DNA of 63,787 nucleotides, the filler included, from Pelomyxa schiedti (Eukaryota > Protista > Evosea): NCBI GenBank assembly GCA_020536535.1. It is 4 parts of 4 records of this genome, joined end to end, with 100 filler letters (N's around TTAATTAATTAA, not from the genome) between each part and the next. Parts side by side here need not be neighbours in the genome. Positions count along the whole stretch, not along the records: positions 1 to 31,678 come from JAHLWZ010000997.1; 3 more parts are not named here. One strand, 5' to 3'. Positions 1 to 63,787 of the stretch are shown here, in pieces (position 1 is the first letter of the stretch; every line of letters begins with the position of its first letter). The notes under the pieces were generated by a model. The model was given only the letters and a program-made list of their open reading frames with translations. It made no database searches and was not told the origin of the DNA. The translations under genes and the position numbers were made by a program.

Positions 1-3000
1 CGCGTGGTGACTGCGTTGGTGGTGGTGACGGCGTTTTGTGCGGGGTGTGCATGGACACGTACCGCGACCCAGTGTTCCTCGAGTGCGGCCACACAGTCTG
101 CCGCCGCTGCGCCCTCACCACGCTCGTGGCCGCCGCCAGGCTCGCCGCGCTGCCCACGGTGCCTACGACCACGAAGCCACACGCGCACGGTGGCGGCGGT
201 GGCTGTGATTGTGGAGGAGTTGGCACGATGCCGGGGCCAGGCCAGACAAACGCACCCCAGTCAACCGCTGCGTTGTCTTGTGGCACCTCCTCGTCGTCGT
301 CGTCGTCTGGGTGTCGATGGGGTTGCTGCTCACCAGGCGCAACCGGTGTGTGTGCTGTCATGTCGTCTCTCACTCATATGCTCTAACCTGTCACCTCTCT
401 GTTCCTGTTGTTTGTTTTGCCTACGGAACTAATAAGGACACTAACGCAAAACATACCACAGTTGAAATCAGGTGCCCGTTCCGGTGCACGAGGACAACCA
501 GGACAACCATGTCAGGTGAAAACTTGAAACCAAACACCGCTGCGATGTCCCTCATCGAGAGCAGGAAAGCAGAACTGGTGTGTAGTATTCCATTTTGTTC
601 CAGCAGCCAGCCGGGTTCTGGTCCCAATTGACCTTGACAAAAACCAGACCAAATCGGCATTGTGTGAGGCCCAATATTGCTGTGAGGAACCCACGAGTTC
701 ACCATCCCCTGCCACGTGCAGATGTTCCTCGTGCCATGACATGATTTTTTGCGGGCCTTGTTTCGTGCAGCACCACCAAAGGGGTGCCTTCAGAGCCCAC
801 CAGGTGGTGTCCTCTCTCTCTCTTTTCATGTTAGTTCTGGGCATAAATATTCACATGTCAATCAGGCAACGGAAATTCCACAAGGGACTGCGAAAAAGGG
901 CTCTCTTGCTGCGACAACAACAGCAACAACAATGTGTCCTCACCATGCAAGAAAGGAACGAGATTTGATGTGCTCATGTGGTGTGCCAATCTGTTATTTG
1001 TGTGAGAAAACAGAGAAGCACTCTGGCCACACCAGTGTGCCATTGGTGGACATCGTTTCTCAGAAGGCCTCTGAACTTAAACGTGTGTTTTCGCTCACCT
1101 CAGTCATTGAATTGAAGGACGCATCTCCAAAAAAAAAAAAAAAAAGGACTCACCAAGGAGCTCAATGACATTTCCGAAAAAGAAGTGGAGAGCCTTTCGA
1201 AAATCAACACAGAGATGTTGTCAGTTCCCAAGGTCACCTTGCGCACCCTTTTTCTTTTCCCAACCTCTTTGTTCCATGATTGTGACTGCAAACCACTCAG
1301 GTGATAACTGAGGGTTGCATGTCAATTCTGGCCGATTTGCAGTTGATTCTGGGTGCAGTTGAGACCAGGTGCAAGGAGATCAATGAAATGTCACAGTCAC
1401 TCTCTGATGTGATGAGTTCTCATTCTCCCCTCCCACCAAAATCCCACCAAAACCAACGAAAGCAAACAACATGCAAATCACCAACAACTTTTAACATGGA
1501 ATTCTCACAGCACACAAACTGGGAGTTCAGTGCAACTCGTTGGAAGCCCTTGTGAAGAACCACCAAGCTCTGATATCCAAGGCAAACGAAGTTGCCCAAA
1601 AGCTCCAGGTTGATCAACAGCAGCAACCACTGGAAGTGCTTCAAGCACACTCGATCCTCTCTTCCTTCCTCTTGGACAAACGGTTGCTCCTGGTGTGTTA
1701 TTCGTTCCCACCGTTTCACGTGAGTTTCATGTTTTTGACGTTCTCTCCTTTCACACAGGACACACACAGACTTGAGCCATGTGAACAAGCCAAGGCGGTC
1801 ATGTTCAGAAGTGGACCACGCGACGAGGCGATTGGGATGATCAGGGGGTTTGGGACAGTGACCAAAGGGAGGGTGCCAAACATACCCAGTGGTGGCAGGG
1901 CCCCATTGTGCACAAGGTTCCCATCCTCACCAACAGACACTGATGCGATCACAGTCCAGTGGGACCAACCTCCTCCCCTCCTCGATCAGACCCCACTTGA
2001 ACAAGTCGTGGGCTACAACGTGACTGTCTCCCCCGCAACTACTTCTTCATCAGAAGGAAGAGTGGCGGTGATTGAGGTGAAGGGGAGGGAGACAACCAAG
2101 TGTTATGTGAAAGTGGCCTCCAAAAACGAGGTGAGTGTTGCGGTTTGTGCAGTGAGCCTCGTTGGATCATCTGAGCCAACACAGCGTGCCACTGTGCCAA
2201 GACTCCCACCAACGAGGGAGGTTGAGGTGTTTGCATGGGGTGCCGCCGGCGGCGCAGAGTGTGGAAACCGATTTGCAGGTGGCCCAGGGGGGTTCAGCAC
2301 AGCCAGGATGCTGATCAAGCCCGGCACACAACTCACCATCGTGGTGGGCCAGGGTGGTGCCGGTACCCTTCGCAACTCAGGCAGAGGTGCACCAGCAACG
2401 AGGGGATCATTTGGTGGTGGTGGAAGTGGTGGCGGCAGTGATGGTTTTCACTGTCAGAGTGGGGGAGGTGGTGGTGGGTGCAGTGCAGTGATGGTGGGGG
2501 GTGTGCCCCTCGTCGTGGCTGGTGGTGGCGGTGGCTCCGCAGTGAACAACACCTCGCACGGGTTCGGGGGAGGGGGAGGGGGCGAGACAGGGAGCGCGGA
2601 CGGGGACCAGTGCAAGAGAGCAACACAGGAGGCACCGGGTGGCTGGGATGACAACTCCCCACAGTGCGGTGTCAAGTTCCGCGGTGGTGACGGTGCCAAT
2701 GCCACAGGCACCGACTATGGTGGTGGGGGTGGCGGTGGGGGACTGTTTGGGGGTGCTGGTGGTCACACGTACTACACGAAGGACAGTGGGGGAGGGGGAG
2801 GCAGTGGGTTCGTGGTGGCACCCACAACGACGAACAGCAGTGGCAGTGGCGGTGCCGGTGGGAGTGTGGTTGGTGATGGTGGGAGTATTGTGGGTGTGAT
2901 CAGCTCACGCACCGTGTGTGGCCAACGTGCCACCGGCCTCAAACAAGCCACGACACCACCCGAGACCAACAACGAGCACTACCGCGACGGTGCCGGTGGT

Positions 3001-3150
3001 TGCGTGGCACCAACAAGTGACGACTCGTTTGATGGGAACCACGGGTTGGTTGTTGTTGTGGTCAAGGGGGTCACAACACCAACAGGCGGCACCACCAACA
3101 CTCACGTGTTTGCGTACACTGGCCGGAACCAATCCCTCACTATTAATTAA
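1..3150 (+). CDS. TRIM-like E3 ligase copy 1 (RING-Bbox-Bbox-coiled coil-FN3-glycine-rich domain); 5' end outside window; multi-exon
   Basis: The RING (CGVC..CGHTVCRRC..CPFRC) is joined across a GT-AG intron at 346-461 with a CTAAC branch point. B-box1 is CEAQYC..CSSC..CGPC..HH..H and B-box2 is CPHH..CSC..CYLC..HSGH. These are followed by a helical region, an FN3-like segment (ITVQWDQPP..VVGYNVTV) and a Gly-rich domain starting EVFAWGAAGG..LTIVVGQGG. Stop at 3150. Confidence 0.85.
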
Positions 3151-3432
3151 TGATTGTGGATTGGAGGAACCCTTAAACAGTGCTCTCTCGGAAAGTCCAT
3201 GTGCGCTCTTCACTTTTTTTAAAAAGGTTTTAAACCTTGTGAGGAAAAGCAAAACGTGGCCCTCATGTCCGTAGATAGGAGAGCTAGAAAACTGGTCACG
3301 ATGGCACGTCCATCACTGACTTGCAGGTTTGTGTTTTGAAACACGGCAGTTATTCACTTGGTTGTGACCCAAATACCAGGTGGCAGAATAAAAAAAACAC
3401 CAGACCGCCGATCCTGAGCGACGATAACGAAA

Positions 3433-3855
3433 ATGACAGCGTTCCGGTCCGTTGATTATTTTATTCCGCCAGGTGTCTGAGCCAACCAGTCTAGACACAT
3501 TTCGTCGAATTTGATGTGTTCTTACGCCCGTGCAGACGTTGTGTGCGGGGTGTGCATGGACACGTACCGCGACCCAGTGTTCCTCGAGTGCGGCCACACC
3601 GTATGCCGCTCCTGCGCCCTCACCGCACTCGTGGCCGCCGCCAGGCTCGCCGCACTGCCCACGGCGCCTGTGTCCTCAACCACGGGGACCACGAAGCCAC
3701 ACGCGCACGGTGGTGGTGGCTGTGGTGGTGGAGTTGGCACGATGCCGGGGCCAGGCCAGACGAGCGCACCCCAGTCAACCGCTGCGTTGTCTTGTGGCAC
3801 CTCCTCGTCGTCGTCGTCTGGGTGTCGATGGGGTTGCTGCTCACCAGGCGCAACC

Positions 3856-3941
<86 letters not shown>

Positions 3942-6768
3942 GCTGTTGTACTGTCAATATCCCCACCACACACCCACATCGGCTTTTCTGCTCCAACCTC
4001 TCTGTTCCTGTTGTTTGTTTTGCCTACGGAACTAATAAGGACACTAACGCAAAACATACCACAGTTGAAATCAGGTGCCCGTTCCGGTGCACGAGGACAA
4101 CCAGGACAACCATGTCAGGTGAAAACTTGAAACCAAACACCGCTGCGATGTCCCTCATCGAGAGCAGGAAAGCAGAACTGGTGTGTAGTATTCCACTTTG
4201 TTCCAGCAGCCAGCCGGGTTCTGGTCCCAAATGACCTTGACAAAAACCAGACCAAATCGGCATTGTGTGAGGCCCAATATTGTTGTGAGGAACCCACGAG
4301 TTCTCCATCCCCTGCCACGTGCAGATGTTCCTCGTGCCATGACATGATTTTTTGCGGGCCTTGTTTCATGCAGCACCACCAAAGGGGTGCCTTCAGAGCC
4401 CACCAGGTGGTGTCCTCTCTCTCTCTCTCTCTTTTCATGTTAGTTCTGGGCATTAATATTCACATGTCAATCAGGCAACAGAAATTCCACAAGGGACTGC
4501 GAAAAAGGGCTCTCTTGCTGCAACAACAACAGCAACAACAATGTGTCCTCATCATGCAAGAAAGGAACGAGATTTGATGTGCTCATGTGGTGTGCCAATC
4601 TGTTATTTGTGTGAGAAAACAGAGAAGCACTCTGGCCACACCAGTGTGCCATTGGTGGACATCGTTTCTCAGAAGGCCTCTGAACTTAAACGTGTGTTTT
4701 CGCTCACCTCATTCATTGAATTGAAGGACGCATCTCCAAAAAAAAAAAAAAAAAAAAAAGGACTCACCAAAGAGCTCAATGACATTTCCGAAAAAGAAGT
4801 GGAGAGCCTTTCGAAAATCAACACAGAGATGTTGTCAGTTCCCAAGGTCACCTTGCGCACCCTTTTTCTTTTTCCCAACCTCTTTGTTCCATGATTGTGA
4901 CTGCAAACACAGGTGATAACTGAGGGTTGCATGTCAATTCTGGCCGATTTGCAGTTGATTCTGGGTGCAGTTGAGACCAGGTGCAAGGAGATCAATGAAA
5001 TGTCACAGTCACTCTCTGATGCGATGAGTTCTCAATTTTCCCCTCCCACCAAAATCCCACCCAAAACCAACGAAATCAAACAACATGAAAATCACCAACA
5101 ACTTTTAACATGGAATTCTCACAGCACACAAACTGGGAGTTCAGTGCAACTCGTTGGAAGCCCTTGTGAAGAACCACCAAGCTCTGATATCCAAGGCAAA
5201 CGAAGTTTCCCAACAGCAACAACCACTGGAAGTGCTTCAAGCGCATTCGATGCTGTCTTCCTTCCTCTTGGACAAACCCCTGCTCCTGGTGTGTTATTCA
5301 TCCCGTGAGTTTCATGTTTTTGACGTTCTCTCCTTTCATGCAGGACACACACAGACTTGAACCATGTGAGCAAGCCAAGGGCGTAAAATGCAGGAGTGGA
5401 CCACGCGACGAGGTGATTGGGATGATCAAGGGGTTTGGGACAGTGAGTAAAGGCAGGGTGCCAAACACGCCCAGTGAAGGGAGGGCCCCCCAATGCTCCA
5501 GGTCACCAGCAGCAACACCAACAGACACTGATGCAATCGCAGTCAAGTGGGACCAACCTCCTCCCCTCCTCGATCAGACCCCACTTGAACAAGTCGTGGG
5601 CTACAACGTGATTGTCTCCCCCTCAAATTTCGTTGCTTCAGCTTCATCAACAAAAGGAAGAGTGGCGATGGTGATTGAGGTGAAGGGGAAGGAGACAACC
5701 AAGTGTGATGTGACAGTGGCCTCCAAAAGCGAGGTGAGTGTTGCGGTTTGTGCAGTGAGCCTCGTTGGATCATCTGAGCCAACACAGCGTGCCACTGTGC
5801 CAAGACTCCCACCAACGAGGGAGGTTGAGGTGTTTGCATGGGGTGCCGCCGGCGGCGCAAACAACAACGGCCCGGCAGCGGGTGGCCCAGGGGGGTTCAG
5901 CACAGCCAGGATGCTGATCAAGACCGGCACACAACTCACCATCGTGGTGGGCCAGGGTGGTGCTGGTATGATCTGCCAGCCAAGTGGGGACCCGCCAGCA
6001 ACGAGAAGATCATTTGGTGGTGGTGGCAGTGGTGGAAGTGGTGGCCGCCGTGGTTACCACCTTAGTGGGGGAGGTGGTGGTGGGTGCAGTGCAGTGATGG
6101 TGGGGGGTGTGCCCCTCGTCGTGGCTGGTGGCGGCGGCGGTTCCGCAATACAATTCAACACGCACGGGCACGGGGGAGGGGGAGGGGGCGAGACAGGGAG
6201 CGCGGACGGGGACCAGTGCAAGAGAGCAACACAGGAGGCGCCAGGTGGCTGGGGTGACAACTCCCCACAGTGCGGCGACAAGTTCCGCGGTGGTGACGGT
6301 GCAAACGCAGGGACAGGCACCAGTGACTGTGGAGGAGGGGGAGGGGGTGGGGGACTGTATGGGGGTGGTGGTGGTCACACGTACAGTGTGGGCCAGGGTG
6401 ACAGTGGGGGAGGGGGAGGGAGCGGGTTCGTGGTGGCACCCACAACCACAACGAGCAGCAGTGCCAGTGGGGGCGGAGTTGTGGTTGGTGATGGTGGGTG
6501 TGTTGTGAGTGTGATCAGCTCACGCACCGTGTGTGGCCAACGCGCCACCGCCCGCGCCCAAACCACGACACCACCCGAGACCAACAACGAGCACTACCGC
6601 GACGGTGCCGGTGGTTGCGTGGCACCAACAACCTACGACCACCCGGTTGATGGGAACCACGGGTTGGTTGTTGTTGTGGTAAAGGGGGGCACAGGGTCAG
6701 CCAACACAAACACCAACACTCATGTGTTCAACCACACCGGTCAGAACCAATCCCTCACCATCAATTGA
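3433..6768 (+). CDS. TRIM-like E3 ligase copy 2 (tandem paralog, same architecture)
   Basis: ATG at 3433 (MTAFRSVDYFIPP|DVVCGVC, intron 3473-3535). Exons and introns are nearly identical to copy 1 except for the glycine-rich domain loops. Stop at 6768. Confidence 0.87.
3857..3940 (+). repeat. (GT)n microsatellite at the 5' end of an intron
   Basis: About 42 GT units beginning at the splice donor; the copy 1 intron has only about 4 units. Confidence 0.95.
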
Positions 6769-6834
6769 TTGCACTCAGCCAATTACAAGTGTTTGAGTTC
6801 TTTTGTACACTTTCAACATTTTTGTCTCCAGTTA

Positions 6835-7506
6835 TCAGTGCTTCATTGCTTCTTGAATGAACTGGGGCCCTCTCTTGAAGCTGCCCTCCCAAGCCACACA
6901 ACCACACAAAGCAGCAACAAGCTCTCTCACTGGAATCTCTTTCAGCACAGAGTCTGCAAGCTCCTTGTCTCCAACCTCGTGGGTAGCATACAGCCAATCA
7001 TGCACCTAGGGGGTATTAGCACACAGGGGAGAGCACAATGAGATACACTTACTAGCCATGCTGTTTCGCATCTGGTGTCAAGAGTAAATGGCCCAGAGCA
7101 GCCTTTGGCATATTTGAGTTTGGAGTTTGAGTGTGTTGAGACATACCATCAGTGAGGAATCCCACTGGAACAGTAACTTTTTGTGTTCCCACCATCACCT
7201 GTGTAAAGGGGAGAAAAACCTCAAAAAACATCCCATAGAGACTGCATTTAACAAATAAAGGGAGAGAAAACGCACAGACAGCTCCTTTATTGAGCAGTAC
7301 TTGTAGTAATCCGCCCCATAATGGTTTTTAACCGCGGCCAGCTCCTCGTGAGTTAGTTTCCTCACGTACTCGAGAGGCTTGCTGTGCGCGTGTGGGTTGC
7401 AGCACCCACAACAACAGCAACAACAACACGGCGTGTCTCCGTGCCCGCAGTTCTCGTGGCAACACATCCCATTATCGTCGACGCAACAGCTACAACATCC
7501 ACCCAT
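6835..7506 (-). CDS. DUF1353-like protein with Cys-rich acylation-type N-terminus (4 exons, 167 aa)
   Basis: Exons 7506-7276, 7198-7147, 7102-7053 and 7005-6835 (all GT-AG, in frame) give MGGCCSCC...VTVPVGFLTDGCSGP...AWLVHDWLY...KELADSVL...GCVAW. This matches the DUF1353 pattern VPxGFxTDxxS..AxxxHDxLY..ADxxF. Confidence 0.72.
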
Positions 7507-7624
7507 TTCTGAAGGGAGTTAGGCCGCTTGAACGGTCTTTTTTTTTTTTCTTTTTCTTTTGACTTTGTCGACTGGCTTCGGTGGTTTCGCAGTTGGTGAT
7601 GTGTTGTTGTTGATGTTTCCTTTT

Positions 7625-10515
7625 TTATTCAGCCTGGCTGGTTGCTTTGATTGGTTCCTCACCAGAACCGGAGTGTGAGTGGTGCTTCTTCTTGTGACCG
7701 TGGGGAGTTCGGGGCGATATGTCTGAGTCCGCGTTTGTGGGGTTGATGTTTGCTATTGCTGGTACTGTTGGCATTGTGGGAAAGTTTGATAGACCTGGTT
7801 CCGCCTTGGCGGCTTCTTGGTCCTTAGGATAATATTAATGTAAAGTGATTTGTGATGTGGCGGGGGGAAAATGCCTGTGCTATCTTCTCTAGTGTTTCGC
7901 GAACTGATGTGATTTGATTTGAGAGTTGCTGTGCCTTTAGCTCTTTTTTAAGTCGTTTGATCTCATAGTCCTTTTGTTGTGATTGTTAATTCCTCAATCT
8001 AGATATTCTTCCAACCTTGGCATGCAAAGAGGTCTTCAGTTGCTCAATTTCAAGGTCTTTCAGGAGCACTGTGTTTTTAACTTCCTCTCGCATGAGTTTT
8101 ATCATTCGGTCCATGGCAACTATGGTTGCAGCGGCATTGTTTGGGCTTAGGGCACTGCTAGTTGTGCCTCTAATCTCAGCTGTAGCCTCCCGCACGGCCT
8201 CTTTAGAATTGATAGTGGCCACTTCAACCTGACTATACCTTTTGATTTGTTGGTACAGAAAAGATAGGATGTAAAAATAGTACAAATAGTCCCAGTTCTC
8301 TAAAAGAAGCTTTACAACAGCAATGCAATGCTCACTTTCTGAAAACGCTTCGTTTGCATTTGCAGAGAAAATTTTTTGCCTGGCATCAAACTTGAGTTTT
8401 AAGTACCACCGGACCTGTTACCTTAAAAGACATGGCGTAAATACAGTAGCAAGATTGTCGAAACTCATTAGATTGGCCGCTTTTTGCTCTTCAACCTTTT
8501 GATGATGAAAATTGCAACTTTTTCACTATGTGTACCTTGTGCAAAAACTTGCATAAATGGTTAAGAAGAGCAAGATGGGTTTCTGGCAATGTGGCCAGAA
8601 GTGAAGTTAGGGCCTCAAACGCTTTGGTTTTGTCTTTGATAGCATAAACATCCTTAAACCGGTTATAACAGACATAGGTTAAAAGTGGCTCAGGCAGCTC
8701 ACGTAGAAACCTGCTTAAGGATTTACTAAAAGTGGATACACTGGAATATCTCACCTTTTCAACAAAACAGGGGCAACATGTGGCCGTTCTTTGGAAAGTT
8801 CTACAGGCAGCCTTTGATCATATTTTGATAAGGCCTCCTTATTTTGTAAATAGTCCCCATTGACGCGGAAAATCTGAAGAAGTGTTACAGTTATCAAGGG
8901 TAACATGTCGGGGCAACGCCTTGCACATCGAGCAGATTTTCCTCTATGAAACTTGTGGTGTGCGACACAATAAACGGTATGGGAGTACCATCCACTTCAA
9001 TTACTTCTTGAAGGTTTCTGCCAAAGACCTATTATTCTAGGGTGAGATTGCTAGTTTAAGTTTTGTTGTTTACCTTTTTTGTTCCCATATCCTCTTCCAT
9101 GGCTTTGACATAATGGGACAACATGAAATCGAAGACACCAAAACCTTGTGTAGTTGGCTTGGAAAAAGATAATTTTACAACATACAGTTTAATATAGCTT
9201 TATTGTTCATGGCTCGTTCCTTGAAAACGTCGAGTGACAGACATTTTTCTTCTTTGGAGAAAATCTGCAAAAAACCAGTTAAAAAGAACGTGGCATAAAA
9301 ATTGAAGTACCTTTTTTGCAAGTGCTTGCCTGAGAGACAGAAATTCCCCCTAATATTAAATTATTCCCTCCACAGCAGATGTAATACAAAGGTACTTTGT
9401 CGAAAATTCCACCAGCAACCCTCAGCAAGAATGTGCCCACTTCATCAATGACCCGCTTTACTTCATCTTTGCTAACTTCTTTATCCTGATTCAAGTCAAA
9501 TAAATTGAAGACCATATCCAGTTGATCGTCAAGTGTCCCTCTTGTGACTGTCCAGTATCAAATGTTGTGAGTTTCGGAGCGAAGATAGATACTTGTATTC
9601 AAGGCAGTTACAAATTCTACATAATCTACTTTGTCATCTTTCTTCTTGTCAACAACACGGAATATGTTGTCAAACAGAAATTCACTGCGCATGAAGGGGA
9701 AGAATGGCTTTGCCTCTTCAAGTGCAACCGCTCTTGTGTTTATTTTAAAGTTAGAAAGAAAAAAAAAGGGGGGGGATAGCGAGTTTAAATCCAAATCACA
9801 TTGGTTATATCTCACGAAACTCTACACACCCAGTAGGGGCAGCAGAAGAAAACCAGTCCCATAGATACTTCAGCTCCTCCTTCGAAAAGCCAATCAAAGT
9901 GACTTGTTCCGCACGTGAACGCGGTACCACCGGCACACTCAACAGCGGAGTGGAAGACGCCAGCCCACGGTCTCTTCTCTTCCCCCCAGCCCCAAGCTGC
10001 GCACCCGGATTAACCCCCAAAGTCGTTCCTGTCCCAAGACCAGGCGGCGCCAACGACAACGACGACGACGACGACGAGGAAGACGAAGAGGAAGAGGAAG
10101 ACGATGAGGAAGGAGAATTAAGAGGAGGGGAGCTGCCCCGGTGGATCGCGGCGGCGGTGGAATTGACTGACACGGGGGGCGCCATCAGCAGGGCGGTGAA
10201 GCTCGCTTGGTCCAGGCAGAAGCTGCTCTCCACGATCCTCTCGAACTCCTCGTTGACGACCTTGTCGGGCACGGGCGGGGTCGTCGACAGCGGCGACGCG
10301 CCGAGCTCGGGCGACGTCGCCGTAGGGGCCGACGAGCCCTTGTCCTTGTCTCTGGAGTGGAACAGCTTGCCACCGACGTGGAGCCGCTTTATGGTGGCAA
10401 CACCGGAGAAGGTAGCTGCCGGCGTGGCAGTTGCAGCCACAACGGGACTGCCGCCGCTGGTGTTGTTACTAGTACTACAGGATGCCGATACACTGGCAGA
10501 GGGTTGTTGCCCCAT
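7625..10515 (-). CDS. Myristoylated recoverin/NCS-type EF-hand plus RhoGAP protein
   Basis: Starts MGQQPS. NCS-type segment FSKEELKYLW, EF loops DKKKDDKVDYVE and DLNQDKEVSKDE, and RGTLDDQLDMVFNLFD. RhoGAP motifs VFG..IPFIV..GIFRVNG..LKRFLRELPEPLL..NLMSFDNLATVFTP. C-terminal coiled coil, stop at 7625. Confidence 0.85.
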
Positions 10516-10778
10516 TCCACGGAGGGTAATCCGGAAATGTCGTTGGTTTTTTTTTGTATTCTTTGTACGTTTTTCTTGTGTTTTGAACTGTGCTCTTTTT
10601 TTTAAAAAACCGAAACGAGACGAAGAGGAGAGATTTTGGCAGTGGCATTCGCCAAAGTCAAAGACAAGAAGCTAACTCGGCGGAGATAACATAACTTACG
10701 GGAAAGAGTGGAACAAAGATATTACTGTGGAAAAGGAAAAGGGCTTGTGTGGTTGTGCTTTTGGGCAAGAGTAAAGGT

Positions 10779-11978
10779 TTATGGCCTCCGCTTGGTGATC
10801 AATGTGATTCCATCCACCAGAGGTAATTGGAGAACTTCAACTCTCTGTGACGCGTTGGGTTTGGAAAGATTACAATGGAATGAAATACCTTGTCAGACAC
10901 TACAAATTTATTGAATTTATCCACTGAGAGAGACTCTTTTACTCTATGATTGTTGGGAATAATTCTCAACAGCAATCCTCTGAGCCAATCATGTGCAACA
11001 AGCCCCCCAAAGAGCGTGTTGTCTACAGCCTTGACAATAACTTTAGCTCAAAAGAAACACACCGGTCATCATACAATTATGCCCGTTTCAGAGAGTAGAT
11101 TCTGTTCTAATATTTTGTTGAGGTAGTTTATCTGGTTCCCTTTGTCAGCATCTATCAGGATTTGTTAGAGCCACACAGCCGTTTCTTAAGGGTTACAAAG
11201 CAATGGAGAATACCAATGAAAATAAAATCAAACTGGCCCTCAGCTTTGTTCAAACTGTGAAGGAGTGAGTTTATTCAAAATCTGGGATATTGAGAGGTGT
11301 TGAGTACTAGTCCATGGCTGGCCCTTCAAATAGTGTAATTTTGTCCCCTATTCTCTTGTCTCCTCGCTGGAAGTTTTTCCTGGCAATCTCTGCTGTCTAG
11401 TGGTAGACAGTTGGACTACTATCAACAAAAAAAAAAGTGCCCCAAGCAAAGGGGGAGAGGGAATTGTACCTCATGTTTCAATTCACATGTTACGATCTGC
11501 CCATCCTCAGGCAGTGCTTCAGCCACTGCCCAAGCACTGTATCCAGTGAAGCAGCCCAACTACGTAAGTTTTTCAATGCCAAGGCAATAAAAAAACATCT
11601 AGACCTCTAGAGCACGCTTTGCTTTGGAAAATTGAACCAGGAACTTCAAGAATTGTGCCTCCAACGGCCCACATAGCATGATAGAGTCCCATCTTTTCTT
11701 TGGAAGCAACGTGTTAGAGGAAAAAACTGCAACTCCACATGCCACCCTCCCGATACTAAGTATAAAGGAATATTAGCCAATCCAAGCATTCTACCAAAAA
11801 CACCAACCGAAGTGTCTTGCTCGATTTCGTCAGAAATATGTGACACCCCCGAGGAATGGCGTGTGCAATATATGTCCTCGTCGGTATCGTGGTTCATTTG
11901 CTTGTAGCGAAGCCACAAATAGACCCACTCACACACGGCACCTATCACTATAAGCCCTACCACTGTCCAAATCCCCAT
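10779..11978 (-). CDS. Class I SAM-dependent O-methyltransferase (Methyltransf_3 / COMTD1-like) with N-terminal TM helix
   Basis: Spliced motifs LGCFTGYSAWAVAEALPEDGQIVTCE, ITLFEGPAMDS, FDFIFI|DADKGNQINY, GIIVCDN-like segment, and C-terminus VEVLQLPLVDGITLITKRRP*. Confidence 0.85.
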
Positions 11979-12175
11979 CACTCAGTGCCTCTGTGAGCGT
12001 TTTTTTTTTTTACTGTGTGCCTTGTGGTTGTTCAAGGGGTGTGTGTCTGATCAATAATGGGGTTTTGATTTTTGTTTTGGCAAAACTGGTTACCCCGCAC
12101 TGTATTAAAATCCTCTTTCAAAACTTTTTTTTTGCGATAGTTGTAGTGCAGTATCAATCACAGTTGGCTACAATT

Positions 12176-15100
12176 TTACAGGAGTCCTGCCTCAACAGAT
12201 TGTTCTGTGGGTTGGGGAGGAGGAGATAAGTTGTTTGGTGAAGGAGACTTGATTGGGGGTGTGGTGGATGCCTCCAAGTTTGGTGTTAGAGGTGGGGAGG
12301 GCGATTTCCCCAGTGGTGGTGTGATTGATGGTGTTGGCGTTGGTGTGACAGGTGCTGTTGCGGCAGCAAGGTTTGCTACTGCAGTGTTGAATTCCTCCTG
12401 CAGAACCTTTACTATCTCGGGGAAAGATGGCCGCAGAGAGGGGTCATGCTGGAGGCAAGCTTCAGCAAGTTCAATAAATGATAATGACACATAATTCTTT
12501 GCTGGGAGGGTACGCAGATCAGAAGGTCTGAGCCCTTTAAGTATATCCTGGTCGAGAGAGTTGAATGGGGATTTGTTATTGTTGACCTGGACGTACTTGT
12601 TTAAGTTCATGTACTCTAGGGATAATTTTTGTATTGCCAATGCTATCTCTGGTTTCCCTCAGGTATTTTGGAGATTTAAAGAATTCCTGTAAGAGAGTTG
12701 GTGTTTAGCACAGTTACAACATCAGTACCAACCATATAGGGTACAGAAAGAGCAGCACTTTCCCAGAGAATCAGTCCAAAGCTGTAGACATCACTTCGGT
12801 GGTCATAGCCATCAGAAGATGCCCACACTTCTGGAGCCAGCCACTCCCAATTGGCTAAAGCTCCGGCAATTTTCGGACCCAGGCGTCTGCTCATGCCAAA
12901 ATCCTTACAGGGGGGTTTAAAAGGGTTAAATTGTGAGTATGAGTTACTGCAATTTTGCCTGTCCAAAATAGGCTTGAGGGAGCCCCATCGAGGAAAATGT
13001 TAGCAGATCGTAGATCCCTGAAAAGTGTGAAAAATGGGAGGAAAAAAGAGCGAGTGCCTGTGAATAACTGGTGGAGACAATGAGTGAAGAAATTCCATTC
13101 CCCGGGCAGCCGTTAGAAGGATATGCATGCGAAGAGGAGGTGGGCAGTCATCCTATTTTTGTGAGATGCCATGGAAAAAATGAGGTATACTTGCGCCATG
13201 TCAACATCTTCCTCAGGATGAAGAAAGTGAGCAAGGTCCCCACCAGTGGCAAACTCCATAACCTTTCAAATGGTAAGCCCATAAAAAAAGGTAGTGAAGG
13301 AAAAGTGAGAGGCTTTTTTTACAAGAAAGAACGCACCATGTATGCGGGTTTCACGGTTACTCCAAATAAACGTATCAAGTTGGGGTGGTAGAGGCATGAC
13401 ATCATAAAGGCCTCCTTCTGAAATTCAACAAACTGTTCAACAGCAGTAGCTTCAGTGGAGTTGTTGGGTTGAATTAATTCTTTGATAGCAACCAAGTTAT
13501 CGCTCCACGTTCCTTGGTATACCTGGATAAGTTGGTACAAATTGAAGACAAAAAAAATTACATACTGCACCAAACCCTCCTTGTCCTATTTTTTTTATTA
13601 TGGAGATTCCATCAAGTACAGTCATATCTGAAAACACAATGTCAGGAGCGATGTCTTTCACCTGAGGAGAGTAGTCAGTCATCTAATCCATTGAGAAGGA
13701 TTCACTTACGTCAATGGAAACCGATGAAGCTCCACGCACACATTCTAACCGCTCATTGGATATGAAAACTGACACAGCATTTTCATAGGAGAACATTGTT
13801 GCAGTAGCGAAGCGCTCACCGCCCGTAAGGCAATGAGTGCAGGGGATGAGTCGTTTCATTGTGTGTGTCAACTTTCTATAAAAACTCTCAGTCAAGTTCT
13901 CCACAAGCTCGTTGACTGATCTTATCAAAGATTGGGTCTGTGAAATGACTACTTCTGTGGAAGTCGGGAGGAAGAAGTGTATGTCCAAAGAAAAAGATTT
14001 GGGGTCATATTGCAGCTTTGCCCACTGATTACGTGGAAGTGGAGGGAAAGGTATTGTTTCCTCTGTATTACTTTTATGAGCAACGACAGCACCGTTTAGC
14101 CAATAATCCAATACTTGTAAGTCAGATTGGTGGAATATCTACAACAATGAGTGTGAATTTAGCCATACTATTTTAGGTTACATGAACTAGAAGCCGGCCA
14201 AAAAACCCAAGTGGCATGAAAGCAAAATGGAAAATTCTTCCTAAAGCACTCAGTTTGTTTCAGCATGCCCCATGAAAGGAGGTACCTTTGTGAGACCAAC
14301 CGCTTGTCTCCAGGGCACCTTCAAATAGAAGTTGCACACGGTCTGGTTCTTGATCAGGCAACTGGTAAAAAGTTATTTGGCCACAATGTAAGGATAGCAA
14401 AGGAGAACAAACCATAAACGGGACTATTAGGGATGTATTATCTGGAAGGAAGTGCGCCACAGAAAAATTAACTAGAAGTTCAGCTAATGAATGTGTTGGA
14501 ATCCCTTCAAAGCCTTTCCAAATCTATGAGATAAGTGATTAAATAAACGAAAAAATGTTGGAGATTACAAGGCTTTGCTGTGATTCTGTGATAATGCCAT
14601 CCTTTTTTCCAAATGTCGAAGAGAAAGATATCACTTGAGCCTTGGAAAAGGAAGTCATTGATATGTTTGTCACGTTCAGGTTTACCATAATATCAATAAC
14701 TAATTGAGGATCTGTCACAACCCAATTTTGAAATGCTGTAATAATCCCCGCGCTGTTTGGAATCTGAGTTGTTTAAGGAAATAGGTGGACATACTCGTTG
14801 AGAAATTTGGTTAAGGCAAGAAAAGTTTCTGTGGAGTAACTAATGCCAGTGGAATCGACCCACGTCCTGAAAGTGGCTAGAGGAACCCATCTCTCAGAAA
14901 GCTTTTTTTGAATAACTTTCGCCACCCTTTTGTATAGAACAGGCTGCTTGGTAATAAGTTGCTGCAGAGAATGGTCAATTGTTAGCCGGAATTGAAGATA
15001 GAATTGCCTTGGAAACGTTTATTACAGTCGCCTTCAATGCTGTCATTCCTTCTTGATTGACAGGATTTACTGGTACCATAGCTTTGACATTGGAGAATGT

Positions 15101-17083
15101 TGAAACAAGAGGGCCTATAGTATCACTCATTGACTGTGCTGCTTCTTCGAATGAGGGAAACCTATCCGCATGCGTCCCCACAACAATCACAGGAGGCATA
15201 TGTGGAGGCCTCGAAACAGCCTCAATTTGATGCAACCTAAAAGTATTATCAGTGGTATTTCTGTAGTTAAAAAACCGAACCAGTAACTAAGCCTATTGCG
15301 GGATTCAAGGCCCTGGCTAAGATCACACACCAGTATATAAGTAGTGGACTTCCCACTTAAAAAGAATTGGTGAGTGGGATAGAAAACCTCCTGCCCACCT
15401 GGGTGCACGTCAAAATTAAATGTAATGAGGTAACAAATACCAAAATCCCAAACACCAAAGTGATATTTTTTATTCTCGGCTCGTAAGGTGAGGCTTGAAA
15501 GCTTAATGCCATTAGTTGACAGATTTTCTCCCAAGGAAAAGTGCTTGTCATGAAGTAATTTTATAAGTGTTGTCTTGCCTACACCTTCTTCCCCAACAAC
15601 CAAAAGCCTTGACGCAAATCAAATTTAAATTAACACACGAAGAGGTACCGTATTATATCCCAGGGTTCGGTGGCTTGCTCTGATTGTCTCAGATAGTTGA
15701 TTACATTTTGTGTCCCACTGAGGGCAAAGCCAGAAGGATACCCAACAAGTGGATTGAATCCAAAAAATATAGACTTCAGTTTTGGAAGCCTACACAGTGC
15801 TGTAGGCAGTGAAGTGAGGCTATTGTTACACAACCGCAGATACTAAAATTTCATTAGTTGTAGGCAGGAAAAAGTTCAAGAAATACTTCCAAGTTCTCTA
15901 GTAGGCTTATCTCACTTGGAAGAACTTTCAATTTGTTTCCATAGAGATTGAGATGTTGGAGGCGGGTGAGACGAAAAAATTCAGGAGGTAACACTTCAAT
16001 GGCGTTGCGGCTCAAAATGAGTTTCTTAAACGGCTTTAAGGAGTGAACCAGTGTGGAGAGTTCATTTGGCCGAAGGGAATGTGACAAATCGAGTGTGAGG
16101 CGGCAATTGAGAAGTGTGTTTAGTATTTCACTACGGGGGCAAGCTGCCTTCAGTGCTAACTGAAGAGTGGTTTGCATCGTTTGCTGGTCGATATTCATTC
16201 CCTTGATTAAAATGAGGATGAAGGATGGGAAGAACGAGGGTACTTTTTTGCTTATCCAACTGCCTGGTTGGTCATTGAGAGGGCGCTTTTTCTTTGCACA
16301 TGATCGCCATAAGTCTGACATCTCCTCTAGCCCTCCTTCTTGCCCTACACACTGACACACAAGCTGTGGATTCAATTCCGAAAGAGCAATTATAGCCTTC
16401 CAAGAGAATAGCAGAATGTCACGCCGTCTGGAGAATTTGCACATCACACGCGTTACGTAAGTGGCAAGCTCATTCACAGCACTATCTTCTATATGCTTGA
16501 GCACAGGGAGCAACTCCAGTGCATGCAAAATGCAGTTAGGGCCTGATGAAGGATTGGCCAGTATCTCCTTTAGGAATGTGAACACAGCAGCCTCGTATCT
16601 ATTAAATTAGTTAGTGGGCATTAGACCAGTTCCTACTCTGTTGCACACACTTTGGCAATCTTGGCGACATTGTAGAGAGCAAGTAGAGAACATCTGGTGC
16701 CGATACACCCACCAAAGCACGGCGAACAGAAGGAACTAAACACATTGAAATCAAAGTTTGTGTGGCTCTAGAATCGGCGCCAAAGGGAACGTTTTCACTA
16801 CGTGTACGATACAAACTGTATGCCATTGCCAAGGCATTTTTCTGTGCCCAGTCAATGATGGGACATGAATAATAATAAAAAAAAACCTGGAGAAAAATGT
16901 CGTCAGAGAACCGATCTTCAGTTAGTCCGTAGAAGTTTTCAACAGCATTGCCAACTTGATGACAGTGAGGCCACGTTCAGGAAACCGAATTATAAAAGAT
17001 GGCTTCGGGAAAAACACACAAGGCTCAGCACGATATGATGCAATCACAACCCCTCCATTACGTTGGCCTCTGTCTCCACTCAT
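12176..17083 (-). CDS. Roco family kinase (helical/ARM-like, LRR, Roc GTPase, COR, TKL kinase); 5' end uncertain
   Basis: LRRs ([24 protein letters not shown]). Roc motifs [18 protein letters not shown]|[18 protein letters not shown]. Kinase motifs IGQGGFG, VAIK, HR|DLRSAN, DFG, WLAPE, DVYSFG. Confidence 0.9.
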
Positions 17084-18860
17084 GGAGCCTGGGAGATAAA
17101 TGACACTGTGTTGGTTTCAGACTTTTTTTGATTACTTTTCTGTTGAATTTTTGTTCCTACGGGAAGAATTTCGTGCCGAGAAACAACAAAGTTCTATTCA
17201 CTTGCCACCAAATGGTGATGGATTGATATTCCTTTTTTAGGCTGCTTGTAAATGCTGTGCACGATCTGATTCGGCAGGTTTGTTACTGTCGGAGAGTCAA
17301 GCACAAATCCGCCATCAACAAACAACCCACCCCCTACCTACACCCTGCAAAGAGGTTGTGTATTGGGATGTGATGGCTTTGCTGGGGCTATTCTCACTCT
17401 GTTGTGGCTGCCTGGAATGGAGCGTGGTTGCACCGAACCACCTTGGTGGTGTAAAAGCAAAGCCTCAAGCGCCGAGTTTCAGGCCGATGACACAACACGC
17501 ACACGTGGGGCAGACCCAGCCCAAGGGCGAAACAAGGCCACATGCCCACGTGGGTGCCGCAGGTATTGCTTCGCCCACAACGGTCCAGTTACAGTTAATT
17601 GTGTTGCCTTGTCCCATTATTTGGTTTACCGGGCCGGGGATGGGTTTATTAGGCACTGAAGAGGAAGATTTCCGGGAGTTGTAAGGTGCTCAAAAGTTCC
17701 CAAAAAACAAAACAAATTAATTGAATGAAACTCCCCCCCGAAGCACCTTCAAAGAAGATGAAACAAAAAAAGGAAAACACAGGAAAAGAAGAAAGGTGAT
17801 CGAAAGGGAAACCAAGCCGCGACTGCAGCGGGGTTCGGATGAATCGGTTGCAGAAAACCCCCACACAAACTTCTGGAGTGGAAACCGGGTTGCGCCCCTC
17901 GCGGTGGGTGGGCTGTGGGCAGATCCATTTTCGGAGGGATAAACTCCTCTGGGGAAAGAGAATTGCCAGTCCTCTCAGGCCTCTGACGGTGACTTACCCC
18001 CCGGGTCCTGTGTATTCCAGAAGGGGACTTTTTTTTTGTTTGGTCTGTAAATTCCTTGTTACATCAGAAAAAGAAGTGTGGTGGTGGTTGGGTAGTGATT
18101 GGCCTGTATCTGTACTCGCCAATTCCTCAGCCCAAAAGGCCAGGAGAGTGCAACAGCCGGTTACGAAATTTCGAAATTTTTCTCCGGGAAAACATAGTTT
18201 CATTGCACACCACTGTGAGATACTGCTTGAAGGCTTGGCTTCGCTGGCTGAGATACCACCAATTACTGCTAGTCACTGGGATTGATGAGTGGGAGAGCTC
18301 TTACATATTTCCGCTGTTGATTCGACTCTGTGGTGTGCCAATTCCACCTCTCTTGGCGGAAACTGGAGTTGTTGTGCTGAGTGATGGTGTGCTGTTTTGG
18401 CGTGTTCTCCCGTGCCGCTTAACCGAGGGCTGGGAGGAAAACGCCACATTGCGCACTCACAAGGTCACACAATTCTGGTGAAAAGCTGGGAGAGTCTAGA
18501 TGTTGGAGTCTGCCCAGGAATTGTTGTTGTTTCCTGTGCCGTTTCACTGATGGCTGGGATAACAACAGCTTCTTGTGCAATTGGGTTTTGTAGATATGGC
18601 TTGCTGAGCACGATCAGTCAGAGTATCTGCCCTTTTTTGTTGTTGCTTTGCTCTTCTTTAGGGCCTGTATGCCGGTGTGAAGCACCTTACCCTCTTCCTG
18701 ATCCACTCTGACTTAATATCAAGCAAACATGTTTGTGAGTGTTGTTTATGTTTATTGTTCTGGCCGTACCACGGCACGTGCCGTACAATGAAGGTGTTGC
18801 CACCGGCCGCCTCTTGGGCGACGCTCCAACTACAACGACTGGCGACGGTCACTCTGTTAC
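17084..18860 (-). other. Unassigned spliced minus-strand exons (5' extension of the Roco gene or a separate gene)
   Basis: Clear minus-strand GT-AG introns (e.g. gtaagt...ccccag near 17950-17997), but no recognisable domain and the frame was not resolved. Confidence 0.35.
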
Positions 18861-18988
18861 GCGTGCGTTGGTGGCCGCCGCGTGTCTCTAACCCTCTGTG
18901 TACATGCTAATGTCTTGTTTTTTTTTCCCGAGAAACATAACTGAAGACTCCGGAGTATGATACGGACCATTCTCCGTTTCGTACAGAA

Positions 18989-21900
18989 TTAGCTGTCTTG
19001 GGGCTGTTGTGGCTCGGATGAGGTTGTTGTCTCTGAGTCTGTTTCTTCCGTGATTGTGTGTGGGTCGCCAGTAGATACACTCATATCGCACAGCTCAACA
19101 GTGGTGGATCCCGCGAGGATGTTGTCCAGCAGTGAGTCGACATTACGCACCAGGCCCGTGATGTTCTCAGCCACGCCATTGAGGGCCGCCTCGTACCGGT
19201 GAGGAAGGTGGTCAGTGAACATGTGTGGACTGATCACAATGTGTGCAAACGACCGGTTTTTGACCAGAACCATGGTGAAAGGGTGCCGCTTGGCTGGAGC
19301 AGCTGCGGTTGTGGTTGCCGTAGTTGCTGTTGTAATTGTAGTTGCGGGTGTGGATGTGGATGCGGAAGCGGAAGCGGTTATGGGAGTGGTGCTGCCGGGC
19401 AATGGAAGGCGTTGCTTGAGTTGCTTCTGCATCTCTGACTGTAGGACGGTTTGTAGGTGCTGCACTTGCTGAGGTTGAAGCCATGAAACGGGTGGCTGAG
19501 GCTGTGAGGAAGATATTGGGGTTTGGGGGTGCTCTGTGAGGGTCGGTTTCGTATCGAAGCTTGGTAATAGCAGCGGTTGCGATGTGGGTGTTGTTATGCT
19601 GGAGAATCTTGAGGGTAGACTGCCTTGCAGACTATCACTTACGAGTGGTTGAACTGGAAAAGTCGGTTGCGGGATTAGATGAGATTGTTGGTTGAATGTG
19701 GAATTTGGTTGTGTTGCTGTGAAAGTAGTATTCGGAAATGGCATTTGACTGGACGCCGTGTTCCATGGAGAGGGAAATGCCCCTGATTGATGTGATAGGG
19801 AAAATGGGTTAAGAGGTTGCACTTGTGGCTGCATTTGAAAAGGGTTTATTGGTGTTATTCCCACTTGGGGTTGTGCCGAACTGAATGGTGCATTTTGTGG
19901 TAAACGTGTTACATTTAGAGGTGCTGTGTTTACTGTTGATGGCCAAAACGGTTGGACATGTGCTTGGGTCTGAGGAAAAGGCTGTTGCGCAATTGTATTT
20001 GGAAACTGAGTAGAAATGGGAATCTGAGGCAAAGGGGGGAGAGGCGGAAGAGGGAAAGGGGGAAGGGGTGTAACCGGCCGCATCGACGGCCATTGTGCCG
20101 GCGGCTGTGGTTGAGTTGTGAGTTGTGTGGGCTGCGAGTACAAGGGTTGTGTCAAAGGCTGAGATACGTTTGGTTGACTTGGCCATGCGGGAAATGGTTG
20201 TGTATTACGTGGGACTGTGGTATGTGGTTGAGGGAAAAATGGAGCGGCAGAATGTTGAAGTGGTTGGGGTTGCACAGCAGATGGTAAAGGTGTGTTTGTA
20301 ATTGAGATGGGGAGGTGGGTATTCAAAGGTGTAATGCTTGTGCTTGGTGACGTACTTGCAAAGAGGGAAGGAAGATTATCAGTAGTTCCTTGTGCGGTAA
20401 TTGGCTGTGGGTGAATTGAAGATTTGAGTGGGAGTAAGGGGTTAATAACGTAGGGCTTTATTTGGCTGGCAATGGGAGGAGGTGACGGCATTGCGTTTCC
20501 TACTTCAACATGTCCAAGTTTGTCTTGGTTTGGTTTTATGGCTAAAAGCGGAGAGGATGGCAGCCTGTTGTCCAAAAAGTATACCTCTCCCCCAGGGAGG
20601 AGACAGGCTTGAAGCATTTCTGATGAGGAGTCCATTGTTGAGTCAAAATTTGCCTGGCAACTGCATTGTAACATTTTTGCTATCTTCTTCTGAAGGTAGG
20701 AACCTAGAAGCTACAAAATTACTGTCAGGAACCATTTGGCAAAGTAAAAATGAAATCATTCTTGATACTTGCATTTACCTTGCCAGAGGCCATGTACTGG
20801 AAGAACCTTTGTTTATTGTTTTGTGTATGTGAAAGAGTTTGCTTTATCAGGCCTTTAAATATCTGGAGAAAGATGTCATCGTCTTTTCCAAGCAAGAATT
20901 AATGAATCACCTCCAGAGAACCATAACTCAGCCGCGGTACTATGTCGTCACTGTAGACAAATGAGGACACTATTTTCTTTGTCTCCGGTGCTTCAGCAAG
21001 AGTTAAACTCAACACAGCTGCAGGCGCAAATGAAAATGCACGTACACGCCATTCTGGGTGTTTAGCAGCGAGTAACATGGCAAGGAGGGTGGAAACACCA
21101 CCACCTAAGCTATGACCAACCACATGAATCGGTAGTGCTGGATGGTCACTTACAGCTTGTTGTATGTGGGGTAGAAGTTGCTCAAACTTTCGTCTGGCAC
21201 AAGTGAGAATTCCTTGGTGAACATTTCCCTTGCGACCAAAAAATTCAAATGGCTCGTTTTCAGCAACAAGGTCTGATACCTGGTGAGTATTAAGAGTAAA
21301 AGAAAGGATATGTAACAACGGTATCATGAAGGCCCCAAGTGCCTCGAATAGAAACGACAATGCACTGCCTCTCATGATCTACGGCACAATAATGTCCTGG
21401 ACTGAATCTCGTGCTTTCCCACTGTTGTGAATAAATGTCAGATGGTAATAGTCCAGTGTGTTTCCTTAGGGCATCAAGATTTGCCTTTTTATTGTTTGCC
21501 AGAAGAGGAGCAATCTACAGGCACAGTAAAAGAATTGTTTGAGTTAAATAACTTTACAGTTGATGCAGGCACTTTGGTCCCTATCAAGAATCGTCAGTAA
21601 ACTGTTAGAAATCGATTGTTTATACCTTCGACAAAATTTGTCATGAAACCACCCATTAATTTCCAACCATAGCTCCCACTAGAGGAAAAGTTATGACAAG
21701 GTAATTAATGTAGGAAAGTTGGCCAAACCTTGCGTGCAACATCATGTCAGCAACTAAGGTAGCATATTCTGGGTCTGTTACTTCCTGCAATCAATGTTAT
21801 TCCCTCGCGAATTGAAATTTTCCATACCTTAATACTTTCTGGAGGTGATGGATTTCCATTGTAATATGCACTTAACAAAAGTATACCCATAAAAAGATCC

Positions 21901-24604
21901 ATTGGAGGAATGTCTAGGAAATGAATAGGTACAATGATTACTGAAATATTCAACCTTGGAAGTACTTGCAACATATTGCCCTGAGTTAAATGGTTACTAA
22001 AATACCATCACGAGTTAGGCTTACCATATCTTTTTACAGGCATCTTCCATCTCACTTGAGAGAATTAAGGACTTCATTAATCCAGCAACACTGAATCCTA
22101 AACTGGTTACAGCCTTCCATGATGATACTGGTATTGATACAATCGTTCCTAAAAAAAAAACATTGAGATTTCCCAAGAAAACACAAAAACAAACCAGTAA
22201 GCCATTTCAGCCAGCCATCCCCTGGTTGTTGTTGTGCGTTCATATCTATTTCATATTCATCCGGGTCAGTGAGAATCCATTCTGTCTCCCAGTTGAATTT
22301 GTCACAGTAATCAGGAATAACACAGCTGGAAAGAATTTTTGTATTACTGTTCCCAGTATTTTCTGGACCAAGTGTAACAGCAGTAGGTTTTCCCTGGTCA
22401 CCAGTGGTACAGTCAATCTGTGCCTGGCTTGAAACCCCAGGTGACTCACCACCTGCTTTAGCTTTTATATCCTCGTTGGTTGGAGGAGTGCTCAAAGCGG
22501 TTGCTGTGCTGACTGCTTTATCAGATTGTGTTGGTGTCTGAGAGGGAGGAAGGGACCAAAGGGGATCATATAGGGTAGGAGTAGGAATACACATGTCAGA
22601 GATTCTTGAAGTGTGTGTTGGTTTGTCATTAGATACAACTTGATTCTCTGTCGTGATTGGGTATGCAGATAAAACGCCAGGTTTCCCCAGTTGATCACTT
22701 GGAGGTTCTTGTGCTGAGATCAAACTCACAGCAGTAAGAAGTTCAAAAGGAGAATCGGGAAGTTCTAAAAGAGTAATGTTCTCTGTTGGTTCTTTTGGTT
22801 CTGGTGGTGTATGTTGGGCTGTCGGGGATCCTTCTATTTTTTTCGAAGTTTGGCTTAGATCTACTCCTAAACTATGCTCACCTAGAGAAGGTGGAGTGTT
22901 ATGTGCATCAGTGTGAGGCTCATTATCATGTGTTTCTGCCGCTGAAGACTTAGGGTCCTGTTGCAAGTTCGGCATGGATGAACGGTCTTGGCAGGTATTT
23001 GTTTGGGGGATAATAGTAAATTGCTTTGGTTCTGATATCAACAACGATCCTATTTCAGATTTGGGGGGAAGAACCGGGTTTGGAGCAGATTCTAATTTGG
23101 GATACAAGGAAGTTGGTGGTATTACATGAATGTCTGCCAAGGCCTTTGAGCTAGAAGCTGACCCAGAAACTGCTGTCACATCAATGAGAGCTGGAGCTGT
23201 ATACACCTGGGTTGCATCATCTGTACTGGTTTTTGTTTCTGTTCCAATAGCAGAGCTCTCACCTTGTGTATCACTCCTCCTTTTTGCCAGTGACAATCCC
23301 GAAGAATTGCCTTGGGCACTGGAAAGAGAGGGAATAAAGGATGGCGTTGTGAGGGGGTTCGGGTCGTATGAATCTGCTGTTGGGATTGAAAAAGGTGTCA
23401 TTTTCTGGTGCTCTTCCACAACTGGCAAGATGCTAGGGGCAACTATGTTCTCCTGATGAGAGTGCGCACTCCCATTTAGAGAATCACTTGGTGAGTGCTT
23501 TTCTGAAGGATCTGAGCCGGGCTCTTGATTCGGGGATGTAGACGGAAAGTTGTCATTACTGGTGACGTGGGGTAGAATATCATCCACTGCCAAAATACTT
23601 GTATCGACTGGTGTTACAGCGTCTAACCCGACATCCACCGCAGGTTCATCATGCCCTATTCGAGGAATACTTCCTTCGCTTTCATGGCTTCCTTCCAATT
23701 GCACAATCTCCTTTTCCTCCACCACCAGAGTGTCTTGAGCGGGTTTCTTCACCTCTGCCAAAGTAGCTGCCTCTCCCCCCACATTCACAAGACCCACCGT
23801 GCCCTGTTGGTCTCCCACAGAGACGCCAACCAGTGGATCCTTCTTCTCAACCTGCCCCTCTTTCAGTACGTGTGGCTCGACAGCACCAAGAGCTACGCCC
23901 AGCTCCGCAACGGCGCTATCAGCAGCAGCCCCAGCAGCAGAATCATTGCCCAAGCCAGCGCCCGTGCCACCCACCGGCTCAGCCTCGATGACGCCCGGCT
24001 CAGTGTCCTCCTCCGCTGTCCCAATCACCAAACCAGAGCCCCCACCAGCATCACTCCCGCAAGTATTCGCATCAGCGCAGGCAGACACGGCGGCACCATC
24101 TGCACCGGCAGCAGAACCAGAATCCACGCCATCAGTGGGAGTAGCAGCGCAACCGCGGGCGGAGCCGAGCGTCGTCGAGGCCGTTGTGGCGCCGACTACA
24201 ACAGCAACAACGATCGGCGTCGGCGGGGCAACCTCAACAGCGGTCCTCATGTTCGCCGCCGCGCCCACATCCACATTCACATTCACATTCGCATTCACAT
24301 TCGCACTCACACCCACGCCTTCCTCGCCACCGCCATCGTTACTATCTACATCATGTGCATATGTCGTCGTGGGCGTCGGAGTCGGCGCCGTTGGCTGTGG
24401 TGCCACAACGACGGGTGCCTCGGGGGTCGCGGGGGGCGCGGCCACGGCCGGTGCCTCGACGGGAGGGGGCGCGGGAGACGACGGCGGGGGGGCGGAGGCG
24501 GGGGGCGTCGCAGGCGGCGGGGCGTCGGTGGCTTGGTCGTCGTCGTCCTCGCCGGATGACGCGTCGTAAAACACTTCGCCGTCGCTGTCATCGTCACCCG
24601 ACAT
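18989..24604 (-). CDS. Class 3 lipase (DAG-lipase-like) with long acidic/disordered N-terminus and Pro/Gln-rich C-terminus
   Basis: Motifs VHQGIL, VVGHSLGGG (nucleophile), AFSFAP and DDIVPRLS in exon 20899-21280. Large low-complexity terminal exons. ATG at 24604. Confidence 0.85.
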
Positions 24605-24837
24605 TCGTGGTTTTATAGGAATCACCGCTGATCAAGTTGATCAGCTCTCAGCGGTAAGACTTTATCACTTGGGCCAACTCACAAAGTGGAGCCGAGTGTA
24701 TATATGGGTCACTATTGCCAGAGCATTTTTTTCCTGCAAATGTCTTCTGCCACTTCATCCTTTTTGGCAGACCAAATGACGTCGTTCCTGCTTCTCAAAC
24801 ACACACGTTGTGGCGCCGGTTCGCCCCTGTCGGCTAT

Positions 24838-24881
24838 GCCTATGTACTGTATGAATGACGCCTATGTACTGTATGAATGAC
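24838..24881. repeat. 22-bp perfect tandem duplication
   Basis: gcctatgtactgtatgaatgac x2. Confidence 0.9.
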
Positions 24882-26285
24882 GTCATGTGACATCTTTGCC
24901 AGCATGGTGGTTTCCCCTGTGACCTTGGGAGTGGTGAGCATGAAGAGGTCGTACAGAGTGGGGAATGAAGATGAGACAGACCCCTTGTGGATGAGAATCA
25001 ACTCCACACCATTGTCCCATGGACGCCGTGGGGACCTGCAGTTGCAAATGAGTGCTGACCTCATCGTGGGGGAGCGCATTCGTGGGTGGGGGTGGGCTGT
25101 GCACAACACTGCAACACGACAGGGTTCACATGGTCACTCAGGAAACGTAATGGGTCATCGCCAAAACGAAAGAGATACACTTTTCTGAATAATGTCAAAG
25201 AAAAACACATTTGTTATTTCTTGTGACACTTACATGGTACCACGGCTGAATTATTGATGGCAGTACACGCTACAGTGGAACTAACACAGCAAGGTACAGT
25301 CCCTTTGGTATTGTATTTCCTTCTAACTTGCATCAGAGAGGATCGTTTACAACTCTGGAAAAAACCACAGTAGAATGCTGGCAAAGAAGAAGAGATTCTA
25401 GAAGTCCTCAAAATACTAAGTCACCATTGTGAGTGTGCTCCCTGCCCACATTAACACTTCATGCTGATATCTAACAGGTATCAGCCACACTACTTCTTTG
25501 GTTGCCTGTGTGTAGTACCACCCCACAAGTATGTTCAGCTCTTCTGTTATATCTTGTTCTAACTTCTACAGGTGTCCCTGTTGTTATTATTTCCACTGGT
25601 CTTCAAGACAAGCTGATAGGAACCCAAACAATATGTACTGGTACGCTCACCCTGTATGACTTCATTCTCACTAGCACCTAGGAACAACCACGACAGCTGC
25701 AGGACGGGAACAATTAGTGAGAAGCGGCCCTGGGGTTGCTCATTTGCCAGCACACATCCACAACCCCAAGCAGTCTCACGGCACGGCACGGCACCGCACC
25801 ACCCACCTAGCCTCACAGGTGCCTATGAGCACTGACCTGTATGCAAAAAGCACCACTGCTTTTTGGCAGCATTCAGCATTCACCCACACCCACCAGAATC
25901 ACAACAGCAAATGCCAGCACCAAACAAAACTGTGCCGGAGTGCAAAAACACCAGGAACCCTGCACCATAAATAAATAGAACCGATCTGTTGGCCATTCCC
26001 TCTTTATTTCTTTTTTCTTTTTCTAAACACAAACTCTTAGAAGTGTCCGGAAAAGACATCTATCCAATAGATTTACCAATAGAAAGCTCTGAACCTAAAA
26101 GTTAGACTCTAAGAGTTTATTGTTTATTACTTTAGCTTTTTTGCTTTAGCCACTGTGGTGTTGTTCCCGCCTTATAAAGGCACTAGAACCTGGGTGTCGC
26201 CTGAATCTCCCTCAGGGTCCCAACAGATTCTCGGTGTCTTTTTTTTACACGACCGATGCACTGACTGCACGTGCGCAACGAGCAG

Positions 26286-28386
26286 GGGAATGCGACGGAG
26301 ACGACGGCTGGGACATTGTACTCCCCGCCAAGCGCCCCTCCGCATTCGTGTCGGCATCGGGGTCGGCGGCGACGACATCTACAGCAGCAGCACGCGCTGT
26401 GGATGCTCGCGCTTCACGTGGCGGCTCTGGCGCACTTGGTGGCGATGGAGGGGAGGCTGAGGCTGAGGATGGGGATGAAGCTGAGGACGAGGTGGCGTCG
26501 GCAGGGGCAACTGTCACTCCGCTGAATGTGGCGACATTGAACGACAACGTGTCGGCCGACGTTGCCGTACCTTGGTGGGCTGTTCTGGGGGCTGTTTGCA
26601 GACTCACGAAGGAGCGAGGAAATGGGAAGCAGGGCGGCATTGTCAGAGTGCTGAATCCACACAACTTGTATTCCAGGGTCTTCCACACCTCTCATTTCCA
26701 CCGCATGGGGGGATGTGATGTAAAGCGGCGCAGCGATTGCCGCAAAATGTTGCTTGCCCTGGAGAGCCAAGGCTTCGTTGCGTCAATCAAGGGCACGGCC
26801 TCATTCCGCGTCAAAGAATCATGTCAGTGGACGACACTGTGTGACCAAGTGAAGATGATTATGCGAGATAAGCGAAGGGAGAGGCGGCAGATTGGAGGAA
26901 GGGAAAGGAAGGCGGCAAACAAGCTACTCCCAAAGAAGCCCCCTGAGCCAAGTGTTCACCAAACTCACCCCAATTCAGCAACAAAGTTTTGGGATGAGGT
27001 TTGCCAACTGCCCTGTGCGACATCAACAGGTGCTGACTGTGTTTCCTTTAGCCCAATCAAATACCCAACATTGTTTCTCTTCTTCTTACCATGATAAACA
27101 ATAGATAGCTTTAGATGGAACATTTTAACAGTGGAGATGATGGAGGGACCACCATGGGGGGACACACTACGTACCTTCTTTCGCTCTCAGCCTTCAGTCA
27201 CGGTTTACAGCGTTACTCCACGATCTTCAGATGAAGTGTAGGCACCACCCTCACGAGTTCACCTTTTGTTTAACTTGGCCTCAGAGAAAACTTGAACGGA
27301 AAATGCATGGACGAGCAGAACATGCCAGCAGAGTCAATCGATGTAATCATCGTTGTGGCTCATGGCCAACTATTGCATGCCAGTGAGATAAGTACCAAAA
27401 AGCAGTTGGCCTGGCTTAACAGAGACGGGAACGGTGCTGCGGACGATGATTGGGATGGGTCGGCACCTTTGCGCCCAATCATAAAGGACGAGAATGGTGA
27501 AGACTTCTCATACTCGGCTGCTGAACTCTATGCAAGCCTTACGGACCAATTTCCAAGGGCGGAGCTCGTGGTCTTCTCCAGTTGCCTGGTTCTAGCCACT
27601 GATACTAGGTGCAGTGCACTCCAGCCCTTCATAGATAAGCAACATAGGTTCATGTCTTTCTGTAACAATTGTGAGTGTGATGACGCGGGAGCGCGGGAGA
27701 AGGCGTTACTGCAATTGGCTCTCTCTGAATTCCATAAGCACGTTGCCAGGCATCACAAACGCAAAGGCTGGGCCACAAGCAGTAAAGTCTGGAACTGGAA
27801 TGATGATCACCTCCTGTGCCTGACTGGCCGTGGAAAATCCTCACCAGAAACATCTCCTTCTTCTACCCCTTCACCTTCATCTCCCCCCTGCAGCACGTTC
27901 TCTGCGCCTAATCCCAGGTGGTTCAGGAAACGCACCACAAAGAGGAAGAGTATGGTTTCAGAGAGCAAGAAGGAGAGGCTACAAGCTTGGAAAGACGACG
28001 ATTATAAGGCCGATGACACAAATAGCAGTGAGGACGAGGATGAGGATGAAGATGAGAATGATGAGGAAGAAGACAACAACAGTACCAGTAGTGGCGAGAA
28101 TGAGAACCCTCCCACAGATGAACACAAAGAGAACCTCAATAAATTTCAACCATGCCAAGCAACACAAACACTCCCTTCAACAGGAAGCACAGTAACGCTC
28201 ACCACAACAACAATAACAAACACAAGCACTACAACCTCAACAAGCATAACCTCATCACGTACTCCAACCTCTTCATTGTATACAACAACTCAAGGAACAG
28301 CTGTTTTCAACCCACCAAACCCCAAGAGGAAAAGACCTTCATTGACAAAACCACCTCCTTCTCTCAAATGCAAGGACACACAATAA
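26286..28386 (+). CDS. Putative CHAT/caspase-like cysteine protease with possible N-terminal winged helix; start codon uncertain
   Basis: DVIIVVAHG (His at 27361) followed by SAAELYASL..PRAELVVFSSC (Cys at 27583) and DDAG, resembling CHAT motifs xHFxxHG / LVVLSAC / VxDxxA. Three short introns between 27040 and 27284 keep the frame. Acidic and Thr-rich tail with NLS-like PKRKRP. Confidence 0.55.
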
Positions 28387-29417
28387 GAAAGATACTTGCA
28401 TATACTTCCACACACCCCCCCCCCCCCCCCCCAAAAAAAAAAAAGAAAAAAAACCAAACTTACTGGCAGGTGCATGGAAAGGGGGACTTACGGAGTTAAC
28501 ACGGCCCATGCAGCCCAGAGGCACCCATTGTGTGTAAGCTCGGTGTTGAAAGCTGGCAATACCCCAGGGCCCGTGCCCCAGAGCGTGCGACGCACCCCGG
28601 CCCCGGTGGTCGCGGTCCGTCGTTTCATGACACCTTTCTTCCTTCTGTTTGGCAGTCCTTTTTCCGTTCTTTTTATCCACTCCGAGAACTGCCCCGGTCG
28701 GGATTATGGGATCGCTGGAAAAAACCCAAAATCCTCACTCTCAGTCTTTTTTTTCTTTTCCTCTGCCTTGTTGATTATAAAAACCGTGTTCTCCTTTGCT
28801 GTCGTAGCCGTGGCGGTTGTGGTCCTACGGGTGTGTAGTAGTTCGACATCCATTTCCATTATTATGGGAGAGTACATGCTGGGTGAGGCTCGGTGGTGGG
28901 TAGGCGCAGGAATGAGATGAGATGGCGTGGGCAATCAAAAAACCCCTGGGAAAAACCTATGTCATAAAATTGTGACTGTGTTGTTGGATTCAAAACAAAA
29001 TCGTCACGGTTTGTTACCCCTCTCCAACATAGAATTGTAAATAATGCAACATAAAGAGTAGACTGTTTATAAGTTATATAAACCCAAATTCAGGAAGTGG
29101 AGTGCATGACTTGGGCAGAAGAAGCAAAGCAAAAACAAAAGAGGCCATCATCAAAGTGGCATTGAGCACAGCCAAATGAGCACATAGCAGTAATGGGTTG
29201 AGCCGGCCACAAATGAGCATGTGCACGCCATGGCAGAGACATTCAAAGAAAGAAACTGCAACAAGGCTCGGGAAACAATCACGAAATGGGCGTACATATC
29301 CTGCACAGTCCTGGTGAGCACTTTTACGCCCCCGTTTTAGCAACAATTTTCTTCCTAAATCTGTCTCCTTGTGGAGTTACAACCGGCATCAGAGACTCCT
29401 TTTCTTCTTGTTTCCTC

Positions 29418-31678
29418 TGGCACAAGTGTTGATTTTCAAATCCCTCAACCCCACACAACCCGAAGTCCTGATGGAAGGCCGAATGTCCAAGGTTCAAATT
29501 CTCTGGGAGAATCAAGCCTTAGACATTATCGGCGTCTATGCCCCATACTTAGGCCACCCAGAAGCGACAGACTTCTGGGAACACGCTAACAAAAAATACA
29601 CCCCAAGTAACACATCGGCAACCATCTTGATAGGGGATTTCAATATCCCACTCTTCAAATACCAACACCCTTCTTTTGAGAGGTCAGCAAACCTGAGACA
29701 AGCAGCAATGTCAACCATGGAAAACTGCATACAAGTTGCACCTCCTGAGAATCCTTCCAGAAAGCCTCCCTGACAATCCAGTGGCATGCTGGAAGACCTA
29801 CAAGAGGCTACTAACCAAAGCCGCATGGCAAACGATGAACAACCACAATAACACACAGCAGGATACTCTCTCAGCATTGCTTAAGTTGCAGAAAGCATCT
29901 GCAACAGAAGCCTTGACCATCATTGAAAGAAACAAGGAGGTAGCAGATCTGTTCGACTACTATCCTCCAAGCCCGGACCAAATACAAGAGGCAATCACAT
30001 GGGTTAAAACTCAATTAGACATCAAAATCCCCAAGAAGAAGCACACACCATTCCCTGAGATTCCAGCAAGGAGCAGTCTCTATGCTCAAATGTTGGACCC
30101 CGCAACCCCAGTAACGCCCTGAGGAAAGATGAAATAACTAAGGAATTCTGGGCCCCTCTCCTCGGTCCGATATCATCAGATGGAGAGGCCCTGAAGACCC
30201 TTCTGAGCAAATACAGGAAAAAACTAGGCCCATTTCCAATGTTGACCCCTGATGATGTAGAGGCAGCAATCCTTTCATGCAAATCCAAATCAGCCCCAGG
30301 ACCAGACGGCATCAGCTTTGCGGCGTGGAAAACCCTACCTAAGCTGTCAACCATCATATTATGCAATATGTTCCACTGGTTAACGGAGCACACAGCTCCC
30401 CCACATTTCAATGATTCCCTGTTCTTTTCCTTCCTGAAAGTGGAAGGAACAACAAGAATAGATGAATCAAGGCCAATTTCCCCTCCCAATACTGACAACC
30501 GCATCATAACGAAAACAATGGCCTACCTTCTCAACCCTCTTATCGCCCAGCTGTGCCACCCAAACCAGAATGGGTTTTTTGAAGGCCGGCTCATTGATGA
30601 CAACATCACAGCAGTAGCCAACACCTTCTACACACTCAAAAACCACAATGTAGCAGCCCAATTCCTCTTCACTGACTTCTCTAAGGCCTATGACAATTTG
30701 GATAGGAACGCCATAATCCACATCCTGGGACATGTTGGAATGCCCCAGTCTTGGACTAACGTTATTACGCACCTTATGCAAGACACTGAAGCATACCTAC
30801 CCTCCGGCATCCACTTCCCACTGAGGGGAGTGCAGCAAGGCTGTCCGCTCTCCCCTCTGATTTTTAACGTGGTAATTGACACACTCCTCATGAACCTACA
30901 ATGCTCCCCAGCCAAACCCAAAGTGTCAGCTTATGCAGATGATATCTGCACTGCCTGGAGGAACCTCAAGTACCTCGACACAGGAGCTCCAACCTTTGAT
31001 CTTTATTGCCGGGCTACAGGAGCATCCCTGAACTTCCGCAAGACGGAAGTGCTGGCTGCGTCTCCCTCATTAGCCAAGGACAAAACATTGACAGCCTGGC
31101 CGGTGCAAACTGTGACAAAGTATAAGTACCTAGGAGTATACATCGGTCACATCACTGATTGAACCAGCAATCAACAAAGCCTGCAAGAGAGCTCAAGCCA
31201 TCATTCCGAAGGTTATTGGCCTCCAACATAAAGTGTTGGCTGCCAATATCTACATCCACTCCATCCTCCAATACCAATGCCGATTTGAAGTTTTCTCCCC
31301 AACAGACATCTGGAAACCATACATGACCAAGATCTTCGATTGATCACCCCCTCAAACTGCACATCCCTGGAGCACCTCACCACCCTCAAAAAGCAAGGGG
31401 GGCTGTCTACACCCTTGCTGGATATGATGTGGTGGAACGTTGCAACAGCAGTTTCAGCCTATCTGTCACAACCCCACAAACAAAGATGGCACCAGCCCAA
31501 TTTGGGAGATTGCCCTCCTCAATAAGCATATTCCAGCCCACATGAGCACTCCCACCGACATCTACAGGAGTATCATGCAAGAACGACCCACCAAACCCCT
31601 ACACCACAAACTTCACACTGCCATGAACACTCCGCCAACTGAAACCAACTGGCTCAACTTAGTCAAGAACCTCAACAC
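29418..31678 (+). mobile_element. Decayed non-LTR retrotransposon (L1/Tx1-like; APE endonuclease plus reverse transcriptase), truncated by gap
   Basis: APE motifs IIGVYAP and ILIGDFN. RT motifs KSAPGPDGI, RPIS, QNGF..GRLIDDNI, DFSKAYD, GVQQGCPLSP, AYADD, YKYLG. Broken by frameshifts/stops near 29773, 30122 and 31162. Intronless. Confidence 0.92.
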
Positions 31679-31778
31679 NNNNNNNNNNNNNNNNNNNNNN
31701 NNNNNNNNNNNNNNNNNNNNNNTTAATTAATTAANNNNNNNNNNNNNNNNNNNNNNNNNNNNNNNNNNNNNNNNNNNN
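31679..31778. other. Assembly gap with TTAATTAATTAA linker
   Basis: N44-TTAATTAATTAA-N44; the same spacer occurs at 58976-59075 and 61953-62052. Plain 100-N gaps occur at 32988-33087 and 58121-58220. Confidence 0.97.
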
Positions 31779-32987
31779 CAACGGCGAACCGGCGAGCGAG
31801 TGTCCCATAATCGAGGGAACGGGCGGGCCCAACCCAGCCACGGAAATCGTTGTTTGGGCCAAAGTCGGCGGGAGAAGGGCCATCGACGAGGCCAAGGGTT
31901 GGTGACACCGTGAACGTGAAGAATCTGTGGCTGCTCCCATAATCGAGGGACATGTGCACGACCACGCAGCGATCGGGGAACACGACCCACCGCCGGCCGA
32001 TCAGCGTCAACAACCACGGCGACAGGCTGGAGACTGGCGACCTGCTACCTCCACCCCCGCACCGTCCCACAATCGCGCCCACAGCAAGCGAAACAAATTG
32101 CGCCCTCGCTTCGGTTGGAGCATAGACATCCATCACCAAATTTTTTGTTTTCGACGAACAGACACGTTGATGACCGTTTGTTTTAGACTGTCTAAAACAC
32201 CTCACCCGGTGTGTCACCAACATCAAAACAACAAACGGTTTCTCCCTTTCTATCTATCTTTCTTTTTTGCCTCCTGGCATACAAAAGAAGAGACTTTTGT
32301 TGGGATGTACGGATAGTGTCTACGACTGGCGACGGCGACTCCATTCACTCGTAACTGGTCACCATTCTTCAGCAAGGTAGTCGGTCCTTCTTGTGATGAG
32401 CTGGGAGTCCAATTCAAGCCCGTGTGATATCACATCGAACAGGAGCCTGGTGGTTTGATGGTTAGGAGTGTTAGTGGACTGTGCGGAGTGCAGGGTTTTG
32501 GTTGGTTGGTTGATGTGTGTTGAATGGATTTTGCCTTTGGTGCGCGGTTCTTGCACATTTGTTTGTGTATTTTACGGTACTGTAGTATGGCAGGTGGTGG
32601 GGAGAAAAACTGGGTGTAGTTGGAAGTGTCGAGGAATAAATCTCTTCCACGCCTCAACTATATATTACCTGATCAACAGGCTCCCCATATTGGTCAAGAA
32701 ACAGAGTGTTTGTTGTTCCGGTCCAGTATCTTTATTTATCATGGTGAGGAAAAAGAAGAGAGTTCGAGAACAGGCAAACCGGGAAACAACAAAGCAGACT
32801 GAGTATTTTAGCATCAGGCAGACTCCTTCTCCACCGGAACAAACTTGTGCATGCTGTAGGAGAATTGGAAAATGATTTTGAGGGTGCGGAATACACACTT
32901 CGTATCCTTCAGGGCCACAACACTTGCTGCCGGGGCAAACGATCGCTCCGCAAAGCAGACACAGTGACACACTCTCGGGGTGCTGCC
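31779..32987 (-). pseudogene. Duplicate of ~43616-44837: 5' part of a family gene plus the UBR 3' end with a frameshift
   Basis: High identity to the downstream copy. At ~32659-32678 a 6-nt segment is replaced by 17 nt, so YGEPDPELRRG becomes YGEPVDQVIYS*. Confidence 0.8.
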
Positions 32988-33087
32988 NNNNNNNNNNNNN
33001 NNNNNNNNNNNNNNNNNNNNNNNNNNNNNNNNNNNNNNNNNNNNNNNNNNNNNNNNNNNNNNNNNNNNNNNNNNNNNNNNNNNNNNN

Positions 33088-34063
33088 ATCGGCATTCGTT
33101 CGCTGAATTCCGCACAGCCGCGCGTGTGTGTATTGAATGTATGGGCCTCCTTTCATTACATCGCGGAAACACACCGTGCGGCGCCTCAAACTGCAATACT
33201 GGAGGATGACAGCTGACACCCCAAGAATATCAGCAACCTAAAGCAGGATGAGGTGACACATAAAATTGGTATTTTGCACTTCGGGAAAGTTTCTTCTTAC
33301 TTTTTCAGGAGGAGGATTGTTGTAACCAAGCTCGGTCTGCTTTTCTGCACTTCTCTTTATTGTTTCACGCATCTCGCTCGCAATCTCATCCAGAAACTCC
33401 ATCGCAGATTTCTGAACGTAATGAGTGCCTAGGGAAGGGAGAAAGGGGCGGTAACCATTCTCCCAGCTCTGCTCCTTAAAGATCCAACTAGCTCAACGGG
33501 GGTAATGGGTGCATCTCGCTACCCAATCAACAAAACAAAAAGTCGAAGTTGTACTGTGGCCGAGAGTCTTGCAAGTGCCAAAAGATTCCCTCTTCTCAAA
33601 TATTTCCGTCTGAATCATCTTGGTGACTGCCACTGGACGAATGTGGATGTTGATATACATTCCAATGGCATCGGCTTTTGCAATATAGGTCCCAGGTTGA
33701 ATCTGAGGGAGCGGGGGAAAAACAGACCCAAGTTAAATCACAATGTGTGGGGCCATCACAAATTGGTAATCTCAATGGGCCATTTCCGAGCCACAAGAGC
33801 AGGGTGTTGTTCTGCTGGAAAAGTCCCCGTGCACCTACACACAACAGAGAGAAGAGTCAGAGAGATATAAGTTAAGTTATAACTAACGTTTACAGCACAC
33901 ACACGCACACGCAGTCAGTCAGAGCTGCTGTCGACGCACAACGCACAGCGCTACCTTGTTGCCCGGAGCAACGACACAATTGTGGTGGTTGCTGTTGTGT
34001 GTGTGGCCCCGTCGCCCGCCGTCATGCTCGTCGTCGTGCTCAACAGCCAGCTGCCCCGCGATC
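33088..34063 (-). pseudogene. Internally deleted copy of the ArgRS-like gene
   Basis: Matches 38790-39300, then jumps at ~33528 to ~40477, a deletion of about 1.2 kb covering the catalytic core. Further small deletions, and the 5' end is missing. Confidence 0.8.
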
Positions 34064-34112
34064 ATCGGCACCGAGGATTCGGTGAAGATCACAAGTTAAG
34101 CTTCTCTGTTTA

Positions 34113-36683
34113 TTATGATGATGAGAAAAGGATGGTGATGATGGAAAGGAGAAGTGAGGTGCAGAGGATGATGATGAGGTGGTGGTGCTCAGCGAGGAGG
34201 TGACACAGGAGAGGTGTGCGTTGTAGGGGAGGTTGGAGGGCGTGCCTGGAACTGGCTTTCCACGCCGCACCAAAACGTGAGTTGTTCTGGGAATGGTGGT
34301 GGTGGTCACCGAGTGTGAGGCCATAAAACTTGCTCTCTGTGTAGTTAACCAAGTGAGGGCAGCGGTCCAGGAGTGGCGCGAAGTGCCTCTTTATCATCGT
34401 GGCGTCAATGGCTGGGTGGTAATGTTCCAGAAGTAGCTTCCATCCTGCAAGGTCAATGAGGTAGGAAGAATATGGTGCCCACTCCCTGGTCATTTCCACA
34501 ATCTGCTGAATGTTGGCAAAAACCAGGTGGTGGTGGGCTGAAAATTAGAACAAGGCGATACACACATCTTCCAGGGGGATGTAAAAGGTCTCAATAAGCC
34601 ATTGTGCACATCTGTTTTTGCTCCAGGATAACAGCTTGAACAACAGGCTGTTGTTGTTGCGTCTGATGTGGTCGTTGTATGAAAGCCCAAACTTGGAAAC
34701 CAGCCACTTGACTGTGTTGCTGTGAATTTCATCCATCTCTAATGCAGAAGAAGTCAGGCAGCGTGCAACAGCCTCCGTCATCCACCGTTCTGAACTGCAA
34801 CAATTGGTGCCCTCAATCCCTCCAAAGAACCTTTCCAAAACATCTGGGGCCACCACGGTGAGCCCAGCCACCATTTTCTCATACAACTCTGGGTCACTTT
34901 GTGGGTGAAAATGAGTGAATGTCTCCAACATAAGCTGGATGTTGCTGATGGACTTACTGTACAATGCACATGCAATTGCGTCTTTGATGATTCTCGCTTT
35001 TATCTCTGAAGGGTGGCTGAGATGCTGAAGGAGCCACTTCAATCCAGAAGTTTTCGTTGTACAAAGTGCAATCAAAGTATCTTCAGTGCAACGTTTGCTG
35101 GGATTGACAACAGAATCCATCAAGTGGAAGGTACCCTCCAACCAATCTGCCACTTCAGTGTTCCCAGAAGCAAGTGATTTCACAAGTGCCTTGAGAAAGT
35201 GGGACGGTGAGAGTGTGGGTGCAACTTGGGGGTAAAGCCACCTGGCCAGGGATGAACCTCGTTTTGGTGATGTGGCACATGATGAGAAAAACGTTTTTCG
35301 TGTTGGTGTGAAGCCCCTCTCTGTGATCAGCCACTTCACAAGATTTATATCACCAGTCTTTTTGCAGAACCTGTTAATCTGATTTTTCTCAGTGTCAACC
35401 ACTGTTACCACCCACCGCACAACCTCTTGACTCTTGACATCACTCATTGTCCACTCACTTACTCCAGTCGCACGGATGGTGTCTTCCAGCCATTTGCAAA
35501 CTTCCAGTGTGCTGTGCTTGTTGCTGAGCAGTGCGTGTTTGAAGTCATTTCTGTTGATGTGCACTGGGAAGTTGGCCTCACACCACTTCACATTTTCAGG
35601 GCTCCCTCCTCGTGCACACCAATCCACCACATCCAGGAGATCCTTCTTTGGGAGGGAATTCCTCAAGTCAAACTGATCTAACATCCATTTGGCAACCTCC
35701 ATCTTCCCGCAAAACAGGGAGAAACCCAGAGGGCCATGCATCCAAGGGGCATCATCCCTCGTGATTCTGAGCACAGAAACAAGCCACCTTGCAACGCTCA
35801 CGTGGCCAGAACCAAAGGCGCGCTGCACGAATTCAGTGTTCCCACAGGAAGCCCTCATGTACTCCCTCACCCTTTCCCTCAGTCCACTCACAACCTCATC
35901 AACTCCCATTGCCGCCACATCCCCATCACCACCTTCTTCCCTGCGCTCGCAGATAGTCTCACCACTACAGCGCCAATTGCAGTACTTCTTCCACCCCGCC
36001 ACACACCTTCCATCCCACAACAGAGGCAACGATGTGTGCACCCTGGTTGCGCCACCTCCTCCAGCAGGTGATTCACAGGCACCGCCAGGTGCATAATAAC
36101 CACCACAATCACCACCACAGTCATCGCCAAACAAGCTGCGGGCAGCAGCGAGGTGGCCACCAACACACAGCCCCACCATCACAGCAGCCACCTCCTTCAC
36201 AACCAACCTCACATCCTTGTATTTATTGTTCTTCTCCTCCTCCTCCTCCTCCTCGTGCTCCCTCTGGTGTTCCTGATACCCCTGATGCTCCTGGGCACTG
36301 TGGGCCCCCGTGTACCTGTGGTTGAGCATCCACGCCACGCAGCGCGGCGCGTTGAGCTCCCCCGCGCCGCTGACGGCGGAGTATGTGCCGACGCCACCAG
36401 CAGGCGCGTCTGCCGCGAGGAGCACGCGGGAGCAGCACAGCGCCACGAGCGGGAACATGGCCTCGGCGACGCGGAGCAGGTCGCCCTGCGAGGGGTTGCA
36501 GTAGTAGTAGTAGTTGGAGTAGTAGTCGTCGTCGTAGTCGGCGTCGTCGGATCCGGGGCTCCCCAGCCACCCTGGAGTGACCACCATGTCCCACACCACG
36601 CGTGACACTCCGAGGACGTGGAGGAGATCTGCTGCGTGTGTGGCGGCTGTTGTTTGTTGTTGAACAACGGAGGTGGTGTCCAT
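34113..36683 (-). CDS. Degenerate ankyrin-like helical repeat protein (lineage-expanded family)
   Basis: 712-codon exon plus a 3' exon after a short intron (~34503-34563). Repeated motifs GHVSVARWLV, GKMEVAKWML, GDINLVKWLI, GNTEVADWLE. Confidence 0.7.
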
Positions 36684-38329
36684 CGCTCGAAAAAGTGATC
36701 CTTAGTTGAAACCAACTTGTGTGAAAGTGATGACTTCCCGAAAAAGGGAAGCGCGTGTCGGCATTGCGTCCACACTCCCCGTGACGAACTAGCACTCACA
36801 CTTGTTGATAGGGACATGAGGTCCACTGTTGCTTGCTGCTGGGGCAACCTTTCTTTTTCCAAGTGGAAAACCAGACCACCAACCCTTAGGAGATAACGAA
36901 AATGACAGTGTTCCAGTCTATTGTGTTAGCTTCTGTGGGAAGAGAATAAAGCCCCACAGGGGAAAAAGAACGAAAGAGAGTAAGAGTGTAAAGGTTCTCT
37001 TGCTTGTTCTTGTGCTTGTGTTGCACGTGTTCAAAGGATAATTAATTTTGGTGTGGTTAGCTTCGGAGCCACACTGTTGTCCAATTCTCAGTCAAGATTA
37101 CCTTAGAATCAATCACCACTGCAGTCTGCATTAGTGTGTTCTGTGTCTCATAAGATCGTTGCTGCCTTATTCCAGTAATTCCATCAAGCCTGCATTGGAT
37201 CTTGAGAATCGAGATTCAGACAGAGTCCACAGAGTGTCCATAGAGCTAAAGCTCGTGTACTTGCAAGTACAATTGATTATTTTATAAATTAATTAGGAAC
37301 CTTGTAGGAACCTCGTAGGACCTCGTAGGAGGGCCTCGCACGGGCCCCCATCTGCCGTTTGGCGACCCCCGTCTCTCGCTGCGTGCCCTGTGCTTGGTGA
37401 TGAAAAATTTTTTTTTGTTTTTATCATTTGCCTCCCCCCCATGGTTGTAGTGCCCTTTTCCAAAAATCCTTGTTGGTAGTTTTGATGCTTTTACAGCCAA
37501 ATAAAGGTCAAGAGTCATTGAGACACTGAGAGAAAGCCATAGATGTGGTCTTACATCATTTCAATGCAATGTACATTGAAACCCTTTTTGGGGGGTGTTC
37601 CCAGTAGTGTGTACTTTTCAGTGTGGAAAGTACTCCCGTTTTCTCTGTGGGGCACACTTGTGGGACCGAAAATCAACAGGATCTCAGGTTTGGTGTGTGT
37701 GGTAGTGTGGCGGCTCTCACTTATGAGAGAAGAGCAGGACATATGGCACAAGAAGAAGAAACGCAGTCTCCCCAGAAGGTTGATCAAGTTTCAAGTGTAT
37801 TGTGGATCTGATTTCCCAAGGCCAGCGACGCACGTCATCATCGGCTTGGGATGACAATAGCAGCAACATCACATCCGACAAAACCATTGCGGCGACAACC
37901 CATAAGTTACCTGGCGCAGCGGGTGGGTGGCACGAGTAACACAACAACAAGAACAATGCCATGCAAAAAAGGAAAAAGTGAAGGGTATATATATTCCACA
38001 TTGCCCTGCAAATATATTTATCTCCATGTGTATACCGATATATACCCTGCATATGAAACAATCAAACAAACCTTGGCAGAAGAAGCTCTCGGACTTCCTT
38101 CTCTACCTTTGTATTTGAGGGAATGTAAGTGTTACTTCTGTACCATCTACCCCAATGACCTTCCTGCCGTAATGGCTGTTGGAATTATCTGCCCAGGCAA
38201 TGTGCAGAGGGCTGCTGAACCTTTTGGTCACCCTCAGTGTCTGTGGAGCAAGGATATTCCTACACTCAGATGGCTTGTTTGTTTCCTTCCCCATCCAAAA
38301 CTTTTTCAAACATCATAGGTATTACTTAT

Positions 38330-41209
38330 TTACATGAAGTGCAAGGGGGTGATGCCGAGGAGCGCGAGTCCGTTACCAATGACGATCCGTGCAGCCCAGA
38401 ATAACAGCATCCTGGCCTCAGCAATCTGTTTGTTTGTTAATGTGTGGGATTTGATTGATGGTGGATGAGAGAGGAGAGGAGACAGTCTCACGTTCTGTTC
38501 TTGGCCTTTGACCATAAGAACCGGGAAAGCCACTCTGACTGCATGTGCGAGTTTGAAGAGGTGGTGGACAAGGGGGCATGGATCCAACTGTTCAAAGCAT
38601 GATCGCACCTGTATTGAAATTTATTATTATGATAATGATTCTCCAACACCAGAAAAGAGATCGGGGTTGTAAACCAGAAACACACAAACATACATACCAC
38701 TTCCGGGTATTTGGCAAGAAGAACGGCGACATGAGATGCCTCCGGCTCGGAAAGAAGGTGAAAGTCAACGGCGTTTGTAACTCTCACTCTGTCGGCATTC
38801 GTTCGTTGAATTCCGCACAGCCGCGCGTGTGTGTATTGAATGTATGGGCCTCCTTTCATGACATCGCAGATTGAGCTGTCATTACTCTGGGTTTTTTTTG
38901 TGAGATAATGTCACCTCAGTCGGGTACTAAGAAACACACTGTGCGGCGCCTCAAACTGCAATACTGGAGGATGACAGCTGACACCCCAAGAATATCGGCA
39001 ATCTAAAACAGGAGGAGGTGACACGTAAATTGGTATTTTGCACTTCAGGAAAGTTTCTTCTTACTTTTTCAGGAGGAGGATTGTTGTAACCAAGCTCGGC
39101 CTGCTTTCCCGCACTTCTGTTTATTGTTTCACGCATCTCGCTCGCAATCTCATCCAGAAACTTCATCGCAGGTTTCTGAAAGTTAATGAGTGGATGGGAA
39201 TTGCGCCAGCAGGAGGTGGGGAGGGAACCACTATCCCAGCTCTGGTCCTGAAAGAACAAACTCCCTCAACGGGGATGTGGGTGCATCTCGAAACCCAATC
39301 ACATTTCATCAGTTCCAACACCTGCAAGTCAAATGATATACATACAACAACGAGTTAATTTCTTCAAGACTCAGACGAAAAGCCGCACGTACTTTGAACA
39401 TTTGCCGGAAGTGCAGCGTTTGGCAAGTTGAGTTGGTAACGTAAAACATCTTGTCAAAGGAATGGGTCTCCCAGCGCTGGACTGCACTGGCTAAATCACG
39501 AATCATATACAAGGTTCTTCCATTTCTTTTTCTCAGTACAACCTCTCCAAGTTTTTGTGCCTTTCTTTTGAGTTATTTGCGTGCAACTATATTAGTGCCT
39601 GTGCATTTGTTGTTTGTTGTTGTTGCCAGTGATGAAGAAAAGGAGTAGTAGTAGGTAATATCGAGAAAAACCTTAACATACATTGAGGTCAACAACTTGG
39701 GCACCTTGTTTTTCAAAAGTGAGGTTGTGTTCACGCAATCTCTGCTCCAGCAAGGATAATCTCGCAGGAGAACACATTTCAGACTCTCCACTCCATACAT
39801 CAAATGTGACATTCAGACGTTTATATATCTGTTTTTTTTTTTTTTAAATGTTTGAAGCATTGGGAACAGAGTAGATGCGTGCCTGTCTCGGCTCTACCAC
39901 AAGGTGATCAGTCAAGTGCTTCCATAAACCAAGAGCTTCGGCATCACCTTTTTTGGATGGGTGTGTGAGTTTCAGACCAACCCCCAACTCCCAGTTTGAC
40001 ACACCATCCTCCATCTGCTTGAAAACAGCAGAATCATCCATCGCTTCTCCCCAATTAGTTTCCCTGGGTATAAGATAGGTGTCAGTCAAATGTTTGACTG
40101 GATTCCGGCTCAGTTCTTCCTCAGATCCGTATTTCTTGAATCCAACTGTCAGTCCCGCTATTTATAAAAGAAATAAGAAGAAAGCAAAGGCAAAACGCCA
40201 GTGAAAGGAGAAAAGGAACACTCACTCACCAAACGGCGTTCCCCAATCTCCCAGCCAGTTCATGGAGAGAACGTTGAAACCAAAGGCCACGTGTATGTTC
40301 TTGATGAAATTACCTACAATCGTTGATCTCAGGTTACAAGTGTCAAAGGTCTTATTGATGTTCGGGGAGCTGAATTCCACAATCACATTTTTTCCTCAAA
40401 CTCAAATTAGGGTGACGATGGTTGTCGTGTAATTAATTTAATTAACCCCCTTCCCACAAGAAAAGGAAAATCAGAACAACAAAACAATAAATCAAAGTTG
40501 TAATACCGTGGCCAAGGGTTTTCCAAGTGCCAAAAGATTCCCTCTTCTCAAATATTTCAGTCAAAATCATCTTGGTGACTGCAACTGGATGGACGTGGAT
40601 GTTGATATACATTCCAATGGCATCGGCTTTTGCAACATAGGTCCCAGGTTGAATCTGAGGGAGCGGGGGGAAAAACAGACACAGATAAAAATCACAATGT
40701 GTGGGGCCATCACAAGCTGGGACTTACCGACGCAGCCCATTTACGAGCCACAAGAGCGGGGTGTTGTTCTGCTGGAAAGTTGTCAAATTTAGCCAACTTG
40801 GCGACTGGAACCGCAAAGTCCCCATGCACCTACACACACCCACAGAGATTATTAATACGCCCATAAGTTATAACTACCGTTTACAGCGCACACGCACACG
40901 CACACACGCTACCCTGTTGTGTGGGTACACAATGGCCCGGAGCAACGACGCCATTGTGGGATGGTCACTATCATCAGCCTCGCCGGTGGCTGTTGTGGGC
41001 ACGCGGCCCGGCGTTGCCGTCCCCGACGACGACAACAGCAAGGCGCTGGCCAGGTGCCCCGCGATCTCGCGCCTCACCGCGTCCATGGGCACCCCCACGG
41101 CCACGGCCCCAGGCAGCTCTGCCCGACTTGGGGTGACACGCCGCCGCTCCTCCATCCTCGCCGCCGCCGTGGTTGTTGCTGTTGCTGTTGTGCTTGCGGG
41201 TGCATACAT
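38330..41209 (-). CDS. Divergent arginyl-tRNA synthetase paralog with degenerate HIGH motif
   Basis: VIVEFSSPNINKTF-DTCN-LRSTIVG, NWLGDWG, SGES, TLYMIRDLA, QTLHFRQMF, GPYIQYTHARL, and a DALR-type C-terminus ARMLLFWAARIVIGNGLALLGITPLHFM*. Confidence 0.85.
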
Positions 41210-41387
41210 CGCCGTTCGACGTTCGACGCCGATGATGAAGCGGACTCGGAATTACGGTAATATTCTTGGACAATCACTGGACAGGGAGTCCCATAGTTAA
41301 ATATTTGCTCATGGCACGACACCTGTCCGTCCTGTGCCAAGGGCTGATCATCAAAAGTGTTTGGGGTTACACGAAACCCTCAGGGTA

Positions 41388-42602
41388 ATGAACGGGGCCG
41401 GCGCCGTCCGTTCCTCAGTATCGCTTCGTAATCGTAGCGAGCACCGTGTTTATGATCAGATTGACGCGAGGATGCAGTTCGTTTCGTTTGCTGCCGGAAC
41501 ACTTGTGGGACGGTGCGGCGGCAACTGGTCCGTGGTCTCGGTTCTCTCTCCGCCGTTGTTGGCGCTCATCGGCGAGTGGGTCGTGTTTCCTCATCTCTGC
41601 GCTGTCGTGCTCCTGGCTGGCCCTTATGGGATACCCCCCACGCAGCACGTAATGTTCACTTTGTCACCAACCCTGGGCCTCGTTGATTACCCTTCTGTGG
41701 TCGACTTTGGGCTGATGAATCGTTTCCGTGGGTGGGTTGGCCCGAGCTGTTCTCGTCCGCTTCATCCTAGTAATGATCATTATGGGTCACGTGGGTGCTG
41801 GCGATTCGCTGTTGTAAACGATGGTGGCTCTGGATTGGGTTACAACATCAGTGTTATTGACACAGGGAATGGGGCAGCAGAAATCATCACGAAGAATAGA
41901 ATGAGCATGTCTGACATCTGGAAGAACAACTGGAAGTGGGGTGTGCTTGTTGACAACAAGCACAGGGCAATGACACTGTGGAACTTTGAACTTCTGTTGG
42001 GCTCCGAATGTTGTGGTGTGAGGGAAGCGAATGGAACGATGGATCTGCCATGGAGTGTGTCATCCTTTGCTTTTGATGGCACTGATTTCATGGTTTTCAT
42101 GCTGAATCCCACTGACGAACAAGCAAGCTTCTCCCGCAGTCAGAAACTGGTCACTGTGGACTTGCAGGCCAGTTGGGAGCAGCAAAGAGTTGTTGTCACA
42201 GGCTCACCAACGCTGTTTATTGGAGAAGCTGGAGCAATCTGGTGTTGGCGTGGGAATGTGTACACAACAACCCGGGATGGGTCGCTGTGTTGCATTACCA
42301 CTGGCCAAGTCACAACGTCCCACAAGGGAAACCAGGTGCTGAACCCAATTGGTGGCCCATACTTCTCAACCAAGTCGTTTTCCTGCTTTCCAAAGGAGGT
42401 CTACAGCGTTGAGGAACCAACAAAGCTGTGCCACAGGCACAAAGTTGACCGCGGATCAATACATTTGGCTCATGAGCTTGGCGTGAGGGACCCAGGCTGG
42501 GCCAAGAAGAACAGATACTTTGAAATTGTTGATGCTGTTTCTGGATCGTCTGTCTTCAAGATGAGAATCGAGGGCGACTTCTGTGTTTCAAATCTGTGGT
42601 GA
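41388..42602 (+). CDS. Intronless lineage-specific family protein (conserved N-terminal ARxQF..GRCG motif, beta-rich C-terminus)
   Basis: Single ORF of about 404 aa, paralogous to 42802-43980 and 62288-63231. Confidence 0.8.
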   Translation: MNGAGAVRSSVSLRNRSEHRVYDQIDARMQFVSFAAGTLVGRCGGNWSVVSVLSPPLLALIGEWVVFPHLCAVVLLAGPYGIPPTQHVMFTLSPTLGLVDYPSVVDFGLMNRFRGWVGPSCSRPLHPSNDHYGSRGCWRFAVVNDGGSGLGYNISVIDTGNGAAEIITKNRMSMSDIWKNNWKWGVLVDNKHRAMTLWNFELLLGSECCGVREANGTMDLPWSVSSFAFDGTDFMVFMLNPTDEQASFSRSQKLVTVDLQASWEQQRVVVTGSPTLFIGEAGAIWCWRGNVYTTTRDGSLCCITTGQVTTSHKGNQVLNPIGGPYFSTKSFSCFPKEVYSVEEPTKLCHRHKVDRGSIHLAHELGVRDPGWAKKNRYFEIVDAVSGSSVFKMRIEGDFCVSNLW

Positions 42603-42801
42603 GAATATTGAGGAATAGCCAGTTTTCTTCCTGTGATTATTTAAAACCAGAAACTAAAGGGAAACCTTGCACCCCAGACAGTGACATAAAACTCATCTAA
42701 GCTAATTTCAAACAATACAGCAGTATTGTTTGAAGAGGTGCACTTTTTAGAAGAGGTGAATAAAACCACTACTTACTTTTTTCACTCTGCAACTTACTCA
42801 C

Positions 42802-43980
42802 TCAACAGACTCTTTCCAGGGAGCCTTTGATTCTCATCTTGAAGACGACGAAAGATCCACCAACTGCATCCAGCACCTCAATGCCCTCGTCACCTGTTTG
42901 TTTCACGGCCAGCTCCTGGGCACACGCAACCTTTGATCCACCACCAATATCCACTCGGCAGCACATTCTCATGGGCTCCAGAACGCTGTACACCTCTGTT
43001 GCTCTACCAGAAGCGTAGGACTTGCTGGAGAAGTATGGCCCACCAATAGGCCTCAGAACCTCCTGGAACATGTTGTGTTGCTTGGTCTTCTGCCCGGTGT
43101 TGATGCAGAACAGTGACCCGTCCCACGTAGTTGTGTACACCATCCCACACCAGCACCACATGGTCCCTGTGTTTGCCTCCAGAAACGTGGTGGGTGGGCA
43201 ACCTGCAACCACAGATTGCTGTTCCCAAGTGGCCTTCAAATCAATTGTCACAAGCATGAACACTGCACTTGCTTGAACCTTCCTGGCATCCAGCATGAGA
43301 ACAAGAAAGTCGGTGCCATTGAAAGCACATGACTTCACCTGTTCCCTCCAAGGCAGAGGCATTCCCTCCACCTTCCTGGCACCACCACCACCAACAGAAC
43401 CCCCCAGTCCTTCAAAGTTCCACAGAGTCATTGACTGGACATTGTCCCACCCTTTCACTGGCACAAGCACACCCCACTTCCTGTTGCTGTCCCACAAGTC
43501 TGAAATGCTCATCCTGTTCCTGATGGTCGCCACAACCCCGTTCCCTGCGTCCGTGTCGATCACGCTGTGGTTGAATGACAGATAGTAGCCACCGGGGCTG
43601 TGGAGAGTGTCGCTGACAACGGCGAACCGGCGAGCGAGTGTCCCATAATCGAGGGAACGGGCGGGCCCAACCCAGCCACGGAAATCGTTGTTTGGGCCAA
43701 AGTCGGCGGGAGAAGGGCCATCGACGAGGCCAAGGGTCGGTGACACCGTGAACGTGAAGAATCTGTGGCTGCGGCTGCTCCCACAATCGAGGGACATGTG
43801 CACGACCACGCAGCGATCGGGGGACACGACCCACCGCCGGCCGATCAGCGTCAACAACCACGGCGACAGGCTGGAGACTGGCGACCTGCTGCCTCCACCC
43901 CCGCACCGTCCCACAATCGCGCCCACAGCAAGCGACACAAATTGCGCTCTCGCTTCGGTTTGATCATAGACATCCATCAT
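42802..43980 (-). CDS. Intronless lineage-specific family protein (convergent paralog)
   Basis: ARAQFVSLAVGAIVGRCG..SPVSSLSPWLLTLIGRRWVV, SPTLGLVD, NRKWGVLV, MTLWNFE, PIGGPYFS. Confidence 0.8.
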   Translation of the reverse strand: MMDVYDQTEARAQFVSLAVGAIVGRCGGGGSRSPVSSLSPWLLTLIGRRWVVSPDRCVVVHMSLDCGSSRSHRFFTFTVSPTLGLVDGPSPADFGPNNDFRGWVGPARSLDYGTLARRFAVVSDTLHSPGGYYLSFNHSVIDTDAGNGVVATIRNRMSISDLWDSNRKWGVLVPVKGWDNVQSMTLWNFEGLGGSVGGGGARKVEGMPLPWREQVKSCAFNGTDFLVLMLDARKVQASAVFMLVTIDLKATWEQQSVVAGCPPTTFLEANTGTMWCWCGMVYTTTWDGSLFCINTGQKTKQHNMFQEVLRPIGGPYFSSKSYASGRATEVYSVLEPMRMCCRVDIGGGSKVACAQELAVKQTGDEGIEVLDAVGGSFVVFKMRIKGSLERVC

Positions 43981-44216
43981 CAAATTTTTTATTTTCGACG
44001 AACAGAATGTTGATGACGATGGACGCAGCACCGTTTGTTTTAGACTGTCTAAAACACCTCACCCGGTGTTACACCAACAACAAAACAACAAACGGTTTCT
44101 CCCTTTCTATCTATCTTTCTTTCTTTGCCTCCTGGCATACAAAAGAAGAGACTTTTGTTGGGATGTACGGATAGTGTCTACGACTGGCGACAGCGACTCC
44201 ATTCACTCGTCACTGG

Positions 44217-47200
44217 TCACCATTCTTCAGCAAGGTAGTCGGTCCTTCTTGTGATGAGCTGGGAATCCAATTCAAGCCCGTGTGATGTCACATCCATCAG
44301 GAGCCTGGTGGTTTGATGGTTAGGAGGAGTGTTAGTGGACTGTGCAGAGCGCAGGGTGTTGGTTGGTTGGTTGAATGTGTGTTGAATGGATTTTGCCTTT
44401 GGTGCGCGGTTCTTGCACATTTGTTTGTGTATTTTACGGTACTGTAGTATGGCAGGTGGTGGGGAGAAAAACCGGGTGTAGTTGGAAATGTCGAGGAATA
44501 AATCTCTTCCACGCCTCAACTCGGGATCAGGCTCCCCATATTGGTCAAGAAACAGAGTGTTTGTTGTTCCGGTCCAGTATCTTTATTTATCATGGTGAGG
44601 AAAAAGAAGAGAGTTCGAGCACAGACAAACCGGGAAACAACAAAGCAGACTGAGTATTTTAGCATCAGGCAGACTCCTTCTCCGCCGGAACAAACTTGTG
44701 CATGCTGTAGGAGAATCGGAAAATGATTTTGAGGGTGCGGAATACACACTTCGTATCCTTCAGGGCCACAACACTTGCTGCCGGGGCAAACGATCGCTCC
44801 GCAAAGCAGACACAGTGACACACTCTCGGGGTGCTGCCGGCAAACATTGCACACAGCTGATTGGAGCCGAATCAGCACATCTTGGAAACGAGGAGGAAGC
44901 GGAATTAGCGAGAACGGCAATGCCGGAGCAAACGGCAGAGGTTTATATGGAGAGGTTTTCATTACGTCAAACGTGAGCTGAGAACACCATTGACTCACAA
45001 GAGGCTTGAGACTCTCTGGAAAACCTTTTAATAAAAAAGGGAGGGCTGATCACCACCTACCTTCCGTGCACAACCAGACGGACTGGGGAATCTTCAAGGC
45101 ATTGGAAAGAGAGTCGCAAGACATTTCATGTGGTTCGATGTCGGACACAAGTCCCATGGCCTTTCTGGAGTCAAAGGAGGTTTTCTTTTATTTTGAATCG
45201 TACCTTTTGAAGAATGTAGGTCCTCCGCAAGAAAGGAACTGCCAAAACTTTCACAATGTCAAAGACCGGCACGCCGTCAGCAAGCATTTTCCTGATCGCC
45301 GGTGCCATCGACACTGTGTGTGTGCAAACTGGTCAGAAAAATACCGAGAAATTAACTATTTGCCTGAGAAATGTCGTGCACAGTGGGTACCAAGTGATGG
45401 TGGAATTATCTGGAACCAACTCTCAAAACCGGTGGTATTCAGTGCGCAAGTTTCACATTGATCCATCAAGTGAACAATCAACTGTTGGGAAGGTGAGTTG
45501 TTTCTAAGCAGTGGGAGTGGGAGAGAAACACCTGAGCAATGTGTGCCAACAGTACCATGCAGGTCAAGTTTGAGAATTGTTGTGCGGGCAAATGAACAGC
45601 AAGTTTGACCAAAACACAGAAAAGGTCTGATGCTGGAGATATAAGGGGGAAGGGAGGAAGACCTTGCTCCTCGGAGATTTCCGGCTCCTCCCTCTCCTGA
45701 ACTTGCTGTTGCCCTGGTTCATTGGCATTGCCTTCGGCACTTCCAATTTCTTCATCCTCGTCTTCATCTTCCTCCTCCCTGTCATCAACATCAGATACTT
45801 CCTCCCAGTCATCCTCAAATTCCAAGAAATCTCCATCTTCTGCAATAATCCCTTCTCCCTCCATCATTCTGGTGACCATTGCCAAATCCTCCTCATTTTC
45901 TTCAGGTTGGTGCACTGCTGGTTCACTGGGCTTGATATTTGCGGCTGCTTCTTCTGCGGGTGATGGTAGTTTCATTGTGCTATCTTCTGCGTTGTGGGAT
46001 GAATCTTCCGGAATGGGAATGCTGATTCCAAGCCAAGTTAAAAGATGGCGCATTGTGGGAAATTTCCCACTCAACGATTTGGAAGCAAGAGCGGTAGCAG
46101 CATCTGAGAGTGACGAAAGAAGTGCTATTTGGTTCCTCCAATGGTCAATACCAGTTTTTGGATCGCGGAAACACAACTGACAAACTGTGAGGAAAAAAGA
46201 AAGGCTGCTGATGCGTTTGAAAAATACCTCAGTGTTCATGATGGAACTCGTGAGGAAATTACACAATGTCACAGTGGTGTCATCCACTGAAAAAGTTCTG
46301 GACTGTGTGAAAATTATGTTCAGGTGGCGAACAAATTCTTGAACTTGTTTCACTAAAGAATCGGTTTATGTTGGGAAGAAATTTCAAATGTTCAAAAGAG
46401 AAATTACCTCCCACCGAGTTCTGCTGTGAACGCAAAGGTGGGTGCGAGAAGAGTTGTGAGAAGGTAGAAGCCAGTTGTGCAACAATCAACTGGGGACTGG
46501 GACACACAGTGGGTGAAGAAACCATTTGTCCCAGGCAACCAGCTGCTCCGGGGAGGATGGGTAATGCCGAATTTGAAAGGCGACTGAAAAACAAATTAGA
46601 GAGATAAGAGATAACAGCATGAGGAGTGAACCGGCAGATAGGGCACATAATCTCCCCGAATACATTGTTTACTTCATGTGATTTGTGGAGGTACGTTTTG
46701 TAACCTGTGTGTGGATGGGGTAAGTTCTTTGGGACGAACAGCACAGTCATACATACAGGTCCAGTGAATCAGATGACGGCACCCATTCAGCGCCAGTGAA
46801 GAATTGAACTCCTGATTCGTGAAATACGGATTGCTGCTAGTCATTCTCGCGGTGCTGTTCCTTTGTCTTTTTGAGATTGAGAAGCCAGTAACAGTGTTAA
46901 AAAAGGTGAGAACAAAAACTTTCACTGCACTCACTCGTTGGTTGTTGGTTCTGAATTACTGCTCTGAGGAGAAGGAAGGTTCCATGTTCCATCAGGGTCA
47001 ACAGATCCCCACTTGCTTGGGTCAATGGCCTGCATGGTGGGTGAGATTAGGTATGACTATGTTCAACAAGTGTTTTACACCTTTCTTCGGGCAAGGGCAA
47101 GAAGGTTTGACTTGTGTATCAAGACAAGCTGTGACAACGGTGCAGCTTCTGTGCTTGGCTGTTTGCATAAAAGGCAAAGTTGTTGCTGTTGGTTCTCATC

Positions 47201-50200
47201 ATCTGTATGGTGAGTCTCTGTGGCAGTGGGGTTCACGGTTGAAGGGGGAGCTGCTGCACTTTTTTCGGTCTCAGAAATGGTTTTTAAGAATTGTTCTTGC
47301 TGGTTCCTTGTTGGGTTTGAGTGAGGAAATCCAGTTGACTGGAGTGAGGGAAAAGTAACCTCATTTTTTCAAGCAGAGCTGCCTGCCTTCTCTGAGCCTC
47401 TCGTTTTCGATCTGATTGCAAAGAAGAGACTGATGAAGGTGAGATCTATCTTCAAAATGAGTCGAATCTGCATCTAGGACGTCAACCAATTTTATACTTC
47501 TGAAGATCCTGCCAGGATGATGTGCTTGTGAACGAACTCTGGATGTAACCTTTGCAGGGAAGACTTGAGGACTGCGTTATGCCCATACAGTTCACATATA
47601 AGTTTTATCATCGAATTCTGCACCAAAAACAAACAAGAGTTTAAGGGATATCAACAGTCAATTTTCAAAAGCAAGAATGAGCAGGAGGAGGTACCTTCAA
47701 CTCTTGATGTAAAACGATCTCTTCTTTTGTTGCTAGATCCAATAGCAGAAGACCAACTTCCGAGTTGCAATTGAACCACTGCTCCGGGTGAGGATTTGGA
47801 ATTGGGTTGCTGATCATCAACCACATCAGCCGAACACAGGAATGGACAAGGAAATCAGAAAATCTGTTGAGAGTTGAGTTGATGTCAGTTGTCAGGTGGT
47901 GTGGTTGGATACAACAAAGGTGGAGATGATTTTGAGGGTAGTGGGCACAGTGCATACATGTTGGGGCTCTTAGAAAAGGCTGTAAGACAAGTTTTCAAGA
48001 GCTGCTGAAGCTCCAGAGAATGAAGAAGAGAGAGCAGAGGTTGGTACTGCCTGTTCAGTGGTGGTAGTTGTGTCCCCGACCACAGGGGTAAGAGCGGGGT
48101 TGCATTTGCCGATGCTGAACTTTTCTTCTTTCGGAATTCCATAAGCCTACCAAAGAGAGAGCTTAGATTTTTTCTCAAAAAAAGTTGTTGAATGGAGTAT
48201 ACATTTCTATTGCTTGTTGCCTTTCACGAGCAAGGAGTGCTGTCCACGCATCAAACTCAGTCCAACAAGATTCTTTCAAATGATATTGGCCTGGTCTAAA
48301 GAGAACAAGGGTGTGACAAGAAATTCATTTTATAAACACACATAGTTGGAGGAAGATGTACTTGTGAGTGGGCTTCGAAAACGTTGAAACATGTGAGAGT
48401 ATTTTTTCAGTGAGGTCCTCACCAACAGGGATGATATCACCTCCCAGGGACTTCCAAATCTGGATCCAGATTGGTATCATCAAAGAATAGAAAGAATAGA
48501 GATGGAGATGTGTGCAGCGCATCTGCCAATTCTACCTTGCTGTGAGTGGTTGGCTGTTGAGCAAGAAGCTGAATCAACTTTTTCCTCATTTCTTGCTCCA
48601 GTGAGTTGTGTGGGGCAGTATGGGTGCGAGACTGGATGATCACAATGAGTAGACTAATCACTCCTTCGATGTTTGATGCCTGAGGTGCAGAAGGGGAATG
48701 ATTACAGGTGAGTCACTCAGGTAAGGGCATGGCAAACTTACTGCTGCTTTGTCCCACTGTGGCTCTGTGGTATTAGAATCTTCTGGCTGTGGTTGCTGTG
48801 TGCAAAGAGCCCCAAAATAGCGTTGCAGGCCAAATGAGACAACGAGACGATGCAAAAAAGCTTCAGGACCAAAAATGCAGCAGGCTGAGAGAGAGGAGGA
48901 CAAGTTGTTAGTTGCATCATTGAAAAAAGAGGTGAGAAAGCACGCACCAACTTGTATGAGATGGACATCAAGTGACTTGATGTTGCAATTGTCCAGTGCG
49001 TAATAACTTGCTTTGTCCACCATTTCATAGCCGTTGTACACCCACTTTCCTTTTGGAGGGAGTGGTTTTTTTAAGAAAAAATGGAGATAAATAGAAACTT
49101 GCCAGCAAGAACTTCGGCTTCCCAAACCTTGAAAGGTTGTTAGTGTTTTGAACTTGTGATTTTTACATGCCTGCAAGTTAAGAGGCTGCTGGAACACAAT
49201 TTCAATTTGACTGGGTGTCAGAAAGGAAAGGAAGTTGCCGAAAGTAGGCGTGTTGTTGGGGATGAGAAAGTGTGGGTTTTCTGTTTCATTCAGAACATGG
49301 TAAATGATCAAACTCAAAATCCGACTTGGGCAGGTTATGAAGAAAAGTGAGAAAAGGGGATGATATACTGAAGTGGAATAAACATCGATATGGGCTGTAT
49401 ATCAACTGTGTTTTCCGTGAGAGAGTTCGAAATGAAAGATGAAAAGGAGGAGGCACACCAGAACTCAAAGGGGAAGGGAGATGCATTGCACGTTGCTCCA
49501 TTGCAGTACTTATAAGCTTCAAGATATTCTATATATTCAAAGTGGGTGAGTAAGAAGAACTTTAAACTGTACTGTAAAATCTACAGACCCCAAGCTGTTG
49601 TGGGTTGCTCGACTTCGAGATTGCCTTGGCCATTACAGGGAAAGCCTCAACTGAAACCAACTCGAATTGTTGAATCTCAACCCACTGCCTGGATTCCGTG
49701 AAGTCATGAGCTGCAGGCTCGCGCACTTGCCCATCCACACCCTGCAATAGAGAAAGTTGTTCCACCCTGTATTTTCTTTTAATTAAAAGAAGAAAAAATA
49801 GAATCATCCCAACCAGTTTTGTAAAATATCGGGCCGGTTGGTGCACACATCCCTGGATTGTTGTTAGTCATACACAACTGATGGATTTATTGAGTAATAC
49901 CTGGCAATGTCCTCATGTTGAAGTGCCGAATAGAAATCCGAGAGCAGTGCTGGAAAAGGGTGGGAAAAACGAATGAGATCTTTGAATAACATATTTGGTT
50001 GTAGTGCCTGTCACTTACCGTTGGTTAACTCAGATGTATTGTTCAGGTTGGCATAAGTCTTCTAGAGTGAACAGGAGGGTTTTTATTGGAAAAGACACAC
50101 ATTATCAGCAGAAGTGGTCAATGCGGTCTTAAAAAGGGTCACCAAATTTCTGCTCAAATTCAGGAGAAATCCACTGGAACCAGTCAGTAAATTTCACACC

Positions 50201-51924
50201 AGTGTGTATATATATAAAAGGAAAAGCTACGCTACCTGTCGTGCATGGTCTAGAATGAAGTGAATATAATTCCAGAAAGCTGAGAGAATGGAACCACTCA
50301 CCGATACAACATTAGGCACATTGAGTAATTGTGGGCTCAGTTTAAAAATCACTGCACAGACTTTCTCTGGGGGTTCCTTTGAGTTTACTGCATCGTTGTG
50401 GAACTTACTGACTGTGAGAAAATCTATGTGGGAAAAGGTGATTTACCTCAACAAAGTGCCGGGCGAAGTGAGTTTTCACATTTGCATCTTGAATAAGATC
50501 CAATATCAGAAATACCAATTCCTGAAGGAAGAAACACACTCAGTGTTGTTGAAGTTGAAAGAACGGTGAAAACTACATCCAGAAAGTCTGGACCAAGCTT
50601 AAGCATCACCTTCGTCCACAAACCAAGCAAACTTTCAGGGGCCACCACAGGGGATGATGACGAAAAGAGCGCGAGTGCGGTTATTGTTTCAGCAGGGAGG
50701 ATTTTAATGCAATGAATTCGGACAATCTATTTTATCATTAAAGTTGTGTTGGTGTGTCTGTGGATGTACCTTAAGAAACAGTTCAACTTGAGATAACTTT
50801 CGCAACCACTGCAACAAGGAAATTCCAAGAGCAGTGTAATGCTCTTCTTGCCTTTTGCATGGTTGTGGCGTTGGGGAGGGTCAAAAAGGAGTGAAAATTG
50901 TACCTGTTGTGAAGGGAAATTGCTGCAATGCTCTTGGAAAGCAAATTCAGTGCCACACTAATTGCCACAGGCACAGAGGAATTGTGCGGAGGCCTAAGAA
51001 GCGACAGAGGGTCTCCTTCAAAAACATTGCCATGCTTGGGGCAAAATCCTGGGATGAGGAGGTCGGAGTGAGTTGAAGTGCCTGTCACACTGGTACCTCT
51101 CCAGATTACCAGAAGGTCTCCACGCGTCAGGATTTCCACAATCACAACAGCCACCTGTCTTTGTTCAATATATCTTTTGTTATATTGGTCAGAGAAAACA
51201 AACCAAAGTGAGACATCTCAATTGAGTAGTTGTGGTTTTTATGGTTTCCTCTGTTGAAACAGTCCACACAAATCGAGCTGATCAAATATGTTTCTTGTTT
51301 GATAACAAAAAAAAACAAAAAAAAAAAAGAGAGAGAAGGAGAGCCAGAAAAAACCTGGTTGGTGAGATTCCACAGTCTCTGCACCTGATTTAAAGTGTTG
51401 ATAATGGTCTTTGGGAGCGACAGTACAACGATCGCGAAGCACACACACATTCGAATCGCACACCTGTAGAAATAAGAGCCGTCTCCCCACAGTTCCACGC
51501 AAACGGTGCCGGCCAGCAGCTCCGAACACTCCCGGAAGAACTCGTCATGTGCTCTCCCGCAGCAAAACGACAGGTCAATCACATCGACGAGGGGCCTCCA
51601 TTTCCGCGCGGCGTCGGCCTTCTCCCTCTCACTCTTTGGTTTGTTTTTGTTGTTGCCGTTTTCAACCGCGTTGGGATCGCTCGTTGTCTCTCCACCGCCA
51701 CCAACGCAGCCCAGTATTTCATTTATCAAACACTCCACCTTGCCGGTCAGCTGCCTCGCCATCTCATCGGACATCGTTGCCTTTTTGTAAATAAGCAGGC
51801 AGGAAACAAAACAAACAAATGTTGGTGATTGTGTTTGGGTTTTGGGTTGTTGAGTTGCATCCATCCGTGAATTGTGGGTGGGGTGGGGGGGGGGTATCAC
51901 CTCCCGCGCGGTGCCATCGTCCAT
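44217..51924 (-). CDS. UBR1/2/3-type N-recognin E3 ubiquitin ligase
   Basis: UBR box (FYR|CRDC..SSICVDCF..H..H..GGCCDCG..AW..FCPKH), RING-H2 (GCRHLIHWTC..MCPICR), and C-terminal LCLLCG..HAQVC..FLDQYGEPDPELRRG. Many introns; stop at 44217. Confidence 0.9.
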
Positions 51925-52033
51925 CGTCCTTTTTTTTTTTTCCTTGGTCTTGATGTTTGTAGGGGAGCTTGGTGACGGTGCAAGCAAAGGGACCACATTC
52001 ACAAAATGTTCATGTTGGTGTTGTTGATTTGTA

Positions 52034-53046
52034 TTACAAGGTGGACATTGAGATGGGTGGCTTTTTGGATGTAATATTTGTATAAGGCCCTCTTCTCTTT
52101 TTGTAGCAGATATGTGCCAGTCCAACAATGAATGCCACACATAAAACAGCAGCAATGGCGGCAAATGATAATCCTATGATTGCACTTAAGCTCAGCTCAG
52201 CTTCCTTGTTTTTTGTGGTTGGGTTTAAGCTGGATTGAGTGCGTTCTGGAACAGCAGTACCTCTACACAACGCCGTATCACCGTTGTTGCCGATCGTGAA
52301 ATTTCACATACTTCCAGTGGCATGGTGTGGTCTGCGCAGTTGGTGTAATTGCACTCGGAGGTGCATGTAACAGTGGCGTGGGTGTTGTTGCACGAGAGAA
52401 ACCCCCTGTGGTATGCATTGCAACCTAACGGATACCATCCAGTCCACTCTGTGATGATCGTTACATATATCAGCCGGTAAAGACAAGGAGTAAAAACAAA
52501 CTGAGGGGTGCGGAGCAGTTATCCCCGGAATAAATCTCGTTCATGAGCCTGTTACATCGGTTAAAAACAGGGGGAAAAAAAAAGCAGTTCAAATGCGCAC
52601 CCAACAAGTGGGTCTGGTGGGTTTTCAAGGCACTTTCTGGTTTGGTTGTCTTTGCATGTGAATGAGCCATTGCACTGCCCAACATGGAAAGCGTACACAG
52701 CAGCGATCTCATTGCAGCCTGAAACATTACAACAATAACAACACTAAATGTTGATTGGACTTGGTCGAATTAAGCACTCATTACACTACAACGCATTGAG
52801 GTTATTTAAAAGTTTGTCCTTATTTAAAGTTTGTTCTTATTTAAGGTTTGGATGTGTGGAGTGAAAAAAAAAAAGAACCAACACTTGACGAGATTTACCT
52901 TCGTCGTAGTAAAATTCGTATGTCTGCCACTGCCCGCTGCCGTCACCCATAATCCCATTTGCGTGCATCAACGCCATAGCACCGACAGCTACAACCACCG
53001 CAACGCCCATTCGCATCAAATTTTCGTTGTCACTTCGTAGAAACAT
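52034..53046 (-). CDS. Small type I membrane protein with Cys-rich ectodomain
   Basis: Hydrophobic N-terminal signal (MGVAVVVAVGAMALM), Cys-rich internal exons, C-terminal TM (IIGLSFAAIAAVLCVAFIVGLA) followed by KKRR. Confidence 0.65.
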
Positions 53047-53083
53047 TGCTCGAAAAAGGATTTTCCTTCACTGTTTGTTGGTT

Positions 53084-54301
53084 TCAGTTGGCATTCTCAG
53101 CCACTGAGGCAATGTGATCCCAAATGTTGATCAGGGTGTTGATTGGAGGCCTGAGGGATGGCTCCGCAACAAGGCAACATGAAATAACCTGCCGCGCCCA
53201 TAATGGCAACGGCACCACAACACGCTGTGGTTGTTGTTGTTGTTCACCCTGAGATGCCCCGGTTCTCGATGTGGTTGTTGTTGTTGTCAGAGTGTCAGAG
53301 TCAACAACGAATTCGCCGCCGGCAAGTGCTCGTGCAACTTGGAACCTCTCGACTTCGATGTAATTGTAGCCTCTTCCTCCTCCTCCGCTTTCAAGTTCCA
53401 ACAGTTCCGGCACTGTTTCTATGTATATGTGTGTCATTATTAGTTGCTGGGAATTGGGTTGTGGCTTGAACAGGAAAATTACCGCGAGTGGCGGAACTGC
53501 TTGCCGCGAAAGACTTTTCGCGAAGGGATACAGATTTGAAGCCGCTGGTTCTGAGAGCGGTTGAAGTGGCACAGTAATTGCTTGCCGGTATTGTTGAGGA
53601 TTTACGGAGTCCGGAATTTCCGGCATTGTTTCGCTTCGGGAATGACGAGGTTGTTGTTGACTTGATGTTTATGAAGGAGAGCGGCGCGACAACGTTGTGA
53701 ACGAGAATCCCTTTTGTTGTGCATGTAGGGTGGTGTTTAGGGAGAAGAAAAAGAAAAGTACAAAAAATACCGAAATTCCACACATCACCATGAGTGGTTG
53801 GAAGAGCGTTCCCTTGACTGATGGCTTCCGGGCTCATGTTTCTTCCTTTTTTATCCCACCTTGTTGGCGAACATAAGGTTCCACCCAATATGCTGTAATC
53901 TGCCGGAATCATCCCAATTGTGATCTTTTTTTTTGGTTAAGTTGACTTGTTTCAAAAGGTGGAAGAAAGAGAAACACCTTTGCCCATGGGCTTGATCCTG
54001 CAGGATCCAATGAAATGATCAGAACATTTCCTGTGATATATATTGCACATATATTAATACCGGACCGGAACAGCAGAAAGGGGGAAAGAGTGTGTGCACA
54101 AACCAACGTCCACCTCACCGTGGACAACGGCAGGACACTGACTGTGAAGGTGAGCAAGGCCACATGCAACGTCTCTCAGAATATGTTCCCGCACGCACAT
54201 TGGAAGAACCTCATCCGGCACACATTGGAGCTGTTGTTGTGGGGTGTCAAGGTGCATCACTCTTAGGAGGTCCGCCATTGTGCCAATTTCGCTGGAATTC
54301 G

Positions 54302-54335
<34 letters not shown>

Positions 54336-57300
54336 GGAAAGAGGAAACAATTGAGGCATGTCAAGGGGCCGAAGGCGTTCACTCATTCCCATCAGCATTG
54401 TTTCATCATGCAAAGCCACCCCACAGAACTTTGTCACATTGTGGTGGTCTGGAACGTTGTTCACTGTGTTCACTTCTGGAATCATCAACTCCAAAGTTTT
54501 TGTGGCTCCCTTTGGCTCGTTGCAATCGGAATACAACACTGTCAAATGGGGCACGGTGGCTGGTTCTTCACTTCCATCATCACTCTTGTTGTTGGTGCCA
54601 TCGATGATTACAGGTTTGAAGAAGTCATCCGGTGCAATTCCAGCAAGTGGCACAGTGTGATCCCTCAAGCAAGTGATGTTCTCTTGGCGTTTTACCACCG
54701 CTTCCATGATTGTCTTGTGTGAGATGTAACCGTGGCCAGGCTCCCTGGGAGACCCAAAGTGGGTTCCCCAGTCCGGTTCAGACGGTGTGCTCTGCTCCAT
54801 GCACTCTGGACAAACGAAAAAGAGATCCAGCGAGGGTTGATCGGCCATCATCGATCGAGCCGCTGTTGTGAGCAAAGCAAGAGCGGTGGTCATTGGGTTG
54901 TTCTTCCAGATGATTTGTGTTCCCTTTGGGTCGACTGTTGTTCTCATGGCCACCTCAACTTTCGTTTCTTGTGTGGCTTTGCCTGAAACACGGTTCATCA
55001 GCAAGTAAAACCTTTGTTGTTGTGCTCCATCACCAACATCACTCCTGGGACACTTCATGGAGATGACAATGCCGTCCCTCCAGAACCAATGTGGAGTGAC
55101 ACCTGGAATGTTGCACAATGAACACATCACCGTGGTGAATGTTTCAACAGGGAGGAACCCAAAGTGGAGCATGCAGCCGTGTGTGACCCCTTCATTGACC
55201 TTCTGTTTTCTGCCGGCGAGATTCCAGAAGGAATGCACCACAAAGGAAGGCGCAGTGGGGATGTCAGGGAGAAGAAAGAAGGACGCATGTGGTTTTCCGT
55301 GGATGAACATTGTCATCCCTGTCTGTTCCAAATGTGGCAACATGGTTGTTGTTGCCCTGAGCCTCATGGGATCGAGGTTGAAGGAAGTGGAGCAACCTTC
55401 AAAGTCTGTGCTGACATCCTTCCTGATTTTGGCTGTGATCTCAGTGAACCAAGCTGGCTCCAAAACGAGAATCTCGTTCTTTATGTCTGTGAATCTCTTC
55501 TGAAGCTCGCTGTGGCTATTCCTGAAGTGGAAAATGGATCCCACGTCGGACAACCAGTCAAAGCACATCTTCATTTCCTCCTGTTCCCTGTTGTGGCTGA
55601 TTCTGCGTGCAGTTCTCCCAACTCCACATCTGCTTGCCATTTCAATCAGTTGGGACCCTTTCATTGGTGTTGCTGCAGCAGTGGTGGCCTTCACTACTCC
55701 TCTGCTCAGGAGGTTCCACAGCTTCAGCCAGCTGCGTGGAACGCATTCTGGGACGTCAGGCCCACGGCAGAGTGCGTGAGTGACTTCCTCCAAGATGTTG
55801 AAGCTGTAAGGAATGGCTGTGATAGTGTATCCATGTCCATCTGCAAGGCTCACTGCAAAGCATCCACAGAAGCCAATTCTAGTTTGCCATTGGCCTACAA
55901 GGGCGAAGAAAAAGTTCTTGAATGACTGATGAGATCCCAGACCACCAGAGGAGATTTCAACAATAATAACCATTGGGAGGGTGATGGGTGTACGATGCAG
56001 CCTTCCACTTGTTGTTGCTTTTCTGTTGTGGCATGAATAAATTTGTTGGAGCCAGAAGTGCAGTTTGTGGAGCTTCATGTTGGCACTCAATGAGGCATCA
56101 ATAATAAGTACGAAAGTGGAGTCAGCAAAGAAGAAGCAAGGATAAAACGTGTTCCAGTCTTCGTTGCTTCCTCCTGAGTGTTTTGTTTTGTTGGACAATT
56201 AATCACTGGCCGGTGTGGGTTTTGAGTTGAGTATAACAATAATAATAAAAAAAACCTAATTCCCATGCTGTCCAATTCTTCTTGTTCAGCAACTTGAACG
56301 GTTTGTGAACTTTGATGATTGGGCTGCCTTCTTCTGCTTCTGCTTCTGCTTCTGAGGCTGTCGTTGTCTTTTTGGTCTGGGGTTTGGGGAGTTTCACCTT
56401 CGTCTTGAGTTTGTTCTCCATCAGGCACTTCAAGAATGCAGATTTGAGGTGTTGAGGTCCTCCAACAACAACAATCCGGCGGATGTTGTGCAGGACAGGC
56501 ATCTCACCAAACAACAGGAAGACCTTGATCACCCACCATTCTTTGTTCCGCAAATGTGCAGGAAGGCCTCTCAGAGGGTTCCCATCCAAGTTCACTGTGA
56601 ACACTCTTGCATGGAGGAGCCACTCTGGTATTTCATTGATTTGATTGCCAGAAAAGTTGAGTGTGCTGCATGAAATGCCTTCAAGCTGAGGTGGGACACA
56701 GTCCAATGACAGATTCCCAAGGTCAATGGCTGAATTGTATAAGATATCACTGGGAAAGCAGAGCAGCTCCCTCAAAGCAGGCCAATTCCTGGCTTTCACC
56801 CACCCACGTATTGCCCATTGTTGAACAGTCGGAAGAGCCGGTTGCCCTGAAAGAAAGTGCAGCATTGACCGGGCAGTCAGAGGGTCCATATGCACTATGT
56901 CAATTGATCCATCCTGCGGAAATTGTGGAATGCTTGAACAGGACACCGGAAGAAGTGTGGGAACACTGATGATACCTTGAAAGGAATAAGGATCACAATA
57001 GTTTTACATTTTCTTGTACCTTGGAAACGCGATGGCGTTTTTATGAAAGCTTCTTCCACAACTGAAGATATCAACGCTTTCAAAGAACTCTCTGACAGGC
57101 CATTCTGCTTGAGCATCTTGATTGCTCCCATCTGATACGATGATGTCAAGTTTTAAAGGAGGGAAAAAAAAAACCATGATGTATGTAGATAGCATACAAA
57201 AAACGCCACGCAAAGTGGGGAGGTATCGGTTTTACCATCCACAGCGGCGAGAATAGGCTCGTTCTCACAGAAGTTGAACAGAATCACAGCCCTTGGATCC

Positions 57301-57905
57301 ATCCACACAACCACGTGCCCCAGCGAAACCACCTTGTCCCAGGTGAGCGCCTTCCTTTCCGGCATGACAACCACAACCACGGAGCCCTCTGAACTCGCGC
57401 ACCCGGCCTTCATATCCTCGCTTCCGTTCCTGTGAAACACAACGTGAGGGGGAGGATGGGCAGAAGAAGAAGAAGAAGAGGAACTGGTGGGAAGGAATTG
57501 TGGGTCGCTGACGGTGATTGTGGTGGGTTCAACTGTGGTGTTGAGGAGCGTGGTTGTTGTCGTGGTTGTGGGAACTGTGGTGGTTGCTTTTGAGTCTGAG
57601 GTTGAGCTTAGTGTTAGTTTTGTTTCCCTTTCTTCTGAGGACGCTGAAGATTTTGATTTTGGGCCCCGAGTTTCTTTTGGCGGCGGGGCGAGCGCCATGC
57701 GGTTGCCGATGAGGGCGGCGAACAGCGCGGCGACCATTGTGGGAGACGAGCCATCTTCGGTGACGACGAAGCAATTCACGGTTGCTGTGTTTTTGTTGTT
57801 GTTGTTGTCCCCGCTGGTGGTGATGCCCGCGGCGCCATCATCATCGTCGCTGGTTTTTGGGGTTGTTGATGTTGTTTTCGGTGTCGTTGGCAACTCTTCC
57901 CTCAT
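53084..57905 (-). CDS. Degenerate Roco-like protein (LRR, pseudo-Roc, COR, pseudokinase)
   Basis: LRRs (LNFSGNQINEIP, VNLDGNPL). P-loop position reads VVGGPQHLKS and WDFGG reads WEL|GG. COR motifs VPRSW, WFWRDG, CPEC. Kinase remnants DVACGLAHLH..VVHGE, MSPE, DVWNFG, CLVAEPSLRP. Confidence 0.78.
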
Positions 57906-58220
57906 CGATTTTATGCGAAGGTCCGTTCATCAAAATTCCTGGTTTTTTTTTTATTCAGCCAACTGAGCAACAAATTGTTATTGACGGCTACTACTTTGGA
58001 TCGAGCGACGCTTAGAATAGCGATTCTAAATCTAATGCCAAGTTGCGGAAAGCTAAACGGCGTTGACAGCATTGCCCTGCGTGCCACGCGTTTAAACGCA
58101 CTTGATCTTTGTAACCAAAGNNNNNNNNNNNNNNNNNNNNNNNNNNNNNNNNNNNNNNNNNNNNNNNNNNNNNNNNNNNNNNNNNNNNNNNNNNNNNNNN
58201 NNNNNNNNNNNNNNNNNNNN

Positions 58221-58975
58221 CACAAGTCCCATGGCCTTTCTGGAGTCAAAGGAGGTTTTCTTTTATTTTGAATCGTACCTTTTGAAGAATGTAGGTCCTC
58301 CGCAAGAAAGGAACTGCCAAAACTTTCACAATGTCAAAGACAGGCACGCCGTCAGCAAGCATTTTCCTGATCGCCGGTGCCATCGACACTGTGTGTGCAA
58401 ACTGGTCAGAAAAATACCGAGAAATTAACTATTTGCCTGAGAAATGTCGTGCACAGTGGGTACCAAGTGATGGTGGAATTATCTGGAACCAACTCTCAAA
58501 ACCAGTGGTATTCAGTGCACAAGTTTCACATTGATCCATCAAGTGAACAATCAACTGTTGGGAAGGTGAGTTGTTTCTAAGCAGTGGGAGTGGGGAGAGA
58601 AACACCTGAGCAATGTGTGCCAACAGTACCATGCAGGTCAAGTTTGAGAATTGTTGTGCGGGCAAATGAACAGCAAGTTTGACCAAAACACAGAAAAGAT
58701 CTGATGCTGGAGATATGAGGGGGAAGGGAGGAAGACCTTGCTCCTCGGAGGTTTCTGGCTCCTCCCTCTCCTGAACTTGCTGTTGCCCTGGTTCATTGGC
58801 ATTGCCTTCGGCACTTCCAATTTCTTCATCCTCGTCTTCATCTTCCTCCTCCCCGTCATCAACATCAGATACTTCCTCCCAGTCATCCTCAAATTCCAAG
58901 AAATCTCCATCTTCTGCAATAATCCCTTCTCCCTCCATCATTCTGGTGACCATTGCCAAATCCTCCTCATTTTCT
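58221..58975 (-). other. Gap-flanked near-identical duplicate of a UBR internal segment (~45146-45901)
   Basis: Only a few SNPs and indels relative to the main copy, bounded by N gaps. Either an alternative haplotig or a fragment of a paralog. Confidence 0.85.
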
Positions 58976-59090
58976 NNNNNNNNNNNNNNNNNNNNNNNNN
59001 NNNNNNNNNNNNNNNNNNNTTAATTAATTAANNNNNNNNNNNNNNNNNNNNNNNNNNNNNNNNNNNNNNNNNNNNTATTAATTCCTTCCG

Positions 59091-60650
59091 TCAGGAAGGT
59101 TCTTTACCAGCGCAGGAAGACGTCAAGGCAGCTGGAAGTATGGTGCATACACCCACAACCACACTGGTTGTGCAATAGAGGTATGTAACCCACCTTCTCA
59201 TTCCTCCCCCTGCTGATGATGCAGTCCCGGCACTTTCATGAACCAAGGTGGATACTGTGGAGCAGCAGCCGCAGAACCCGACGGCAATGGCCCAGGCCCA
59301 GTCCTGTGCTGGATTCCCGGATTCAGTTGTGATATATGTTGCCGGTGTTTTGCTGGCTGGCTTCATCACAAGCGCGTAAAGGATGCATGCCAGTATGTTG
59401 GCTGCGAAGGTTTGGATTGGGACTTTGCTTGACTTCCACAGAACTAAAGGTTTGCTTTGCCATATGAATGAAGGTCTTATCTGCGGAGCAGGATCAACCT
59501 TGTCGGGACTATCGCTCTCACTCAGATTTGGAGTTTCTACATCATCGGATTCAATGCAAGGTGACTCAGTGCTTTGCGGAGAAGCCGCTGGTGGCACTTC
59601 AACTCGGGATAGGATACCGGTTGCCACCAAACTAAAAGCCCATCTCACAATTGTTCCGGCTGGGCAGATTGCCAGAGCGAACCAATATCTTCTCGTGAAG
59701 TGGTCGAAATACCACGTGATTGCAGCTGCCAAAAAGGCCTATTTATTATTATTCAACACAACGGGAGAAGAGAGGTTTTAGTTTCCAAATAACCGCACAA
59801 TATATTCTGATACTCACAGAGAAAGCCAAGAACGATGAAAGACAAACAAGAATAGGCAAACAAACCACACGGCTGTGTTGGTAATCCAGCATATTTTTCT
59901 CCTTTTGATTAACCAGCTCTCCACAGTGTCTTTTTTTTTTGAAATTGTGAACCATTTCAGAAAAAATATCATAAAAGAACACACCTCCCGAAGGCATAGA
60001 ACCCAACTGAGGAGCACCACCCAAATATTGCACACATAACCGCGGTAGCATATTTAGGTACCGCCATCTCACAGGCAACTGTTGCCACCCACCCGCTGAA
60101 TGTAGTTATGCACCCGCACATTCCGGTCGTGATTCCAACAAACAGTGGAGTTCCCGCAACAATTGAACCTTGTGTGACCATGAACCCCTTTGTAAGGTTA
60201 TGAATAAACACATCTCCCACTCAAATTAACAAACACCCAGAGAGGAGAGTGGAGGAAGAAGCAAGGCCGGCCACATTTCGGAAGATGAAGGGATGGACTC
60301 ACTCACCATAATGGCGCACCCAACCATGTTTGCTATGGAGTCCCTGTAGGCCGCAGCATACTCAAAGCCACCATGTTCCACAATGGAGTCAGACACTGCG
60401 GCCAGTGCCATTCTGACAATACACCCGACATAGGACATCATCACAAGAACACACACAATCCTCACTGTTGAGGAGAGCGGTGTTTGCAGTGTGGTCCAAC
60501 AACATAAGTACCCCATTTTTCTCCTTTTTGTTTGTGTTGTGTTGGGTTGTGCAGGAAAAACAAATGTGAAAAGCTGTTCTTACATTCAAGTAAATTTTGA
60601 GTTGTGTGTGAAGAAATCCTCTGTGAAATTTGGTTCATTCGAAAGCATTG
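59091..60650 (-). CDS. FEX / two-domain CrcB (Fluc) fluoride channel; 5' end uncertain
   Basis: Domain 1 has IANMVGCAIM|G and GITTGMCGCITTFSGW. Domain 2 has GTIVRW, TFAANILAC and AVGFCGCCSTVSTLVHE. Confidence 0.85.
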
Positions 60651-60787
60651 ATGTGTGGCCTGATGTTTCCCATTGAGTGATTTCAAATGTGTCAAGGACC
60701 AAGTTGTAAGTAGGAGAAAATTAAGGAGTACCAACAACAGATAAAAAAAGTGAACTTTGTTGTGTAACTTCACTCCTCGGTCTCAAG

Positions 60788-61951
60788 TCACCAGAGGAGG
60801 GAAGAGGTTTGGCACAGTTCCCTGATGCTCCATCCCACTAATTCAAATGACACAGCCAGCAGCCCTGATGAACCCTCCAGCACCTGCAAATATCTGCCGT
60901 CGTCTTCTGTGATGAAGAGGAAGCCACCACCCGTCATCACGCACCTCTCACTGGAACAAGCTTGTGGGAGCGATGTGACCACTTGGTGCCTCTGCTTCAT
61001 TGCATTTTTGCAATCCCAGATGTCCAGCCTGCTGGTTTCTATGTTGAGGACTGAGAACAGAGAGCCACTCACCGGCGAAATTAAACACCTGAATTTCCTG
61101 TCAGCAGCTCTGTAGAGCTTGCTTTTTACACCATTTGGTTGCACACAGAACAAAGCAGACTGAGAGCCATTATCATCTTGGGCATCAACAATGAACAACT
61201 TTTGGCCACTCTGCCCCTCAGTTTTGTTTTGGTCATGAATCACAAGGAGGTTGTTGAAGTGCTGAGGGGGAGACGAAAAATCACCCAAGAGAATTGTGCT
61301 GAGGATGTGCAGGGTCTTTGTGGAGTAGGACTGAGAGATGTCCCAAACCACGAGATAGTGCTCGTAAGCTTCATTCACCACAACCATCACGGCTTCTGAC
61401 AAATTCACTTTGTTCAATGTGAATAGTTTGCAACTGGAATAAGGATAGGGAATCTCAACAACCACACCAACAGGAGGCTCCTCCACCACTTTCTCTTCCA
61501 GACTCCACACAGAAAACCTCCTATCCAACCTTTTCATCTGAACAAGCCACTTCCCATTTGCTTCTGTCGAAGGCCTTTGGTCATTGGCTGGACAGAAAGC
61601 CCCAAAAACTCGCTCTGTCCCATTCCTGGTGTCATTGACATGCACCACCCCATAATTGCGTTTCCCCATCACCTGCAGCAACCTGTTTTCATCGATCCAC
61701 ACCCTTTGAAGTGCCTCAGAGACCAGGCTCTCTCGCCTCACAACTACGACGTCACTTGTGATTCCCATAATCAGGGGACAGACTCCAAACCGAAGACTAA
61801 CACGCTCGGCAGTGAAGCGCCCAGCGTCCAACTTCCTCAAAACAGCAACAACGACAATCACCCTCTGGCACCCCACGACCCACTCGTCCCACAATTTCTT
61901 CACGAGGTGCGCACCCATTATGCTCACGACCGAGCGGTCAGCAGCCTTCAC
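60788..61951 (-). CDS. Intronless beta-rich lineage-specific protein, distantly related to the ARxQF family; 5' end cut by gap
   Basis: 387-codon ORF with SVVSIM..LVKKLWDEWVV, FGVCPLIMG, NGKWLV and VLEGSSG parallel to the family motifs. Confidence 0.65.
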   Translation of the reverse strand: MKAADRSVVSIMGAHLVKKLWDEWVVGCQRVIVVVAVLRKLDAGRFTAERVSLRFGVCPLIMGITSDVVVVRRESLVSEALQRVWIDENRLLQVMGKRNYGVVHVNDTRNGTERVFGAFCPANDQRPSTEANGKWLVQMKRLDRRFSVWSLEEKVVEEPPVGVVVEIPYPYSSCKLFTLNKVNLSEAVMVVVNEAYEHYLVVWDISQSYSTKTLHILSTILLGDFSSPPQHFNNLLVIHDQNKTEGQSGQKLFIVDAQDDNGSQSALFCVQPNGVKSKLYRAADRKFRCLISPVSGSLFSVLNIETSRLDIWDCKNAMKQRHQVVTSLPQACSSERCVMTGGGFLFITEDDGRYLQVLEGSSGLLAVSFELVGWSIRELCQTSSLLW

Positions 61952-62287
61952 GNNNNNNNNNNNNNNNNNNNNNNNNNNNNNNNNNNNNNNNNNNNNTTAA
62001 TTAATTAANNNNNNNNNNNNNNNNNNNNNNNNNNNNNNNNNNNNNNNNNNNNCACGGTGTTTTGTGAGGCTGGGTTTCTGTTGCACGTGAGGAGTGACCA
62101 CATTTTGGTCACTGAACACACCTCTGGTGTTGAATTGCTCAAACTCAAGGTTCCCTATCTTGCAATGACAAACGTGTTCTCCTTTTTGTTCTGAGGTAAA
62201 CTTTTGCTTGGCATAATAAAACCCGGGAAGGGAGGTTGATGTTGATCGGCTTCAACAACAGCGACAAAGAAAGAATCATCAGTAGTG

Positions 62288-63231
62288 ATGATGCACCCAA
62301 ACACTGTTGTCATTCACCACCACATCTCGGCGAGGAGCCAATTCATCGCCCTTGGCGCTGGCGTCATTGTGGGACGGTGCGGCGGGACCAGCCCAGTGTC
62401 CACGCTCACGCCCCCGCTGCTGTCCCAACTCGGCCGCGAGTGGGTCGCGGCCCCCAGCCGCTCAGCCGACGGCGCAGTCCAAGTCGTGATCGACTTGGTG
62501 CGCACCACTGGCGCGTTTGTGCCGCCCCATAGTTACTTCTCATTCGCGGTGTCTCCGACCCTTGGGATCGTGGGAACTCCGTTTTCCGTGGAGACGCTGT
62601 GCGACGGGAGGAGGGAATTCCACGGGTGGGTTGGCCCTGAGTCGACCGGGACCAGGTTCGCTGTGATGTCGGTGTTTACAGATTGCCGGATGGTGGTACT
62701 TGACACTGAAAGAAGTGATGCGTGCGTTGCGAGGCTCTCTGACCCACACACCTACAAGTTCTGTATCTGCAGGAGGTGGGCCGTTGCGTTCCCGGTGAGG
62801 TTGGAACTGGCAATGACACTGTGGAACTTCGATTCCATTGAACGTGGTGAAGTTACCTGTGCGCCAGATATTTCCCTGCCTTGGAGGGTGGAAAACATGG
62901 CCTTTGACGGCGACTGCTCGCTTGTGATCGCGCAGGGCATAGGTCATCCACTGTAAAAGGAAGGATGGCACAGCCTGTGGGTGGAGAATACTTTGCAACC
63001 CGTGGCCAATCTGTGTCTGATGGGCATGTGATGCAGGTGTTTAGTGTGAGGGATCCAACGCGTCTGTGTTGTACACACATGGTGGGGCATTTTGACATGG
63101 TACATTTTGGGCATGGAATGGTGGTGAGGCAATTGAGACTAAAAGATGTTGAGGTTGTTGATGCTGCATCAGGCACTCTCATCCTAAGGATCACACCAGT
63201 TTTTGGGTTCCTTGTTTCCAGAGTGTTCTAG
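62288..63231 (+). pseudogene. ARxQF-family paralog with internal deletion and frameshift
   Basis: ARSQFIALGAGVIVGRCG. Stop at 62956, and homology resumes in another frame (QPVGGEYF..VVDAASG). About 50 aa present in the paralogs is missing. Confidence 0.7.
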
Positions 63232-63680
63232 CATAATTGCCCGATAAGGCAATTTCAATTTTTTGCGACAACAGCAAGGACTTGGGTGCCCCAACAGGGC
63301 CCTCGGGGGTTACTTGACAACACCCATGAACACAGCCACACACCCGCGGGCAAGCAGGTCCTGTTGAGGAGATCTCAGTCTTTTTTTTTTAATTGATTGA
63401 AATTTTAACGGTAAAATTATGCACCCGGACTCAAAGAGATATTGGAGGTGAGGCAAGATTGAGGGTGTAAATGAACCTGAGAAAGCGGAGCAAAGCCGCA
63501 CGTATTCTCCTGGACCTGCCTGTCAGTCCGCGTGCATAATTTGTCCGATAAGGCAATTTCGATTTTTTGGGTGCCCCAACAGGGGCCCTCGGGGGTTACT
63601 TCACAACCCCCATGAACACAGCCACACACCCGCGGGCAAGCAGGTCCTGTCGTACAACTCAAAGAGATATGGAGAGGGGG
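63232..63680. repeat. Imperfect direct repeat of ~120-130 bp, period ~300 bp
   Basis: gcataatt..ccgataaggcaatttc..gggtgccccaacagg..cgcgggcaagcaggtcctgt at ~63232-63364 and ~63534-63650. actcaaagagatat also recurs at ~63429 and ~63657. Confidence 0.85.
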
Positions 63681-63787
63681 ATTTACCTTGGCGACGTTAC
63701 ACTGTAAGTGGAAAATCCACCACCTATTCTCAGGTGAAACGAGAAAAAGAAGAAAGAAGAAGCCACACACTAGTGGCCAAACTGCTG

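Follow-up and report, generated by a model that had tools for sequence, protein, structure and literature searches.

Tandem TRIM-type genes with a C-terminal glycine-rich domain

The window (the whole 63,787-nucleotide stretch of DNA from the anaerobic amoeba Pelomyxa schiedti that was analyzed) contains, in its JAHLWZ010000997.1 part, two tandem and intact 8-exon genes, W1 and W2, whose products share the domain order RING, B-box1, B-box2, coiled coil, FN3-like domain, and ALK/LTK-type glycine-rich domain (GRD). The genes and all domains and loops described below lie on the + strand. W1 (3..3150; exons 3-345, 462-577, 648-803, 866-1082, 1147-1232, 1301-1415, 1511-1692, and 1759-3150) encodes 868 amino acids as far as seen, its first codons being removed by the contig edge; W2 (3514..6768; exons 3514-3856, 4065-4180, 4251-4406, 4475-4691, 4761-4846, 4913-5027, 5125-5288, and 5344-6768) is complete, with 873 amino acids. 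Both reading frames are open across all 8 exons, and the 7 introns of each gene are all GT-AG. The NCBI models at this contig are shorter (713 and 686 amino acids; Pelo_15237/15236), and an RNA contig from a family member supports the 4181-4250 intron and adjacent joints of W2. A block at 393..1575 (+ strand) is 96 to 100% identical to 3992-5189, introns included; judging from sequence, it arose by duplication or conversion not long ago and postdates exon 8. Between the two genes lies a 91-bp MITE-like element (3381..3471, strand not given) with 13-bp inverted ends and a 2-bp target duplication, which has at least 400 candidates genome-wide and is probably outside the TRIM system.

The N-terminal RING (W1, 39-487, Pfam zf-RING_UBOX E 2e-9; W2, 3544..4090, C3HC4 motif) has all eight zinc ligands and scores above the cutoffs of Pfam RING families, with an unusually long spacing. 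It is split by a low-complexity insert of ~80 amino acids and by intron 1, and its final ligand pair is a CxxxC encoded in exon 2 and kept in the paralogs. Because of the long insert and the CxxxC end, the E3 activity of the family is uncertain. Both W1 B-boxes exceed the Pfam cutoffs (B-box1, 648-803, ANCHR-like_BBOX E 3e-6; B-box2, 866-1082, zf-B_box E 3e-6) and have homologous counterparts in W2 (4251..4406 and 4475..4691). The predicted coiled coil that follows (W1, about 1041-1692; W2, 4650..5288, about 139 amino acids, exons 4-7) displays a helical hydrophobic periodicity of 3.55 (p=0.001 versus shuffles). Its FN3-like neighbor (W1, 1864..2205; W2, 5449-5805) is a weak Pfam match in W1 (fn3, E 0.036), and its ESM Atlas leads are FN3 domains (0.83 to 0.85). 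In its predicted domains the pair is of TRIM/RBCC layout, with RING, two B-boxes, and coiled coil in order. Pfam scans matched neither a COS box nor PRY-SPRY, the GRD standing in the C-terminal place, and gave no MATH domain either.

The GRDs of W1 (2218..3147; PF12810, E 1e-11) and W2 (5821..6765; E 7e-9) are 80% identical and score 45 and 36 bits, respectively, against a gathering score of 24.5. An AF2 model is confident (pLDDT 91) and folds the domain as a TNF-like β-sandwich plus a polyglycine-II lattice; a single-sequence fold of FN3 plus GRD was of low confidence (pLDDT 35). Structural matches include ALK (Z 12), the phage Pam3 fiber (Z 10.3), and the Bxb1 tail-tip protein (Z 9.9), and profile comparison with LTK gave E 7e-11. 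The ALK/LTK assignment made in the initial annotation is thereby upheld by PF12810 and the ALK match, and the modeled domain is of ALK/LTK type, with a TNF-like plus polyglycine-II fold. Its TM score to ALK is just 0.3, versus 0.67 to 0.80 to phage proteins, the upper value being that for an uncharacterized, mostly phage, protein cluster; as an analogy, the adhesin of a phage tail, here mounted on a TRIM, would describe it better than an antibody. A GRD is also found at the C terminus of a TRAF-zinc-finger protein (L039) and of a more distant B-box-coiled-coil protein (L030) of the same genome, which suggests a general substrate module in P. schiedti.

Variable loops across an expanded family

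The initial annotation had drawn attention to seven short loops that are replaced between the two genes. All of these pairs were located, with conserved flanks, at 2257-2274, 2365-2391, 2434-2457, 2542-2565, 2695-2718, 2770-2781, and 3013-3030 in W1 and at 5860-5877, 5968-5994, 6037-6063, 6148-6171, 6301-6330, 6382-6399, and 6628-6648 in W2; a further variable loop of W1 lies at 2935-2955. The loops of W1 are ~50% apart from those of its tandem sister, and no paralog in the assembly matches them. That only these two copies exist, an outcome that would have refuted the annotation, is not the case: the family comprises about 15 to 20 P. schiedti genes (a minimum of 15 copies, with RING exons numbering about 19), for which reason chance divergence of two copies was rejected, and loop variability falls at identical columns in 11 complete paralogous GRDs. 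The seven loops, rich in Tyr, His, and Asn, differ across all paralogs, and the surrounding scaffold is conserved (dN/dS 0.06 to 0.2). Y, H, N, W, and F make up 27% of loop residues; the share is 6% in the T/S/G linkers, which vary just as much, and 14% in three Pelomyxa proteins taken as background. The p-value of this contrast is inflated because the alignment rows are kin. Loops 1 and 4 have one fixed length in every complete copy, and in loop 1 a 3-nt deletion is offset by a duplication, with AAC repeats also visible. All loop indels are multiples of three, leaving the frames intact. The strand/loop alternation of the AF2 model and the homology to Pam3 gp24 would place the variable loops distally, by topology rather than by coordinates.

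Two members are pseudogenes (a frameshift in C795 and a stop inside the RING of C800). Searches, run per exon or with the NCBI full-length paralog P0008, found no close relative outside the P. schiedti genome among 5.8 billion proteins, among 1.84 billion representative proteins, or in the metagenome and viral contigs searched, and the B-box/coiled-coil region retrieved Pelomyxa proteins only. A simple motif scan, which is weak in that it missed even the known B-boxes, detected RING motifs in Pelomyxa matches only. The top ESM Atlas leads for the family are Class I TRIMs, at a weak 0.79 to 0.80. A literature search that reached few subscription journals found no description of a two-B-box TRIM with an FN3-like domain and a GRD.

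Rates and recombination in the last exon

The 5′ parts of W1 and W2 had been described as almost identical. This is correct for exons 2-6 (0 to 2% different) and introns 2-7 (3.6%) and fails for the RING exon 1 (7% plus indels); exon 8 differs by 10 to 15%, and its loops by about 50%. Other paralogs show discordance of the same exon: C800 and C943 are 5% apart in exon 8 versus 26 to 60% elsewhere, and C1046 and C1630 form a clade in exon 8 (100/99) that is rejected in exons 2-7 (p-AU 0.004). On these alignments the last exon evolves apart from the 5′ half, with swaps and homogenization among paralogs, and for this reason the intron identity of W1 and W2 cannot date their loops. The loop-versus-intron contrast drawn in the initial annotation is in part a mosaic effect of exon 8; in young pairs, loop divergence is still 2 to 12 times that of introns or flanks (loop pN 15% versus introns 7.7%, p=0.016; in another comparison, 19% versus flank 1.5%). 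Exon-8 swaps emerged from the paralog comparison that had been proposed, and no individual conversion tract survived multiple testing; PHI on the scaffold alone was not significant. Wholesale import of exon 8 into W1 and W2 from different lineages is not supported: the two still group as sisters, with 100/99 for the FN3 part and with weak support for the GRD.

The usual codon test (M2a) on the GRD gave an omega of 5.6 (2dL 136, p 4e-30), and fast sites are confined to this domain (for exons 2-7 the 2dL is 0, and for FN3 it is 1.3). Once the silent rate was freed, silent change proved about 3 to 5 times higher in the loops and loop omega fell to 0.85 to 0.94, on the side of 1 that the initial annotation had named as speaking against its proposal. 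A “hot but neutral” class beats positive selection by 24 log units, and simulations separate both models cleanly; the gap falls to 5 units with multinucleotide changes allowed. Silent and replacement changes climb together 4- to 5-fold in about 14% of codons. Codon-wise positive selection is thus not established, and it was dropped as the whole story. The loops change as blocks, and block replacement by conversion and slippage indels fits better. Silent divergence drops with distance from the loops (rho −0.21, p=0.013), a gradient that is not significant inside Gly-only or non-Gly columns alone. In old pairs, silent distances are 0.30 to 0.41 in loops, 0.37 to 0.44 in exons 2-7, and 0.13 to 0.19 in the scaffold.

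Candidate function and comparison with known systems

Our best reading is that the TRIM-GRD family is a diversified cytosolic recognition E3 family evolving like fish finTRIM and NLR-B30.2 genes. An immune-type receptor repertoire is suggested because exposed loops differ in nearly every copy, and we assign a probability of about 55% to the view that these cytosolic TRIM-type E3 ligases form a lineage-specific family, evolving by birth and death, whose members act as variable receptors for the surfaces of foreign microbes or viruses; against this counts the fact that the same fold in ALK binds an endogenous ligand. If known TRIMs are a guide, the coiled coil would form an antiparallel dimer holding two GRDs, B-box2 would promote higher-order assembly on a repetitive target, and the clustered RINGs would then attach ubiquitin either to that target or to the TRIM, for proteasomal or autophagic removal. 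Germline gene conversion between paralogs, aided by the conserved G-rich scaffold DNA, may together with slippage indels rewrite and reshuffle the loops, and selection would retain distinct loop sets. The targets, at a guess, could be cytosolic or vacuole-escaped prokaryotes or viruses; P. schiedti carries both cytosolic and vacuolar prokaryotes (PMC10579272). More tentatively, this free-living amoeba may have built a TRIM5/finTRIM-like intracellular immune repertoire independently, by fitting a phage-adhesin-type polyglycine domain to a TRIM scaffold with two B-boxes (and to a TRAF scaffold); the distal loops of that domain, diversified by conversion between the conserved G-rich motifs, would separate invaders from cytosolic symbionts.

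Loop omega of about 0.9, the old-pair silent distances (loops close to exons 2-7, scaffold lower), and the deletion, duplication, and AAC repeats of loop 1 would be expected if tolerant surface turns gather slippage indels and indel-linked mutations while conversion homogenizes the scaffold, the GRD having a fixed host substrate or a structural or oligomerizing role. We consider this relaxed state unlikely: the young-pair excess goes beyond relaxation alone, it fits poorly with the constant lengths of loops 1 and 4 and with a Y/H/N richness unlike that of the T/S/G linkers, and the family expansion is left unexplained. Somewhat less probable still is a role other than defense, in recognition of self or of partners, in which the variable receptors sort or limit resident symbionts (cytosolic Syntrophus and Methanoregula, vacuolar Vesiculincola) or target diverse host proteins, glycans, or transposon products. 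The obligate multipartner symbiosis (PMC10579272) and the presence of the GRD in the L039 and L030 proteins favor such a role, while the fast turnover is not obviously driven by stable vertical partners.

A dedicated machine rewriting the loops (cassette conversion, DGR-like mutagenesis, or somatic hypermutation) could account for the joint rise of silent and replacement changes and for the unmatched W1 loops, yet it is improbable. A DNA search of the genome gave whole paralogs or contig-edge fragments only, with no short donors, so that donor cassettes or a DGR were rejected as the loop source; changes are not limited to adenines, the sole reverse transcriptase in the window is of LINE type and 23 kb off, and contigs are without clear loop variants between runs, a comparison of low power. 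With neither donor cassettes nor a somatic mechanism found in that search, the description of the GRD as “antibody-like” was an overstatement. An assembly artifact, in which the pooling of amplified cells and the resolving of repeats gave rise to chimeric or allelic “paralogs,” is the least credible account. Seven amplified cells were indeed pooled (PMC8887013), several copies stop at contig edges, and C961 and C2383, 95% alike along a whole short contig, may be alleles rather than paralogs. Against it, unitigs bearing W1 and W2 loops recur in independent runs without other letters, single contigs hold tandem pairs, and the frames are intact, with loop indels in multiples of three. Collapse of the near-identical middle of W1 and W2 is unlikely because unitigs shared by the two have about 1.3 to 4 times (mostly 2 to 3 times) the depth of copy-specific ones in three runs, which is supportive only, as MDA depth is uneven.

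Class I TRIMs (MID1/TRIM18, TRIM9, 36, 46, and 67) have the order R-B1-B2-CC-COS-FN3-SPRY. The Pelomyxa proteins follow this order from the RING through both B-boxes and the coiled coil to the FN3-like domain but are amoebozoan, carry the GRD in the SPRY position and an ~80-amino-acid RING insert, and have no detected COS box. Class I TRIMs are conserved and single-copy, whereas the Pelomyxa family is expanded and loop-variable; the likeness is one of domain order. With fish finTRIMs, NLR-B30.2 genes, and TRIM5alpha the family has in common lineage-specific expansion, near-identical N-terminal parts, a variable C-terminal recognition domain, and exon shuffling. Conversion of the B30.2 exon crosses group boundaries and goes with a low dS (PMC2657112; 10.1101/027151), and an exon-swap pattern like that of Pelomyxa exon 8 is described for zebrafish NLR-B30.2 (10.1101/027151). 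Their recognition fold is unrelated, however, and in Pelomyxa the dN/dS above 1 is lost with a freed silent rate.

The GRD fold itself is shared with ALK/LTK and with the Pam3 gp24 and Bxb1 tail-tip proteins. In ALK, however, the domain is present once, in the extracellular part of a receptor whose ligand is fixed; compared with the phage adhesins, the Pelomyxa GRD is attached to an E3 module and would lie inside the cell. The distal tip of Pam3 gp24 is hypervariable and has been proposed to bind the host (PMC9608196). T-even gp38 likewise has hypervariable segments between conserved glycine-rich motifs, and these loops set its receptor specificity and host range (PMC3157838, PMC12892980); it serves as an analogy only, since it is missing among the listed fold matches.

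TRIM-type ligases outside animals include TRIM37-like subfamily A and the Dictyostelium DdTRIM/TRAFs, for which amoebal cell-autonomous defense has been proposed (PMC3503706, PMC5758549). These carry a single B-box, with or without MATH, and Dictyostelium has only one copy, in contrast to the two B-boxes, FN3-like domain, and GRD of Pelomyxa. To our knowledge, published surveys report only TRIM37-like (MATH) TRIMs outside animals, with one TRIM in Dictyostelium, a picture that is changed by an expanded two-B-box, FN3-like family in an archamoeba, whose C-terminal domain is not listed among the human TRIM classes. Diversified receptor families are, as far as we know, poorly known in protists, and seven loops with a dozen natural variants make non-self recognition by a symbiont-bearing phagotroph testable. 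The GRD further suggests that eukaryotes use the ALK-type domain for binding through its loops, and that the domain could be a compact natural scaffold for binders that tolerates loop changes.

Gene structure and genomic surroundings of W1 and W2

The tandem TRIM-like genes W1 (positions 3 to 3150, its start cut by the contig edge; 868 amino acids) and W2 (3514 to 6768; 873 amino acids) lie on contig C997 and are each open through eight exons and seven GT-AG introns. Searches took the spliced models one exon at a time, with the NCBI paralog P0008 as the full-length query; the closest look-alikes of the latter, MID1, TRIM46, and TRIM67, serve as a lead only. In the exon-wise Pfam scans a C3HC4 RING, B-box1, B-box2, and an ALK/LTK-type glycine-rich domain (ALK_LTK_GRD, here GRD) were above the cut-off, and the FN3 match was weak. 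The RING is interrupted by an ~80-amino-acid insert and ends in CxxxC, while the 139 amino acids from B-box2 to exon 8 display coiled-coil periodicity (P = 0.001). An RNA-run contig of a close family member has exons 1 to 4 spliced at the predicted sites, including the joint of the 70-nt intron at 4181 to 4250; its exon 4 is apparently shorter than that of W2, so the expression evidence concerns a family member and not W1 or W2 themselves. Because NCBI models skip B-box exons or fuse paralogs to neighbors such as Sec8 and MORN (Pelo_15236, Pelo_15237, Pelo_5496), the architecture is hidden from domain databases. We found no published description of a RING-B-box-coiled coil-FN3-like-GRD arrangement.

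A long TG microsatellite (3857 to 3940) opens intron 1 of W2 and is absent from W1. Many introns here start with GTGTGT, and one has a poly-A run ahead of its AG. A 91-bp MITE-like element occupies 3381 to 3471. Its inverted ends are 13 bp long, its 2-bp target duplication varies, candidate copies across the genome number at least 400, and read depth is about 10,000×. Domain matches on the minus strand at about 8000 to 16600 (LRR, Roc, kinase, EF-hand, and RhoGAP exons) probably represent a Roco kinase plus a RhoGAP gene, or a single GAP-bearing Roco as in Dictyostelium. Also on the minus strand, at 20899 to 24625, a long ORF of acidic, low-complexity sequence is followed downstream by a Class 3 lipase exon. 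Two long ORFs of 286 and 364 amino acids (26234 to 28386) had no Pfam match, and a reverse transcriptase with its frame broken in places (29369 to 31678; RVT_1, E = 4e-28) is apparently part of a non-LTR retrotransposon reaching the contig end.

A gene family with a separately evolving exon 8

The genome searched comprises 52.4 Mb in 5337 contigs; the published P. schiedti assembly was made from seven amplified cells (PMC8887013). The initial annotation had left room for W1 and W2 being the only two copies, and we found 18 GRD matches (11 complete, identity 64 to 100%), 15 close B-box2 copies, and about 19 RINGs, with the same 5' half in every family copy that has enough upstream DNA. One copy (contig C795) is frameshifted and another (C800) carries a stop within its RING match, which points to birth and death of copies. 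Protein, metagenome, and viral sequence searches revealed no close relative of the family outside this genome; the best protein hit was P. schiedti Pelo_18991. B-box2 also matched, more distantly, at 15 or more additional places (C84, C598, C1185, C1583, C712, C389, and others), partly clustered with four on C84 and three on C598, which indicates that the TRIM-like repertoire of the amoeba exceeds this family.

The GRD also occurs in other settings. Locus L039 (C792, 612 to 2229) combines TRAF-type zinc fingers (weak, E = 7e-4), a coiled coil, and a C-terminal GRD in the position of the TRAF MATH domain, and a domain scan of L030 (C227, 6738 to 7886) gave a more distant B-box2-coiled coil-GRD gene without the FN3-like part. 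L033 (C45) has a related GRD. A GC-rich fragment from a JGI metagenome contig (P0002, locus L059) contains filamin/Ig and a GRD whose first loop resembles the W1/W2 family; a different eukaryote with a TRIM-filamin-like protein may be its source. The GRD thus repeatedly replaces the substrate domain in E3-like architectures.

Sequence comparisons show that exon 8 has a history separate from the rest of the gene. Between W1 and W2, divergence is 3.6% for introns and 6% for silent sites of exons 2 to 7. At silent sites of exon 8 it is 15% (FN3) and 12% (scaffold, the conserved remainder of the GRD), with P = 0.0007 versus introns, and the loops differ by about 50%. W2 and the C258 copy show the opposite trend (40% in exons 2 to 7, 13% in the scaffold), the C800 and C943 copies diverge by 5% within exon 8 and by 26 to 60% elsewhere, and C1046 and C1630 form a firm clade for exon 8 that is rejected for exons 2 to 7 (p-AU = 0.004). 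Across eight close copies, scaffold silent distance is 0.06 to 0.19 regardless of the age of the 5' half, as if their exon 8 were a single recombining pool; an equivalent pattern in zebrafish NLR-B30.2 genes was interpreted as conversion of the recognition exon (10.1101/027151). PHI was significant for the GRD with loops, FN3, and exons 2 to 7, and not for the scaffold alone; single conversion tracts were weak. L004 (C2383) and L031 (C961) are 95% identical across the whole short contig, with divergence highest in the GRD (5 to 7%; flanks about 1.5%), and are possibly hyperdivergent alleles.

Rates and causes of loop variation

As initially annotated, loops are replaced on a conserved polyglycine scaffold: variation falls in the same columns from paralog to paralog, and the glycine runs are invariant. 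Tyr, His, Asn, Trp, and Phe make up 27% of the loops, 6% of equally variable T/S/G linkers, and 14% of a small background set. Some loops are common to non-sister copies, and loop 1 displays compensating in-frame indels and AAC slippage. The high loop dN/dS anticipated earlier appeared in the standard codon test of the GRD (M2a versus M1a, 2dL = 136, omega 5.6 at 10% of sites, of which most belong to the named loops and several to the linker and the C-terminal tail; no positive selection in exons 2 to 7 or FN3) and fell to 0.91 once the silent rate was fitted separately (loop dS 5.8; scaffold dS 1.9, omega 0.21). A class with both rates raised 5× and omega 1 outperformed positive selection by 24 log units, with no further gain in fit when its omega was freed. 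Simulated positive-selection data favored the selection model by 20 to 51 units and simulated hot-neutral data disfavored it by 20 to 60, so the real GRD data group with the latter, by a margin that drops to 5 units when multi-nucleotide changes are allowed. The fits thus indicate that loops change in blocks.

The earlier contrast between loops and W1/W2 introns overstated loop speed, since the converted middle of the genes is younger than their exon 8; the excess itself persists in uniform young pairs, namely C444a/b (loop pN 15% versus introns 7.7%, P = 0.016) and C961/C2383 (perhaps alleles; loops 19% versus flank 1.5%). The neutral rate is the ceiling for relaxed constraint alone, so that loops which are merely tolerant, on a homogenized scaffold, would not account for these pairs, and we consider this reading unlikely. 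Recognition of a partner or of self is somewhat less probable still. The farther a site lies from the loops, the lower its silent divergence (rho = −0.21, P = 0.013), a trend that is not significant when amino-acid classes are taken singly; selection preserving distinct loop blocks under conversion would also lift linked silent divergence, and local mutagenesis would produce a similar picture. A dedicated mutator acting on the loops is improbable, as a genome DNA search found no short donor sequences, and we give hardly any credence to an artefact. Selection on the loops is likely, although not proven.

Fold, proposed function, and comparison with known systems

An AlphaFold2 model of the GRD (139-row alignment) reached pLDDT 91 and pTM 0.91. 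The fold matches ALK/LTK at Z 11 to 12, the fibre of cyanophage Pam3 at Z 10.3 (rmsd 3.0 over 154), and the tail tip of Bxb1 at Z 9.9, after which scores fall to Z 3. Over the whole domain, phage proteins are the best matches of the model: the top one has TM 0.80 over 272 residues in a cluster that is 89% viral, and a cyanophage S-RIM12 protein has TM 0.67, versus 0.3 for ALK. Variable loops in the model are ~4 to 8 extended residues beyond a beta-sandwich strand, or alternate with a proximal turn, which would place them at the far end of the domain. Paired glycine-rich motifs of Pam3 gp24 are hairpins with hypervariable distal tips, proposed to bind the host (PMC9608196), and such segments determine the receptor in T-even gp38 (PMC3157838, PMC12892980).

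P. schiedti houses prokaryotes free in the cytosol and within vacuoles (PMC10579272); these residents are an occasion for cytosolic receptors and no evidence of a target. We favor, at a probability of about 0.55, that W1/W2-type proteins are cytosolic recognition E3s. By analogy with phage adhesins and with the established biology of TRIM5 and TRIM21, GRD loops would bind a repetitive foreign surface with avidity from the coiled-coil dimer and B-box2, and the clustered RINGs would ubiquitinate, leading to degradation or autophagy.

By the domain rule the family, judged from its predicted domains, counts as TRIM, and as neither class I nor TRIM37-like, the latter being the sole TRIM kind that PMC3503706 reports outside animals. 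Its likeness to finTRIM and NLR-B30.2 proteins lies in the mode of evolution, and its likeness to the phage adhesin tip lies in the fold.
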